DNA of 53,615 nucleotides from Clostridia bacterium (GTDB taxonomy: Bacteria > Bacillota > Clostridia > Oscillospirales > CAG-272): contig JAFXAN010000126.1 of the NCBI GenBank assembly GCA_017517035.1, positions 1-53,615 of the forward strand. The letters run 5' to 3'. Positions 1 to 53,615 of the stretch are shown here, piece after piece (positions within the stretch are counted from its first letter, which is position 1; every line of letters starts with the position of its first letter). The notes below the pieces were generated by a model. The model was not told the DNA's origin. It worked only from the letters and a program-made list of their open reading frames with translations, and did no database searches. Both the position numbers and the translations under genes were made by a program.

Positions 1-4
1 ATAA

Positions 5-210
5 GGCTCCCCTGTTTTAATAGGGGAGCTGGCACGGCGAAATAACTTGCCGTAGAAAAATAGATACTATTCGCCGTGACTGAAGGGTGTAGCTTGCAAA
101 GTAACTATAAAAAACAAACAAGTTACCTTACACCTCATAAGCCCCTTCCGTCTTTTGCCTTGCGGCAAAATCCACCTCCCCTAATTTTGCTTTGCAAAAT
201 CAGTGGAGGC
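5..210. repeat. REP/REPIN-like inverted doublet of a GC-rich multi-hairpin motif
   Basis: Left unit 5-87 reads ggctcccct-loop-aggggagctgg-[hairpin]-gactgaaggg. The reverse complement of 143-210 reads gcctccact-loop-aggggaggtgg-[hairpin]-gacggaaggg. Confidence 0.65.
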
Positions 211-294
211 TCCCATTCATCCTCATCACCGTCTATTCACCTTTTCAACAGTTCGACAAATATCTATTTGATTGCTGAAAAACTCAAAAACAGA

Positions 295-329
295 AATAAA
301 AATGTGGCAGAGCTTATAAGCTCTGCCAC
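295..329 (-). terminator. Intrinsic terminator downstream of cpsD
   Basis: Perfect palindrome gtggcagagcttataagctctgccac (304-329), followed by a U-rich tail on the minus strand. Confidence 0.75.
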
Positions 330-335
330 GGTGTT

Positions 336-1088
336 TTATTCCTTGTCATTTTTCAGCTTTGCATATTGGCTTTGTTCATAATTGTCATTCTGAACATAAT
401 CACCATATTGCTTATTATAGTTCTTATAACCGAGCAAATATGTTTTATAATTGTAATTTGTTGATTCAGCCATATTAAGAACTGCACCGATCAGGCGACA
501 ACCGCTTCTTGTGAGCTGAGATTTTATCTTTTGAAGCATTCTGTGATTGGTATGGTTTGCAGCAACATTCAAAATTACTCCGTCGCATTGAGCAGCGATT
601 ACAGCAGCGTCAATGACAAGTCCGAGCGGGGGAGTGTCGATTACTATATAATCAAAAATTGTACGGTAATAGTCGAGCATTTCCTCAAATCTCTTGCTTC
701 CCAGAAGTTCAACGGGATTCGGAGGGTAAGGACCGGAAAAGGCAATGAAGAAATCGGGGTACTGGGTTTCGTAAACGATCTGATCGCTTTCTGTCTGACC
801 GGAAAGATAATGGCTCAAACCAACAATTTCATTTTCATTTGTATGCTTTTCAACAAAGACGGATTTTCTCAGATCCGCATCAACGAGAAGCACTTTTTTC
901 CCGGACTCTGCAAGACTTTTTGAAAGCTCCATTGAAACAAAGCTTTTTCCCTCATTCTGACCTGAACTTGTAATTGCGATGACCTTCGTATCAGATCCGC
1001 TGAAAAGAATATTTGTTCTGAGAGTTTTGAAAGCTTCTTTTATCTCATAACGATCCGGAGTTCTTGTGATAAGATTTACGGTTTTCAT
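336..1088 (-). CDS. cpsD: CpsD/CapB-family bacterial tyrosine kinase
   Basis: EAFKTLRTN, Walker A GQNEGKS, VDADLR, IDTPP and a C-terminal Tyr-rich cluster. Confidence 0.92.
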   Translation of the reverse strand: MKTVNLITRTPDRYEIKEAFKTLRTNILFSGSDTKVIAITSSGQNEGKSFVSMELSKSLAESGKKVLLVDADLRKSVFVEKHTNENEIVGLSHYLSGQTESDQIVYETQYPDFFIAFSGPYPPNPVELLGSKRFEEMLDYYRTIFDYIVIDTPPLGLVIDAAVIAAQCDGVILNVAANHTNHRMLQKIKSQLTRSGCRLIGAVLNMAESTNYNYKTYLLGYKNYNKQYGDYVQNDNYEQSQYAKLKNDKE

Positions 1089-1152
1089 TTATCAATAATA
1101 TGCGCGCCTTGGCGTGATCCTTTCAAAAAATAATTGAATTCAACAAAACGAT

Positions 1153-1932
1153 TTATTTTTGGACCTTTTTCTTTACAGCTTTTTTGGAGCGACTCTTCTG
1201 CCTGCGCAGAAGCGACATATCCGGGATTGAGCCGAGAACACAAACGCCCAAAGCCTTTTCAACATCGTCAGGAGTTCGAATGTTGTCATTGAATATATGA
1301 ATAACAACGATTATCGCAGCTGCAAATACAACTCCAACAAATACTGCAAGAATGATATTTTTACTCATAACCGGACTTGAGGGTGCTATCGGAATCTCTC
1401 CGTATTCCTCAATGGTTATATCCTCAACGCCCATAATTTCGATGGCTTTTTTTCTTGAAACCTTGGCAAAAGCATCGACAAGCAGCTTTGCTCTGACCGG
1501 ATCTTTATCGGTCACGGTTATATCAACAAATCTCGTTTCGTTGCTATCGAGAGAAAGCTGACCCTTGAGCGATTTATAGTTTGCGGGATTTTCACCGATA
1601 GATTCAAGAACCTGTCTATAAACTTCATTACTTTTTATAAGTACCTTGAAGTCATCCTTCAGAGTGACTGCACTGTTAAGGTCGCTTATTGAGGTCGAAA
1701 GTGAACTCTGTCTGTTAAGTATGTAAACTCTTGCAGTGGAATTATAAAGCGGTGTTGCCATTTCTGCCGTGTAATAATATGCGGCAACAGCAGCTAAAAG
1801 CCCCGCAAGAATCAAAACCCAGAATTTGCCCAAAACAGCGGCAATAAGCTCCCCTATCGAAATTTCAAATTTAGATTTTTCTTCAAAAACATAGTTTGAA
1901 GAATTGGCATTGTTCAAGTTTTCGGATTTCAC
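1153..1932 (-). CDS. cpsC: CpsC/CapA (Wzz-like) polysaccharide co-polymerase / kinase activator
   Basis: Two TM segments, P-x-Y-x-S motif, Pro-rich PIAPSSP, and DVEKALGVCVLGSIP tail; adjacent to cpsD. Confidence 0.9.
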   Translation of the reverse strand: MKSENLNNANSSNYVFEEKSKFEISIGELIAAVLGKFWVLILAGLLAAVAAYYYTAEMATPLYNSTARVYILNRQSSLSTSISDLNSAVTLKDDFKVLIKSNEVYRQVLESIGENPANYKSLKGQLSLDSNETRFVDITVTDKDPVRAKLLVDAFAKVSRKKAIEIMGVEDITIEEYGEIPIAPSSPVMSKNIILAVFVGVVFAAAIIVVIHIFNDNIRTPDDVEKALGVCVLGSIPDMSLLRRQKSRSKKAVKKKVQK

Positions 1933-1980
1933 AATTTTTACCTCACTCTATATATAAATAATAGAATAAATCACTAATGT

Positions 1981-2009
1981 ATTATAACATAATCTCATTC
2001 CGAATGCAA
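1981..2009 (-). promoter_or_regulatory. Sigma-A promoter for cpsCD
   Basis: TTGCAT-17 bp-TATAAT with extended TG on the minus strand. Confidence 0.7.
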
Positions 2010-2109
2010 CAGTTTTTACAAAAAAAAAGAAAAAACAGAAAAAATCCAATAAAAAATTAAAAAAGTATTAAATTTTTTGACAAAATGCGATAGAAAATAC
2101 GATCATAGC

Positions 2110-2138
2110 TTGACATTGGAAGAAAAATATGTTATGAT
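2110..2138 (+). promoter_or_regulatory. Sigma-A promoter for the SLH gene
   Basis: TTGACA-17 bp-TATGAT with extended TG. Confidence 0.75.
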
Positions 2139-2305
2139 AGAGTGTAAATTCCGTAATTGGCTCGTTATGTCGAATAGCAATCTCGGATATTTCCGAGAAA
2201 AAACACTTTTTGATTTTTCTTGCCAAAAACGGAAACATTTTCGGGGATGAATCCGTCATTTACGGATGGATGATTCCAAAACAAAATTTACGGAGGTAAA
2301 ATTTT

Positions 2306-5300
2306 ATGAGAAAAACACTCACAAGAGTATTTGCTTCGCTTCTTTGCATAGCAATGCTCGCAACCTGCGCTTTCATGGCTTCTGCTGCGGAAGAATTTTC
2401 CGATGTGAAGAGCAGTAACTGGTTCTATGACTATGTTACTTACATGGCAAGTAAGGGCATTATTAACGGTTATCCCGACGGAACATTCGGTCCCAATAAG
2501 AATGTTAATCGTTCCGAGTTCGTAACAATGATGGTTAACACCTTCGGTCTCACAGCCGAGAAATCCATCAACTACAATGATGTAAAGAGCTCGAATTGGT
2601 ACTATGATTATTATAGCAAGGCTGCGGCACAGGGATTCCTTACCGAAGTCTTCACAGGAAACACAATGCGTCCCACAGAGGAGCTTACCCGTGAGGAAGC
2701 AGCAGCTCTCCTTATGGCTTATATGGAGTATCCCGAGGACGAAAAGGCTTCAACCTCAAAGTTTGAGGACTATGATGAGATTTCTTCGTCATATAAGGAC
2801 TATGTTCTTCAGGCTGCAAAGGCAGGTATCATCGACGGTATTGAAGAGGATGGAGATTTCTATTTCCGCCCCGATGATACTCTTACCCGTGCACAGGCTG
2901 CAAAGATCCTTTCTGTTGCTGCCGGTACTATCGCAGATGATGATATCGAGGACGAACTTGAGTCCGGAGTTAGCGAAAATCTTGTTGTAACAAAAGCTTG
3001 CACGATCGAAAATATTGATATCCCCGGTAATGTAATAATCGCAGAGGGCGCAACAGGTACGGTTACTTTCATGAATTGTGATATTGAAGGAACAGTTTCT
3101 GTTCGTTCGAAGGCAAAGGTTGTTTTCACAAACGGCTATGTTGAAGAAATCAATCTTGATATTGTTTCCGCAAATATTGTGGTTAAGCAGTCTGTTGAGG
3201 TTGACACCATCAATGCTTATAATGCCAGTGCAACAATTGCAGTTGAAACAGACGCATCTGTTTCACAGCTCAATGTTCATAGTGGCTCCAATAGCGTTAA
3301 GGTCACAGGCACAAGCGGTGAGATCGAAACTCTTGTTGTGAAGGCTAATTCCTTCACTTCTACCATTACTCCCGATGAGTGCGAGGTGGATAGCAGCGTT
3401 TCGGCAACTATAGGTGGCGTTTCTTACAAGAATGGTCTTAAAGGCAATATTACATCATATTGGGATGATGGAAAGGAATACCTCAGCTTTGAGACTTATA
3501 AGGATGGATCTATCCAGTATTATTATTTGACATCTTCATCTGTATCAAAGGCGAATTTTGCGACAGGATACAAGAATGCAACAAAGAAAGGTGCTATCAC
3601 TGTGAAGAACGGTGAGTCGATGAAGAAAGAAATCGCAGGTGACACTGTAAGTACAAGTGACTTTAAGTATGTTGCTGTTGCTTTTGTTAATGATACTACT
3701 GTTCTGAGCGACCCCGTAGTTATCAACCGCACCAATACCAAGCTCAGCTTCTCAGGTACACCTACTATTACTGATTCTAACGGCAAGGACTATCTTAAGG
3801 GTACAGCAGCTACTACAGGTACACTTTATTACTACTATACTTCTTCATCTACCGTGCCTGCTTCATATTCTGAGGCAGAAACAGCTTACATTGTTGCAGA
3901 AAGCGCATATAAGGGCACTATTTCTGCAAAATCCACATCTGTTGCAAGTGCGCTCAAGGTTGAGTCTACAGATGCAAGCTATGAATATATTGTAGTATAC
4001 CTTAGAGGTGATAATGATCGCAAATATGATCCCGTTATTATCAAGAAAACCATAAAGGTAGAAACTCCCAAGTTTGCGCCTTATATTCTCACAACAAGTG
4101 AGGATGGCTATGATTATCTTGTGATCACACATACAGCAAAGGCTCTCGTTAAGATCCTTTACAATGATAGTGCAATGAACTATGACGGATCTGCTTTCGA
4201 TGCTGAATATAATGCAAATAACAAGACTCCCACAGATGGATCCACTAAGCTTTCATATTCGGGTTATACGGAAGCAAATAAGGAAACAAGAATCAAGCTT
4301 GCAAAGAGTAGCGAGGTTAATGGCTACAGTACTGCACTTGTCAGAATAGGAAGTTCTGCACCTGAAAAGATTGACAGAATAGATGATGCAGATGGATTTA
4401 ATGACAATGCAATTCCGTCAGCTCTCAAAACAACAGGTAAGGATATCATTGCATTTACTCCTTATGCCGGCGCAAAACACGGCGATAAGGTTATGTATAT
4501 GTATGTAAGCGCAAGCAAAAACTATACAAGTGAAGCATTCCTTGAAGCATATGCAGATGTTGCAGATGAACTTAAAGGAACTGTTGATGCCACCGGCGGT
4601 TATTATAAATTCTCCTCAGACGAGAAGAGCTCGGATATCAGCGAAGGTTATATTGCATTTATGTTCATTGGTTCGGGCAGAAATTATCAGCCTGTAACTG
4701 TTGCTCGAGGAACCATTGGTACATGTATCCAAGGAGAACCTGTTGTAGTTTATGATGTTGATGCAGGTACTGCACTCATAACCTTGAATGCAAAGGTTCC
4801 GTTTACTCTTCAGTACTTCCCTATTGATGAGAATATATACAGCATGGAACTTTTGGCTGTTATGTTCAACTCGGGAAGAATGCCTGATGGAGAAACTCCG
4901 CTTAATATTGGAAAACTTGATTCCGGCTCGAGTACAACCAACAAGGTTGTTGCCGGTAAAAATGAAAACCTTGATCTTAATGAGAATAAAACTGTTGTTG
5001 CTGAAACCAGCAAATACCTTGCAATAAGAGCAGTTTCGGAAAACGGCGCAACAAATTACAATCCTATGGTTGTCGCAATCAAAACTATTGATGACGGAAT
5101 TGTTGGTGGAGCTACTCCCGATATCAGCTTCGCTTCGGATGACGGTAAGATCGAAATTACCATCAATGCTTCGAAAAATGCCGAGGGTAAGATATTCAAA
5201 TTCTGGTATACTAATACAGAACCCAAGACCGAAGCACAGTATAATGCAATATTTAAGGAAACAAAGAATTCCGGTTCTTGGCCTATAGGTTCGATTTTGA

Positions 5301-5785
5301 CATCCACAAGCTTTGAAGCAGGTAAATGGATCGATTTGGCTGATTACAAGTACCTTGTTTATAAGGTTGTTGACAGTACCGGAAAGAGCATGACTCCGGG
5401 CTATAAGACTATACCTGTGAAGTTTAGGGCAAACGCAGATATCAAAGCAGACGGTACAACGCTTTCTTTGATCCATGTTAAACCGTGCGATACTGAAAAA
5501 TATACTGTTTATTGGTTCTACAGCACGACCGAGGTTGCAGTTACCCGTTCTAATTTCAATAGCAAATATAGCTCTGTAGCTAATGCATACAAGGGTTCAA
5601 AAACCGATGTTAAGGTTTCGAGTGCAAACAACGAGGACTTCCCGATTGTTACAAACTTTGCACAGCCTGAAGGTACAAACGCTGTTAAGTATAAGTATAT
5701 TTATGTATGTCTCTATGATACAACTCTGAAAAAATTCTATCAGCCTGTTGAACTTAAGGTTCCCGGAACATATACAATCGGTTGA
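2306..5785 (+). CDS. SLH-domain surface protein, probable S-layer protein
   Basis: Signal peptide ending ASA; three N-terminal SLH motifs (FSDV..W, IINGYPDGTFGPN, FRPDDTLTRAQAA); Ser/Thr-rich repeated domains; strong RBS ggaggt; own promoter and terminator. Confidence 0.88.
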   Translation: MRKTLTRVFASLLCIAMLATCAFMASAAEEFSDVKSSNWFYDYVTYMASKGIINGYPDGTFGPNKNVNRSEFVTMMVNTFGLTAEKSINYNDVKSSNWYYDYYSKAAAQGFLTEVFTGNTMRPTEELTREEAAALLMAYMEYPEDEKASTSKFEDYDEISSSYKDYVLQAAKAGIIDGIEEDGDFYFRPDDTLTRAQAAKILSVAAGTIADDDIEDELESGVSENLVVTKACTIENIDIPGNVIIAEGATGTVTFMNCDIEGTVSVRSKAKVVFTNGYVEEINLDIVSANIVVKQSVEVDTINAYNASATIAVETDASVSQLNVHSGSNSVKVTGTSGEIETLVVKANSFTSTITPDECEVDSSVSATIGGVSYKNGLKGNITSYWDDGKEYLSFETYKDGSIQYYYLTSSSVSKANFATGYKNATKKGAITVKNGESMKKEIAGDTVSTSDFKYVAVAFVNDTTVLSDPVVINRTNTKLSFSGTPTITDSNGKDYLKGTAATTGTLYYYYTSSSTVPASYSEAETAYIVAESAYKGTISAKSTSVASALKVESTDASYEYIVVYLRGDNDRKYDPVIIKKTIKVETPKFAPYILTTSEDGYDYLVITHTAKALVKILYNDSAMNYDGSAFDAEYNANNKTPTDGSTKLSYSGYTEANKETRIKLAKSSEVNGYSTALVRIGSSAPEKIDRIDDADGFNDNAIPSALKTTGKDIIAFTPYAGAKHGDKVMYMYVSASKNYTSEAFLEAYADVADELKGTVDATGGYYKFSSDEKSSDISEGYIAFMFIGSGRNYQPVTVARGTIGTCIQGEPVVVYDVDAGTALITLNAKVPFTLQYFPIDENIYSMELLAVMFNSGRMPDGETPLNIGKLDSGSSTTNKVVAGKNENLDLNENKTVVAETSKYLAIRAVSENGATNYNPMVVAIKTIDDGIVGGATPDISFASDDGKIEITINASKNAEGKIFKFWYTNTEPKTEAQYNAIFKETKNSGSWPIGSILTSTSFEAGKWIDLADYKYLVYKVVDSTGKSMTPGYKTIPVKFRANADIKADGTTLSLIHVKPCDTEKYTVYWFYSTTEVAVTRSNFNSKYSSVANAYKGSKTDVKVSSANNEDFPIVTNFAQPEGTNAVKYKYIYVCLYDTTLKKFYQPVELKVPGTYTIG

Positions 5786-5799
5786 TGATTTTTCCACAC

Positions 5800-5830
5800 G
5801 GACTGCCGCATAATGCGGCAGTCCTTTTTT
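5800..5830 (+). terminator. Intrinsic terminator
   Basis: ggactgccgca-taa-tgcggcagtcc followed by tttttt. Confidence 0.9.
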
Positions 5831-5983
5831 GCGCCATGACCTTAAGGTATTTTGAACAATGAAAAAATGCCGTTTTTGTCCAATATCTCCAATGGTTTTG
5901 TGTTTTTAAATAGTTTAAAAGGGTAAAAAACGATGTTTTTTTTATATTTTGGCAAAAAAATTTGTAAAAATGTAAAAAAACCT

Positions 5984-6012
5984 TTGACAAATGGCTTCGA
6001 TTGGTGTATAAT
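5984..6012 (+). promoter_or_regulatory. Consensus sigma-A promoter upstream of rsmE
   Basis: TTGACA-17 bp-TATAAT. Confidence 0.85.
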
Positions 6013-6085
6013 ATTGTATGTATATGTGTATAGGGGGAGTTTTGCGCTTTTTTTAGCACATTCTCTCACATAGTGGAGATATTTT

Positions 6086-6844
6086 ATGCCAAGATTTTTT
6101 GTTCCAAAAGAAAATTTTGATTTTGAAAACAACAAGGTCAGTATCATAGGTGAGGATGCAAGGCATATTTCCTTCTCTCTTCGAAAGGCTGTGGGGGATC
6201 GTATAACGGTTTCAAACGGCATTGATGCTGAATATGAGTGCGTTCTTGAACGCTTTGAAAATGAAAAGGTTTTCTGCAGGATAGAGAGCGCAAAGGAGCT
6301 TGAAACAGAGCCACCCTTCATCGCAAAAATTTATCAGGCACTCCCAAAGGGGGACAAGCTTGATACGATCATTCAAAAATCGACCGAGTGCGGTGCTTCG
6401 CTTATCGGAACCTTTGAAAGCGAATTTTGCATAGCAAAGGAAAAATCCGATTCAGCCGAAAGAAAGCTGGAGCGCAGACGCAGGATCGCCTATGAAGCTG
6501 CAAAGCAATGCGGAAGAGGAAAGATCCCCGAGGTGTGTGCCACGGTGGATTTTAAAACCGCTGTCAAAGAAGCGTCAAAGGCGGATATCCCGATCTTTTG
6601 TTATGAAGGCGATGGGACTGCTCCTCTCGGTGAACTTCTTCGTTTTTCGAGGAAAAAGATCGACGGCAAAAAATGTCCGGAAATTTCAGTAATTATAGGC
6701 TCTGAGGGCGGCTTTTCACCCGAGGAAGCAAATTTTGCAAAGGAAAACGGTATGCTTATGGCGGGGCTCGGAAGAAGGATCCTTCGTTGCGAGACTGTGG
6801 CGGGCTTTGTGCTTGCTTGCCTCGTTTATGAGCTTGAACTGTGA
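6086..6844 (+). CDS. rsmE: 16S rRNA m3U1498 methyltransferase
   Basis: MPRFF start, EAAKQCGR, IGSEGGFS, LGRRILRCET. Confidence 0.96.
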   Translation: MPRFFVPKENFDFENNKVSIIGEDARHISFSLRKAVGDRITVSNGIDAEYECVLERFENEKVFCRIESAKELETEPPFIAKIYQALPKGDKLDTIIQKSTECGASLIGTFESEFCIAKEKSDSAERKLERRRRIAYEAAKQCGRGKIPEVCATVDFKTAVKEASKADIPIFCYEGDGTAPLGELLRFSRKKIDGKKCPEISVIIGSEGGFSPEEANFAKENGMLMAGLGRRILRCETVAGFVLACLVYELEL

Positions 6845-6861
6845 AAAAATGGAGTATGGTT

Positions 6862-7611
6862 ATGGCAAAAAAGGTTAATGACTCAAAAATAAAAAGATCC
6901 GACGTTCTCTATTACAGAATGTTGATTGTGTTGGCTGCACTGATCGCTGTGATCTTCAGCATCACTTATGCAACTCGCACCGCAGAAGGAAGCAATAGCT
7001 TCATTATGATCGGAGCACCTATCACTGCAGTGGTGTTTGCCGTGCTTTGCGTGCCGGCTGTGATTTTTTATGCCGTTTGCAGAAAGAAAGGCATAAATGA
7101 AAGAAACAGAGTGTTCTCAAGCGGGTATCTTCTCTTGCTCACTCTGTGGCTCACATCTGTTTTTGCCCTTTACGGTCCGCTCAGCTCAAAGGCTGCCATG
7201 GCTTATATAATCGTTACTGCGGCTCTTTATTACATTTACTATATCTTTAAAAAAGAATTTTTCGTGCTTTCCGTTTATGCTTCACTCGGAGCTGCATTGC
7301 TTCTCTCGATAAATTCTGCAAGAACGGTTGAGCATATTATTTCAGCTATTCTTTCTGTGCTTATCAGCGCAGCAGTGCTTTGGGCAGTTGCAAGAGACAA
7401 GAAAAAAGCATTGACGCTCAAGATTGGCAAGGGAACGGTAGGTATAACCGACGGAAGCTTTAAGCTTTATCCTTTTGCGGTTCTTGCCTTGGTTATAGTT
7501 CTTGGTGCTTTGCTTAGCTTTTTCATGGCAAATGTCGCATTCTATTCACTTGTAATTCTTTTCGCAGCATACCTTATCTTTACCATAGTAAACACGGTAA
7601 AGATGATGTGA
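6862..7611 (+). CDS. Multi-pass membrane protein of unknown function
   Basis: About 8 hydrophobic segments; RBS ggag precedes ATG 6862. Confidence 0.75.
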   Translation: MAKKVNDSKIKRSDVLYYRMLIVLAALIAVIFSITYATRTAEGSNSFIMIGAPITAVVFAVLCVPAVIFYAVCRKKGINERNRVFSSGYLLLLTLWLTSVFALYGPLSSKAAMAYIIVTAALYYIYYIFKKEFFVLSVYASLGAALLLSINSARTVEHIISAILSVLISAAVLWAVARDKKKALTLKIGKGTVGITDGSFKLYPFAVLALVIVLGALLSFFMANVAFYSLVILFAAYLIFTIVNTVKMM

Positions 7612-7676
7612 AATGCGTCGTAATAGAGTAAAATTCCGAAATATCAAATCATGAGATAAGGATTGGGAGAAAAGAT

Positions 7677-8762
7677 ATGTCTAACAGATTGTTTCAGAGC
7701 GTAATTCATCAGATGAAGGATGCGGTAGACCGCACTATAGGTGTCATTGACGAAAACAATGTAATAATTGCTTGCTCCGAGCTTGTTAAGATCGGTGAGG
7801 TGATGCAGGGTGTCCGCGAAGAAATGGTTTATTCCGCAGAGGTCGTAACTGTCGGCGGTTATACATACAGACCCATTTCTGCGGGAGCAAAGGCAGAATA
7901 TGTAATATTTGTTGAGGGCGAGGATAAGATGGCCGATAAGTTCTCAAAGCTTCTTGCTATCGCACTCGGAAATATCAAGAACTATTATGATGAAAAATAC
8001 GATAAGGGATCGTTTATCAAGAATATCATTCTCGATAATATTCTCCCCAGCGATATTTATATAAAGAGTAAGGAGCTTCATTTCAACACCGATGAGAGCA
8101 GACTTGTTTTCCTCATTAAGTTTGACGGAAAGACAGATGTTATGCCCTTTGAAATGCTCCAGAATATGTTCCCCGATAAGACAAAGGATTATGTTATAAG
8201 TGTTGGCGAGCATGATATAGTCCTCGTTAAGGATATGAAGCCGGGAACCGATACAAAGGAGATCGAAAAGATCGCAACGACCATTGCAGATACTCTCCAG
8301 ACAGAGTTCTATGCAAAGGTATCCATCGGTATCTCGACCATGGTAGATAATATCAAGGATCTTGCAAAGGCATATAAGGAAGCACAGGTTGCACTTGAGG
8401 TCGGCAAGGTATTCGAAACAGAAAAGAATATCGTAAGCTATGAGAACCTCGGTATTGGCCGTCTTATTTATCAGCTTCCCACAACTCTTTGCGAAATGTT
8501 CCTCCAGGAAGTCTTCAAGAAGGGCGGATTTGAATCTCTCGACAGAGAAACTCTCCAGACCATTCAGGCATTCTTTGAAAACAACCTCAATGTTTCGGAA
8601 ACCTCGAGAAAGCTTTTCGTGCATAGAAACACACTCGTTTACCGACTCGAGAAGATCCGCAAGCTCACAGGTCTTGACCTTCGTGAGTTTGAGCACGCTA
8701 TAACATTTAAGGTTGCCCTGATGGTTAAGAAGTATCTCAGCTCCAAGCCCGCTAAGCTCTGA
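7677..8762 (+). CDS. CdaR/PucR-family transcriptional regulator
   Basis: C-terminal HTH NLNVSETSRKLFVHRNTLVYRLEKI; N-terminal sugar-diacid-recognition-like region. Confidence 0.92.
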   Translation: MSNRLFQSVIHQMKDAVDRTIGVIDENNVIIACSELVKIGEVMQGVREEMVYSAEVVTVGGYTYRPISAGAKAEYVIFVEGEDKMADKFSKLLAIALGNIKNYYDEKYDKGSFIKNIILDNILPSDIYIKSKELHFNTDESRLVFLIKFDGKTDVMPFEMLQNMFPDKTKDYVISVGEHDIVLVKDMKPGTDTKEIEKIATTIADTLQTEFYAKVSIGISTMVDNIKDLAKAYKEAQVALEVGKVFETEKNIVSYENLGIGRLIYQLPTTLCEMFLQEVFKKGGFESLDRETLQTIQAFFENNLNVSETSRKLFVHRNTLVYRLEKIRKLTGLDLREFEHAITFKVALMVKKYLSSKPAKL

Positions 8763-8928
8763 TAATACATTCATAGTGGCAGTAACAATGTGAAACATCA
8801 TTATGAGGAACGCATTGTGTGCGTTCGTCGGTCTTTGCCGCCTATTCGCATACGCGTTCCTCATTTTTTGCCCGAAGTAATGCGCATATGTGCGCCTGCC
8901 CGGATCAAAGAAAGGATTAATTAGCTTA

Positions 8929-9612
8929 ATGATTGAGTTCAAAAATGTCAGAAGTATCTATAAAAGAAATAATCATGTTGCGCTTGATGATGTGAGCTTC
9001 AGAATCGAGGATGGAGAATTTGTTTTCATCGTCGGTCATTCGGGAGCCGGAAAGACAACAATGACAAAGCTTCTTCTCCGTGAAATGGTGCCAACATCGG
9101 GATCTATTACGGTTAATAATTACAATCTCAAGAAGATGCCCAAATTCAAGGTTGCAAAATACCGCAGAAGTCTCGGCGTCGTTTTCCAGGATTTTAAGCT
9201 TTTTCCTCAGAAAACCGTTTATGAGAATGTGGCGTTTGCAATGCAGGTGGTCGGAACTCCCAAGGCGCTCATTGCAAGACGAGTTCCTGCAATCCTCAAG
9301 TCCATGGGACTTATTGATAAGGCAAAGAACATCCCCGAGGAGCTTTCGGGAGGCGAGCAGCAGAGAGTTGCCATTGCGAGAGCCATTGCAAATACTCCCG
9401 ATATAATCATCGCCGATGAGCCGACGGGAAATATCGACCCTCAGATGGCGGCGGAGATCATGGAGCTTCTTGTTTGGATAAATCAGAAATTCGGAAAGAC
9501 CGTGGTTGTGGTTACTCATGCGGAAAATCTTGTCAATACATATCAAAACAGGGTTATTCGCCTTGATCACGGTAAGGTTACAAGCGATAGAGTGGGAGGC
9601 ATGTTTGAATGA
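8929..9612 (+). CDS. ftsE: Cell division ATP-binding protein FtsE
   Basis: GHSGAGKT, VVFQDFKL, LSGGEQQR, IADEPTGN; upstream of ftsX; RBS aaagga before ATG 8929. Confidence 0.93.
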   Translation: MIEFKNVRSIYKRNNHVALDDVSFRIEDGEFVFIVGHSGAGKTTMTKLLLREMVPTSGSITVNNYNLKKMPKFKVAKYRRSLGVVFQDFKLFPQKTVYENVAFAMQVVGTPKALIARRVPAILKSMGLIDKAKNIPEELSGGEQQRVAIARAIANTPDIIIADEPTGNIDPQMAAEIMELLVWINQKFGKTVVVVTHAENLVNTYQNRVIRLDHGKVTSDRVGGMFE

Positions 9613-10544
9613 ATAACAATATGACCCACAAAAAACAGCCCCAAAAGATGAAAAAAAGCTATAATCCGTTTATGTTTATCGGAGAGGCATTTAAAAACCT
9701 TTGGCGTGACAGAGTTATGTCAACAGCTTCAATTCTCGTTCTCGCAAGCTGCCTTGTACTTCTCGGCTGCTTCTCGCTTTTGGTGGTAAATATCAATATC
9801 AATATGAATAGACTCGTTTCTCTTAATGAGATAGTCGTTTTTGTTGATTATGATCTGCCCCCGGAGCAGGTGGAGATAATCGGACAGAGAATAAGAGTGC
9901 TTGACAATGTGGAAACCATTGAGTTTATTTCAAAGGACTCGGGTCTTGACTCAATGAAAGAGGACTATGCCGGCTTTGAGGATGTTTTTGACAGCATGAA
10001 GGAATCGGGAGATAACCCGCTTTCCGATAGCTTCAGAATCAAATATAAGGATAATTCCAAGGTTACAACACTTGATTATAATCTTCGTCAGATCGAGGGC
10101 GTGAGAAAAGTGAATAACCGCCTTGATCTTGCCACATCCCTTGAGAATTTCAAAAACGGCATTTCGGTCATTTTCATCGGATTTCTCGCAGTACTCTTTA
10201 TTGTCAGCGTGTTTATCATCATAAATACCATCAAGCTGGCGGTAAATTCCCATATGGAAGAGATCAGAGTTATGAAATATATCGGTGCATCCGATTGGTT
10301 CATCGTTGTGCCTTATATCATCGAGGGCACGATAATCGGAATTTTCTCAAGCGTCATTGCATATCTTGCCCAGTGGTATGTTTACTTTAGCCTTGAAAAA
10401 ATGGTCGCAACAGATATCAAAATGGTAGAGCTTATGTCATTTGGTGACATTGGAGGCATTGTTGCCCTTTCATTCCTCGCAGTAGGTATTATTACGGGAG
10501 TTGTGGGCAGTTGCATCTCACTACATAAAAATTTGCAGGCATAA
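9609..10544 (+). CDS. ftsX: Cell division permease FtsX
   Basis: Four TM layout; IINTIKL, EIRVMKYIGAS..FI..PY.IEG. Confidence 0.93.
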   Translation: MNNNMTHKKQPQKMKKSYNPFMFIGEAFKNLWRDRVMSTASILVLASCLVLLGCFSLLVVNININMNRLVSLNEIVVFVDYDLPPEQVEIIGQRIRVLDNVETIEFISKDSGLDSMKEDYAGFEDVFDSMKESGDNPLSDSFRIKYKDNSKVTTLDYNLRQIEGVRKVNNRLDLATSLENFKNGISVIFIGFLAVLFIVSVFIIINTIKLAVNSHMEEIRVMKYIGASDWFIVVPYIIEGTIIGIFSSVIAYLAQWYVYFSLEKMVATDIKMVELMSFGDIGGIVALSFLAVGIITGVVGSCISLHKNLQA

Positions 10545-10567
10545 AAAAGAAAGGAGCTTAAACGCAG

Positions 10568-11764
10568 ATGAAAAAGGCAAAAATATTTAATAAGAAAATA
10601 TTGTGCTTTGCACTTGCAGCGATGTTTTGCATCATTGGCGCGGGCGAATTTCTTATAAGAGCAAGTATAACTCGTGCGGCAACAGATGCAAATGTTACCG
10701 CAATGGAGAACAAGATAAAGGATATCCAGACAAAGAAAAAAGACGTTCTTGCCAAGATGAATGCGGCAAAAAACAGCAAAGCTGAGGCAACACAGTATAA
10801 ATCCTATATCGACGAGCAGGTGAATCTCACAGAGGAAGAGATCACAACTATAAACGCTCTTATAGCAGAGCTTGATAACAAGATTGCAGAAAAGGAAGCC
10901 GAGATAAAGGTAGCCTCGGATAATATCGAAACACAGTATAATAATTTCAAGCAGATAATGCGCCTTTCATATGAGGAGGGCAATGCAAGCTATGTTGAGA
11001 TGGTGCTTGGCTCCGAGGATTTCTACGATTTTCTCGTGAGAATTGAGCAAGTAACCTCACTTATGGAATATAGCACAAAGCTCCTTGATAGCTTCAAGGC
11101 TGATAAAGCTGCTCTTGAAAGTGCAAAAGAATCTCTTCAGGCTTCAAAAACCACGCAGGTAATTTACCAGGGAGAGCTTCAGTCAAGAAGAGAGGAGCTT
11201 GAAGCCTTGCAGGAGGAAAATGCGAATTATCTCAGCGCACTTTCAAAGGATATAAGCTCATATCAGGCAACATATGATAGCTATGCAAAGGCAGAGGATG
11301 AGCTTGATAAGCAGCTTGAAAAATATCTTCGTGAGCTGCAGGCAAAGGAGAACAGCCAGTATGTTGGCGGTGAATTTAATTGGCCGCTTCCGCTGAATTG
11401 GAAGAGCATAAGCTCCGCATATGGCTATAGAACTCTCAACGGAAAGAGAGAGTTCCATCGCGGAATTGATATACCCGCATCAAAGAATACAAATATTTAT
11501 GCTTCAAACAGCGGTAAGGTCGTAACCGCAACATTCCATTATAGCTATGGAAACTATGTTGTTATAGACCACGGTGGAGGAAAATCTACACTCTATGCCC
11601 ATGCGAATAAGCTCAACTGTAAGGTTGGAGACTATGTAAAGCAGGGAGATGTTATCGCATTTGTTGGAACAACGGGACATTCATATGGAAATCACCTGCA
11701 TTTTGAGGTGAGAATCAACGGTACTGCAAAGAATCCTTTGGATTATGTTGTCAGACCAAAATAA
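10568..11764 (+). CDS. Coiled-coil M23 peptidase (EnvC/CwlO-like)
   Basis: Signal sequence, long coiled coil, HRGID, LYAH and HLHFE M23 motifs; follows ftsEX. Confidence 0.92.
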   Translation: MKKAKIFNKKILCFALAAMFCIIGAGEFLIRASITRAATDANVTAMENKIKDIQTKKKDVLAKMNAAKNSKAEATQYKSYIDEQVNLTEEEITTINALIAELDNKIAEKEAEIKVASDNIETQYNNFKQIMRLSYEEGNASYVEMVLGSEDFYDFLVRIEQVTSLMEYSTKLLDSFKADKAALESAKESLQASKTTQVIYQGELQSRREELEALQEENANYLSALSKDISSYQATYDSYAKAEDELDKQLEKYLRELQAKENSQYVGGEFNWPLPLNWKSISSAYGYRTLNGKREFHRGIDIPASKNTNIYASNSGKVVTATFHYSYGNYVVIDHGGGKSTLYAHANKLNCKVGDYVKQGDVIAFVGTTGHSYGNHLHFEVRINGTAKNPLDYVVRPK

Positions 11765-11798
11765 AACTAAAAAGCATCAGGCTTTTTCGGAGGTCAAT

Positions 11799-13079
11799 TT
11801 GAAGAGTAGAATATCAATTATAACGCTATTGCTGTGCATAATAGTAACAGCAGTTGCGGTTTTCATGTCAACATATACGGTTTTGACAGATAATTACAGA
11901 GAAGAGCTTGCAAAGGCTTATGCCGAGGATACGGTCGTTGGGGAAGAGATTCCCGAGCTTCCTCAGCAGGAACAAGCACAAAAAAGTATATATGAGGAAA
12001 AGCTTTCGACAGTTCTCGGTTATTTTGAAGGGCGTGCATATTACGATCTGGATACAGAAGCCGTGATCGAAGGAATGCTTGACGGCGTTGCATACGGAAC
12101 AGGCGACAGATATGCGGAATACTATACCGCAGAGGAATATGCAACATTTACTGCGGAGAGTAACGGCGAGATGCAGGGCATCGGAGTCAATATAATTTTC
12201 AACGCAGATTATAATGCAATAGAAATTATCAATGTTATGCCCGATTCTCCGGCACTTGAGGCGGGACTTCTTCCCGGAGACCTGATACTTTATGTAGGTC
12301 TTGGCGAAAACGCTGAAAGCGTTGCCGAGATGGGCTATACAATGGCGGTTTCCAAGCTTCAGGGACTTGCCGGCACAAAATGCGAATTTACTGCTGTCAG
12401 AAATGAGAATTTTGAAGAGCCTATTGATTTTTCGATAGACAGAAGAAAGGTTACTGTGCAAACTGTCACTCATCATCTGTATGAGGGAGATAAGAGCATC
12501 GGTATTATCGAAATAAGCCAGTTTGATAAGGTAACTCCCGAGCAGTTTTTCGTTGCTCTTGACGATCTGCAGGGAAAAGGCGCAACTAAGATCATTTTTG
12601 ATGTTAGAAACAACCCCGGCGGAGACCTCAATGCTATTTGTGAGATCCTTGATTTTCTCGTTCCCGAAGGTCCGATAATCAGAATGAAGGATAAGGCGGG
12701 AAATGAGAGCGTTATACAGTCGGAGGGCAGTGAATACGGCGCACCGATGGCGGTTCTTTGTAACGGAAGCTCCGCAAGCGCAGCAGAGCTTTTCACAAGT
12801 GCGCTGAAGGACTATAAAAAGGCTGTGATAGTCGGAACGACAACCTTCGGAAAGGGAAGCGTTCAGACAATATATAGCCTCCCTGACGGCAGCGGAATAA
12901 AGATGACGACAAAAATGTATTTTCCACCGTTCTCAGAAGGGTATGACGGAGTTGGAATAACTCCCGATATCGAGGTCGAGATGGCTGAAGAATTTAAAAA
13001 TGTAAGTCTTTATAAGATTTCCGATGCTGATGATACGCAGCTTCAGAAAGCTATAGAATATTTAAACGAAAACTATTAA
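11799..13079 (+). CDS. S41A C-terminal processing peptidase (CtpA/CtpB-like) with PDZ domain
   Basis: GIGV, DVRNNPGG, SASAAE, TFGKGSVQ, GITPD; RBS ggagg before TTG 11799. Confidence 0.93.
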   Translation: MKSRISIITLLLCIIVTAVAVFMSTYTVLTDNYREELAKAYAEDTVVGEEIPELPQQEQAQKSIYEEKLSTVLGYFEGRAYYDLDTEAVIEGMLDGVAYGTGDRYAEYYTAEEYATFTAESNGEMQGIGVNIIFNADYNAIEIINVMPDSPALEAGLLPGDLILYVGLGENAESVAEMGYTMAVSKLQGLAGTKCEFTAVRNENFEEPIDFSIDRRKVTVQTVTHHLYEGDKSIGIIEISQFDKVTPEQFFVALDDLQGKGATKIIFDVRNNPGGDLNAICEILDFLVPEGPIIRMKDKAGNESVIQSEGSEYGAPMAVLCNGSSASAAELFTSALKDYKKAVIVGTTTFGKGSVQTIYSLPDGSGIKMTTKMYFPPFSEGYDGVGITPDIEVEMAEEFKNVSLYKISDADDTQLQKAIEYLNENY

Positions 13080-13093
13080 ACATCAAAGGAGAT

Positions 13094-13588
13094 ATGGTAA
13101 TGTCAAAGGCAAAGCAGATGCTCTATACCAAAGAAGGTCTTAAGGAGCTTACAGATGAGCTCAGCTATCTGAAAAACACAAAGAGGAAGGAAAATCTTGA
13201 GGCGATCGCAGTTGCAAAGTCCTTTGGTGACCTTTCCGAGAATGCAGAATATGATGCGGCAAGAAATGAGCAGGCTCAGATCGAAGCAAAGATAAAAGAG
13301 CTTGAAGAAATGATAGCAAATGCGGTCGTTGTTGATGAGGATGCCATCGACGCAGGCGTTGTAAGCATGGGATCGCATGTAAAGGTTATAATTGAGTCAA
13401 CAGGCGCAGAAAAGGAATATAGCATTGTTGCGCCTAACCAGGTCGCTCCTATGCAGGGACTTATTTCCGATCAGTCCCCTGTAGGTAAGGCACTTATCGG
13501 CGCAAGAGCAGGTGATGAGGTCTCCTTTGAGGTACCCAGCGGAGCTGTTCGCATGAAGGTTGTTGAAGTTTCAAGATCAAAGAGCTGA
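13094..13588 (+). CDS. greA: Transcription elongation factor GreA
   Basis: GDLSENAEYDAA, ISDQSPVGKALIG. Confidence 0.97.
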   Translation: MVMSKAKQMLYTKEGLKELTDELSYLKNTKRKENLEAIAVAKSFGDLSENAEYDAARNEQAQIEAKIKELEEMIANAVVVDEDAIDAGVVSMGSHVKVIIESTGAEKEYSIVAPNQVAPMQGLISDQSPVGKALIGARAGDEVSFEVPSGAVRMKVVEVSRSKS

Positions 13589-13622
13589 TAAAAGATAAAA
13601 ATTCCGAAAGGACACTATAAAA

Positions 13623-15137
13623 ATGGCAGAAGAAAAGAATGTACAGAATACAGAAGAAGTTGAAGAAATAAGCGCAGAGGAGCTTAGCGACATATTGAGA
13701 GTACGCCGCGAAAAGCTTGCTGATCTTCAGGCGAAGGGCGAAAATCCCTTTGAAAAGGTAAAATTCGATTTTGATACTTATACAAGCGAGATCCGTGAGA
13801 GATTCGAGGAGCTTGAGAATAAGGATGTTAAGATCGCTGGCAGACTTATGAGCCGCCGAGATATGGGTAAGGCAAACTTCATTGATGTTGCAGATGAAAA
13901 GGGAAGACTTCAGTGCTATGTCCGCATCGACGAGATCGGTGAGGAGGCTTTTGAAGGCTTTAAAAAGTGGGATATCGGTGATATCGTCGGTATCAGCGGC
14001 TTTGTTTTCAGAACAAGACGCGGCGAGATCTCCGTTCATGTTAAGGAGATCGAGCTTCTTGCAAAATCTCTGCTTCCACTTCCCGAAAAATTCCACGGCC
14101 TTAAGGACCAGGAAACAAGATACAGACAGAGATATGTTGATCTTATCGTTAATCCCGATGTTAAGGATACATTTGTAAAGCGCTCAATGATCCTTAAGGA
14201 GATAAGAAATTATCTCGATTCCAAGGGCTTCCTTGAGGTTGATACACCTATTCTCGTTCCACTTGAGATCGGTGCATCCGCAAGACCCTTCGTTACACAT
14301 CATAATACTCTCGATATGGATATGTATCTCCGTATCGAAACAGAGCTTTATCTTAAGAGACTTATCGTCGGAGGTATGCACAGAGTTTATGAGGTGGGAA
14401 GAATCTTTAGAAATGAAGGAATGGACCCAAAGCATAATCCCGAGTTTACTTCCATCGAGCTTTATCAGGCATTTACCGACTATAAGGGCATGATGGATCT
14501 TGTTGAAGAGCTTAATACCATGCTTGCAGAGAAGATCTGCGGCTCAAAGGTCATCACATATCAGGGTAAGGAGATCGACATGGGTCATTGGGAAAGAATG
14601 ACCATGGTCGAGGCTGTTAAGAAGTATAGCGGTTGTGATTATAATGATTGGGCAACCGACGAGGATGCAAGAGCTTGTGCAAAGAAGATGCATGTTGAGG
14701 TTCCCGAAAACGCAACAAAGGGAACTGTTCTTGTTGAGTTTTTTGACGCTTTTGTTGAGGAAAACCTCATTCAGCCTACATTTATCTATGATTATCCTGT
14801 TGAAAATTCTCCTCTTGCGAAGAGAAAAGCAGATGATCCTGCATTTACCGAGCGTTTTGAATATTTTATCAACGCAACAGAGTTCGGAAATGCGTTCAGC
14901 GAGCTGAATGATCCTATCGACCAGAAGGAAAGATTTGAAAAGCAGGTTGCTGCAAAGAAGAAGGAAGAGCCAAACTGTAATGCAGAGGTTGATTACGATT
15001 ATGTAACTGCCCTTGAATACGGTATGCCTCCCACAGGCGGTCTGGGCTTCGGTATCGACCGTCTCGTAATGCTTCTTACAGACAGTGCATCCATCCGTGA
15101 TGTGCTTCTGTTCCCCACAATGAAGCCGTTAGACTAA
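13623..15137 (+). CDS. lysS: Lysine--tRNA ligase (class II)
   Basis: RYRQRYVDL, FRNEGMD..HNPEF, GMPPTGGLGFGIDRL, LLFPTMKP. Confidence 0.98.
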   Translation: MAEEKNVQNTEEVEEISAEELSDILRVRREKLADLQAKGENPFEKVKFDFDTYTSEIRERFEELENKDVKIAGRLMSRRDMGKANFIDVADEKGRLQCYVRIDEIGEEAFEGFKKWDIGDIVGISGFVFRTRRGEISVHVKEIELLAKSLLPLPEKFHGLKDQETRYRQRYVDLIVNPDVKDTFVKRSMILKEIRNYLDSKGFLEVDTPILVPLEIGASARPFVTHHNTLDMDMYLRIETELYLKRLIVGGMHRVYEVGRIFRNEGMDPKHNPEFTSIELYQAFTDYKGMMDLVEELNTMLAEKICGSKVITYQGKEIDMGHWERMTMVEAVKKYSGCDYNDWATDEDARACAKKMHVEVPENATKGTVLVEFFDAFVEENLIQPTFIYDYPVENSPLAKRKADDPAFTERFEYFINATEFGNAFSELNDPIDQKERFEKQVAAKKKEEPNCNAEVDYDYVTALEYGMPPTGGLGFGIDRLVMLLTDSASIRDVLLFPTMKPLD

Positions 15138-15192
15138 TAAAACCCTTGAAAATAAAGGATTTTCGGACTTTGAAAAACGAAAAAACACTCAA

Positions 15193-15231
15193 TTTACCAG
15201 AGTTTTACCACTGATTTTTAATTTTTTACCA
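15193..15231 (+). repeat. Three tttacca direct repeats, candidate integrase arm-type sites
   Basis: tttacca at 15193, 15204 and 15225, just after the lysS stop codon. Confidence 0.5.
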
Positions 15232-15234
15232 ATG

Positions 15235-15270
15235 AAAAGTACTGCCATTACCCAACGGCAGTACTTTTTT
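15235..15270 (+). terminator. Intrinsic terminator after lysS
   Basis: aaaagtactgcc-N10-ggcagtactttt followed by tt. Confidence 0.85.
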
Positions 15271-15391
15271 ATTGAATTATTTACAATTGAGCCTAAATGT
15301 TAAGATGATATTGTTATTCCTTATTTTTTCTCTTCTTCTTTCATACTTATCTCGAATAGAATAGTAGCGAAATTCTCTAACCCTCGGAGAG

Positions 15392-15439
15392 CCCTATGTG
15401 TTAACACCCTCCGTAAGTGGGGGTGTTGACACAATAGGG
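15392..15439. other. Candidate oriT inverted repeat
   Basis: ccctatgtgttaacaccc ... gggtgttgacacaataggg, 80 bp upstream of a MobV-like gene. Confidence 0.45.
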
Positions 15440-15519
15440 ATACGTCTCCCCTTCTTCTCTTCTCCTTTTCTCCTCCGCTTCTATTCTTCTTCAAAAAATT
15501 GTGAAAGGAAAGTGATTAT

Positions 15520-16707
15520 ATGATCCAAATCAGTGGTACAGTGACGGTTGGAAATGGGAGTGAATTTCACAACCATGACCACAAGTACAGAAGCACCTTG
15601 AAACACGTTATAAACCCCGAAAACGATGTTATAGAGCTAATCCCATACAAAGACTACAAGACGCATATAAACGAAATTATGCGGCCTTATATAGAGGAAT
15701 ATAACGAGAGACAAGAGAAGAAATACAAGGCTGCTTGGGAGAGATTTAATGCAGGCAAAATCAAAAACAAACCCAAGAAAAAAGATTATAAACTAATGGG
15801 ATTTGACTACTACAACGACCACAAGAATGACATAATGAAAATTCCGAGAAACGGCAAAACAGAGGTCATTCCAATATTTCGTTCATTCATCATCGGCATC
15901 GGCGATCAAGACGATAAAAAGAAAATACCGCAGGAAGTTGCGGTGAGGATTTTTCAAAATACTTTAGAGCAATTCAAAAAGGATTTTCCCAATTTCCATT
16001 TGCTCGGAGCGACCTGTCACGCGGGTGAGAGAGGCTATTGGCATTTTCATTTAGATGTAAAGCCGTTATACGAAAAGGAAAACTCAAAAGGCCTAAAAGT
16101 TGGTGTGGGACTTGATAAAACTCTTATCAAAATGGGTTATCATAGTGAGCATAGTATCATAAATGGTCGGGATAAAGTCCCGCTGCTGTTTAACGCTATG
16201 AGAAATCAAATCTACCGAGAGCTTGAGTTGTCCCTCGCTGCAGAAGGCATCAGAATGCAATACGGAGTTTCAGAACGGAAAGACCCGGGCAAGGACAGTG
16301 GCAAAAATCAACGCCTTGAGGATTGGCAAAAAACGAGAGATGCAGTTCGTGAACTACAACATAAAAAGAACACAGCCCTCGATATCTTGGAACGAGATAA
16401 AATCTCACCTGATGATCTAAAAGCTGCCCTTACCGCTGCGATCGACATCACAGACAAAATCGAAGAAATCGAAAACAGTCCCCGAAAACGCATCGACAAA
16501 AACAAAGTTGTTGTTGAGTTTCATCTCCTTGACCAACTCCGCAGTTTTGTGGAAAAACTTGTGGAATTGATAGCCGTTTTTCTCCGAGACAGAGACGAAT
16601 ACAAAAGAAAATACGAGGAACTGAAAAGAGAGAAAGAAAAGCTCAAGGATAATGAAAATATTGAACATAAAAAAACAGACATAACCGATAAATGTGTATC
16701 TCGCTGA
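15520..16707 (+). CDS. Divergent Mob/Pre (MobV-like) plasmid recombination protein / relaxase
   Basis: N-terminal HN motif; IEEYNERQ; FPNFHLLGATCHAGERGYWHFHL resembles the HxDE..HxH motif; C-terminal coiled coil. Confidence 0.65.
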   Translation: MIQISGTVTVGNGSEFHNHDHKYRSTLKHVINPENDVIELIPYKDYKTHINEIMRPYIEEYNERQEKKYKAAWERFNAGKIKNKPKKKDYKLMGFDYYNDHKNDIMKIPRNGKTEVIPIFRSFIIGIGDQDDKKKIPQEVAVRIFQNTLEQFKKDFPNFHLLGATCHAGERGYWHFHLDVKPLYEKENSKGLKVGVGLDKTLIKMGYHSEHSIINGRDKVPLLFNAMRNQIYRELELSLAAEGIRMQYGVSERKDPGKDSGKNQRLEDWQKTRDAVRELQHKKNTALDILERDKISPDDLKAALTAAIDITDKIEEIENSPRKRIDKNKVVVEFHLLDQLRSFVEKLVELIAVFLRDRDEYKRKYEELKREKEKLKDNENIEHKKTDITDKCVSR

Positions 16708-16729
16708 ACCCTATAAACTCGCCCGCCAC

Positions 16730-16765
16730 AAAAAAGCACAAGTCCGTAAAACCAGACTTGTGCAT
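16730..16765 (-). terminator. Terminator between the convergent mob and GH26 genes
   Basis: gcacaagtc ... gacttgtgc stem, with an A-run on its left side. Confidence 0.65.
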
Positions 16766-16810
16766 AACTGAGACTTGGATTTTTAAAATTTTTGTTAAAG
16801 GGGATATAAA

Positions 16811-17848
16811 TTAAATCATTTTTGCGACATCCTCAAGTCCAAGGATTCCGTTTGCATTCATGAAGATGTTTCCTTTTGTCATCTCGTTGAGTGTAAGTGG
16901 AGATGTCCATGTGAGCATATATGTTGCGGTATATCCATCAGAAGAGAGTTTGCGGACAAGGGCAAGCAGATCCTCACCGCTGAAGATATCCGGTTGTTTT
17001 GTTCCTTCCTCAGGATTTGCTTTAATAGCTCCTCTGGGACCCCATTCAGCAAATGCCAGTGGTTTCCCGGTTGAAGCAAGGTCTTTATAGGTACTGTTTT
17101 TTTCAATTTCATAATTTCCACTGCTGTACCAATCCATTCCAACAAAATCGCACATATTTCCGGGATATCCGTAAAGAGCCCTTTTCATACCTTTATTATC
17201 GTCTGCAACGATATTTGGACTATACTCCCAAAGAAGATTATCAAGGTTTCTTTCGTAATTGAAATAGTCATAGATATATTTCCATGTGGCAATAAAGGTT
17301 TCTTCATTTATTGATCTGTGATACTGTGTTTTTTCATCCCATTGAACCATACAAAACCAAAACCAACATCCGTTTGCTTCGTGTAATGGTCTCCAAATTA
17401 CGGGAACCTTGTTCTTTTTCAACTTTTCAAGAAAATCTGCGATTGCAGAAAGTTCCATTTTGAAATATTTATTAAGCTCGGTTCCATCGGTTAGCATTTC
17501 CAACCACGTTTCGTTACCGCCGATAATTCCTCTGTACCCATCAACATCAGGATTTTTGTTTTTTGGATTTGCTAAATGAGCACTACAGGTAACAAGTCCC
17601 CCCTTTTCGGCATAATCGGTAATTTCTGAAACGACCTGTTCGATACCTTCTTCACCAAGTTTCGCAAGGTTTGATTTTCTGATATCAAACCCGAGAATTC
17701 CCGGATATTTACCGGTATTATTTTTGAATCTTTCGAGTGTTTTACTGACCATCGAAGGGGAATTGTTCATTTCTTCACCAAAAATGAGAAGATTTTTATC
17801 AGCATATACTTTTTTGAAAAGTTCAATAACTTGCTGTTTGGTGTACAT
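16811..17848 (-). CDS. GH26 glycoside hydrolase (beta-mannanase-like), no signal peptide
   Basis: TGKYPGILGFD, WRPLHEANG.WFW (acid/base Glu), DFVGMDWY, AFAEWG (nucleophile Glu). Confidence 0.88.
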   Translation of the reverse strand: MYTKQQVIELFKKVYADKNLLIFGEEMNNSPSMVSKTLERFKNNTGKYPGILGFDIRKSNLAKLGEEGIEQVVSEITDYAEKGGLVTCSAHLANPKNKNPDVDGYRGIIGGNETWLEMLTDGTELNKYFKMELSAIADFLEKLKKNKVPVIWRPLHEANGCWFWFCMVQWDEKTQYHRSINEETFIATWKYIYDYFNYERNLDNLLWEYSPNIVADDNKGMKRALYGYPGNMCDFVGMDWYSSGNYEIEKNSTYKDLASTGKPLAFAEWGPRGAIKANPEEGTKQPDIFSGEDLLALVRKLSSDGYTATYMLTWTSPLTLNEMTKGNIFMNANGILGLEDVAKMI

Positions 17849-17881
17849 GGTATTTTCTCCTTGGGAATATTATTGTTAAAA

Positions 17882-19822
17882 TTATTTTAAATCTTCAAAT
17901 AAAGCTTTTACTTCTGCTTGACCGAGTGTTCTTGGATCAGCCATAAATTCTGCAGATTTGCCGAGACTGGGTATAGAAATATTGGCTGTCCAAGTTAGCA
18001 AATATGCAAATTTATAATTTTTGCCGGATCGTTTCATTTCGTCGAATATTGTTAGAATAGATTCGCAAGAAAACAGGTCTTCTTGCTTTTCACCTTCTTC
18101 ATCGGCTTGAAGGTTGCCGCTTGGACCGAATTCTGTCAGACTTACGATCATGCCGAGCGATGTAAGATCTCTGTATGTGGTAATATCTTCAAGAGCTGCA
18201 TATATATCAGCAGTACTTGTGTACCAGTCAAATCCTACAAGATCAACATAATCTTTTCCCGGAAAGCCATATAGAGGAGCTACCATAGTAGAACTTTCAT
18301 TTCCGATGTTCGGGCTGAATTCCCAAAGAAGATTATCCAGTCCGCGTTCTAATGTGAAATAATTGTATATATATTTCCAAAGGTTTGAGAAGGATTCTTC
18401 ACTTATTTTAGTCTTGCCCTGAACCATGCAAAACCAGAACCAGTTTGCATTTGCCTCGTGAAGAGGTCTCCAAATGATGGGTACACCATTATTTTTTAAT
18501 TCTTCAAAGAAATCAGCAATTTCTGAAAGTTCTTTTTTTAATGAAGTATTATAATTTGTTCCCTCTGTGACAAGTTGTGCCCAGGCATCGTCTCCACCCA
18601 AAATTCCTCTGTATGATTCAACGGTTGGGTCACCGCCGTTTTCTGCTGGGTTTGAAAAATGAGCACTGGCGGTTACAAGTCCACCGCCTTCGGCAAATCT
18701 TGTGAGATCAGCGATGACCTTTGCACAACCTTCTTCACCGAGCTTATGTAAATTGGAAAGCCTTACATCAAGTCCGATAATTCCGGGATACTGACCTGAT
18801 TTTTCATAATATTCAGTGAGCATTTTTGAAACATTGTTTGCACCGTTATTTATTTCTGTTCCAACAATGATCTCATCGGAGTTATATACTTTTTCAAGGA
18901 CTGTCATAACATCTTCCTTTGAGTATATTTCTCCGATTTCATATTTTGACTGGGTATTATGAGAAGAAGTTATATCAAGCACACGGTTTTTTACATCATT
19001 TAAAAGTGATTCAACATAATTGAGTCCCCATTCTGCGTCATAATATGAAGGAATAATTTCAATGTTTCCGTCGACCACAGAAAATGACGAACTTTTTTTA
19101 TCATCTCCCGAGTCACATATTCTGATAACGTGTGTGTCTTTGGGCAAGGAAGCATTAGGATTGGTGAATATCTGTAGCTTAACATCGGTTATACGGAAAA
19201 TTATATTTCCAAGCTTGTTGGCTACATCTTCAAATATTGGTGAGGTGTTTACAATTACAAAGTTAGAAATGGAAGTTCCTTCTATTGTAAGTTTATCTAT
19301 AAGTTTTGTTTCGGGTGAATAAATGTATCCTTTTTCATCACCCGGAATACATAATTTTCCGGATTTGTTTACCATTTTTGTTGTCCAAAGCTTAACAGCG
19401 GCCTCAAGTGCTTCGGTAGAGCCTGCACAGATGATTATTTTATCTCCAACACGCCGTATAAGATATTCGCTATAAGAAGTTATATCTTCCATAGCTTTTT
19501 TTGTTTCGTTTCTTTTGGTATTTCCAATTAAAATTTCCTTTTTCTTTGCACCGCTATAATCGGTACCGAGCTTCATGTCTGTTTCGAATTTGTCGTTAAG
19601 TGTTTTGCGAAGGTATACAGCAACTGCTTTTTCTTCGTCAGAAGCTTTATCACTTCTTACAATCGAGAATTCCGAAAGATCGGAAATAACATTGAGAGAA
19701 GCTGTGTCGTTCTTGTTTTGCGAGTCTTTTTTGCTTGTCCCTTCTTCTTTTTCACAAGAAACAAGAAGAATTACGGAAAATGCAATGATTAAGGTTAAAA
19801 TAACGTATAAAATTTTCTTCAT
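17882..19822 (-). CDS. Lipoprotein with N-terminal accessory domains and C-terminal GH26 domain
   Basis: Lipobox LVSC; EILIGNTKR module; WRPLHEANANWFW; DLVGFDWY; LTEFG. Confidence 0.87.
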   Translation of the reverse strand: MKKILYVILTLIIAFSVILLVSCEKEEGTSKKDSQNKNDTASLNVISDLSEFSIVRSDKASDEEKAVAVYLRKTLNDKFETDMKLGTDYSGAKKKEILIGNTKRNETKKAMEDITSYSEYLIRRVGDKIIICAGSTEALEAAVKLWTTKMVNKSGKLCIPGDEKGYIYSPETKLIDKLTIEGTSISNFVIVNTSPIFEDVANKLGNIIFRITDVKLQIFTNPNASLPKDTHVIRICDSGDDKKSSSFSVVDGNIEIIPSYYDAEWGLNYVESLLNDVKNRVLDITSSHNTQSKYEIGEIYSKEDVMTVLEKVYNSDEIIVGTEINNGANNVSKMLTEYYEKSGQYPGIIGLDVRLSNLHKLGEEGCAKVIADLTRFAEGGGLVTASAHFSNPAENGGDPTVESYRGILGGDDAWAQLVTEGTNYNTSLKKELSEIADFFEELKNNGVPIIWRPLHEANANWFWFCMVQGKTKISEESFSNLWKYIYNYFTLERGLDNLLWEFSPNIGNESSTMVAPLYGFPGKDYVDLVGFDWYTSTADIYAALEDITTYRDLTSLGMIVSLTEFGPSGNLQADEEGEKQEDLFSCESILTIFDEMKRSGKNYKFAYLLTWTANISIPSLGKSAEFMADPRTLGQAEVKALFEDLK

Positions 19823-19860
19823 TTGTGGTCCCCCCATAGAATAATGCACAAGATATTGTA

Positions 19861-19889
19861 ATTATACACGATGGAAATCTAAAAGTCAA
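19861..19889 (-). promoter_or_regulatory. Sigma-A promoter for the GH26 pair
   Basis: TTGACT-17 bp-TATAAT on the minus strand. Confidence 0.7.
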
Positions 19890-20084
19890 GCAAAGAGCAG
19901 GCGTGGTGATTTTTGCGATTTTGTCAAAATGAACAAATGTTACAAAGTTTTTTTGGTAATAGGGTATATTTTTCGAAAAACATATTATTGTTAAAAAAAT
20001 CATTTTTTGTATATCTTACACATCAAAAAAATAGTTACTCTGTTTGAAACTATCAAAAATTGAGAAAAGTGAAGTTTTTTGTAT

Positions 20085-20127
20085 AAAATAAAACGCACAA
20101 AAACGATTGTTTCGTTTTCGTGCGTTT
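20085..20127 (-). terminator. Terminator after araC-1
   Basis: aaacgcac..aaacga / tcgttt..gtgcgttt stem. Confidence 0.55.
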
Positions 20128-20129
20128 AT

Positions 20130-20978
20130 TTATTTTGAATTGTTTTTCAGAATTCTGTATTCGGAGGGGAGAAAACCGCTATAAGCCTTGAATGTTTTTG
20201 AAAAATGAGACAGATTCTCATATCCAACCAAGTTTGCAACCTCGCTTACCGAATAATTGTTGGTTTCAAGAAGCTTTTTGGCTTGCTCGCATCTGAGAAT
20301 ACTTATATATTCCGTAGTGGTATAACCTGTATAAAGCTTGAATTCTCTTAAAAAATGATATTTACTGACATTTACATTTTGAGCTATGACTTCAAGAGTT
20401 AATGGGGAACAGTAATTTTCATTTATATATACAAGACCTTTTTTGATGTAATCTTTTTGAACGGATTTTTTTCCAGAGCTTATTTTTTCGGAGTGATATG
20501 TATAGAGATGAGAAACAAGAAGAAGGGCAAGAGAGCGCATATTGGGGACAAAGAAACGTGAAGATTTATCCTCCTGCTTAAAATAGCGGATGGCTTCGAT
20601 AATGAGCTTCACAGCCTCATTGTCATTAAATTTGGTTACAAATCTGAATTTTTCAATATCAAAGCCATTTTGCTTGAAAAAATCAAGTCCTATAATGAAG
20701 CAATGATAGACGGGCTTGGTTTTACTTGAGATGAGATGAAGCTGATTGGAATTTATGATGATAATATCTCCTGCTACAAAATCGGTTTCCTGTGCATCGC
20801 AAATAACCGAACCTACACCTTCAATTATATAAAGGATCTCTATACTGTCGTGCCAATTTCCTTTCATCATATAGTAACTGACATTTGCGTGAGCTATAAA
20901 AGGTAAAAAATTATCCTTCCATTCGTGAAGCTCATATTTTTCTCTGGAATTTGTTTGCTTTTTCTCTTTTTTATTCAT
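20130..20978 (-). CDS. AraC/XylS-family regulator with cupin sensor domain
   Basis: NWHDSIEILY cupin motif; double HTH ending VGYENLSHFSKTFK; RBS gagg before ATG 20978. Confidence 0.93.
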   Translation of the reverse strand: MNKKEKKQTNSREKYELHEWKDNFLPFIAHANVSYYMMKGNWHDSIEILYIIEGVGSVICDAQETDFVAGDIIIINSNQLHLISSKTKPVYHCFIIGLDFFKQNGFDIEKFRFVTKFNDNEAVKLIIEAIRYFKQEDKSSRFFVPNMRSLALLLVSHLYTYHSEKISSGKKSVQKDYIKKGLVYINENYCSPLTLEVIAQNVNVSKYHFLREFKLYTGYTTTEYISILRCEQAKKLLETNNYSVSEVANLVGYENLSHFSKTFKAYSGFLPSEYRILKNNSK

Positions 20979-21009
20979 CTTGTCCTCACTTTTTAAGCGA
21001 TATGATTCT

Positions 21010-21038
21010 ATTATAAGGCACAAAAAAGTTTTTTTCAA
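21010..21038 (-). promoter_or_regulatory. Sigma-A promoter for araC-1
   Basis: TTGAAA-17 bp-TATAAT on the minus strand. Confidence 0.65.
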
Positions 21039-21273
21039 GACTTTTTGAAAAAATAATTCAAAAAATACGCTCAACGTTTCCTTTATTTGTCAATTTATTG
21101 TTAATGTGGTGAGATGTTCTTTTAAATGTTGATCTTGCCGTGATATGCAAAACCCCAATGTTTATTAGTGCTTTTGTTTAAAGGCGTCACGAAGATAGTT
21201 GGCATAATATGGCTTTTTGTCAAAAAACAACAACTCGTTGCGTAAAATATAAAATCTGCTTTTTTTGAAAGGA

Positions 21274-21338
21274 CAGCAATATAACGTTAACGATTAGCAA
21301 TTTAAACTATTGAAGGAAATCCGATAATTGTTTAAAAT
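21274..21338 (+). promoter_or_regulatory. Promoter of the LRR operon with a tandem AraC-type site
   Basis: agcaat repeats at 21275 and 21296 (21 bp apart), then TTGAAG-17 bp-TAAAAT at 21310-21338. Confidence 0.5.
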
Positions 21339-21390
21339 AAAAGCATACGGTTGAAAAACCGAAAAAACAAAAAACGAGAGGAATAAGACT

Positions 21391-24195
21391 ATGAAAAAAC
21401 ATTTTTTGAAATTGTTGAATTTCATTTTCATTCTTACTGCTTTGCTTATTGTTTTCACATTTGGCATCAGTGCTGCCACTGTTGTGGAGGATATGCCTGC
21501 AGGCGATGATCTTTACTTCAGAATCGTGGAGGAAAACGGCGGCCAGACAATGGAATTCTATGGTGAAGGTACTGCGCTTAAAGCCGTACATTCGGAAACA
21601 AGCGAATATCTTACTCCCGGCTACACCAAATATATAGCCGCTTCCACAAACAACTATAAGAATTCAAGTCACTATCAATACAGAGCTACTGTAACAAAGG
21701 TAAGATTCCTTACTCCCAATCTTACTTCCTTCTTTGATTACTTCTTTTACAATTTCAGCAAGATAGTTGAAGTTGAATTGCACGCAAATATAACCAAGCT
21801 TACAGACGGTGCTTTTAACGGTATCAAGGCGATCACAACTGTTTACACAACAGGTCAGACTCGCGTAGAAGGAACCGCTAATCTTTCTAACATCACTACT
21901 CTTGGAAATTATACCTTCTGTGATAATAAATTCAGCAAGATAATTTTCAGCAGTTCAACAACATATGTTGGACAGCAGACCTTTAAGGGTTGTACCAACC
22001 TTACTTCTCTTGAGCTTCCTGCGGCGATAGCTTCTACACATGCGGATGCATTTAAGGGTTGTGCGGGTGTTACAACACTTACGGTTTACAATAATTCTAT
22101 TGACGTTTCTAAATTTGCCGGAGGTCTTACAGGTCTTACAACAATTGTTGCTAATTCGGGATCTGCAGCCGAAACATATGCAAATGCTAACGGAAAGACA
22201 TTTGAAATCGTTAAGCATCCTGCGGGCGAAGGCGTATTCTTCCGTGTGATTCCCGAAAACGGAAGCTACACAATGGAGATTTCTGGTGATGGTACCGCAC
22301 TTCAGGCTCTTGATTCTACAGGTACTGTGCTTAAGGGCGGTTACAGCTATACGTCAAATGCAAGTAAGGGAACACACTATTCCTACAGATCTATGGTTAC
22401 AAAGGTGAAATTCCTTACACCTAATCTTACTTCAATTTCCGGTTATTATTTCTACAATTTCAGAAGCATAGCAGAGGTTGAATTCCATCCCGATATGAAA
22501 AACATTTCAACCGAGGCATTCCTTGGTATCACTGCAATTAAGACTTGCTATACCACAGGTCAGCAGGTAGAGGTTGGAACTGCTAATCTTACTAACTTTA
22601 CAACATTAGGCAATTATGCTTTTTCCGGAAATCTCTTTGAAAGAATCGTTTTCGGTAGTGATATCACATATATTGGCTATCAGGTTTTCCAAAATTGTAA
22701 GTCACTTAAGTCTATCGAACTTCCCGCTAACATTGCAGGAGTTAATGCAGAGGCATTTGCTGGTTGTGCAGCTGTTACAACACTTACGGTCTATAATGAT
22801 TCACTTGATATTTCAGGCTTTGCCGCTAAGCTTACCGGTCTTATAAAAATAATCGGTTATAGCGGTTCTCCTGCACAAGAATTTGCAGATGGCAATGATG
22901 CTATAGAATTTGAAATTTTCAGTTTTCCTGCAGGTGCGGATCTTTATTTCCGTTTGATATCCGAGAATGATAGCTATACAATGGAAATCTTTGGAGAAGG
23001 TACAACACTTCAAGCGATAGATGCTTCTACCGGCGAGTATATGGCAGGTGGTTACAGCTATACAAATGTAGCGAAAAATGCAACACATCGTCCTTACAAG
23101 GATATGGTTACGAAGGTAAAATTCCTTACACCTAACCTTACAAAGATAAACGGCTATTATTTCTATGACTTCAGAAAAATAGCAGAGGTTGAATTCCATC
23201 CCGATATGAAGAATGTTTCAACTGAGGCATTTTTGGGTATTACAGCAATAAAGACTTGCTATACTACAGGTCAGACACCTGTAGAGGGAACAGCAAATCT
23301 TACTAATTTCAATATTTTAGAAAGCTTTGCTTTTTCGGGAAATCTCTTTGAAAAAATCGTTTTCGGTAGTGATATCACAACTATTGGCTATCAGGTTTTC
23401 CAAAATTGTAAGTCACTTAAGTCTATCGAACTTCCCGCTAACATTGCAGGAGTTAATGCAGAAGCATTTGCCGGCTGTGTTTCTGTTACATCACTTACTG
23501 TTTACAATGATAAGTTGGGTGTTGCAGATTTTGCCGCAAAACTTACAGCTCTTGAAACGATAGCAGCTCATTTCGGTTCTCCCGCATATGACTATGCTTA
23601 CGAAACCGGTAAGAACTTTGTTCTTGTCAGTGCAAATAATCTTCTAACTTTTGAGGGATTCCAGATAAGAGAAGAGAACTATAACGGTCTTCGTTCCCTG
23701 TTCTCTGCTAATCTTGTAAATCTTAATGAACTTGTAGAGAAGGGATTCACAATTGTTGAAATGGGAAGCCTTATAGCTTCAAGTGACAAGCTTGAAGCAA
23801 ACGGAGAGGAACTTACTGTTTCATATGAGGGCGGTATTGTTTCTTCACTTGGTTATGCGGCAAAGATCGCAGTTGTTAAAAACGGTGAGCTTACAGATGC
23901 GCGTACACTCAATTCTTCCACATCGGAAAAACTCAATTATGCTTGCACTGTTATAAACTACGATCAGAACACTTATGATAAGTTGGCAACTTTCCGTGGT
24001 TATATCGTTCTTGAGGATTCTAATGGCAACTCTTATGTATATTATGTTGATCTTGTTGATACTGATGGAACAAATTATAATTCTACTTCTCTTGATAAGA
24101 TGGTGGAAAAATTTGAAAATGACGGAATAACGGATCTCACAAATAACATTTGTTATGTTGATGTTAAGAAATTCAGAGAGAACTCTATGAAATAA
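21391..24195 (+). CDS. Secreted BspA/TpLRR (LRR_5) protein with three ~237-aa modules and a C-terminal domain
   Basis: Signal peptide; IGYQVFQNCKSLKSIELP repeats; GSAAETYA caps. Confidence 0.88.
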   Translation: MKKHFLKLLNFIFILTALLIVFTFGISAATVVEDMPAGDDLYFRIVEENGGQTMEFYGEGTALKAVHSETSEYLTPGYTKYIAASTNNYKNSSHYQYRATVTKVRFLTPNLTSFFDYFFYNFSKIVEVELHANITKLTDGAFNGIKAITTVYTTGQTRVEGTANLSNITTLGNYTFCDNKFSKIIFSSSTTYVGQQTFKGCTNLTSLELPAAIASTHADAFKGCAGVTTLTVYNNSIDVSKFAGGLTGLTTIVANSGSAAETYANANGKTFEIVKHPAGEGVFFRVIPENGSYTMEISGDGTALQALDSTGTVLKGGYSYTSNASKGTHYSYRSMVTKVKFLTPNLTSISGYYFYNFRSIAEVEFHPDMKNISTEAFLGITAIKTCYTTGQQVEVGTANLTNFTTLGNYAFSGNLFERIVFGSDITYIGYQVFQNCKSLKSIELPANIAGVNAEAFAGCAAVTTLTVYNDSLDISGFAAKLTGLIKIIGYSGSPAQEFADGNDAIEFEIFSFPAGADLYFRLISENDSYTMEIFGEGTTLQAIDASTGEYMAGGYSYTNVAKNATHRPYKDMVTKVKFLTPNLTKINGYYFYDFRKIAEVEFHPDMKNVSTEAFLGITAIKTCYTTGQTPVEGTANLTNFNILESFAFSGNLFEKIVFGSDITTIGYQVFQNCKSLKSIELPANIAGVNAEAFAGCVSVTSLTVYNDKLGVADFAAKLTALETIAAHFGSPAYDYAYETGKNFVLVSANNLLTFEGFQIREENYNGLRSLFSANLVNLNELVEKGFTIVEMGSLIASSDKLEANGEELTVSYEGGIVSSLGYAAKIAVVKNGELTDARTLNSSTSEKLNYACTVINYDQNTYDKLATFRGYIVLEDSNGNSYVYYVDLVDTDGTNYNSTSLDKMVEKFENDGITDLTNNICYVDVKKFRENSMK
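22671..23462 (+). repeat. Intragenic direct repeat: identical 81 bp at 22671-22751 and 23382-23462
   Basis: tattggctatcagg...gttaatgcaga occurs twice, 711 bp apart. Confidence 0.85.
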
Positions 24196-24208
24196 TTTTC
24201 ACTATCGG

Positions 24209-24247
24209 CTCGCATGACAATCTAATTTATTGTCATGCGAGTTTTTT
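24209..24247 (+). terminator. Intra-operon stem-loop with U tract
   Basis: ctcgcatgacaa-N9-ttgtcatgcgag followed by tttttt. Confidence 0.75.
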
Positions 24248-24268
24248 AAAATGAAAAGGAGACTTAAA

Positions 24269-27200
24269 ATGAAAAAAATGAAGAAACTTTTTTCTTTTAT
24301 ACTTGTAATATTTTTGATAGTTGGTACATTTGGTAATTTTAATGTTTTTGCTATCAATTTGTCAGATGTATCAAGTGTGGCTTCTGCAACCATCGGTGAA
24401 TCGCGCCATAATTCGCCGCTTGATTATGAGGTTGGCGAGGATATCGAATTTTATTTTACATTGAAATCAGGCACTAACACCGTTGTAGCTCCGTATCTTC
24501 ATTATTCTGCAGAAATGGACGATGGCAGAACGCTTAGCGGATACGTTGAGGCTGTTGACGGAGAATATACTGTTACTCTTGAGGGGGGCTTGCTTCGTCC
24601 GGGTTTTGTAAGACTTACTGTAAGTGCTTGTGACAAAAACAAGAACAGCTATTCAAAGGATACCATTCCCGCAGTTGCTCCTTATACTTGCAGCGCAGGT
24701 GCGGCTGTTTCGGATATCTCTTCTGTTTACGGGGCTCCCGATGCTTATGATGAATTCGGCGATTTTGATTCTTTCTGGGCAGCGGCTGTCGCTCAGCTTG
24801 ATGAAACGCAGGCGACTCTTGATTTTATCTATTATTGCGGTGAAAAAGATGTAAACGGTGTTCTTTATGACTGCTATGAGATAGAGATCAACTGTCCGGA
24901 GGATGAATATTATAATTCCGTAACGGGAAAATGGCATGAGGATAACCATACAATGGCTTATCTTACAATTCCGAAGGGAAAAACCAATCTCGGACTCAAA
25001 GTTCGTTATCACGGTTATGATGTTGTACTTCCTAACAGCAAATCAGGTTCCATTGATGCAGGGACCGGTCTTTTTACAGCTGACAAGATATGTCTCAGCG
25101 TTTCTCCACATGCAATTCCTGCTCCCCATAATGTTGAAAATGCGGTAGATACCAATTATGTAAGCGGGGATGCATATCTTCACACATATTATACCAATTA
25201 TACAGGGTACCTTGCAAAGACATACGGCTATTCAAATAACCACGGTTATAATACCGATGAAAATTCAGATCCTAATACTACATATTTTAAATACATGATC
25301 CTTCGTGATCTTCAGGCTCTTAATTTCATTAAGCTTTACTTTGGCGAAAAGGCTGTCAGCGGTTATGAGAGCTGGGCAGGACTTTGGGATGGCGAAAATA
25401 TTCTCGTAACAGGTCCCAGCCAAGGTGGATTGCAGTCTCTTGCGGTTGCAGGTCTTGACAGCGATGTTAATGAAGTTGATGTTGAAGTTCCGTGGTGTGG
25501 CGATGTAGGTGCGGTTACAGATGATTCCGACAGAGCAAAGTCAACTCTTACAAGCAAGATCGGATTCAGAGAGGGTCTTCGCTATATTGATGTTGCAAAT
25601 CATGCGGCAAACATTTCAAAGGACTGCAAAGTAACCATCAATGCAGGACTTATTGATGCCATCTGTCCTCCATCAACAATATTCAGTATCTATAACAATC
25701 TGAATTGTGATGCAACTCTCACAATGCATCAGAATAAGGCACACAGCACCTCGGGTACTGTGATCTATACGCAGACTCTTTCAAAGTCGGCGGACAATTC
25801 CGCAAATGAGAGAGTCATAAGCTTTACAGGAAGTGTAGACTCATCCGTAAAGGAAATCTTCGGTGATGCCTGGCAGAATGTGAGCGGTGAGAAAGTTGTC
25901 AGCAGCGGTGCAAACTCTATCGCAATATATGTTGTTGACAAGAATACCACTACCGACTTTGCTTCTCTTGCGAAGAACAGCACAGCAGAGGCTATAGGTA
26001 TCGTTCTCACAGGCAATGATCTTACCAAGATCAACGGAAAGCTTGCTGAGATCTATGCTCTTCACAACGATGTGAACAGTAAGGTTTGGGTTATCTCAAA
26101 CAGCGGAACATTTAATGCTTCCGATGCTGAAAATGCGGCAATTACCCTTGATGCTTGCCTTGGCGGCGGTGACAGACCCACTGAAAACGCCTTTGTCGCT
26201 CTTTACGGCAAGGATGGTCAGATGGGAACAAGCTTTGCTTTAACTGCAAATGAAAATTACGCAATTATTCCTTCGCCTCTCTATCTTTCGGGTAAGGGAA
26301 TCTTGAGCGAAACTGAAAATGTTACCTTTGGAAATGGCGTTATGTCATCAAACGGTGAGGACGGAAGCATAAAGCTCAGAGTTCCTCCATGTGACGCAGA
26401 GTATTCTGTTGTCGGTATAGGTGATGTTAATGCATACGGTTCTATCGACGGTGTAGGTCTTTGGTTTGTTAAGGATGGATGTCTCACAGTTAAGGGAAGC
26501 GGTGCGGTTCCTTCATATGCTTCAGCTTCCGCAACCCCATGGTCTACTTATAACGTAAGTGAAGTTATAGTTGAAGAAGGTATAACATCTATCGGTTCTT
26601 ACGCATTTTATAAGAAGGCGGTAACAATAACTATTCCTTCCAGTGTTACCGATATTAAAAGCAATTCGATAAGAAGCGGTTCAACCGTTATAGGTTATGA
26701 TAACACCTATGCAAGCACATACGCAAAATCAAAAAATCTTTCCTTCCTGAGCTTGGGCGGTGTTGGCAGTTGCGGTGAAAACCTTTCCTGGCAGTTTGAT
26801 GTCGAAAGCGGTATTTTCCGTGTAACAGGTACAGGCGATAAATTCCAGCCTCTTGATGCCGATGGAAATGTTGTTTCGATAGATTGGCAGGGAACAAATG
26901 CTTCAAAGCGTCAGTATCACACATATGCTACTAAGGTTAAACAGATCATAATTGAAGCTCCCGTGACTACAATTTCACCATATTCATTTAGCGGATTTAC
27001 CGCTTGTGAGGTGATGGAGCTTCCCGTTACATATACAAGCGTTGGCGTTGTTTTGAACGGCATGAAGGCGCTTGATACCGTTTATACTACAGGTCAGGAA
27101 GCAGAAAAGGGAACTGCGAATTTTTCAAATGTAGCGTCCTTTGGTTGGTATGCGGCATCCGCCATCAATGCAAAGAAGATCATTATCGGTGATAAAACAA

Positions 27201-29569
27201 CAAACATCGGTAATGAAGTATTTAAGAATTGTAAATCACTTGAAGAAATAGTTTTTGCAAATAAGCTTACAACGATTTCTCAATATGCTTTCCAGAATTG
27301 TACTTCACTTAAGTCTGTTTCAATTCCTTCAAGCATTAAAACAGTTAATGCAGATGCATTTAAGGGTTGTACTGCACTTGAGGAGCTTACCGTAGAAAAT
27401 AAGGAACTTGAAATTTCGGGTTTTGCATCGGGAATGACAGCTCTAAAGAAGATAATCGGTTACAGTGGCTCTCCTGCAGAGACATACGCAAATTCAAATG
27501 GAATCGAATTCGAATCTCTCAGCTTTGTTCTCAATGATATGCCCGCAGGTGACGATGTTTTCTACCGTCTTGTTGATAACGGTGACGGCACATATACGAT
27601 GGAATTCTACGGAGACGGTACGGCTATCAAAGCAATGAATACATCGGGTGAATATTTCACCTCCGACAGCTATTCGGGTTATGTTTCTAATAATGATTAT
27701 CTTAAATCGACACACTATCCCTTTAAGGATAAGGTAACTAAGATCAAATATCTTACACCAAACGTTGTTGATCTTCCGGGTTACTATTTTATGGGCTTCA
27801 AGGCCACAGAGGTTGAGCTTCATCCAAATATGCAGACTCTTTCTGCCGATGCTTTCAACGGTATAAAAACTATATCTACCATTTATACTACGGGACAAAA
27901 CAAAGTGGAGGGAACTGCTAATCTTTCAAATATAAAGAGTATGGGATCGTATTGCTTCCAGGGCAATGTATTCAAGAAAGTGATTTTCGGAAGTGAGCTT
28001 AAATCCGTGGGATATATGCTCTTCTACAACTGCAAAGCTCTTGAGTCTATTGAGCTTCCCGAAAATATCACAGGCGTTGATTCAACCGCTTTCCAGGGCT
28101 GTAGCGGTGTTACAACTCTTACTGTAGAAAATGCAAAGCTCAATGTTTCGGGATTTGCTTCAAAGCTTACTGCTCTCACAAAAATAATCGGTCACGGTGG
28201 TTCAACTGCTGAGACATATGCAAATGAAAATGGTATTACATTTGAGTTGATAAACGGCACAGGTGATGAAGGTGGAGATGAACCTATTGCACAGTACCCT
28301 GCAGGCGAGGACGTCTATTACCGTATAGTAGAAGAAAACGGCATCTATATTATGGAGATACTCGGTGACGGTACTTCTATGAAGGCTGTAAATGCAGAGG
28401 GAGAATACCTTGCCGACAGCTATAACGGTTACCTTGCAAACAATGCATATAAGAATGCAACACATTATGTTTATAAGGATCAGGTCACAAAGGTAAGATA
28501 CCTTACTCCCAACCTTACGGATCTTCCGGGATATTATTTCTACGGCTTCAAGATCGACGAGGTAGAATTCCATCCCGATATGAAGACGCTTACCCAGGAT
28601 GCATTCAACGGAATTAAAACTGTAACGACTATCTATACAACGGGACAGACTCCCGAAGCGGGTACTGCTAATCTTTCTAATTTCAGCACTCTCGGGTCAT
28701 TCTGCTTCCAGCGTAATCTCTTTAAGAAGATAATCTTCAGCAGTGAGCTTACAGGTGTCGGATACGAAATATTCACAGGTTGTACTGCTCTTGAGACAAT
28801 TGTACTTCCCGAAAATATCAAGGGTGTTGATGCAACTGCATTCAAGGGTTGTACCGGTGTAAAAACACTTGCTGTATACTGTTCTGACGTGAAAGTCGCA
28901 AACTTTGCCGGAACATTGACTTGTCTTGAGTATATTATCGGACATGACGGCTCGTTCGCGCAGACATACGCAGAAGAAAATGATATCGGTTTCATTTCTC
29001 TTGATGCAACGGGTCTTTTGAGCTTTGACGGATTTAAGATCAGAGAAACGGATTATAACGGACTTCGTTCTATTTATACCGCCGATCTTACGGAATTTGC
29101 AAATCTGAGAGAGAACGGATTTAGCGTAGTTGAGTTTGGTGGTCTTGTGGCTTCAGCTGAAAAGCTTAATGAAAACGGTGAGGAGCTTGGCGTTGCTAAA
29201 GATGCAAACGGCGATTATCAGAGCAATAGCTATGCTCATAAGTTTACTATTATGAAAAACGGTAAATTTACAGGCAACAAGATCCTTTCCGCAGATGAAG
29301 AAAAGGTTGAGTTTGCAGTGACTATCATCAATTTCAGTAAAGAAACATTCGAAAAGGATTTCACATTCAGAGGATATATGGTTATTTCAGACGAGAATGG
29401 TAATGAATATATTCTTTATGCCGATCTTACAGATGATGAGGGCAATATCTGTAATACTGCTTCACTTTCGGTAACGGTTGAAAGATTCTTTGAAGACGGT
29501 CTCATTGATCCCGAAACCAATATCAGTTATCTTGATGTTAAAAAGTTTAGGGAAGAGGAAGTTCAGTAA
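24269..29569 (+). CDS. Secreted CE7 (acetyl xylan esterase-like) / TpLRR multidomain protein
   Basis: Signal peptide; DFDSFW, YHGY, GPSQGG, GLIDAICPPST, downstream His; then LRR modules and a C-terminal domain shared with 21391; RBS aggag before ATG 24269. Confidence 0.85.
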   Translation: MKKMKKLFSFILVIFLIVGTFGNFNVFAINLSDVSSVASATIGESRHNSPLDYEVGEDIEFYFTLKSGTNTVVAPYLHYSAEMDDGRTLSGYVEAVDGEYTVTLEGGLLRPGFVRLTVSACDKNKNSYSKDTIPAVAPYTCSAGAAVSDISSVYGAPDAYDEFGDFDSFWAAAVAQLDETQATLDFIYYCGEKDVNGVLYDCYEIEINCPEDEYYNSVTGKWHEDNHTMAYLTIPKGKTNLGLKVRYHGYDVVLPNSKSGSIDAGTGLFTADKICLSVSPHAIPAPHNVENAVDTNYVSGDAYLHTYYTNYTGYLAKTYGYSNNHGYNTDENSDPNTTYFKYMILRDLQALNFIKLYFGEKAVSGYESWAGLWDGENILVTGPSQGGLQSLAVAGLDSDVNEVDVEVPWCGDVGAVTDDSDRAKSTLTSKIGFREGLRYIDVANHAANISKDCKVTINAGLIDAICPPSTIFSIYNNLNCDATLTMHQNKAHSTSGTVIYTQTLSKSADNSANERVISFTGSVDSSVKEIFGDAWQNVSGEKVVSSGANSIAIYVVDKNTTTDFASLAKNSTAEAIGIVLTGNDLTKINGKLAEIYALHNDVNSKVWVISNSGTFNASDAENAAITLDACLGGGDRPTENAFVALYGKDGQMGTSFALTANENYAIIPSPLYLSGKGILSETENVTFGNGVMSSNGEDGSIKLRVPPCDAEYSVVGIGDVNAYGSIDGVGLWFVKDGCLTVKGSGAVPSYASASATPWSTYNVSEVIVEEGITSIGSYAFYKKAVTITIPSSVTDIKSNSIRSGSTVIGYDNTYASTYAKSKNLSFLSLGGVGSCGENLSWQFDVESGIFRVTGTGDKFQPLDADGNVVSIDWQGTNASKRQYHTYATKVKQIIIEAPVTTISPYSFSGFTACEVMELPVTYTSVGVVLNGMKALDTVYTTGQEAEKGTANFSNVASFGWYAASAINAKKIIIGDKTTNIGNEVFKNCKSLEEIVFANKLTTISQYAFQNCTSLKSVSIPSSIKTVNADAFKGCTALEELTVENKELEISGFASGMTALKKIIGYSGSPAETYANSNGIEFESLSFVLNDMPAGDDVFYRLVDNGDGTYTMEFYGDGTAIKAMNTSGEYFTSDSYSGYVSNNDYLKSTHYPFKDKVTKIKYLTPNVVDLPGYYFMGFKATEVELHPNMQTLSADAFNGIKTISTIYTTGQNKVEGTANLSNIKSMGSYCFQGNVFKKVIFGSELKSVGYMLFYNCKALESIELPENITGVDSTAFQGCSGVTTLTVENAKLNVSGFASKLTALTKIIGHGGSTAETYANENGITFELINGTGDEGGDEPIAQYPAGEDVYYRIVEENGIYIMEILGDGTSMKAVNAEGEYLADSYNGYLANNAYKNATHYVYKDQVTKVRYLTPNLTDLPGYYFYGFKIDEVEFHPDMKTLTQDAFNGIKTVTTIYTTGQTPEAGTANLSNFSTLGSFCFQRNLFKKIIFSSELTGVGYEIFTGCTALETIVLPENIKGVDATAFKGCTGVKTLAVYCSDVKVANFAGTLTCLEYIIGHDGSFAQTYAEENDIGFISLDATGLLSFDGFKIRETDYNGLRSIYTADLTEFANLRENGFSVVEFGGLVASAEKLNENGEELGVAKDANGDYQSNSYAHKFTIMKNGKFTGNKILSADEEKVEFAVTIINFSKETFEKDFTFRGYMVISDENGNEYILYADLTDDEGNICNTASLSVTVERFFEDGLIDPETNISYLDVKKFREEEVQ

Positions 29570-29587
29570 AAAAATCACGAAAAAATC

Positions 29588-29621
29588 AAACAACCGAGGT
29601 CTGGTATGACCTTGGTTGTTT
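29588..29621 (+). terminator. Stem-loop after the CE7-LRR gene
   Basis: aaacaaccgaggtc-N6-gaccttggttgttt. Confidence 0.6.
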
Positions 29622-29661
29622 GGTGGTAATATTCTCTTAAAATGATAGGCGGTGTGCTTAT

Positions 29662-30537
29662 ATGCTTGATTTTTTGGTAGATTTTCTTGATAGATTCGAT
29701 TATCCGCAGGAGGCGAAGAAAGCATTTTATGATTGTTATAATGCTTTAATGGCAGATGGTGCTTCTAAAGAAGTTGTAAACAAGCACCTTGAAAATTATT
29801 CTCTTGGAAATGAATACAATCATGATTCAATGCTTTATCAGATAAAAACTGAGGCTACAAGGATCGGAATTCCGTGGCAGACAGCTCAGCTGCTTATGGT
29901 AATACTTCTTTCAAAATATTTGAAGGAAAAATACAAAGAAAAGGGGATCGAGGAGCAGGTCTGGGTAGATACCGTTGGCGATTTCAAATGTAAGCTTTAT
30001 GAATGTCATAAGGTGTACCATATTTGGGGAAGCTTTGTAGGTTGGTGGTGGAAGGATTTCTTCAGTATGAAGATTTTTGCTCTCGGAAGACTTCAATATG
30101 AAATGAAGCTATTTGATAAAGAATATAAAGATGAGAATGTCCATCTTACACCCGATATGAAGGCAATTTCCATTCATATCCCTTCATCAGGACCTCTTAC
30201 AAAGGAGCTTCGCGAGGATTCCTATAGGAGAGCAAAGGAATTTTTTAAGGATTATTTTGGTGATCAACCAACTCTGTTCATGTGTTCTTCCTGGCTTTTG
30301 TTTCCTGCACACGAGGAAATGATTCCAAAATCAAATATTGTTGATTTTATGCATGATTTCAATATTTTTGAAAGCACGGAGAGTGAAAAATTCGGAGAAC
30401 TTTGGAGAATTTTTGATGATAAATACAGTCTGCCCTATGAAGAGCTTCCGAGAGATACTTCCATGCGCCGTGCCTATGCCGAAAGACTTTGCGCAGGTAA
30501 AAAATTAGGAAAAGGAATAGGTTTTTTTATAAGATAA
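29662..30537 (+). CDS. DUF5596-like / GNAT-like acyltransferase-domain protein
   Basis: LGRLQYE, IHIPSSGPL, CSSWLL, SNIVDF, LPRDTSMRR motifs. Confidence 0.75.
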   Translation: MLDFLVDFLDRFDYPQEAKKAFYDCYNALMADGASKEVVNKHLENYSLGNEYNHDSMLYQIKTEATRIGIPWQTAQLLMVILLSKYLKEKYKEKGIEEQVWVDTVGDFKCKLYECHKVYHIWGSFVGWWWKDFFSMKIFALGRLQYEMKLFDKEYKDENVHLTPDMKAISIHIPSSGPLTKELREDSYRRAKEFFKDYFGDQPTLFMCSSWLLFPAHEEMIPKSNIVDFMHDFNIFESTESEKFGELWRIFDDKYSLPYEELPRDTSMRRAYAERLCAGKKLGKGIGFFIR

Positions 30538-30557
30538 CAATGAAAGGGTAACAAAAT

Positions 30558-33500
30558 ATGAAATTTAAAAACAAATTTTTAATTTTCGCAAGCTTTGTGA
30601 TCGTTTTTTCTGCACTGATCACAATATGTGCTTTTGCTGCAGATAGCTCAGGATATACCTTTGATTCCGACAAAAAGACATATACCAATATTAAATGGAC
30701 ATTTACCGAAGAAAGTAAGACGGTAGTTTTTGAGATAGATGCTTCAGCTACCGACAAAAAGGCTTCAACAGTACTTTATGCTGTCGATCCCGAATCGGGT
30801 ATTTCAGGCTCTTGGAACAACCCCATTAAAGGCGGATGGGGACAGTCCACAGGTGTTAAGAAGGTCATTATCAAAGAAGGTATCACAGAAATAAACGGTT
30901 ACTTTTTTTCAAGTAATAAAACCTTGACAACGATTGAATTGCCAACTTCTCTTAAAAAGATCTCGGGCGAAGCTTGTTTCCAGGGATGTCGAGCACTTTC
31001 AAGTGTTTATGTGACGGGAAATTCACCTGTTGCGGGTGAGTTTGATTTCTCATGCGTTGAAAGCTTCGGTGGTGCCTCATACGTTTTTGACCATTGCGTA
31101 CTTATGGAAACTCTCAAGCTCTCCGATGCTCTTACCGGTAATATCGGCACGGAATTTATCAAAGCAATTCCGTCTCTTAAGGAGCTTGTTATACCTGCAG
31201 GTGTAAAAAATGTCAAGGACAAGGCTCTTACCGGTACATCGGGACTTAAGCTGCTCACAGTTCTCGGTTCAGAAACCGTTATTGCAAGTGATCTCGTGTT
31301 CAACGGTAACACAACTTATCCCGCAATTAAGGCGAAAGCAGGCTCAAAGGCGGCTGAATTTGCTCTTGCAAACGGATATACCTTTATCGATATCGACAGC
31401 GGTGTCGAAACAAAGGGTACAAAGCCTGCACCTGTTGAGACTCCCGAATCTTCAGGAAACACAGATAGCGGAAGTACGGAGCCTACCACTCCGCCTTCTA
31501 CAGGACTTGATGCCTTTGATCCCAATAAATGTACTGCTTACGGATATATCAAGGGTGAATATTACGATACATATTGGGTATATTACAGCGAAACAAAAAC
31601 ACTTAAATTTATATCCAATATTACATCCGGTTGGAATGAAACAGGTAGAATCGGAGTTGGCGATAATCCCGACGGTTGGAGTAAATATAAGGCAGAGATA
31701 GAGCACGTTGAGGTTGGTCCTTACATTAAAAAAGTATCATATCTGGCATTTAAGGATCATACAGCGCTGAAAGATATAAAGCTTAATGACAGCATCAGTG
31801 AAATAAATTCGGGTAGCTTTTCGGGTTGTACATCTCTTACAACAATTTGGCGAGAAGGTACGGAAAGAGTAGAGGGCAGAGCAGATCTTACAAAGCTTAA
31901 GGCACTTCCCAATGCTTTTGAAGGAACAAAGATCAATGAATTTCTTTTGGCAGATAATGTAACCATTGCAGAGGCATTTACAAGCAATGCTGTTACGCTT
32001 CTTACTGCCAATATTACCGATACCCTTATAAGCTATGCAAAGGAAAAGGGATATGACCTTAAGAGCACGGTCAACGCTTCCGAGGTTCATAATTATTATG
32101 ATTTAAGTAAGCGCAATTCGAGTTCAAGCTCTTCAGATCAGGACAAAGCAACCTTCAACAAGGATGAATGTACAGCTTACGGATATATTAAGGGCGATTA
32201 TTACGACACATATTGGGCGTATTACAGCGAAACAAAAACTCTTAAGTTCTTCGCATCCGACACTGCAAAGGGCTGGATCGAGACAGGAAGAATCGGTGCG
32301 GGCGAGAATGCGCTCAACTGGAGTGATTATAAAGATGAGATAGAATATGTTGAGATCGGTAGCGGAATTATCAAGGTCTCATATATTGCGTTTAAGGATC
32401 ATACAGCTCTTAAAGAGGTAAAGCTCGGCAAGGGTGTGACCAATATCGGCGAGGATGCCTTTTCGGGTTGTTCTTCTCTTACGACAATTTATCGCGACGG
32501 CGGTGAAAGAATTGAGGGAAGAGCTGACTTTTCAAAAATCGAAAGCGTGCCGAGACTTATTTCGGGCACACAAATAAAAGAAGTACTTCTTTCATCAAAG
32601 GCAAAGGTAAACGGTACATTTGGCTTCAATCTTCAGGACGTTATTTCTCCCGTTATCACAGAGGAGCTTATTCAGTATGTAAAAGAGAACGGATATAACC
32701 TTATCAACAGCAAAAATCCCGAAGAGAGATATGATCATTATATTGAAAAGCCCGATGATATGGTTATGTGCGGAGAAAAATGCGGATTTGGCTTTGATGA
32801 GTCAACAGGAACCCTTACAGTTTACGGCGCAGGCGATATGTCTGATGTTGTAAACTATTACGGAGGCGGTTCTAAAAATGCACCGTGGTTCTCGATAAAG
32901 CAGCAGATCAAGCATATCGTTATCGGAGAATATATTACAGCTATCGGTAAATATAACTTCACGCAGTGCCAGAATCTTGAAACAGTTCAGATTCCCGATG
33001 TCGAAGGATTTATCATTGGTAATGCGGCATTTGAGAAATGTACAAATCTTAAATCGGTTTACAGACAAGGAACAGAACCTATAGAAGGTACTCTTGATCT
33101 TAGCAAGGTTAACGAGATAAATGCATGGACATTTGCTTATGACTATTTGATCGCGAATGTAATAGTAAGCGAAAATACAAATGAGATCGGTAAATCTGTA
33201 TTTGAAGATAATGTTAATCTTCAAAGTATTTACGGTGTTCCGGAATCGTTTGCGGAAACATATGCTTCGGAAAACGGAAAAGCATTTTTTGATATTTCAG
33301 TAAGCACTCCCGAACCCATAAAATGTGAGATTCCCGAGACAACCGAGGCTCAAGTTCGTGAGACAGAGGTGGTAAGCGAAACACAGGATACAGATCTTGT
33401 CACAGATACAACGGATGATATGTTTTCATTCAACGATGAAACTGATGAAGCTGATGAAGCTGATGTAAATGACAGCGAGAACAGCAGAAGCGGAATAATA

Positions 33501-33587
33501 TATGTAATTATTATTGCGGTGGCAGTTGTAATCGTTGTTGCGGTGATTTTCATAATCATCAAAGGTAAGAAAAAAGCTTCCCGATAA
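30558..33587 (+). CDS. Membrane-anchored BspA/TpLRR surface protein
   Basis: Signal peptide; LRR_5 repeats; duplicated module starting at 31515 and 32154; acidic linker; C-terminal TM plus basic tail. Confidence 0.87.
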   Translation: MKFKNKFLIFASFVIVFSALITICAFAADSSGYTFDSDKKTYTNIKWTFTEESKTVVFEIDASATDKKASTVLYAVDPESGISGSWNNPIKGGWGQSTGVKKVIIKEGITEINGYFFSSNKTLTTIELPTSLKKISGEACFQGCRALSSVYVTGNSPVAGEFDFSCVESFGGASYVFDHCVLMETLKLSDALTGNIGTEFIKAIPSLKELVIPAGVKNVKDKALTGTSGLKLLTVLGSETVIASDLVFNGNTTYPAIKAKAGSKAAEFALANGYTFIDIDSGVETKGTKPAPVETPESSGNTDSGSTEPTTPPSTGLDAFDPNKCTAYGYIKGEYYDTYWVYYSETKTLKFISNITSGWNETGRIGVGDNPDGWSKYKAEIEHVEVGPYIKKVSYLAFKDHTALKDIKLNDSISEINSGSFSGCTSLTTIWREGTERVEGRADLTKLKALPNAFEGTKINEFLLADNVTIAEAFTSNAVTLLTANITDTLISYAKEKGYDLKSTVNASEVHNYYDLSKRNSSSSSSDQDKATFNKDECTAYGYIKGDYYDTYWAYYSETKTLKFFASDTAKGWIETGRIGAGENALNWSDYKDEIEYVEIGSGIIKVSYIAFKDHTALKEVKLGKGVTNIGEDAFSGCSSLTTIYRDGGERIEGRADFSKIESVPRLISGTQIKEVLLSSKAKVNGTFGFNLQDVISPVITEELIQYVKENGYNLINSKNPEERYDHYIEKPDDMVMCGEKCGFGFDESTGTLTVYGAGDMSDVVNYYGGGSKNAPWFSIKQQIKHIVIGEYITAIGKYNFTQCQNLETVQIPDVEGFIIGNAAFEKCTNLKSVYRQGTEPIEGTLDLSKVNEINAWTFAYDYLIANVIVSENTNEIGKSVFEDNVNLQSIYGVPESFAETYASENGKAFFDISVSTPEPIKCEIPETTEAQVRETEVVSETQDTDLVTDTTDDMFSFNDETDEADEADVNDSENSRSGIIYVIIIAVAVVIVVAVIFIIIKGKKKASR

Positions 33588-33597
33588 GCTGTAGGTT

Positions 33598-34830
33598 ATG
33601 AGCGAAACAATAAAATTCGAAAAAAAGCTTCCGATAAAGGCTAAATATGACATTATTGTTTGCGGTGGAGGAGTTGCAGGTGTTGCAGCAGCAGTTTCCG
33701 CTGCCAAAAGAGGCTGCAGTGTTTTGCTTATCGAAAAATCCTGTATTCTCGGAGGACTTGCAACGCTCGGACTTATAAACACTTTTGTTCCTATGTGTAA
33801 TGGCAGAGGAAAGCAAATAATTTTCGGTCTTGCTGAAAAATGGCTTCGTGAAGGAGCGAAATACGGTTGCGACAAGATCCCCGAGGAATGGGAAAACGGA
33901 GAACCCAAAGAGCCGACAAATGTTCGCTATATTCAGAGATATTCACCGTATATTTTTGCTCTGCAGCTCACCGAAGAGCTGCAGAGCAGCGGTGCGGATC
34001 TGCTTTTCGACTGTGTTGCCTGCGAGCCTGTAATGGAAGGGAAGATATGTCGCGGTGTAATAACCCAAAGCAAGGCAGGACTTGAATATTATTCTTGCAG
34101 GATGCTTATTGATGTTACGGGTGACTGCGATATACTTCGACGAGCAGGTGTTCCTACCGTTGTGGGAGAAAGCTTTTCAACCTACGTTGGCCAGATGATA
34201 TCCCTTGAGAGCTGTGCAAAGGCACTTGAGGAAAAGGATATATCAAAGGCTTTGGGTAAAATCGCAGGTGGAGAGATAAATTATTTTGAAGAGGATCATC
34301 AGACGGATATTTCGATGCGCTTGGGACTTAGTACCGAAAAAATATCGAATTATCTTATCCGAAATCAGATAGAGATACTTGAAAAGCTGCAATCATCCGA
34401 TAGATTTGAGAGGGATGTTGTCAGGCTTCCTATGATGCCTCAGATCAGAACTACATCACATCTTCTCGGTGATTACACGTTCAGCGAACAGGATGCATAT
34501 AAGCATTTTGAAGATTCTGTTTGTGCCATAAACCATTTTGGAAGGAGAGGTGTGCTGTTTGAGGTACCGTTAAGGGCTCTTTGCCGTGGAGACTACCCCA
34601 ATATTTTGACTGCGGGCAGAAGTGCAAGCGCGGCGGGATACGGATGGGATATTTTAAGAGTAATTCCCCCGGCTATACTTACGGGACAAGCAGCAGGCGA
34701 AGCTGCATATCTTGCTTTGCATAGTTCCACAGGCATTTCAGGTATCAACATAAAAAAATTGCAGACAAATTTGGAGAGAGAAAATGTTATGGTACATTTT
34801 CCCGATGATTATATTTCGTCTGAAGATTAA
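33598..34830 (+). CDS. FAD-dependent oxidoreductase
   Basis: YDIIVCGGGVAG, IDVTGD, ILTAGR, RVIPP..TGQAAG. Confidence 0.9.
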   Translation: MSETIKFEKKLPIKAKYDIIVCGGGVAGVAAAVSAAKRGCSVLLIEKSCILGGLATLGLINTFVPMCNGRGKQIIFGLAEKWLREGAKYGCDKIPEEWENGEPKEPTNVRYIQRYSPYIFALQLTEELQSSGADLLFDCVACEPVMEGKICRGVITQSKAGLEYYSCRMLIDVTGDCDILRRAGVPTVVGESFSTYVGQMISLESCAKALEEKDISKALGKIAGGEINYFEEDHQTDISMRLGLSTEKISNYLIRNQIEILEKLQSSDRFERDVVRLPMMPQIRTTSHLLGDYTFSEQDAYKHFEDSVCAINHFGRRGVLFEVPLRALCRGDYPNILTAGRSASAAGYGWDILRVIPPAILTGQAAGEAAYLALHSSTGISGINIKKLQTNLERENVMVHFPDDYISSED

Positions 34831-34966
34831 AAACGATTACGCGGTTGGCAATATGGTTTTAATAAAAAATTGTTTTCCTTTCTAAAAAATATAATTTGAT
34901 GTTAAAATTGGAGCTGTATTGCCAACATTTGATTATTTTGAATACAAGGTTAATGAGGTAAAAGTA

Positions 34967-35554
34967 ATGACGGTATATATTGTTCGTCACGGACATAGTG
35001 AAGCAAATGAAAAAGGATTTCACTGCGGACAAAATCAAGTCCCTCTCACAAAAAAAGGGGAAGAAGAAGCGGAAAACGTCGGAAAGCTTCTTCGAAAGAT
35101 AAAATTTGACAAGGTTTATTCAAGTGATCTTAACCGTGCGAACACAACCGGAAAAATTGCACTACCCGAATATGAAATCGAGCAGCTTCCTCTCATTCGA
35201 GAGATAAGTGTTGGAAGTATCGATGGCAGAGACAAGAGGGAACTTGAAAGGGAATTGGGTGAACCACTTATAAAGAATAAAAGGATTTTCGATTTCAGAG
35301 ATTATGGCGGAGAAAACACCGAAATGGTACTTGAAAGAGCGAAAAAATTCCTTGATTTGCTTGCTGAGAAAGGCGACGAAACTGTTGCTGTTTTCACCCA
35401 TGAGGTATTTATCAAATCATTATTCAGTGCAGTTCTTGGCGTTTGGGTTGACATACATAATTATATTTGCAACAATTGTTCTGTTATGGTCCTTACATAT
35501 GAAAATGAAGAATGGAAGCTTTTTTCATGGAATATACAAAGTAACAGTATTTAA
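34967..35554 (+). CDS. Histidine phosphatase family protein
   Basis: VRHG, YSSDLNRA, VFTH; RBS gaggt before ATG 34967. Confidence 0.9.
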   Translation: MTVYIVRHGHSEANEKGFHCGQNQVPLTKKGEEEAENVGKLLRKIKFDKVYSSDLNRANTTGKIALPEYEIEQLPLIREISVGSIDGRDKRELERELGEPLIKNKRIFDFRDYGGENTEMVLERAKKFLDLLAEKGDETVAVFTHEVFIKSLFSAVLGVWVDIHNYICNNCSVMVLTYENEEWKLFSWNIQSNSI

Positions 35555-35578
35555 CAGTTTATATTTTTGAGGTATACC

Positions 35579-36430
35579 ATGGATTTGATTTTGATTTTCG
35601 GCTTAATAGTTTTAGCAAGCTCAAAGGTCACTTTGCAAGGAATGTTTGCCAAAAAACATATATTGACTTTAACAGACAGTATTTGCTTTAACGGAATAAT
35701 TTTCCTGTTTTCGGCACTCATTTTTATATATGCCTTGAAATGCTCATTTCCCGTTATTATATTCGGATTTATTTTTGGATTGTTCACTGTACTGTTTCAG
35801 TTGTTTTATATTCAGGCAATGTCTTGCGGCAACGTTTCGCTTGCTGTTTTGATTGTAAATTTGAATATGATAGCACCTATTATAATTTCAATTACTTTTT
35901 TCAATGAAAAGATTGGAATTATAAGAGCTTTGGGTCTTGTGACAGTTATTGTTTCCCTTGTGCTCAATGTTGAAAAGAGCGGGGAAAAAATGAGACGCAA
36001 ATGGCTTGTTTGTTCGCTTCTTGCCTTTGTGTGTAACAGCTGTCTTGCGGTATGTCAACAAATATTCGGCAAAACCGAATGGAAGGCAGAGAGGGTTTCT
36101 TTTGTTGCGTGGAGTTATATAATCGCAACTTTAATTTCTGTTGTATTTTACTTCATTTTTCGTACAGAAAAAGAGAAACAAAAATTCAAAATCAGTCCTT
36201 TGGCAATAGGTTACGGCCTTTGTATCGGTGTGATTTTGGGAGTTTTTCAATTCTTGAATACATTTGCGATTTCTACGATCGAAGCAAGCTTCATGTATCC
36301 TATCTATAATGGCGGAACATTGATTTTCACAACTCTTACAGGTGTGATCTTATTGAAGGATAGACTTTCACTGAAACAGATAATCACATTGATCATAGGT
36401 ATTGTTGGAATTGTTTTGGTGAATTTATAA
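35579..36430 (+). CDS. DMT/EamA-family transporter
   Basis: About 10 TM segments in two repeats; FFNEK and LLKDRL motifs. Confidence 0.85.
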   Translation: MDLILIFGLIVLASSKVTLQGMFAKKHILTLTDSICFNGIIFLFSALIFIYALKCSFPVIIFGFIFGLFTVLFQLFYIQAMSCGNVSLAVLIVNLNMIAPIIISITFFNEKIGIIRALGLVTVIVSLVLNVEKSGEKMRRKWLVCSLLAFVCNSCLAVCQQIFGKTEWKAERVSFVAWSYIIATLISVVFYFIFRTEKEKQKFKISPLAIGYGLCIGVILGVFQFLNTFAISTIEASFMYPIYNGGTLIFTTLTGVILLKDRLSLKQIITLIIGIVGIVLVNL

Positions 36431-36499
36431 ATATAGAAAAATAAAAATTGTAAATTGTGACTTGCCGTTTTTTGGCAGGGTCCATAAAAAGGAGAAAAA

Positions 36500-37561
36500 A
36501 TGGAAAAGATCAAAATTGGCATCATCGGAACCGGTAATATTTCAAGAGCTCATATAAAGAGCTATTTGAAAAATCCTAATGTTGAGCTTTATGCTTTCTG
36601 TGATATTCATGAGGGAAGACTTTATGAGGCAGGTAAGGAATTTGGAATTGAGAGACTTTATACAAATCTTGATGAGATGCTTGCACTCCCTGAGCTTGAT
36701 GCGGTAAGTGTTACAACATGGAACAGCGAGCATGCTCCTTGCACTATCAAGGCACTGAACGCCGGAAAGCACGTTCTTTGCGAGAAGCCTATGGCAACAA
36801 CTGTTGAGGATGCCATTGCTATGAAAGAAGCCGCAGAGAGAAACGGAAAACTTCTTATGATTGGTTTTGTGCGCAGATTTGGAAATGATATGAAGCTTAT
36901 CCGTGATTTCAAGGACAAAGAATATTTCGGAGAAATTTATTATTCAAAGGCTACATATGTTCGTCGCAACGGAAACCCCATGGGTTGGTTTGGAGACAAG
37001 AGCAGAAGCGGGGGTGGGCCGCTTATCGATCTTGGTGTACACGTTATCGACTTCGTTCGTTATGTTCTCGGCAATCCTAAACCTGTATCTGTTTATGGTG
37101 CAACCTTCAAAAAGCTTGGTGCAAGAACAAATATCAAGACACCAAAGGGATATGTAAGCTTCAGTGCAACAAAGGATGATATTTGTGACGTTGAAGACCT
37201 TTCAAGTGCAATGGTAAGATTTGATAACGGAGCTGTTCTTCAAATTGAAGCCGCCTTCAGCCTTAATACCACCTCAAATAAGGGTGAGATTGAGCTTTTC
37301 GGAACAAAGGCAGGCGTTAAGCTTGGTAAAACGCTTACCTTTGCAACCGAGACCAACGATTATCTCTCAAATGTTGAAATTTGCCAAGATGCATCCATCG
37401 ATTTCGACGGAATTTTCAAGGGAGAAATCAACCATTTTGTAGACTGTATTATGAATGGAACAAGATGTCAGAATCCCGCAGAGGACGGAATTGAGATTAT
37501 GAAGATTCTTGCAGCAATTTATCAGTCTGCCGAGACAGGTCATGAGGTAGTTATTGATTAA
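36500..37561 (+). CDS. Gfo/Idh/MocA NAD(P)-dependent oxidoreductase
   Basis: GIIGTGNI, CEKP, GGGPLIDLGVH. Confidence 0.95.
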   Translation: MEKIKIGIIGTGNISRAHIKSYLKNPNVELYAFCDIHEGRLYEAGKEFGIERLYTNLDEMLALPELDAVSVTTWNSEHAPCTIKALNAGKHVLCEKPMATTVEDAIAMKEAAERNGKLLMIGFVRRFGNDMKLIRDFKDKEYFGEIYYSKATYVRRNGNPMGWFGDKSRSGGGPLIDLGVHVIDFVRYVLGNPKPVSVYGATFKKLGARTNIKTPKGYVSFSATKDDICDVEDLSSAMVRFDNGAVLQIEAAFSLNTTSNKGEIELFGTKAGVKLGKTLTFATETNDYLSNVEICQDASIDFDGIFKGEINHFVDCIMNGTRCQNPAEDGIEIMKILAAIYQSAETGHEVVID

Positions 37562-37585
37562 AACAGGAAAATCAGGGGTGAAAAA

Positions 37586-38470
37586 ATGAAAATTTCGGTT
37601 AGTTCGTATTCCTTTAGCAGTTATATCCGCGGGGGAAAGATGACGCAATTTGATACAGTAAAAAAAGCTGCCGAGCTTGGTTTTGAGGGGATTGAATTTA
37701 CTACTCTTGTACCAAATTCATCTCCGACAAAAGAGGAAAAACTGGAATATGCAAGAAAAATAAAGGCAGAGGCTGAAAAGTGTGGAATAGAGATTGTTGC
37801 TTATTGCGTTAGTGCAAGACTTTTTCAGCTTACAAAAGAAGATAATGCTTCGGTATTGAAGGCAGTGCTTGACGAGGTTGATGTTGCGGCAGAGCTTGGC
37901 GTACCTGTTATGCGTCATGATGTCACATGGAGTGTAAAATTCGGTGAAAATGGAGAAAAAACTGTAAGCTTCGACCACCAGCTTCCTTTAATTACGGAAA
38001 ATGTCAGGAAAATTACCGAGTACGCAAAGAAAAAGGGTATTCGTACTTGTAGCGAAAACCACGGCCACGTAGCACAGGACAGTGATAGGATTGAAAGACT
38101 TTATAATGCTGTTGCAGATGAAAATTACGGTATTCTTGTTGATATCGGAAATTTTGCCTGTGTCGATGAAAATCCTATTACTGCGGTTTCAAGGGTTGCT
38201 CCTTATGCTTTTCATGTTCATGCAAAGGATTTTTATAAAACTAATTTTGGAGAAGAAAATACCCGTAGCGGTGGGCATATAACAAGAGCCTGCAATATTC
38301 TTCACGGATGCGTTATCGGTGACGGTATTATCCCCGTCAAGCACTGTATTGCCGTTCTCAAAAAAGCCGGTTATGATGGCTTTGTTTCGATAGAATATGA
38401 GGGGGCTGATGATTGTATTAAGGCACTTGCAAGAGGGCTTAATAATCTCAGGTCATATATCGAAGAATAA
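37586..38470 (+). CDS. Sugar phosphate isomerase/epimerase TIM barrel (AP_endonuc_2 family)
   Basis: GFEGIE, ENHG, DIGNF, HVHAKD, GYDGFVSIEYEG. Confidence 0.92.
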   Translation: MKISVSSYSFSSYIRGGKMTQFDTVKKAAELGFEGIEFTTLVPNSSPTKEEKLEYARKIKAEAEKCGIEIVAYCVSARLFQLTKEDNASVLKAVLDEVDVAAELGVPVMRHDVTWSVKFGENGEKTVSFDHQLPLITENVRKITEYAKKKGIRTCSENHGHVAQDSDRIERLYNAVADENYGILVDIGNFACVDENPITAVSRVAPYAFHVHAKDFYKTNFGEENTRSGGHITRACNILHGCVIGDGIIPVKHCIAVLKKAGYDGFVSIEYEGADDCIKALARGLNNLRSYIEE

Positions 38471-38481
38471 AAGGTGTAGCG

Positions 38482-38519
38482 AAAATGCATAAGTCCATTT
38501 TTTAGGACTTGTGCATTTT
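38482..38519 (+). terminator. Terminator closing the LRR/sugar operon
   Basis: aaaatgcataagtcc-N8-ggacttgtgcatttt. Confidence 0.75.
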
Positions 38520-38717
38520 GTCAGGACGGATATTTGAGGAATGATGGGTGTTTTGAACTCTACAAATAGGACCACATTTTTTGAATATAAATAACAAGTA
38601 TGTATACTTTTTTGATATCAAATAATAAGCAATGTTATGTCAATAAATAGAAATAAACTGACATTGATTTTTATATATTGATATGATAAGTTATAAAAAA
38701 TCTGTGAGGAATAAAAA

Positions 38718-40037
38718 ATGTCTTTTAAACCGCTTTTAACACAAATAAAACCCTCATATTTTTCGGTGGATTGCGGAATGTCTTATGTTATCCGAACCTC
38801 TGACGGTAAGTTTATCATAATTGATGCAAGCTTCGGTGAATATGATGAACCCCAAAAGCTTATCGAACTTTTAAGAGCGCAATCACCTGAGGGAAAAACT
38901 CCAACTGTTGCCGCCTGGTTTTTCACTCATCCTCATAACGATCACATCGGAACTTTTACCAAACTTTACGACATGGGAAAGGACGTAATTCGAATTGAAA
39001 AAGTTTATTATAACTTTCCCGAATATGATTGGTGCAAAAAGACCTGTAAGATTGATGATTTTTACGCCGCAATTGAATTCTTCGGTGCTGAAAAGATAAC
39101 TCCACAAACAGGAGATGTGATAAAAATTCAAGATGCTGTTTTTTATGTGATCTACACTTCTCAGGATTGTCCTAAGGACACTCAAAATGTCAATGAAACA
39201 TCTCTTGTTATGAAGATGACTCTCGGAAAATACAGTGTCATGTGGCTTGCTGATATACAGAAGTCCGGAGCTGAAGTGCTTCTTCAGAAATATCCGGTGG
39301 ACTTTTTTAAATGTGACATTATGCAAGTAGGACATCATGGTTATAACGGTGGCTCGGAAGAGTTGTACCGTGCAATAGATCCAAGCTACTTATTATGGCC
39401 TATTCCCGAATCACGTTATCTACAAGTGTTAGCATACGAGTGTAATAGCTTTTTGGCAAATTCCGAAAACATAAAAGAAATTTTTGTCAGCGGAATTGAG
39501 CAAACAACTTTTGATATGACAGAAGAAATACAATGTGCTTACCGTTATTTTCCCAAAAAGATATATTTTAATTTTAAAAGCGAGTGTATTAGTGAATGCA
39601 ACATTATGTGCTATAAGGGGGGCCTTATGGGATATGCAGCTCTTAGTGCAAGTTTTGAAAACAATGCAATATCGCTTGAATCCGGTGATATTCATTCACT
39701 TTTGCAGATGGTTCAACGAGGTCAGATTGCTGCAAGTGACAAATATAATTTTTCAATGATTGCTGTGCCTGATTCTCAATTTGAAAAACTTGGAATAATC
39801 TTTGATTGTCTCACACCTACAGAACCGACATCAATTAAAATCTATCCGATTAAACATAATAAAGCGGAAGAATTTTCACTTTCACTTAAAGTTGATAGAA
39901 ATAACGGAACAGCGATTCTCACTCTCAACGGAGACGAAATTTTCACAAAACTATCTACAAAGAAGCCTTGTCCGATAATTATTTATACACAAAAAGGCAA
40001 ACTTACAATCAAAAAGGCAATTTTTGAAAATCTATAA
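38718..40037 (+). CDS. Metallo-beta-lactamase-fold hydrolase (ComEC/Rec2-like) with C-terminal extension
   Basis: THPHNDH, NETSLV, WLAD, VGHHG. Confidence 0.82.
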   Translation: MSFKPLLTQIKPSYFSVDCGMSYVIRTSDGKFIIIDASFGEYDEPQKLIELLRAQSPEGKTPTVAAWFFTHPHNDHIGTFTKLYDMGKDVIRIEKVYYNFPEYDWCKKTCKIDDFYAAIEFFGAEKITPQTGDVIKIQDAVFYVIYTSQDCPKDTQNVNETSLVMKMTLGKYSVMWLADIQKSGAEVLLQKYPVDFFKCDIMQVGHHGYNGGSEELYRAIDPSYLLWPIPESRYLQVLAYECNSFLANSENIKEIFVSGIEQTTFDMTEEIQCAYRYFPKKIYFNFKSECISECNIMCYKGGLMGYAALSASFENNAISLESGDIHSLLQMVQRGQIAASDKYNFSMIAVPDSQFEKLGIIFDCLTPTEPTSIKIYPIKHNKAEEFSLSLKVDRNNGTAILTLNGDEIFTKLSTKKPCPIIIYTQKGKLTIKKAIFENL

Positions 40038-40094
40038 AATTAGCTATCACATTTGCTAAGCGTTGCATTTGTGACTGCTTTTATATAACAAATC

Positions 40095-40140
40095 AAGCGG
40101 ATGCTCAGTACCTTCGGTAATTTGCATCCGCTTTTTTCTT
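40095..40140 (+). terminator. Intrinsic terminator
   Basis: aagcggatgc ... gcatccgctt followed by a T-run. Confidence 0.75.
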
Positions 40141-40160
40141 TTTCGACCTGAGTTAATGAT

Positions 40161-40414
40161 TTAGTCCCTTTTATTCCATAACGATATTTCGGTCTACGGT
40201 CAGAATTGTATTTTTATTTGATTTCCCCTTTTTTAACAGCTCCAAATGAGATTTGTATTTTCTTAGTCTCACTACGGAATCCACAAAATTTTCAATTGCA
40301 AAATCTTCCATATCTTTCACAATAGACTCATATATCAACGCTCTCGGCTTGCTTCAAAGAGTTCTTCAGCGAGTCGAGTATTGTTTTGTTTCTGATATCT
40401 ATGATAGAAGCCAT
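40161..40414 (-). pseudogene. Gene remnant with a 28-codon start and an out-of-frame tail
   Basis: RBS aggtga precedes MASIIDIRNKTILDSLKNSLKQAESVDI*; a second frame continues YESIVKDMEDF... Confidence 0.35.
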
Positions 40415-40433
40415 TTTTAATCACCTAACAATT

Positions 40434-41018
40434 TTATGCCTTTACATATTTTTGATTGGAGCTCTTGGGTTTATCGGGCATAGTCAATTTTAATTTCCCA
40501 CTTTCAACAAGAGGGGCGACAATCTGTCCCATAACGTAATTACGGGATTTGCCTGCAAAAGAAATAAGTTCTGCTCTTGAACGAGGAACGGAACAAAATT
40601 CGATAATAGAATCGGTGAGAGAAGCAGACTCGGTGTGATACCCGTTCTTCATAATTACCTTGAACTCACCGTGTCTTACTGAAAACACGGGTACGGGAAG
40701 TCCTGCATTTAGGAACTCCATTCTCATTGTAGGAATGCCGGAATATCTGTTCTCTGTAATATTCAAAAGCTCAAGCATATTAGCGAGTGCGGCATTTCTT
40801 GTTTCGGGATGAACCTTTCCGAGCGCATCAATTGTAATCTTGCCATATAATCCACCGCTATTGGTGATTTCCATGCGGTCACGGTACATTTCTATACGAA
40901 TCGGTATGTTTTCGGTATGAATACTATAATCGCGGTGTACCAATGCATTGAGTATTGCTTCGCGCACTGCCTTGATGGGATATTCATTTTTATCTGCACG
41001 CTTGCCGTTAATATCTAT
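40434..41018 (-). pseudogene. 5'-truncated ATP-binding protein (RecG C-terminal/HATPase_c_4 type, normally with an N-terminal AlbA domain)
   Basis: EYPIKAVREAILNALVHRDY, RN..LA, ENRYSGIP, PDKPKSSNQKY. No RBS or start codon; the frame runs into a promoter. Confidence 0.75.
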
Positions 41019-41047
41019 AATATAACAGAAAATATAGAAATTGTCAA
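41019..41047 (-). promoter_or_regulatory. Orphaned sigma-A promoter abutting the truncated gene
   Basis: TTGACA-17 bp-TATATT with extended TG on the minus strand. Confidence 0.55.
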
Positions 41048-41191
41048 TATATGCACTCTTGTTTTGCCCAATTTTAATTATTGAAAATAGAGTTTGCACA
41101 CAAAAATGCAAGTTTGCACACTCGAGTGCAAATTAATGTGTAAACAAATAGATGGGGCGCAGACAAAACCGCCTGCGTCCATTTTTTGTAT

Positions 41192-41370
41192 TTAATTTGT
41201 ATTGGTCAATGTCTCGATAGCAATTTGCATACCGAGCTTGAATGCATACTCAAATATGGAAGCCTCAGCTAAACTCATATACTCACTCCAGCAGTCATGA
41301 AATTTTTCAAAGGCTTCCTTTTGTTCGTCAGAAAAGCTTTTTTTCGTGGTGACGTGCCATATAGCCTAAT
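41192..41370 (-). pseudogene. DUF6809-like small protein fragment, frameshifted
   Basis: LGYMARHHEK, then a shifted frame SFSDEQKEAFEKFHDCWSEYMSLAEASIFEYAFKLGMQIAIETLTNTN*. Confidence 0.55.
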
Positions 41371-41697
41371 CACATAAAAATAAAAGCACTACACTTTTTT
41401 CTTGTGATTTCTGTCATAATACTTTTACAGAGCAATGCGGTGTCCGGAACCGCAGGGATAAAAAAAGACTGTTCTTGAGACAGTCCTTATCTGTATGCAA
41501 TTTTTAATATTGCATTTTATGTACATGAGTATATATGACATAAATAAATATTTACATATGTAAAACATTTACATAAATAAAAATGGCAAAGTCTAAACAA
41601 ATGATGTGTTTTTTCCCGATATGTGATTTATAAAGCTCTGTATTTTTAGATATGTATTTGTACTTATGTTGAAAAAAGAAAAAGGAGAAAATGTAAA

Positions 41698-42636
41698 ATG
41701 AGCAACAATGTTGGACTTGAAATGAAAGAAAAAGCAAAAAGCGTGAACCTTATCGAATATCTGTTTGAGTATCACTCGGAGCTGATTTCTGAGGTGGGAC
41801 ATAACCGTTTTGTTCACCCTGATCACGATTCATTAGTGATTATGGAAAGAGGGTTCTTCCGTCACTCATCCCCCGATTGCAGAGGTGACCAGATACAGTT
41901 TTTAATGAATTTCCTTCATATGTCATTTCAAGATACGGTTCGTGAGCTTTGTGCACACGCAGACGAGTCGGGTATGAAATTGGAGGAGCATCAGCTTTCC
42001 CGCAATGCAAAGGAAAAGTTTTTTTACTTGCCGTACCCAACAGAAGACATTTATAAGCGTGTATGGGCGTATTTAACAACAAAGAGAGGCATACCTGCCG
42101 AAATAGTTCAAGAACTGTTCGATGCAACCTTGCTATATCAAGCAGAGGAATATGGGAACTGCGTATTTCATTATGACGGTGCAGGGAACTATGCGGAGAT
42201 AGTGGGGACATCAGATATCAAGTTTCGTCGATGTGCCGAAGGCTGTGCACCCGGAGCATATTGGGCTTGCGGAAATATAAATGGCGACACAGCATATGTA
42301 TGCGAGTCCGCAATTGACGCAGTAAGCCTTATGGCATTATATCGCAAATATTGTGATGGCGATCCTGCTTTTATATCTATAGGCGGGCTTAAAGACATTT
42401 CAATCAACAATGTACGAACCAAATACGAGAATGTCATTATCGCAGTAGATCGAGACGATGCAGGAGATTTCTGCTACAGTAAGCATAATGATCTCCCACG
42501 CATTCTTCCACCAAACATTCACGGAAAAAACGGAGAAAAGCTGAAGGATTGGAATGATGTTATAAGATACTGCGACAATGAAGAAAAAGTCAAAAAAAGT
42601 ATCGAGATATTTGCCGATATGGGCTTACCGTTTTAA
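41698..42636 (+). CDS. DUF3991/TOPRIM (primase-like) protein of mobile elements
   Basis: HPDHDSL, GDQIQFL, AYLTTKRGI, VCESAIDAVS, AVDRDDAG, KDWND. Confidence 0.85.
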   Translation: MSNNVGLEMKEKAKSVNLIEYLFEYHSELISEVGHNRFVHPDHDSLVIMERGFFRHSSPDCRGDQIQFLMNFLHMSFQDTVRELCAHADESGMKLEEHQLSRNAKEKFFYLPYPTEDIYKRVWAYLTTKRGIPAEIVQELFDATLLYQAEEYGNCVFHYDGAGNYAEIVGTSDIKFRRCAEGCAPGAYWACGNINGDTAYVCESAIDAVSLMALYRKYCDGDPAFISIGGLKDISINNVRTKYENVIIAVDRDDAGDFCYSKHNDLPRILPPNIHGKNGEKLKDWNDVIRYCDNEEKVKKSIEIFADMGLPF

Positions 42637-42701
42637 TAAAATTATTGCATCAAGGATTCTGACATAATTATAGTAGAGTATAAAGATAAGATTGGAGCTT
42701 A

Positions 42702-42800
42702 TTATTTCAGACCTTTCTCCAAGAACATCTTTTGCTTCTTTTTCATTGTTTTTAGGCTCCGATTACGAAACCACACATATAAAGGTCTGAAATTTCTCAT
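42702..42800 (-). CDS. Putative 32-aa basic peptide
   Basis: aggaggcggtgat RBS, then MRNFRPLYVWFRNRSLKTMKKKQKMFLEKGLK*. Confidence 0.3.
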   Translation of the reverse strand: MRNFRPLYVWFRNRSLKTMKKKQKMFLEKGLK

Positions 42801-42914
42801 ATTTTGCCGATCACCGCCTCCTAAAAAAATGGGTGATCGGCTACCCTAAAATACGCGCGGTGGTGTGGGAGGACAGCTAATCAACTAATGGTTAGCTTCC
42901 TACTCGATTGCTTA

Positions 42915-43850
42915 TCATTTATTTTCATTATGTTCCTTCAAAGCACCGGGGCCATCCTTATAATTTTTAATTCGTTCTCTGATTTCGCTCGGAGAGAACC
43001 CCTCTTCCTTTGCGAACATACGGCTGAAATAGCTTGGATTATCATATCCGAGAGAATAGGCGATTTCAGCAATCGAAAGCTCCGATGTTCGCAGAAGCTC
43101 AATGGCGTTTGAGATCTTATTTTTTGTGATATACTGAATGGGAGTTATTCCCAGATGCTTTCTGAAAAGGCGTATCATGTGCTGAGGTGAAAGATGGCAA
43201 AGCTCGCACAGTTGTTCTGTGGAGATTTTTTTATTATAATTCTGTTGAATAAATGAAAGTGCCTGACGTAGCGGTGGCGGTATGTCAGGGGGCACCGTGC
43301 TGCTTGCGGTGATTGAAATGACGTTAATTGATACCGAGGATAAAAATTCAACTAACTTCAGCGAGATAAGCAGCGGTGAAACATAGGTTGCTGAAATTTT
43401 TTTTTGTGGGATTTGACGGAGAAGTGTGCAAAGCTCATCAAAACCATCTCCTGTGTTTCCATGATGATTTATATAAAGGTGAGTTGGCAGAAGCGAAAGC
43501 CTTTTTTGAACAGAAAGCGATGCATTTTTGTTAATTATCTCCTTAAGCTCGTTTTCTGCTTCCTTGTTTGAGAGAGAATCAATGGTAGACCTTAGCATAA
43601 AATGAACATAAAGGAGTTTACAGCTTTTGTCATTTACAGGACGGCGAATATATTCTTTGCTTGGGGGTATGAGTATATAATCCCCCTTGCTTAATGTTAA
43701 ATTATTATCATCTATATCTATTCTGCAAGCCCCCTCGGTTATCAAAATGAGAATTGCGCGTCTGTCTGCACATCTCCATAGTGTTTTCCTTTCTATTTCA
43801 TATGTTTCTTCGATTTCCGGAAGTGTTTGCAGAGAGAGTTTATAAACCAT
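42915..43850 (-). CDS. AraC/XylS-family regulator
   Basis: Cupin-like N-terminus; double HTH ending LGYDNPSYFSRMF; RBS gggggg before ATG 43850. Confidence 0.93.
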   Translation of the reverse strand: MVYKLSLQTLPEIEETYEIERKTLWRCADRRAILILITEGACRIDIDDNNLTLSKGDYILIPPSKEYIRRPVNDKSCKLLYVHFMLRSTIDSLSNKEAENELKEIINKNASLSVQKRLSLLPTHLYINHHGNTGDGFDELCTLLRQIPQKKISATYVSPLLISLKLVEFLSSVSINVISITASSTVPPDIPPPLRQALSFIQQNYNKKISTEQLCELCHLSPQHMIRLFRKHLGITPIQYITKNKISNAIELLRTSELSIAEIAYSLGYDNPSYFSRMFAKEEGFSPSEIRERIKNYKDGPGALKEHNENK

Positions 43851-43880
43851 AGTTCCCCCCCATTTCGGTTGCTTTTTGAA

Positions 43881-43977
43881 AATGTTAAAATTGTGCATAT
43901 GAATGTTCAAATTCGATATTTACAAAATTTATTTTTTAACCTAAAATAATTATAACAGATTTTTCTGTTTATGTAAA
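43881..43977. promoter_or_regulatory. Overlapping opposed promoters with a tandem AraC-type repeat
   Basis: aatgttaaaatt (43881) and aatgttcaaatt (43902); plus-strand TTTACA-17-TAAAAT (43919-43947); minus-strand TTTACA-17-TATAAT (43977-43949). Confidence 0.65.
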
Positions 43978-44007
43978 GATATAAATCAAAAAAACGGAGA
44001 AAAAATT

Positions 44008-45102
44008 ATGTCAGCAAAAAAATGGAAGGTCGCAGTTGTTGGCTGTGGCACGTTCGCAAACGATCAGTATTTCCCCAATATAGCCAAGGAGGCAAATGCA
44101 GTCTGCGTTGCAGCTTGCGATATCGTACCCGAAAGAGCGCAGAGCGCTTGCGAGAAATACGGTATTCCCGAATGGTATACAAGTGTATATGAAATGTTAG
44201 AAAAGTGCGATTTTGATATCGCCATCGATGCAACCTCAATTCAGGCGCACCATGAGGTCAATATGGCGATTCTCGGGGCGGGCAAGCATCTTATCAGCCA
44301 AAAACCCGCTGCTCCCACGGTCGAATTGCTTACCGAGCAGATAGAGCTTGCAAAAAATAAGGGTGTTAAATTTGTGTGCGTACCGATTCATCCCATGAGA
44401 TTTGACCTTGCTGTTGCAAAGCAGATGATAGCAGATGGAGCCATCGGAGAGCTTTCATATATCAAGTGTAATGTTGCTCATGGAGGCCCTAACTATTTCC
44501 AGTACCGCGATGCTGACCCAACGTGGTTCTTCGAGGACGGTGCAGGAGCACTTGTTGATATGGGTGTTCACGGTATTCAGATAGTGACACATATGTTTGG
44601 CCCGGCAAAGAAGATCAGCTGTCTTGCGGCGGTTACAACACCCGAGAGAACGGTACGTTCAGGCAAATTTGACGGCAAAAAGATAAAGGCAGACAAGATT
44701 CCCGATCAGTATTTTATTAACATAACCTTTGCAAACGGAAAGATAGGCTTCATTGACACAGGATTTTCACAGAAGGCTTCAAAACAGCCTCAGCTTGAGA
44801 TCTACGGTAGCGAGGGAACAATTTCTCTTACATCAGGATATATGCAAAATCCTATGCCGAGCGTCTATATGGACGCACCCGAACGTGGAATCCGAGGTTG
44901 GGTAGAGCCTATGACATGGACGAGTATTCCGAAGAAGCTCATCAGCCAGTGCTGCTGTCTCCGTGATATAATCGAAGCCATTGAGGGTGAATGTGATCCT
45001 ATGCTGACACCCGAGCACGCAAGACACGTGCTTGAGATCATGTGTAAGATCCCCGAGGCGGTAAAAACGGGTGCTACCGTTGAGCTTGAAACAACATTTT
45101 AA
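44008..45102 (+). CDS. Gfo/Idh/MocA oxidoreductase (QKP variant)
   Basis: VVGCG, SQKP, GALVDMGVH. Confidence 0.92.
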   Translation: MSAKKWKVAVVGCGTFANDQYFPNIAKEANAVCVAACDIVPERAQSACEKYGIPEWYTSVYEMLEKCDFDIAIDATSIQAHHEVNMAILGAGKHLISQKPAAPTVELLTEQIELAKNKGVKFVCVPIHPMRFDLAVAKQMIADGAIGELSYIKCNVAHGGPNYFQYRDADPTWFFEDGAGALVDMGVHGIQIVTHMFGPAKKISCLAAVTTPERTVRSGKFDGKKIKADKIPDQYFINITFANGKIGFIDTGFSQKASKQPQLEIYGSEGTISLTSGYMQNPMPSVYMDAPERGIRGWVEPMTWTSIPKKLISQCCCLRDIIEAIEGECDPMLTPEHARHVLEIMCKIPEAVKTGATVELETTF

Positions 45103-45114
45103 GAGGTGATTCGA

Positions 45115-46194
45115 ATGGATAAATTAAGAGTTGCATTTTTCGGAGCAGCACATCCCCATGTGGATGCCATTATGGAAACAATAGTGAACAATTCCGAGGA
45201 TTTTGAAATTATCGGGTTTGCCGAGGTTTCCTTTCCACCGAGAGACCCGTTTACATATGACGAAAAACACAGCATAATTGTTGGCACCTTCAAATGTCCC
45301 GAATATGACGATTGGAAAACTCTTGCTTCTCTTAATGTGGACCTTGCGGTGGTAAATTCGGACAATGCGGCAAGAGAGGAGATATGCTGTTATCTGCTTT
45401 CAATGGGAATAAATGTTCTTGACGAAAAGCCTATGGCGATGAATTATGCCGCGGCAAAGAGAATGTGCGATATTGCAAAGGAAAACGGTGTTCATATGCT
45501 CACAAACTGGCCTATTGCATGGTTTCCTGCGTTCCGTCTTGCCAAAAAGCTTCTTGACGAGGGCAGAATAGGAAAGCTGATGAAGGTCACATACAGAAGC
45601 CCCGCAACATGGGGGCCGTTCTCATACAGAGAATTTGTAAAATATCCAACAGAGCATTTTAAGGATAGCTGGTGGTATAAGGCTGAATACGGAGGCGGTT
45701 CTATCCTTGACTATGCTTGCTACGGTGCGATACTTTCCACATGGATGTTCGGAAAAAGAGCCGAAAGAGTTTGCTGCATGACAAAGCAGTTTGTAACAAC
45801 ATTTTCAGATGTTGAGGACTGGAGCGCAATGCTTCTCGATTTCGGTGACGGAGTTGGAATGATCGAAGGCTCGTGGGCAACATATAACAGTGGAGAGGTT
45901 CCTTCGGGGCCTATACTTCACGGAACGGAGGGAACTATCGTCTGCGAGAGACATTCGACAATAGTTAAGGTTTATGAAGGCAAGAGTCACACCCCCGTAG
46001 AGCCTACGGAGATTATAGATGCAGGCATTGCAGACCAGTCAACAGCACTTGGCAAACATCTTGCAAGAGTGATTCGAGGCGAGGAAGAGCCGGTGGATAT
46101 GCTCAGCACCGAGGTTAATCTTTCGGTGGTAGCCGCTCTTGATGCGGGAATAAAATCCGCAAAAACAGGAAAAACAGTAGAAGCAGAAAAATAA
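45115..46194 (+). CDS. Gfo/Idh/MocA oxidoreductase
   Basis: GAAHPH, DEKP, GGGSILDYACY. Confidence 0.9.
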   Translation: MDKLRVAFFGAAHPHVDAIMETIVNNSEDFEIIGFAEVSFPPRDPFTYDEKHSIIVGTFKCPEYDDWKTLASLNVDLAVVNSDNAAREEICCYLLSMGINVLDEKPMAMNYAAAKRMCDIAKENGVHMLTNWPIAWFPAFRLAKKLLDEGRIGKLMKVTYRSPATWGPFSYREFVKYPTEHFKDSWWYKAEYGGGSILDYACYGAILSTWMFGKRAERVCCMTKQFVTTFSDVEDWSAMLLDFGDGVGMIEGSWATYNSGEVPSGPILHGTEGTIVCERHSTIVKVYEGKSHTPVEPTEIIDAGIADQSTALGKHLARVIRGEEEPVDMLSTEVNLSVVAALDAGIKSAKTGKTVEAEK

Positions 46195-46213
46195 TTTTTA
46201 GGAGATAAATGAT

Positions 46214-47332
46214 ATGAGTAAGCTCAGAGTTGCCGTAATAGGTACCGGAATGATAGCAAACAGTGCACATTTTCCTGCACTTAACGATCTTAGAAAAGAA
46301 GGACTTATCGAGGTTGTAGGCGTTGCGGACATCCGTGAGGAGGTTGCGGCAGAAACTGCAAAGAGACACGATGTTCCGAATTATTATAAAGACCCCCAGA
46401 AGATGCTTGACGAGCTTAAACCCGATTTTGTTGCGGTATGCACACCAAATATGTACCATAAGGAATGGACAATAAAGGCTCTTAAAGCCGGAGCACACGT
46501 TGCCTGCGAGAAGCCTATGGGACTATCTGTCTCCGATGTTAAGGAGATGTGGCAGACTGCAAAGGACTGCGGAAAGATGCTTTTCCCTTGTCAGTGCATG
46601 AGATGGAGAAATTATATGCAGCAGTCAAAGATTCTTGTGGATAGCGGTGAGCTTGGAGATGTTTATTTCTCGGATATCGAGTTCATCAGAAGAATTGGAA
46701 TCCCTACGTGGGGTATGTTCCATATGAAGGAGCATAATTTCGGTGGCCCGTTCTGCGATCTCGGAGTTCATCTTATCGACTCACTTCTATGGATTGTTGG
46801 AGATAAGAAGGTCGAGGCGGTTTCGGGAAGTGCATATACAAAAATCGCAAATCAGGGGGAGGATATTCTTCTCAGCATTGCGGAGAGCGGCGCATATTCG
46901 GGCGCATTCACCCCAAGAAAATATGATTATAAGGAATTTAACGTTGAGGAATTTTCAACAGGTTTTATGCGTCTTGAAGGAGGCATGAGCGTTAATTTTA
47001 AGTTCTCCTGGGCGCTCAATCTTCCCACAACAAATCTTGATATGGTAATCTGCGGTGATAAGGGCGGTCTTTCGGTAAATAAGGAAAAACTCTATAAGAA
47101 TATCGGCAAATTCCAGTCGGAATGTGATATGAAATGGTTTGATAACGGTGCATATAAGGGAGTTGCATTCGAGCAGCACAGATATATGTACAGAAATATC
47201 ATAAACACACTTGCAGGTAAGGAAGAATACCTCATAAAAGAGCATCAGAATATTGAGGTCACAAAGGCAATAGAGTGCTTCTATAAGTCTGCAGAGCTCC
47301 GTCGCGAGGTAAGAGTGGAGGAGCTTAAATGA
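46214..47332 (+). CDS. Gfo/Idh/MocA oxidoreductase
   Basis: VIGTGMI, CEKP, GGPFCDLGVH. Confidence 0.93.
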   Translation: MSKLRVAVIGTGMIANSAHFPALNDLRKEGLIEVVGVADIREEVAAETAKRHDVPNYYKDPQKMLDELKPDFVAVCTPNMYHKEWTIKALKAGAHVACEKPMGLSVSDVKEMWQTAKDCGKMLFPCQCMRWRNYMQQSKILVDSGELGDVYFSDIEFIRRIGIPTWGMFHMKEHNFGGPFCDLGVHLIDSLLWIVGDKKVEAVSGSAYTKIANQGEDILLSIAESGAYSGAFTPRKYDYKEFNVEEFSTGFMRLEGGMSVNFKFSWALNLPTTNLDMVICGDKGGLSVNKEKLYKNIGKFQSECDMKWFDNGAYKGVAFEQHRYMYRNIINTLAGKEEYLIKEHQNIEVTKAIECFYKSAELRREVRVEELK

Positions 47333-48426
47333 GTATTCGTGCCGTAATTTGCGGCTGTGCCCATATGCACGTAAATGAGGTCGCCCTTTACATAAGCGAG
47401 CAAACATCAACAGAGCTTTGCGGTGTTGCGGATATCGCTCCCGAATTTCCCGAAAATACCGATAAAAGATATACCCGTGCATGGAATTTCAAAAATGTTG
47501 TTGAAAAATATTCTGCAAAGCCTTTTGATGATTACAAAAAAATGCTTGATGAGATAAAGCCCGATGTTGCTTACCTTCTCTGCGAGAACTATCGCAAGGC
47601 AGAAATAGCAGAAGAAATTGCAAGGCGCGGTATTAACGTCATCATCGAAAAGCCTATGGCAACAACGGCTTCAGAGGCTCGAAAAATCGTTTCATTAAAA
47701 GAAAAATACGGAGTTGAGATATACGTCAACTGGCCCGTTACTTGGCGTAGATACATCCGTGAGATGAAGGCAACTGTTGATAGCGGAAGGCTTGGAAAGA
47801 TTCAGAAGCTTCGATATCTCAACGGTCATACAGGACCTCTGGGCAAGGGCGCAAAGCACCGCGGCGTAAGCGCAAAGGCTGAAGAAATGACAGACGAGGA
47901 AAGAGGACGTACTTGGTGGCACCAAAAGAAGTGCGGCGGCGGTGCGTATCTTGATATTCTTTGTTACGGTTGCTATTTCAGCAGATGGCTGTTTGGAAAG
48001 CTTCCCGTTGATATTATGTCTGTTGGCGAAAATCTAAACACTCCTTTTGGTGACACAGAAGATAATATTGCTGCAATTCTACGATTTGAGGATGGATTTG
48101 CGGTAGCCGAGGGCACGTGGACTACTCCCAGAAGAAGAATGCCCACAGGCCCCGAGATCATTTGCTCCGACGGTGTTGTCTGGTGTGACGGAGTTCCGGA
48201 TGGCGAGGCATTTGTTGCGGCTTCCGACATTTACGGAAATGACATTGACGCAGATCATCAGAAGGACGACGAGCACTTTCGCAATATGCCTTGGCACTAT
48301 GCTGCACATGTGAAGCAGGGAATGCCCATTCACGAAACACTTACAGCAGAGTTCAATGCGGATGTGGTTGCCATGATCGAAGCGGCTGAACGCTCAAATG
48401 CGAGCCGCAAAGCAGAAAAAGTGTGA
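47329..48426 (+). CDS. Gfo/Idh/MocA oxidoreductase
   Basis: GCAHMH, IEKP, GGGAYLDILCY. Confidence 0.9.
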   Translation: MSIRAVICGCAHMHVNEVALYISEQTSTELCGVADIAPEFPENTDKRYTRAWNFKNVVEKYSAKPFDDYKKMLDEIKPDVAYLLCENYRKAEIAEEIARRGINVIIEKPMATTASEARKIVSLKEKYGVEIYVNWPVTWRRYIREMKATVDSGRLGKIQKLRYLNGHTGPLGKGAKHRGVSAKAEEMTDEERGRTWWHQKKCGGGAYLDILCYGCYFSRWLFGKLPVDIMSVGENLNTPFGDTEDNIAAILRFEDGFAVAEGTWTTPRRRMPTGPEIICSDGVVWCDGVPDGEAFVAASDIYGNDIDADHQKDDEHFRNMPWHYAAHVKQGMPIHETLTAEFNADVVAMIEAAERSNASRKAEKV

Positions 48427-49223
48427 TGAATAAAGAAAATATAAGCGCACGAGTCACCGAAATAGAAAGATTTTCGGTGCACGACGGTCCCGGGATACGT
48501 ACTGTGGTCTTTCTCAAAGGCTGTCCTTTAAATTGTGCTTGGTGTCATAACCCCGAGTGTATCTCATTTGAAAAACAAACCTTGGTATATACGGAAAAAT
48601 GTATCGGCTGCGGCAAATGCGATCAGGGGTGCTATTCGGGCGCAAGAGTTGAGTGCGGAAAAGAAATGACCGTTGATCAGGTGATGGAAGAGGTGCTCCA
48701 GGATCAGATATATTATGGAGAGCACGGAGGTCTGACTATTTCAGGCGGTGAGCCTTTGGCACATAGAGAATTTACAATGGCTCTCATTCGCGCATGCCGA
48801 GAAAAAAATATAAAGGTAGGTATCGAGACCTCGCTTTACCGTTTTGACGAAGAGTTGCTTTCTTCGCTCGACCTGATAATGGCCGATATGAAGATATTTG
48901 ATTGTGATATTCATCGCAAATGGGTAGGAGTCGGAAACGAGGAGATAAAAAACAATCTCTGCCGAGCAAACGAACTTGGTATACCCATGATTGTTCGCAC
49001 ACCTGTGATCTGTGGAATAAATGACAACACGGAAAACGTAAAGCGAACAGCTGAATTTTTGCGTGAGCTTAAAAACGTAACGTCCTATGAGCTTTTGCCT
49101 TATCATCCATTGGGAGTTTCCAAGGCAGAGGCACTTGGGATAAAGCAAACAGAATTTAAAACACCCTCACAAAGTCAAATGGAGGAACTTAATAAATATG
49201 CTGACATATCAAGACAGACTTGA
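48423..49223 (+). CDS. Glycyl-radical enzyme activase (radical SAM)
   Basis: HDGPGIRTVVFLKGCPLNCAWCHNPE, SGGEP, ELLPYH; short CIGCGKCDQGC insert. Confidence 0.95.
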   Translation: MMNKENISARVTEIERFSVHDGPGIRTVVFLKGCPLNCAWCHNPECISFEKQTLVYTEKCIGCGKCDQGCYSGARVECGKEMTVDQVMEEVLQDQIYYGEHGGLTISGGEPLAHREFTMALIRACREKNIKVGIETSLYRFDEELLSSLDLIMADMKIFDCDIHRKWVGVGNEEIKNNLCRANELGIPMIVRTPVICGINDNTENVKRTAEFLRELKNVTSYELLPYHPLGVSKAEALGIKQTEFKTPSQSQMEELNKYADISRQT

Positions 49224-51414
49224 CGCTATGCGTCGTACCAAGATCGAGCATACGCTGGCAAAAAAAGAACAGAACGGATATACCGATCTTGACGATTTCG
49301 GTACTGTTCCGCTACCCGAGGACTATTATGTTGAGCCTTGGTACAACAGCGAGAACGGTAGCTTTTATGGACTTGAAGGTATGAGCGAGAATTTCTGCAG
49401 AGTAATGGCTGCACATCCGGCCTATGTCGATCCGATGGAAATGCTTTGCGGCAGATGGCGTGATATGCTTGTGAACTATCGCGGAGATATACATTATCTT
49501 CCCAATTGGATAAAAAAGAACGAAAAGCTTTATAACTTTATCGCAAGTGGTGCAACAGCACAGTGGAGCAAGCGTTGGGACGAAAAACGGTTTCCATACG
49601 ACGATCTCAAGCCTCTCCAGAAAAAGTACAATATTCAGACCGGTATTGACGGAGATGCTCATTTTGCCTGCGATTACCGCATTGGTCTTGAGCTTGGCTT
49701 TGGCGGACTTCTTGACAAAATAGAAAAATATCGCAAGATCAATACGGATAAAAAGGACTTTTATGATGCCGAAGAGCGTTGTGTTCGTGCCATTATTGAT
49801 TTTATTGACAGACATATAGAAAAGATTCGGGAGATGATTCCGTTAGAGGATCGGCCCGAGATCAAGGAAACTCTTTTGAAGATGCTTTCCGTATGTGAAA
49901 ATATTCGTCTGGGAGCGCCCAAGACTTTTCATGAGGCTTGTCAATGGGTAAGCTTTTTCAATTGTGCAGCACGAGTTTTCACTCGTGACGGTGCAGGTTT
50001 CCAGCTGGATACTATCTTGTATCCTTACTATGAAAACGATATAAAGAGCGGTGAGCTTGATGACGAAAGAGCAAAATTCCTCATCGCAAATCTTCTGCTC
50101 ATTGATCCTCATTACTATCAAATCTCCGGTGTTGATGCCGAGGACCGCGATCTGACAAACCATCTGTCCTATCTTATTCTTGATGCGGCAGATTCTATCA
50201 ATATTTCCTGTAATCTTACGGTCAGAGTTCATGAAAATTGCGATCAGTCGTTTCTGCACCGTGCGGTGGAATATTTGTTTAAGAATAAAAACGGTTGGCC
50301 TCGTTTTTGCGGTGATAAGAACCTATGCGAGGGCTATATGCGCAACGGTGTGGACAAACAGACAGCCAGAGAGCGTATTGCTGTAGGTTGTAATTGGATG
50401 TGTGTTCCCGGTAAGGAATTTCCAATGAACGATACGGTCAAGATCAACGTGGCAAAGGTTCTTGAAGTAGCACTTGAGGAAATGAAAAATGAAAACGAAA
50501 GAAGCGCAGAATACCTCTATTCCATTTTCGAAAAGCATCTTAAAAAAGCTATTGAGGTCACCGCAGCAGGTGTAAACCACCATCTTGACCACGTTCACGA
50601 CGTAACTCCGGAGCTTATTATGAACCTTATGTTCACCGGATCCATTGAAAAGGGACTCGATGCCTCTCAATGTGCCGAGCTGTTCACGGTGGGGGTTGAC
50701 GGAGCAGGTCTTGCTGTTGTTGCCGACTCTTTTGGCGCTATCTCTACAAGAATTGAAGAAGAAAAGGCTCTTTCTTGGGATCAGCTCTATGAGGCTCTTG
50801 AAAGTGATTTTGCGGACGAGCGAATTCGCTTGATGCTCAATTCTTCGCCCAAATATTGTCATGGAAACACTGTGTCCGATGAGTGGGCGAAACGTTTGAC
50901 GAAAACTTGGACAAAGCTTGTAAAAGCTCAGAAAATGCCCAATGGCAGACAGCTTGTTCCCGGTTGGTTCTCCTGGGCGCGCAGTATTGAATACGGGTCT
51001 ACCGTCGGTGCTATGCCTAACGGAAGAAAAGCATACGAGCCAATCTCCCACGGTGCAAATCCCAATCCGCATTTCAGAGTTGACGGGGCGGTCACTGCAC
51101 AGTCGAACGGAATTGCATCCGTTCAGTGCGGATATGGTAATACGGCTCCGCTTCAGATCGAGTTTGACCCTAAAATCACAATGGAGCAGGGCGGTGTTGA
51201 CATCGTTCTTGACTTCATCAAGGCTCATATTGCAAGCGGTGGAACACTGATAAATATTAACATTCTCGATTCGGAAAGGCTCATGGAGGCCCACAAGGAT
51301 CCCACGCTTCATCCCGATCTTGTGGTGCGTGTGACCGGATTTACGGCATATTTTGCCTCACTGTCACCCAAATTCCGTCAGCTTGTTGTTGATCGTTTCC
51401 TTGAAGGAATGTAA
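49198..51414 (+). CDS. Glycyl-radical enzyme of unknown substrate (PFL superfamily)
   Basis: VVRVTGFTAYF (Gly714), AVGCNWMC (Cys398), GAMPNGRKA; adjacent activase. Confidence 0.92.
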   Translation: MLTYQDRLDAMRRTKIEHTLAKKEQNGYTDLDDFGTVPLPEDYYVEPWYNSENGSFYGLEGMSENFCRVMAAHPAYVDPMEMLCGRWRDMLVNYRGDIHYLPNWIKKNEKLYNFIASGATAQWSKRWDEKRFPYDDLKPLQKKYNIQTGIDGDAHFACDYRIGLELGFGGLLDKIEKYRKINTDKKDFYDAEERCVRAIIDFIDRHIEKIREMIPLEDRPEIKETLLKMLSVCENIRLGAPKTFHEACQWVSFFNCAARVFTRDGAGFQLDTILYPYYENDIKSGELDDERAKFLIANLLLIDPHYYQISGVDAEDRDLTNHLSYLILDAADSINISCNLTVRVHENCDQSFLHRAVEYLFKNKNGWPRFCGDKNLCEGYMRNGVDKQTARERIAVGCNWMCVPGKEFPMNDTVKINVAKVLEVALEEMKNENERSAEYLYSIFEKHLKKAIEVTAAGVNHHLDHVHDVTPELIMNLMFTGSIEKGLDASQCAELFTVGVDGAGLAVVADSFGAISTRIEEEKALSWDQLYEALESDFADERIRLMLNSSPKYCHGNTVSDEWAKRLTKTWTKLVKAQKMPNGRQLVPGWFSWARSIEYGSTVGAMPNGRKAYEPISHGANPNPHFRVDGAVTAQSNGIASVQCGYGNTAPLQIEFDPKITMEQGGVDIVLDFIKAHIASGGTLININILDSERLMEAHKDPTLHPDLVVRVTGFTAYFASLSPKFRQLVVDRFLEGM

Positions 51415-51431
51415 AGTAGGAGAACTCTGAT

Positions 51432-52712
51432 TTGGAACATATTAAGTACGAAAAATATTTGACAGTAAAGAAAAAATATGATGTGATCGTGTGTGGAGGC
51501 GGTGTTGCAGGTGTTGCGGCAGCCGTAAGCTCTGCTAAAAACGGATTGTCAACTCTTCTTCTTGAAAAAAGCAATATTCTCGGCGGTCTTGGTACACTCG
51601 GACTTATAAATCTGTTTGTTCCTATGTGTAATGGACGTGGAAAGCAAATAATTTTTGGGCTTGCCGAAAAATGGCTTCGGAAAAGTGCGGAGCTTGGCTG
51701 GGATACCATTCCCTTTGAGTGGAAAAACGGTGAACCTAAAGAAGAGACCAAGGTTCGGTACATACAAAGATATTCTCCGACGATTTTCGCATATCAGCTT
51801 ACAGAAGAGATAACAAAAAGCGGTGCAGATATTCTTTTTGATTGCATGGCGATCGATCCTGTAATGGAGGGCAATGTTTGCCGTGGTGTCATAACCGAAA
51901 GCAAAGGCGGGACCGAGTTTTACGGATGCCGAATACTGATCGATACCACGGGAGATTGTGATGTTTTGCGACGCGGTGGCATACCGTGTGAAAACGGAGA
52001 AAATTTCTTTTCCTTCTTTACAAAAATGGTGGATCTCGAAAGCTGTAAAAAAGCGGTTGAAATGGGGGATATACGATATTTGTATAAGGATCTCAGCGGA
52101 GGCAGTATCAACCTTTTTGGTGACGGTCAACCTGATGACATACCGCGCTGGTCAGGACTTTCCGCAGAAAATGTGACTGATTATATCGTTCGAAATCATC
52201 TTTTGATTCTCGAAAAACTGAAAAACAGCGATAGAAAAACTCGAGATATCGTCACCTCGCCCGGGATGCCTCAGTTCAGAACCACCTGCCATATTAGGGG
52301 CGATTATTCTCTGAAGCTTTCCGACGCATACCGCCATTTTCATGATTCAATATGTGCGATTAACGATTTTGAGCATAGAGATCATCTTTTTGAGATTCCG
52401 TTTCGTTGTCTCGTTAGAAGTGACTATCCCAATATAATCACCGCAGGCAGAAGCGCGGATGGCACGGGCTACGGTTGGGATCTGCTTCGTGTAATACCTC
52501 CGGCTATCCTTACAGGACAAGCAGCAGGGGAAGCTGTTTCACTTGCTCTTAAGACAGGGAAAAATATTGCTGAGCTTGATATAAAGGCTCTGCAAAATAC
52601 CCTTGAAAAGAACGATGTAATGATTCACTTTCCTGATGAATATATACCCGAAGACAGAACGGTAAATATACACGGTAAAAATGCCGCAGAAATTGATGGC
52701 GGTCATATGTAA
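51432..52712 (+). CDS. FAD-dependent oxidoreductase, paralog of 33598-34830
   Basis: YDVIVCGGGVAG; shares FVPMCNGRGKQIIFGLAEKWLR and LRVIPPAILTGQAAGEA with the paralog. Confidence 0.9.
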   Translation: MEHIKYEKYLTVKKKYDVIVCGGGVAGVAAAVSSAKNGLSTLLLEKSNILGGLGTLGLINLFVPMCNGRGKQIIFGLAEKWLRKSAELGWDTIPFEWKNGEPKEETKVRYIQRYSPTIFAYQLTEEITKSGADILFDCMAIDPVMEGNVCRGVITESKGGTEFYGCRILIDTTGDCDVLRRGGIPCENGENFFSFFTKMVDLESCKKAVEMGDIRYLYKDLSGGSINLFGDGQPDDIPRWSGLSAENVTDYIVRNHLLILEKLKNSDRKTRDIVTSPGMPQFRTTCHIRGDYSLKLSDAYRHFHDSICAINDFEHRDHLFEIPFRCLVRSDYPNIITAGRSADGTGYGWDLLRVIPPAILTGQAAGEAVSLALKTGKNIAELDIKALQNTLEKNDVMIHFPDEYIPEDRTVNIHGKNAAEIDGGHM

Positions 52713-52731
52713 AAAGAAAAGAATAAGGATT

Positions 52732-52821
52732 ATGAAAAAGCTGTTTGTATTGTTTAATATTCTTTCACTGATGCTTGTGCTATCCTTTTCGGTAAACACG
52801 GGAGATTGTGATGTGTTATGA
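52732..52821 (+). pseudogene. Signal-peptide-only stub of a secreted protein, interrupted by the IS
   Basis: RBS aagga, then MKKLFVLFNILSLMLVLSFSVNTGD; runs into TGT at 52807 and stops. Confidence 0.45.
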
Positions 52822-53527
52822 TACAATTGATAGGTGACAAATAAAAAAGGAAATAGCGACCAGATGTGATATAATGGTAATAACCACAAAACCAAAAAAT
52901 CACAAAGGAGCTATTTCCAATGAATATTATAACATCAGAAGCCCACTTTCGTCAACGGGTATTGAAATATTCGTTAAAAAATGGAGTGACAGCAGCGAGC
53001 ATACGGTTCAAAAGAAGCAGACAAGCGATATACGAATGGAAAAGGAAGTGGGACGGAAAAAGTTGGCACAGCTTAGTAGAAAAGAGCCATCGTCCACATC
53101 ATCATCCAAATGAACACACGGCAGAAGAGAAAGAAATGATCTTACGCCGTTATCCCCGATACAAAGACGATATGATGCTTCTTTGGAATTCATTGCGCAA
53201 GAGCGGGTATACACGAAGCTATACAAGCTTGGTAAGGGTAGTGCGCAAATATGGGTGCAGCCGAAGATTAAAAAGCGTACAGCAAGGAAAAATAAGCCTT
53301 ATACAAGAGCAGAATATCCCGGCCAAAAGGTACAGGTGGACGTAAAGTTTGTACCCTCTTATTGCGTTACACATGGGCAAAAATTCTATCAGTACACCGC
53401 AGTTGATGAATGTACTCGCTGGACATACAGAGAAATGTATGAGGAACACAGCACAGACGGTTCGGTGCGTTTCCTTGTGAATTTAATAAAAAGCGGTCCT
53501 TTTCCAATAAGAGAAATACAAACGGAC
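52807..53527 (+). mobile_element. IS481-like insertion sequence, partial
   Basis: Candidate TGT left end at 52807; transposase downstream; right end not seen. Confidence 0.65.
52920..53527 (+). pseudogene. Frameshifted, truncated DDE (rve) transposase
   Basis: HTH plus SHRPHHHPN in the first frame; from ~53252 a second frame reads YPGQKVQVDVKFVP...YQYTAVDECTR...IQTD; similarity then ends. Confidence 0.85.
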
Positions 53528-53615
53528 GATGACAGACCGTTTGACCGATTTGCAAAAGCGGACATATTGGTCGTCGTCAACGCACGGATATGGGCTTGGT
53601 GTCAGATGTCCGATG

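Follow-up and report, generated by a model that had tools for sequence, protein, structure and literature searches.

A Cys-x-Trp glycyl-radical enzyme encoded with four Gfo/Idh/MocA dehydrogenases in a putative carbohydrate-catabolic operon of a Clostridia bacterium

Anaerobic gut metabolism relies on glycyl-radical enzymes (GREs) for much of its difficult chemistry, yet the reactions of only a few dozen of them are known. To our knowledge, no characterised GREs other than PflD/YbiW act on a sugar ring. In the DgpABC, LgdA and Bacteroides BT_2158/2159 families, the bond is broken after C3 oxidation by an ionic, metal-dependent TIM-barrel lyase. According to the accessible text of a June 2026 review, which distinguishes seven GRE classes, every eliminase and isomerase covered (six C-O eliminases, CutC, the C-S lyases and three isomerases) keeps a Cys-x-Glu motif, whose Glu hydrogen-bonds or deprotonates the substrate hydroxyl and, in the isomerases, deprotonates the C2-OH. 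PflD/YbiW, which open 1,5-anhydromannitol-6-P and 1,5-anhydroglucitol-6-P, are among those given this base, and the same text reports no Gfo/Idh/MocA partners for them, nor does it describe an enzyme such as the one analysed here. Our literature search turned up no paper describing a GRE partnered with Gfo/Idh/MocA or DgpA proteins and none mentioning both "DgpA" and "glycyl radical"; in PMC7660257, GREs appear merely as an example of similarity networks. The review and the literature thus agree with a sequence-only reading of this DNA, which had held that no characterised GRE is known to sit in such a context.

The window, the whole stretch of DNA that was analysed, comprises 53,615 nucleotides from a gut bacterium (contig JAFXAN010000126.1 of assembly GCA_017517035.1). 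Eight of its genes make up the locus, which had been described from the letters as a packed operon divergent from its own AraC gene. The coordinates bear this out:

42915-43910, (-) strand: AraC-family regulator with a cupin/AraC_binding N-terminal sensor domain (PF00165 2e-22, PF12833 6e-22, PF02311 3e-5)
43911-44007, no strand: 97-bp control region separating the divergent AraC and Gfo1 genes, with promoter-like hexamers facing both ways
44008-45102, (+) strand: Gfo1, A type (DgpA-like) Gfo/Idh/MocA oxidoreductase (PF01408 + PF22725 + PF02894)
45106-46194, (+) strand: Gfo2, B type Gfo/Idh/MocA oxidoreductase (PF01408 + PF22725 + PF02894)
46214-47332, (+) strand: Gfo3, A type Gfo/Idh/MocA oxidoreductase (PF01408 + PF22725 + PF02894)
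47329-48426, (+) strand: Gfo4, B type Gfo/Idh/MocA oxidoreductase (PF01408 + PF22725 + PF02894)
48423-49223, (+) strand: glycyl-radical activase (radical SAM), short form (TIGR02494)
49198-51414, (+) strand: GRE of the Cys-x-Trp clade, 738 aa (PF02901 2e-96, PF01228 4.6e-10)
50386-50412, (+) strand: Cys loop of the GRE, G-C398-N-W400-M-C-V-P-G (translation), predicted thiyl radical site
51328-51342, (+) strand: Gly loop of the GRE, R-V-T-G714-F (translation), predicted glycyl radical site
51432-52712, (+) strand: FAD-dependent oxidoreductase (PF12831 6e-51), a recurrent accessory gene of the GRE module

From the AraC gene to the FAD gene, the intergenic distances are 97 (divergent), 3, 19, -4, -4, -26 and 17 bp, that is, -26 to +19 bp within the operon, with the 26-bp overlap joining the activase and GRE genes. 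The AraC regulator, whose divergent gene is also present at orthologous loci, scored below every NCBIfam equivalog cut-off. Promoter-like hexamers in the 97-bp region lie at 43919-43947 (+) and 43977-43949 (-). Over the whole scanned stretch, such sites numbered 24 versus 20.7 +/- 4.6 in shuffles, which is no excess, and thus their positions alone are suggestive. Pfam and NCBIfam identified no transporter, kinase, aldolase, PTS or TIM-barrel lyase gene within the operon, indicating that the pathway is incomplete as encoded here. A PF01261 gene (37586-38470) lies 5.4 kb upstream of Gfo1, and none is found within 42915-52712. The Pfam scan of 20 window ORFs (24230-53345) revealed no microcompartment shell family and no aldehyde or alcohol dehydrogenase.

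Two ideas on the origin of the operon were not adopted. The GC profile of the window (0.45 vs 0.37) could have suggested a foreign island, yet the operon stands at 44.2% against 42.7% for the genome, and GC was therefore rejected as evidence of transfer. Contigs from four sequencing runs were compared with window positions 38000-53615: two of them cover the region completely, one (X9) leaves 38000-40083 uncovered and is patchy until 42688, and loose contig ends lie near 42858-42908 and 52742-52854. The operon might conceivably move as a cassette, but the uncovered parts of contig data cannot support this.

The GRE displays the attributes of its superfamily, namely an RVxG motif, the catalytic Cys398, a PFL-like barrel fold and a dedicated radical-SAM activase. 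Judged from its translation, it is intact, with the radical predicted to be stored on Gly714 and Cys398 predicted to form the working thiyl. Its AF2 model (pLDDT 93.8) gave PflD (8yjo) as the top Foldseek match (TMq 0.85, 21% identity). The TMq values were 0.78-0.85 to the listed solved PFL-like GREs and 0.72-0.73 to 4-hydroxyphenylacetate decarboxylase, with Foldseek identities of 16-22% (~21% for the best solved relatives). By sequence, the best matches among solved structures were 2f3o (1e-51) and then glycerol dehydratase 1r8w (1.1e-49), and PFL 1h16 aligned with the C-terminal third alone (1.4e-15). The first of these, Archaeoglobus fulgidus PFL2 (776 aa), is of similar size; its entry title names no function and hence offers no functional lead. 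The GRE fell below every NCBIfam cut-off, the best being TIGR01774 for the PFL2/glycerol dehydratase subfamily (278.6 vs 678.2 bits), and the HypD, CutC, HpsG and HpfG models were also far below theirs. The GRE has no close characterised relative, as the proposal of an undescribed pathway would require.

The divergence extends to the active site. In place of the Cys-x-Glu of 1,2-eliminases and isomerases, the GRE reads G-C-N-W-M, and Trp400 aligns with the Glu of GCVE in both 2f3o and 1r8w (Glu435 in the latter, which at 787 aa is ~50 residues longer). His155 and Asp412 fall opposite His164 and Asp447 of glycerol dehydratase. The translation contains no adjacent Cys-Cys pair. A PFL-like two-Cys mechanism via Cys402 was also considered and rejected, as other members of the clade have Ala, Ser, Asn or Gly at this position.

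Sequence alignment places the GRE in a large uncharacterised Cys-x-Trp branch, in which the substitution marks a clade rather than a one-off. Trp occupies the Cys+2 position in 27 of 87 aligned representatives, including 25 of the 28 nearest, and Glu in 48; GC[NHS]W is present in 73/73 locus GREs of cluster c0. The catalytic Gly714 (87/87 aligned proteins) and Cys398 are invariant. Thr713 is found in 93% of the clade vs 15% outside, and R259, E407, D412 (100% vs 25%), E472 (100% vs 4%) and N621 are also clade-conserved. The 120 GRE homologs listed all share 75-100% identity across 99-100% of the length, and their public names are only "formate acetyltransferase" and "pyruvate formate lyase family protein". 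The clade has bacterial members from the mammalian gut, termites, digesters and the sea. Its cultured carriers include Qingrenia yutianensis, Clostridium leptum DSM 753, Neglectibacter timonensis, Hominenteromicrobium mulieris and Chakrabartyella piscis, together with the Bacteroidota Flammeovirga kamogawensis and Persicobacter psychrovividus.

The GRE is genetically tied to Gfo/Idh/MocA dehydrogenases, and this linkage is conserved and specific to its clade. The order AraC + Gfo1-Gfo2-Gfo3-Gfo4-activase-GRE recurs in five other genomes (L008, L009, L016, L024 and L039), and the cluster is thus not a chance juxtaposition. Of 20 close orthologous loci whose upstream sequence spans at least 4 kb, 17 have Gfo genes, and the remaining three carry a second GRE in their place. 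In the sister group (45-50%), Gfo genes are found at 18 of 35 loci, with none within 6 kb at the other 17. Homologs thus keep the dehydrogenase neighbours, as the sequence-only reading had expected. In the host genome, a Gfo gene lies within 6 kb of 3/3 Cys-x-Trp GREs vs 0/17 other GREs, with just 21 Gfo-like ORFs in 3.07 Mb. The operon architecture does not follow the GRE tree; architectures are mixed in a quick tree with SH-aLRT supports only.

Carbohydrate-related genes accompany the relatives. Sister operons contain a sugar ABC transporter and xylose-isomerase-like PF01261 TIM barrels; on another contig of the host genome, a TIM-Gfo fusion lies directly upstream of activase and GRE; and a GH26 gene follows the host's second GRE copy. 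CBM_4_9 proteins are encoded near relatives' GRE loci; for the large CBM_4_9 and no-Pfam proteins at one of these loci, the search returned no useful solved relatives. Two marine Bacteroidota loci have a SusC/D context with no annotated Gfo, and the SusC/D loci of the cultured Bacteroidota also carry GH47, GH130, GH5 and sulfatase. A link to mannan, as suggested by GH26, GH47, GH130 and GH5, is a lead and not a finding, with homologs in only 2/80 loci (one GH26, one GH130).

The dehydrogenases had been read as four different types. There are indeed four Gfo/Idh/MocA genes, but their products form two pairs, with Gfo1 and Gfo3 (A type) in one cluster and Gfo2 and Gfo4 (B type) in another. Gfo1 has the motifs GxGxxA, QKP and D-x3-H, and its closest solved relatives are DgpA1 (9m3d, 7.7e-25, full length), DgpA (7xr9, 1.2e-19) and levoglucosan dehydrogenase (6a3f, 7.7e-17). 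Gfo3, which is 77-90% identical across orthologous loci, aligned with DgpA 7xr9 over residues 1-362 of 372 (1.2e-52, 182 bits). The catalytic and glucose-pocket residues of DgpA are K100, R159, W166, D182, H186, F223, E264 and F189 (PMC9939296, section 3.2); excluding F189, which is unmappable on the printed alignment, Gfo3 keeps six of the seven (K100, R159, W166, D182, H186 and F223), with E264 replaced by Asn. This full-length likeness and the kept pocket point to pyranose C3 oxidation, and Gfo3 is a DgpA homolog that is probably a pyranoside C3 dehydrogenase. DgpA-type systems have a TIM-barrel partner, and the sister GRE operons have a xylose-isomerase-like TIM barrel, whereas the window operon has GRE and activase instead.

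The B-type proteins are less conventional. In Gfo2, G-A-A-H-P-H replaces GxGxxG and D-x3-Y replaces D-x3-H, with EKP kept; Gfo4 has a G-C-A-H-M-H loop, EKP and D-x3-Y. Lacking the canonical GxGxxG and the D-x3-H His, they might not be ordinary dehydrogenases. Their solved relatives are weak (6nor at 5e-15 and 1,5-anhydro-D-fructose reductase 2glx at 1.1e-10 for Gfo2; 2e-10 for Gfo4), and the Atlas names of Gfo4 are generic. The Gfo4 type is the sole Gfo left beside activase and GRE at three loci (L011, L013 and L023).

The activase exceeded the TIGR02494 cut-off (273.5 vs 174.35 bits). PFL2-type GRE activases have a ferredoxin-like insert with two CX2CX2CX3C motifs. The activase here, 266 aa against a 293-position model, has one full CX2CX2CX3C motif (residues 60-70) plus a lone Cys78, in addition to the CX3CX2C of residues 34-41. 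Homologs of the FAD oxidoreductase adjoin the GRE module at L008, L011, L012, L013 and L023. Its match to solved relatives by sequence is confined to the N-terminal FAD motif, and its AF2 model (pLDDT 76) is nearest, among the listed hits, to geranylgeranyl-reductase-like and other two-domain flavoproteins (TM 0.35-0.47). A function drawn from this fold was not adopted, as generic two-domain flavoenzymes alone were retrieved with a moderate-confidence model.

On balance, we lean towards an operon for AraC-controlled catabolism of a plant- or host-derived pyranose-type carbohydrate, be it a glycoside, an oligosaccharide residue or an anhydro-sugar. The GRE is without its relatives' catalytic Glu, belongs to an unstudied branch and is joined to sugar-ring dehydrogenases; it probably catalyses a step of anaerobic carbohydrate degradation that has yet to be described. 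In this pathway, Gfo1 and Gfo3 would oxidise a ring hydroxyl, probably at C3, to a ketone. The GRE would then abstract a ring hydrogen and carry out a redox-neutral bond cleavage or rearrangement, most plausibly C-O cleavage next to a carbonyl or carbinol, beyond the reach of ionic beta-elimination by the usual TIM-barrel lyases. Trp400 may offer the sugar ring a surface to stack on instead of acting as a base, and sequence conservation suggests that the acid-base role could fall to the clade-conserved His155 and Asp412, possibly also Glu407 or Glu472. Gfo2, Gfo4 and the flavoprotein may reduce or re-oxidise the product for entry into ordinary sugar metabolism.

The data are equally compatible with the reverse order, in which the GRE acts first and the dehydrogenases then process its keto product. 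The dehydrogenases may funnel several sugars into one GRE substrate, as first proposed, which is only one of several orders of events. Relatives without an adjacent Gfo (the SusC/D loci, the second-GRE subclade and the 17 of 35 sister loci) indicate that a Gfo enzyme need not supply the GRE substrate. Many 3-keto sugars can chemically undergo ionic elimination, which makes the need for a radical step an argument and not an observation.

A bolder form of this proposal, which we hold only tentatively and with well under an even chance, is that the Cys-x-Trp GREs constitute a new mechanistic class that performs radical chemistry on a neutral sugar ring together with DgpA-like C3 dehydrogenases. 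The cleaved bond would then adjoin a ring carbonyl or carbinol, out of reach for ionic beta-eliminases, and could be an ether or glycosidic C-O on the non-anomeric side, a ring C-O or a C-C bond. Trp400 would stack on the sugar, and the base would have relocated to a clade-specific Glu or Asp.

Among the alternatives, salvage of anhydro-sugars ranks first, although we consider it unlikely. Here the GRE would be a ring-opening isomerase of the YbiW/PflD type acting on an unphosphorylated 1,5-anhydrohexitol or anhydroketose, and the Gfo enzymes would interconvert 1,5-anhydrofructose, anhydroglucitol and anhydromannitol. PflD/YbiW (8yjo, 8id0, 8id7) have the same ten-stranded GRE fold, a dedicated activase and, in 8yjo and 8id0, the top structural match (TMq 0.85), and the accessible text of 10.1101/816074 gives an anhydro-enulose as the sugar product of DgpBC-type cleavage. 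However, the isomerases retain Cys-x-Glu in the review text cited above, whereas the GRE here has Trp, and its identity to the PflD type is only 19-21%. The substrates of PflD/YbiW are 6-phosphates, and the present operon has no PTS, kinase or aldolase gene. Gfo2 and Gfo3 do match 2glx (1.1e-10 and 1.7e-13), but far more weakly than Gfo3 matches DgpA.

Cyclitol catabolism is slightly less probable still. Bacillus subtilis has several Gfo-type inositol dehydrogenases side by side, and the Gfo enzymes here could similarly serve several stereoisomers, with the GRE replacing the ionic dehydratase or ring-cleavage steps of the classical iol pathway. IolG is the best NCBIfam match of Gfo1 and Gfo3, though at 77 and 85 bits it is far under the cut-off of 355, and the PF01261 TIM barrels of sister operons belong to the fold family of IolE/IolI. 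Nevertheless, Gfo3 scores much higher against DgpA (182 bits) than against the myo-inositol dehydrogenase 3cea (73 bits), and it keeps the glucose pocket; the CBM_4_9, GH26, GH47, GH130 and SusC/D neighbours point to glycosides rather than free cyclitols; and there is no second conserved Cys of the kind that PFL-like C-C cleavage uses.

An ordinary small 1,2-diol dehydratase of the glycerol/propanediol type, with its base moved and the Gfo genes as unrelated neighbours, is improbable. The B12-independent dehydratases (1r8w, 5i2g and 9rco) do provide the second-best match and the best NCBIfam family, and two residues of glycerol dehydratase align with His155 and Asp412, the latter invariant in the clade. 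But identity is ~20%, Cys-x-Glu is absent, no shell or aldehyde-processing gene was found among the ORFs scanned, and the Gfo linkage is conserved and clade-specific.

The public names of the homologs imply a formate-lyase acting on pyruvate or a keto acid. This is very improbable, given 58 bits to TIGR01255 against a cut-off of 994, the absent Cys-Cys pair, the partial match of 1h16 and a Cys402 that is not conserved beyond the closest group. Equally improbable is a decayed GRE or chance cluster, for which nothing speaks but the missing Glu, as against the closely similar homologs, the invariant catalytic Gly and Cys and an architecture recurring in many genomes.

The operon gives practical access to a GRE branch that is large, highly conserved and so far unstudied, and that differs from its nearest studied relatives, the eliminases and isomerases, at a catalytic position. 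Since cultured carriers exist, the proposal is directly testable. If the GRE indeed performs a radical step on carbohydrates, glycan and glycoside catabolism would gain a new reaction type, and the GRE superfamily an eighth functional class. If the more tentative new-class reading also held, it would place radical enzymes in the mainstream anaerobic breakdown of hemicellulose and glycoside sugars in gut, rumen, termite and marine settings.

ORF listing and family scans confirmed, gene by gene, the operon described by the sequence-only reading: an AraC regulator, four Gfo/Idh/MocA oxidoreductases (Gfo1–Gfo4 in gene order), a glycyl-radical activase, a glycyl radical enzyme (GRE) and a FAD oxidoreductase.

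Genes of the operon (ORF listing and family scans) and its flanks
41698-42636, upstream flank: DUF3991/Toprim primase-like gene
42915-43910, minus strand: AraC regulator
44008-45102, plus strand: Gfo1
45106-46194, plus strand: Gfo2
46214-47332, plus strand: Gfo3
47329-48426, plus strand: Gfo4
48423-49223, plus strand: glycyl-radical activase
49198-51414, plus strand: GRE, 738 aa
51432-52712, plus strand: FAD oxidoreductase, PF12831
52920-53615, downstream flank, running off the contig end: IS481-like transposase fragments

The seven plus-strand genes, from Gfo1 to the FAD oxidoreductase, are separated by 3, 19, −4, −4, −26 and 17 bp. The 97-bp divergent region between AraC and Gfo1 carries promoter-like hexamers in both orientations, the overall count of such sites being no higher than in shuffles. 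The operon lies at the end of the contig, which the window covers completely, and its flanks, the primase-like gene and the IS481-like fragments, suggest a mobile context. A HATPase_c_4 gene is also found upstream, within 40434-42636 together with the DUF3991/Toprim gene. Another sugar-oxidation cluster, without a GRE, occupies 24230-38470. Its first two genes encode giant LRR_5 (BspA-type) proteins, of which one includes an acetyl-xylan-esterase domain. Next come a GNAT-like gene, a paralog of the PF12831 flavoprotein (33598-34830), and genes for a histidine phosphatase and an EamA transporter; a Gfo/Idh/MocA gene (36500-37561) precedes the closing xylose-isomerase-like TIM barrel (37586-38470).

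The GRE contains the glycyl site RVTG714F and the Cys loop G-C398-N-W400-M-C-V-P-G. In HMMER alignments with solved structures, this loop lies opposite GCVE of A. fulgidus PFL2 (2f3o, 1e-51) and again of glycerol dehydratase (1r8w, 1.1e-49); Trp400 therefore stands in place of Glu. His155 and Asp412 are the aligned partners of His164 and Asp447 of glycerol dehydratase. The AlphaFold2 model, computed with 87 input sequences, was confident (pLDDT 93.8), and Foldseek matched it to GREs only, with PflD (8yjo, TMq 0.85) on top. The expectation that no characterised GRE would be close was borne out, as identity to structures was 16–22% among the Foldseek matches listed and all cut-offs of the curated NCBIfam models were missed (TIGR01774, 278.6 versus 678.2; TIGR01255, 58 versus 994).

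The GRE superfamily comprises seven classes according to the accessible text of a June 2026 review (PMC13450708), in which Cys-x-Glu is kept by all six C–O eliminases, CutC, the C–S lyases and the isomerases HplG, YbiW and PflD, its Glu being bonded to the substrate. Lacking Cys-x-Glu, their defining feature, the GRE does not qualify as an eliminase or isomerase of known kind. Having no Cys-Cys pair, the GRE is also not a formate lyase, and a PFL-like two-cysteine scheme via Cys402 was rejected because Cys402 is not conserved.

A word-indexed search with the GRE returned 1760 proteins among 8000 scored candidates; the relatives among the 120 matches listed were all 75–100% identical, and the few of these with names were annotated either as “PFL family protein” or as “formate acetyltransferase”. 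Exhaustive HMMER searching yielded 4047 proteins (E ≤ 0.001). About a dozen full-length representatives showed 38–53% identity (476–842 bits), the next full-length one being at 31% (293 bits). Cys-x-Trp, with Trp two residues after the catalytic Cys, was present in 27 of 87 aligned representatives and Cys-x-Glu in 48. All but 3 of the nearest 28 relatives have Cys-x-Trp, and GC[NHS]W was read in 73/73 GREs clustered from fetched loci. Eight residues conserved in the Cys-x-Trp proteins, R259, E407, D412, E472, L477, N621, P651 and T713, are missing from Cys-x-Glu proteins (D412, 100% of the clade versus 25%; E472, 100% versus 4%). As judged from these alignments, the Trp substitution is the mark of a clade, not an oddity. 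A quick tree placed the window GRE with a second host copy on contig C4 in a 5-row clade (SH-aLRT 97), with operon architectures mixed across branches.

Full-length alignment of Gfo3 identified DgpA, the glycoside C3-oxidase of a gut C-glycoside-cleaving system, as its best match (7xr9, 1.2e-52), followed by DgpA1 (9m3d, 3.3e-49) and, at a distance, 3e18 (4.7e-23). The accessible text of PMC9939296 gives the glucose pocket of DgpA as H186, K100, D182, R159, E264, F189, F223 and W166, and the position oxidised as the sugar C3-OH. In the alignment, Gfo3 is identical to DgpA at K100, R159, W166, D182, H186 and F223; E264 is replaced by Asn, and F189 was unmappable. Gfo1 similarly matches DgpA1 (7.7e-25), as well as levoglucosan dehydrogenase (6a3f). 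Gfo2 and Gfo4 have weak solved relatives only; both keep EKP, with G-x-A-H-x-H replacing the Rossmann GxGxxG loop and Tyr replacing the catalytic histidine of D-x3-H. These motifs assign Gfo2 and Gfo4 to a putative, uncharacterised Gfo/Idh/MocA subfamily different from that of Gfo1 and Gfo3. Thus, the four Gfo genes proposed as four different dehydrogenases are all present but form two pairs of an A type (Gfo1, Gfo3) and a B type (Gfo2, Gfo4).

Scanning of genome contigs gave 80 loci covering the two nearest tiers of the GRE: tier A (27 loci, GRE ≥ 65% identical) and tier B (53 loci, ~44–52%). As predicted, homologs keep their dehydrogenase neighbours: where 4 kb or more of upstream sequence was available, tblastn detected Gfo genes in 17/20 loci of tier A, and retention was partial in tier B (18/35 loci, Gfo within 6 kb). 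Phmmer on our own ORF calls gave 16 rather than 17 tier-A loci, because antisense ORFs were kept in L024. The complete order AraC/Gfo1-Gfo2-Gfo3-Gfo4-activase-GRE recurs in L008, L009, L016, L024 and L039. Shorter forms retain Gfo3 and Gfo4 (L026) or the Gfo4 type as the sole Gfo beside the GRE (L011, L013, L023), and L021, L022 and L025 have both a third Gfo type and a xylose-isomerase-like TIM barrel in addition. The PF12831 flavoprotein adjoins the GRE module in L008, L012 and L023 and is nearby in L011 and L013.

The three tier-A loci lacking Gfo, from ruminant-gut MAGs (L017, 7044-12214; L019, 7061-12214; L020, 7060-12211), have instead a second, unrelated GRE (GCGEY loop, RVGGF, 22% identity), with a single activase common to both. 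They are flanked by 650–1070-aa CBM_4_9 proteins without a recognised catalytic domain, one of which has choline-binding repeats in L017; L019 has a separate dockerin/transglutaminase-like protein. In tier B, Clostridium leptum and Neglectibacter timonensis share the order AraC, sugar ABC transporter, Gfo, Gfo, TIM barrel, Gfo, activase, GRE, and further loci contain ABC permeases, a cupin, an unknown 366-aa protein, UxaC and a mannitol-dehydrogenase-family gene. One subgroup (L052, L061, L064, L079) has the order activase, GRE, cupin-like protein (254–260 aa), 360–371-aa protein without a Pfam match, AraC; L052 has no cupin gene, and the L061 sequence stops ahead of any AraC gene. Glucuronate isomerase UxaC and the mannitol-dehydrogenase-family gene lie upstream in L061 and L079.

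The host assembly (3.07 Mb, 165 contigs, 97% complete) served as a control. Phmmer found 20 GRE-like, 7 activase-like, 21 Gfo-like, 14 PF12831-like and 96 AraC-like ORFs. Only three host GREs are Cys-x-Trp: the window copy, the C4 copy (76%) and a copy on contig C35 (48%). A Gfo gene lies within 6 kb of 3/3 of these versus 0/17 other host GREs; by our arithmetic from 21 in 3.07 Mb, a 14-kb neighbourhood is expected to hold ~0.1 Gfo ORFs. The C4 operon (L091, 10073-23803) reads AraC, TIM barrel, 417-aa Gfo, Gfo3-like, Gfo4-like, GRE, with a GH26 enzyme between two LRR_5 proteins downstream. No activase gene occurs in its gene order, and its GRE may depend on the window’s activase. On C35 (L092, 3056-8155), a 660-aa fusion of a xylose-isomerase-like TIM barrel with Gfo lies immediately upstream of the activase and GRE, an arrangement that argues for coupling between lyase-type and dehydrogenase steps in the GRE module.

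The host GRE repertoire is unusually large, with 20 GRE-like versus 7 activase-like ORFs. The GRE-like ORFs are on C4, C8, C21, C28, C35, C42, C51, C65, C72, C111, C121, C122, C125, C126, C141 and C142. Their Cys loops are highly varied (GCYEP, GCNQI, GCNEP, TCVEV, GCVEP, ACWEN, GCNMI, GCYNF, GCQES, ACCTF, GCTES and others), and an AraC gene lies no more than 6 kb from 18/20.

A plasmid collection contained GRE homologs (46% and 45%) on large replicons of two cultured marine Bacteroidota, Flammeovirga kamogawensis (p1; L089, 13114-18069) and Persicobacter psychrovividus (pPP6; L090, 11552-16564). The Flammeovirga loop, the one of the two that was aligned, is VGCNWMS. Both homologs lie inside SusC/D loci, which extends the carbohydrate link, and are grouped with GH47, an activase and a small hypothetical protein (136–139 aa) for which the 80 other loci gave no homolog. 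GH130 and a sulfatase are also annotated in one species; in the other, the additional genes encode AraC and a GH5-type “cellulase family” enzyme. Neither locus has an annotated Gfo gene within 14 kb, indicating that Gfo partners are not obligatory. Besides these two species, the GRE family is carried by the cultured Qingrenia yutianensis, Clostridium leptum DSM 753, Neglectibacter timonensis, Hominenteromicrobium mulieris and Chakrabartyella piscis.

We infer a pathway in which a DgpA-like oxidation at sugar C3 would come first, the GRE would then act on the sugar ring, either cleaving a bond or catalysing a rearrangement by radical chemistry, and the flavoprotein and B-type Gfo enzymes would provide redox tidying; the reverse order of steps is equally possible. 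We hypothesize that Trp400 acts as a stacking platform and that the catalytic base is relocated. Rival assignments are an anhydro-sugar isomerase, a cyclitol pathway, a small-diol dehydratase and, against its active site, a formate lyase. Consistent with the sequence-only reading, which knew of no characterised GRE in such a context, neither enzyme nor gene context was described in the open-access papers searched or in the accessible text of PMC13450708. New here are the conserved four-dehydrogenase operon, the residue-level link to DgpA, the one-genome control of 3/3 versus 0/17, the TIM-barrel–Gfo fusion and the PUL-borne GRE homologs in cultured Bacteroidota. Collectively, our results show that the GRE is intact and conserved, is accompanied by an activase and comes from an uncharacterised Cys-x-Trp clade, whose members are linked specifically and repeatedly to sugar-ring dehydrogenases and further carbohydrate genes.

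Follow-up and report, generated by a model that had tools for sequence, protein, structure and literature searches.

The characterized glycyl radical enzymes (GREs) that act as eliminases or isomerases all keep a CXE motif, whose Glu is hydrogen-bonded to a substrate hydroxyl, and mutation of this Cys-loop Glu kills CutC and IslA, according to the sections of the review PMC13450708 available to us. The same sections describe two cysteines only in PFL and TdcE, and the background of an earlier note on this DNA (GCxE in eliminases, adjacent CC in PFL) agrees with them. The only characterized sugar-ring GREs are YbiW and PflD (8id7, 8id0, and 8yjo), which open the rings of 1,5-anhydroglucitol-6-P and 1,5-anhydromannitol-6-P; their CXE Glu (Glu443, Glu433) hydrogen-bonds the C2-OH, as given in section 5.7 of that review. 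Section 7 presents the function of Archaeoglobus fulgidus PFL2 (2f3o) as still debated. Outside the superfamily, DgpA from gut Dorea (7xr9, 9m3d) is a C-/O-glycoside 3-oxidoreductase of the Gfo/Idh/MocA family that oxidizes glycosides at C3, as stated in the available parts of PMC11239390 and PMC10539306.

We examined a window of 53,615 nucleotides (the whole stretch analyzed, contig JAFXAN010000126.1) and recovered a GRE gene in a cluster that runs from an AraC-family regulator through four Gfo/Idh/MocA oxidoreductases (Gfo 1 to 4) and an activase to the GRE and an FAD oxidoreductase. The host is an animal-gut member of the Clostridia, and an IS-like element lies just 3' of the cluster. The features, with the evidence for each, are as follows.

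42915..43910, minus strand: AraC-family regulator, divergently transcribed (Pfam HTH_AraC, HTH_18, AraC_binding)
44008..45102, plus strand: Gfo/Idh/MocA oxidoreductase 1 (Pfam GFO_IDH_MocA and C-terminal domains)
45106..46194, plus strand: Gfo/Idh/MocA oxidoreductase 2 (Pfam)
46214..47332, plus strand: Gfo/Idh/MocA oxidoreductase 3, homologue of DgpA-like glycoside/sugar 3-oxidoreductases (phmmer)
47329..48426, plus strand: Gfo/Idh/MocA oxidoreductase 4 (Pfam)
48423..49223, plus strand: GRE activating enzyme, radical SAM (TIGR02494, 273.5 bits, cut-off 174.35; Radical_SAM, Fer4_12)
49198..51414, plus strand: GRE of the CxW (Trp-loop) clade, 738 aa (Pfam, curated family profiles, phmmer, tree, AF2/Foldseek)
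50386..50403, plus strand: Cys loop G397-C398-N399-W400-M401-C402, with the W400 codon TGG at 50395-50397 (script on the translation, alignments)
50416..50433, plus strand: E407 to D412, acidic residues that mark the clade, on the descending arm of the Cys loop (row counts)
50611..50613, plus strand: codon of E472, candidate relocated base (row counts, Trp clade versus Glu-type)
51328..51342, plus strand: Gly loop R711-V-T-G714-F, residues 711-715, with the G714 codon at 51337-51339
51432..52712, plus strand: FAD-dependent oxidoreductase, last gene of the cluster (PF12831, 174.4 bits)

The 738-aa ORF product belongs to the PFL-like division of the GRE superfamily, with Pfam scores of 324.5 bits for PFL-like PF02901 (cut-off 24.3) and 40.4 bits for Gly_radical PF01228 (cut-off 22.2). 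Its AF2 model (pLDDT, 93.3; pTM, 0.93) matched propanediol and glycerol dehydratases, PflD, YbiW, CutC, and HypD in Foldseek with a probability of 1.00 and TM scores of 0.81 to 0.85. The elements listed in the earlier note (a GCNWMC loop with thiyl Cys398, a length of 738 aa, and an intact RVTGF) were all found again on rereading, the loop at nucleotides 50386-50403 lying inside the reported 50380-50410. Both G714 and C398 are unchanged in 113/113 aligned GREs, and C398 is the sole conserved residue among the protein's 16 cysteines (48/48 Trp-type and 52/52 Glu-type rows). RVTGF occurs in 119/120 close homologues and, without exception, in the 76 GRE ORFs of the related loci. Further, the Gly loop, RVTGF-x6-L-x4-R-x2-V-x2-R, fits the fingerprint RVxG[FWY]x6-8[FL]x4Qx2[IV]x2R in the consulted part of PMC13450708 save for R727 at the Q position, where the 24 clade representatives carry R in 11 cases and Q in 12. 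Aminoacyl radical enzymes, defined in section 7 of the review by Ala, Ser, or Thr replacing the radical Gly, were ruled out, as G714 is kept and invariant.

The CXE motif, with Glu two residues past the catalytic Cys, is absent from this protein, whose loop reads C398-N-W400. The phmmer alignments overlay its G-C-N-W on the G-C-V-E of 2f3o, 1r8w, and 8yjo, so W400 holds the position of the CXE Glu, as had been proposed earlier; these three, all GCVE, are the PDB matches that were read at residue level. GCNW is kept in 120/120 homologues of at least 75% identity, and GC[NHS]W was found in 67/76 GRE ORFs from related loci. It is important to note that in the other nine the loop fell outside the regex window (shifted starts or truncated ORFs) and that these were not counted as negatives; W400 is kept in all 67 related loci with a readable loop. 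Among 92 full-length representatives at 50% identity, 24 carry CxW. Judged from these sequence comparisons, the Trp loop is more than a chance substitution and is not private to this protein. The substitution may mean a different chemistry, possibly with the Trp ring stacked against a sugar, as the earlier note proposed.

A phylogenetic tree (FastTree, midpoint rooted) drew on the 150 representatives with the greatest similarity to the GRE. In it, all 28 Trp-type rows made up one side of a single branch with an SH-like support of 100, against 65 other rows, and none of 500 label shuffles reached as low for the Trp-type grouping. On this tree the CxW GREs are a deep, monophyletic clade. Its members are common among Clostridia, Christensenellales, and spirochaetes of the human and animal gut. 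No close solved structure was found for P0166, a distant member, and the ESM Atlas returned only generic PFL-like clusters for the GRE of the window.

Counts across representatives, based on a MAFFT alignment (--retree 2), revealed several residues that set the Trp clade apart from Glu-type GREs: E472 (24/24 clade representatives versus 2/52 Glu-type rows), D412 (24/24 versus 14/52), E407 (22/24 versus 9/52), and T713 in the Gly loop (22/24 versus 7/52). Position 399 is polar (N, H, or Q) in the half of the clade to which this GRE belongs. D412 aligns with Asp447 of glycerol dehydratase, which we take to be typical of C-O cleaving enzymes. H155 aligns with His164 of the same enzyme, the proton-donor His of section 5.6.1 of PMC13450708, and is kept in 21/24 clade representatives and 49/52 Glu-type rows. 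With these two equivalents retained, the enzyme may yet run an elimination-like reaction whose base is relocated or dispensable. In the AF2 model, DSSP places E472 at a helix N-terminus, off the barrel strands, and this residue might fall short of the active-site pocket.

Comparison with the 36 matched PDB sequences gave an identity of at most ∼23%. The best fold matches were the B12-independent glycerol dehydratase 1r8w (E value, 1.1e-49) and the propanediol dehydratase entries 5i2g and 9rco, relative to which our GRE is ∼50 to 100 residues shorter and has W400 instead of the CXE Glu435/Glu440. The best sequence match was A. fulgidus PFL2 (E value, 1e-51; residues 146-733), with a GCVE loop where this protein has GCNW. 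YbiW and PflD share the fold (Foldseek TM, 0.82 to 0.84; phmmer E value of 2.3e-48 to 8yjo) and have the thiyl Cys on the same loop, but identity is ∼20%, Trp replaces their Glu, and, unlike them, our GRE is partnered by Gfo/Idh/MocA oxidoreductases and ABC importers. Equivalog models for HypD, CutC, HpsG, and HpfG scored 157 to 208 bits versus cut-offs of at least 1000, and the HPAD and IAD models scored 93 to 108 bits versus cut-offs of 1100 to 1150. BSS (E value, 1.6e-14) and MASS (E value, 8.2e-18) matched only the C-terminal part of the protein, and no gene of the X-succinate-synthase small-subunit type was noticed among operon ORFs of at least 80 aa. By such family-level similarity, the GRE would fall outside the GRE decarboxylases and the X-succinate synthases.

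The neighboring genes point toward sugars. The 3' end of the activase gene overlaps the GRE start by 26 nt, and an activase lies within 3 kb of the GRE in 73/76 related loci. AraC genes hold the same position in related loci as here. Gfo 3 is homologous to DgpA over its full length (phmmer E value of 1.2e-52 to 7xr9; residues 1-362 of 372). Its counterparts are 77 to 90% identical in 10 close-clade loci and 39 to 43% identical in L011, L015, L017, and L024, and it is better conserved than the adjoining GRE in 9 of the 10 close-clade loci, the exception being L002 (77% versus 87% for the GRE). The best solved relative of Gfo 1, with homologues of 53 to 73% identity in related loci, is DgpA1 (9m3d; E value, 7.7e-25), and those of Gfo 2 are 6nor (5.1e-15) and the 1,5-anhydro-D-fructose reductase 2glx (1.1e-10). 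In most of the close-clade loci, a Gfo 4 counterpart of ∼47 to 57% identity lies immediately 5' of the activase, with L002 reaching 83%. The FAD oxidoreductase was considered as an obligatory partner and rejected; of the 43 well-flanked loci, only 5 have a PF12831 gene within 7 kb, which makes the enzyme an occasional partner.

This linkage extends beyond the window. Gfo/Idh/MocA genes are found within 7 kb of the GRE in 34 of the 43 well-flanked related loci, while the remaining 9 have none inside that distance. The host genome contains 7 activase-like ORFs and 20 GRE ORFs, 3 of them Trp-type. All three Trp-type GREs have Gfo neighbors, which account for 8 of the genome's 25 Gfo ORFs within 7 kb, versus none near the other 17 GREs. 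Related loci also encode sugar ABC importers, GH38, GH26, mannose-6-P-isomerase-like cupins, and fused TIM-barrel+Gfo proteins adjoining the activase and GRE. The operon of Clostridium leptum DSM 753 (L037) comprises AraC, a solute-binding protein, two permeases, two Gfo genes, a TIM barrel, a third Gfo gene, the activase, and the GRE, in this order. The sugar substrate put forward earlier is therefore plausible from the operon and from the Gfo/Idh/MocA genes at related loci. The loci scanned showed no kinase gene. A C-glycoside deglycosidase pathway (DgpA with DgpB/C) was not supported, because the TIM barrels of the paralogous and Clostridium leptum operons match no DgpB or DgpC, only hydroxypyruvate-isomerase or ketose-epimerase-like (ketose-3-epimerase-like) proteins. 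Unlike the DgpA system, the operon has its DgpA homologue alone, with no DgpB/DgpC-like partner.

Most likely, then, this protein is a GRE that works on sugar rings with a modified acid/base apparatus. With somewhat more confidence than doubt, we read it as a functional CxW enzyme that breaks a C-O bond in a sugar ring, the Cys-loop Glu being replaced by W400. By analogy with the family mechanism, the adjoining radical-SAM activase would place the radical on G714, from which it would pass to C398. The C398 thiyl radical would then take a hydrogen from a sugar ring, a substrate that the Gfo/Idh/MocA dehydrogenases of the operon would supply or prepare. Because a homologue of the DgpA-type 3-oxidoreductase is co-encoded, we infer that the likely substrate class is a keto-hexose, an anhydro-hexose, or a ring derived from a glycoside. 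Dehydration or ring opening would then break the C-O bond beside the radical, in the manner of GRE eliminases and isomerases. Deprotonation of the hydroxyl, normally the task of the Cys-loop Glu, may be unneeded if the radical carbon already has a carbonyl neighbor, or may fall to other residues, candidates being E472 and D412, both invariant in the clade, as well as E407, the conserved His155, and the polar residue 399. W400 itself may form a hydrophobic or stacking wall for the sugar ring.

A bolder and tentative version of this proposal makes the CxW enzymes an eighth GRE functional class, the radical branch of glycoside and sugar 3-oxidation in gut anaerobes. Here the Gfo enzymes, DgpA-like and others, would generate a hexose in 3-keto or 1,5-anhydro form, for instance from the "hexose enediolone" that 3-keto-glycosides release, and the GRE would open or dehydrate the unphosphorylated ring without a Cys-loop base, relying on Trp stacking and a carbonyl-stabilized radical.

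An unlikely competitor is some other radical chemistry on a sugar in which no hydroxyl has to be deprotonated, such as epimerization or isomerization, cleavage of a C-C bond, or a sugar-acid decarboxylation. Loss of the essential Glu across the whole clade would suit such a reaction, as would the change to T713 in the Gly loop and the now polar position 399, and whole GRE clades lack validation according to the available part of PMC13450708. However, the clade keeps the His and Asp of C-O cleaving enzymes, and no positive pointer to any particular reaction emerged.

We consider it rather doubtful that the protein is an ordinary 1,2-eliminase of the diol/polyol dehydratase type, with a small hydroxylated compound as its substrate, its base moved to E472 or E407, and the Gfo enzymes working downstream on an aldehyde or ketone product. 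Glycerol and propanediol dehydratases are indeed the top sequence and fold matches, and the retained His164 and Asp447 equivalents and new invariant acidic residues are compatible with this chemistry. Yet the best-scoring curated model, that of the PFL2/glycerol-dehydratase subfamily (TIGR01774), reached only 278.6 bits versus a cut-off of 678.2. Moreover, genes for microcompartments or aldehyde dehydrogenases did not turn up in the loci scanned, and the surroundings consist of sugar importers and glycoside hydrolases, with as many as four sugar-type oxidoreductases.

A PFL-like role, as a formate or keto-acid lyase working with the cysteine pair C398 and C402, is very improbable, despite the public annotation of relatives as "formate acetyltransferase" and the shared superfamily with PFL and TdcE. 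The second Cys, to which the earlier note had drawn attention, is present in this protein, four residues beyond C398, but is no family feature: its equivalent is Cys in 5/24 clade representatives and 18/67 loci, about the rate in Glu-type GREs (5/52), and is otherwise Ser or Ala, for which reason we rejected a PFL-like Cys pair. Further, PFL has adjacent cysteines where this protein has C-x3-C, the PFL match is confined to the C-terminal third (E value, 1.4e-15), and the PFL model TIGR01255 gave 58.1 bits versus a cut-off of 994.2. That the gene is a decaying or noncatalytic paralogue, as its genome's 20 GRE ORFs versus only 7 activase-like ORFs and the IS-like element just downstream might suggest, is scarcely credible for a full-length, open frame with intact C398 and G714, its own adjoining activase, and hundreds of homologues of equal length at 75 to 98% identity.

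No structure, NCBIfam model, or literature source among open-access papers and bioRxiv preprints from 2024 onward assigned a function to a CxW GRE, although a closed-access report is possible. The sources searched likewise placed GCNW in no characterized GRE class, so the earlier description of the loop as noncanonical stands. The CxW class is absent from the listing in the available part of a June 2026 review, and no joint mention of DgpA and a glycyl radical was found in the open-access literature. Because the gene is set among sugar-oxidizing genes, the GRE probably performs an undescribed step of anaerobic sugar breakdown. Given that the clade as a whole is tied to sugar importers and to dehydrogenases that form 3-keto-sugars, its reaction is probably an unrecognized route of anaerobic carbohydrate or glycoside catabolism. 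A large, old clade with a fixed Trp must either have its base supplied elsewhere or use chemistry needing none, and in both cases the mechanistic rules known for the superfamily would be widened. The clade can be tested directly in its cultured carriers, which include Clostridium leptum DSM 753, Neglectibacter timonensis, Hominenteromicrobium mulieris, and Chakrabartyella piscis.

The query, a glycyl radical enzyme (GRE) gene, lies in an operon that closes with an IS-like element and contains the following features in order:

42915-43910, reverse strand, AraC regulator, first in operon order
44008-48426, four Gfo/Idh/MocA oxidoreductases (Gfo)
48423-49223, activase (TIGR02494, 273.5 bits; cutoff, 174.35)
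49198-51414, forward strand, GRE, open reading frame (ORF) of 738 amino acids
50386-50403, forward strand, Cys loop GCNWMC of the GRE (residues 397 to 402), located by script
51432-52712, PF12831 FAD oxidoreductase

The GRE matched the Pfam families PFL-like and Gly_radical (324.5 and 40.4 bits, respectively). A script search of the protein placed RVTGF at residues 711 to 715, and together the two loops identify C398 as the thiyl cysteine and G714 as the radical glycine. The ORF translation and motif search confirmed the length, thiyl Cys398, and intact RVTGF described in an earlier note. Among the 16 cysteines of the query, only C398 is conserved. Alignment to solved GREs puts this invariant Cys, on its hairpin, at the position of their catalytic Cys, which is indirect evidence on which Cys faces G714. 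Three solved relatives were compared residue by residue: A. fulgidus PFL2 (2f3o; phmmer E value, 1e-51), glycerol dehydratase (1r8w; 1.1e-49), and PflD (8yjo; 2.3e-48). All three have GCVE, with which G-C-N-W of the query aligned, so the earlier note was correct in describing a Trp at the catalytic-Glu position. No close relatives were found among solved structures (identity, at most about 23%). The query scored above no NCBIfam cutoff; the best model was the PFL2/glycerol dehydratase subfamily (278.6 versus 678.2 bits), and the PFL model gave 58.1 bits (cutoff, 994.2). An AF2 model based on a 113-sequence alignment (pLDDT, 93.3; pTM, 0.93) matched all GRE eliminases and isomerases in Foldseek at TM scores of 0.81 to 0.85 and about 20% identity, with none standing out.

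The GCNW loop was kept in 120 of the 120 best homologues (75 to 100% identity, 727 to 744 amino acids), four of which have Ala at position 402. GRE ORFs were obtained from 76 of 80 related loci in species-representative genomes, and 67 of the 76 carried GC[N/H/S]W; the other nine had shifted starts or truncated ORFs and fell outside the regular-expression window. Position 402 in those 67 loci was Cys (18), Ser (46), or Ala (3). An HMMER scan run in full over 1.84 billion cluster representatives yielded 4047 matches; 92 of the best 150 were full length, and 24 of these 92 had Trp at the Glu position (CxW), at identities as low as about 27%. Their loops followed the pattern GC[N/H/F/Q/P/G]W[M/Y/F/T/S/C/W], and the remaining full-length proteins were mostly GC[V/I]E. 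In a midpoint-rooted FastTree phylogeny of 93 rows, drawn from the query's nearest 150 representatives, all 28 Trp-type rows were separated from the others by a single branch (SH-like support, 100), and 0 of 500 label shuffles scored as low as the Trp-type grouping. The query is an intact GRE under selection. We disfavor the reading of a decaying paralogue.

According to the available part of a June 2026 review (PMC13450708), there are seven GRE classes, the Cys-x-Glu motif (CXE) is retained in all eliminases and isomerases, two loop cysteines occur only in PFL/TdcE, and whole GRE clades remain unvalidated. The background of the earlier note on CXE eliminases and two-Cys PFL agrees with this account. 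The CxW loop is not mentioned in that part of the review, where Trp appears only for a MASS channel residue, and no characterized CxW GRE was found in the open-access literature searched. Unlike the eliminases and isomerases, for which CXE is defining, the query has C398-N-W400. We compared residues between 24 Trp-type and 52 Glu-type representatives.

Residues of the query in Trp-type and Glu-type representatives
Residue; Trp-type; Glu-type
E472; 24/24; 2/52
D412; 24/24; 14/52
E407; 22/24; 9/52
T713, preceding the radical Gly; 22/24; 7/52
H155; 21/24; 49/52
C402 as Cys; 5/24; 5/52

The second Cys at 402 reported previously is present in the query loop, but it is not a family feature, since it is not enriched in the Trp-type proteins. 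A PFL-like Cys pair is disfavored for the same reason, and the query lacks the CC of formate lyases. In phmmer alignments, D412 corresponds to Asp447 of glycerol dehydratase and H155 to His164, which donates a proton to the hydroxyl that leaves (PMC13450708, section 5.6.1 in the available part). At position 399, members of the Trp clade in the half that includes the query have a polar residue (N, H, or Q), and Glu-type enzymes mostly have Val. The query has Arg at 727 (51376-51378), where the published GRE fingerprint (…x4-Q-x2-[IV]…) has Gln; of the 24 Trp-clade representatives, 11 share this Arg, and 50 of the 52 Glu-type GREs have the Gln.

Within the operon, the third Gfo (46214-47332) is a full-length homologue of the glycoside 3-oxidoreductase DgpA (7xr9; E value, 1.2e-52), and DgpA oxidizes C- and O-glycosides at sugar C3, according to the parts available of PMC11239390 and PMC10539306. 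The first Gfo also had its best match to DgpA1, and the second matched 6nor and 1,5-anhydro-D-fructose reductase. An activase was found within 3 kb of the GRE in 73 of 76 related loci, and among the 43 well-flanked loci (those with no less than 5 kb of upstream and 3 kb of downstream sequence), 34 had a Gfo gene no farther than 7 kb away and nine did not (L018, L022, L030, L035, L050, L058, L066, L076, and L079). Recurrent neighbors were xylose-isomerase-like TIM barrels, in some cases as fusions with a Gfo domain. Sugar ABC importers, GH38 and GH26 hydrolases, and mannose-6-P-isomerase-like cupins also recurred, as did regulators of the AraC or GntR/LacI type. The Clostridium leptum DSM 753 locus reads AraC, solute-binding protein, permease, permease, Gfo, Gfo, TIM barrel, Gfo, activase, and GRE, beyond which lie housekeeping genes.

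The most parsimonious interpretation is chemistry of the elimination or ring-opening type, acting on a putative sugar-derived ring, which the 3-oxidizing dehydrogenases would supply. The base function may have been relocated or may be made unnecessary by a neighboring carbonyl, and W400 could act as a stacking or shielding wall. Relative to C-O-cleaving GREs, the query keeps the acid-side residues and has gained clade-specific carboxylates. One rival reading is a dehydratase of small diols whose base has moved. Another is base-independent chemistry of a different kind (epimerization or C-C cleavage).

Several features of these loci are recorded here. Two stretches flanking the GRE operon are mobile-element remnants, and a second sugar-oxidation cluster lies upstream:

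33598-38470, PF12831 FAD oxidoreductase, histidine phosphatase, EamA transporter, Gfo/Idh/MocA, and xylose-isomerase-like TIM barrel
40434-42636, HATPase_c_4/Fic-like ORF and DUF3991/Toprim primase-like ORF
52920-53615, HTH_28 ORF and overlapping transposase-like ORF, running off the contig end

TIM barrel-Gfo fusions of 660 and 632 amino acids lie directly upstream of the activase and Trp-type GRE in L090 (G000:C35:3056-8974, in the window's own genome) and L044 (5954-7852), respectively. In L090, L044, and L070, the gene after the GRE encodes a conserved protein of 249 to 270 amino acids that belongs to no Pfam family. Two of the loci with no Gfo gene within 7 kb encode a second GRE (L018:7044-9182 and L022:7061-9208; about 22% identical, 713 to 716 amino acids, Cys loop GCGEY, Gly loop RVGGF) directly upstream of a shared activase and the Trp-type GRE.

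The 3.07-Mb genome of the window encodes 20 PFL-like GREs, most of 657 to 764 amino acids, with highly varied Cys loops (GCVEP, GCNQI, GCYEP, GCNEP, TCVEV, GCNMI, GCYEC, GCYNF, GCQES, ACWEN, GCWEN, ACCTF, GCTES, and others). GREs occur on contigs C4, C8, C21, C28, C35, C42, C51, C65, C72, C111, C121, C122, C125, C126, C141, and C142, and an additional gene on C42 is apparently split (524 and 225 amino acids). Three are Trp-type: the query and copies on C4 (76% identical) and C35 (44% identical). Eight of the 25 Gfo ORFs in the genome have one of these three GREs within 7 kb, and none has any of the other 17 that close; thus, the Gfo link is specific to the Trp-type in this organism and is not a general GRE property. 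An HMM of the window's activase found only seven activase-like ORFs in the genome, so most of its GREs have no adjoining activase. The C4 paralogue (G000:C4:15256-17472; L089, 9257-11473) has an identical GCNWMC loop, and its locus reads AraC, TIM barrel, Gfo, Gfo, Gfo, GRE, BspA-LRR, GH26, and LRR. Because this locus has no activase of its own, the paralogue may depend on one encoded elsewhere.
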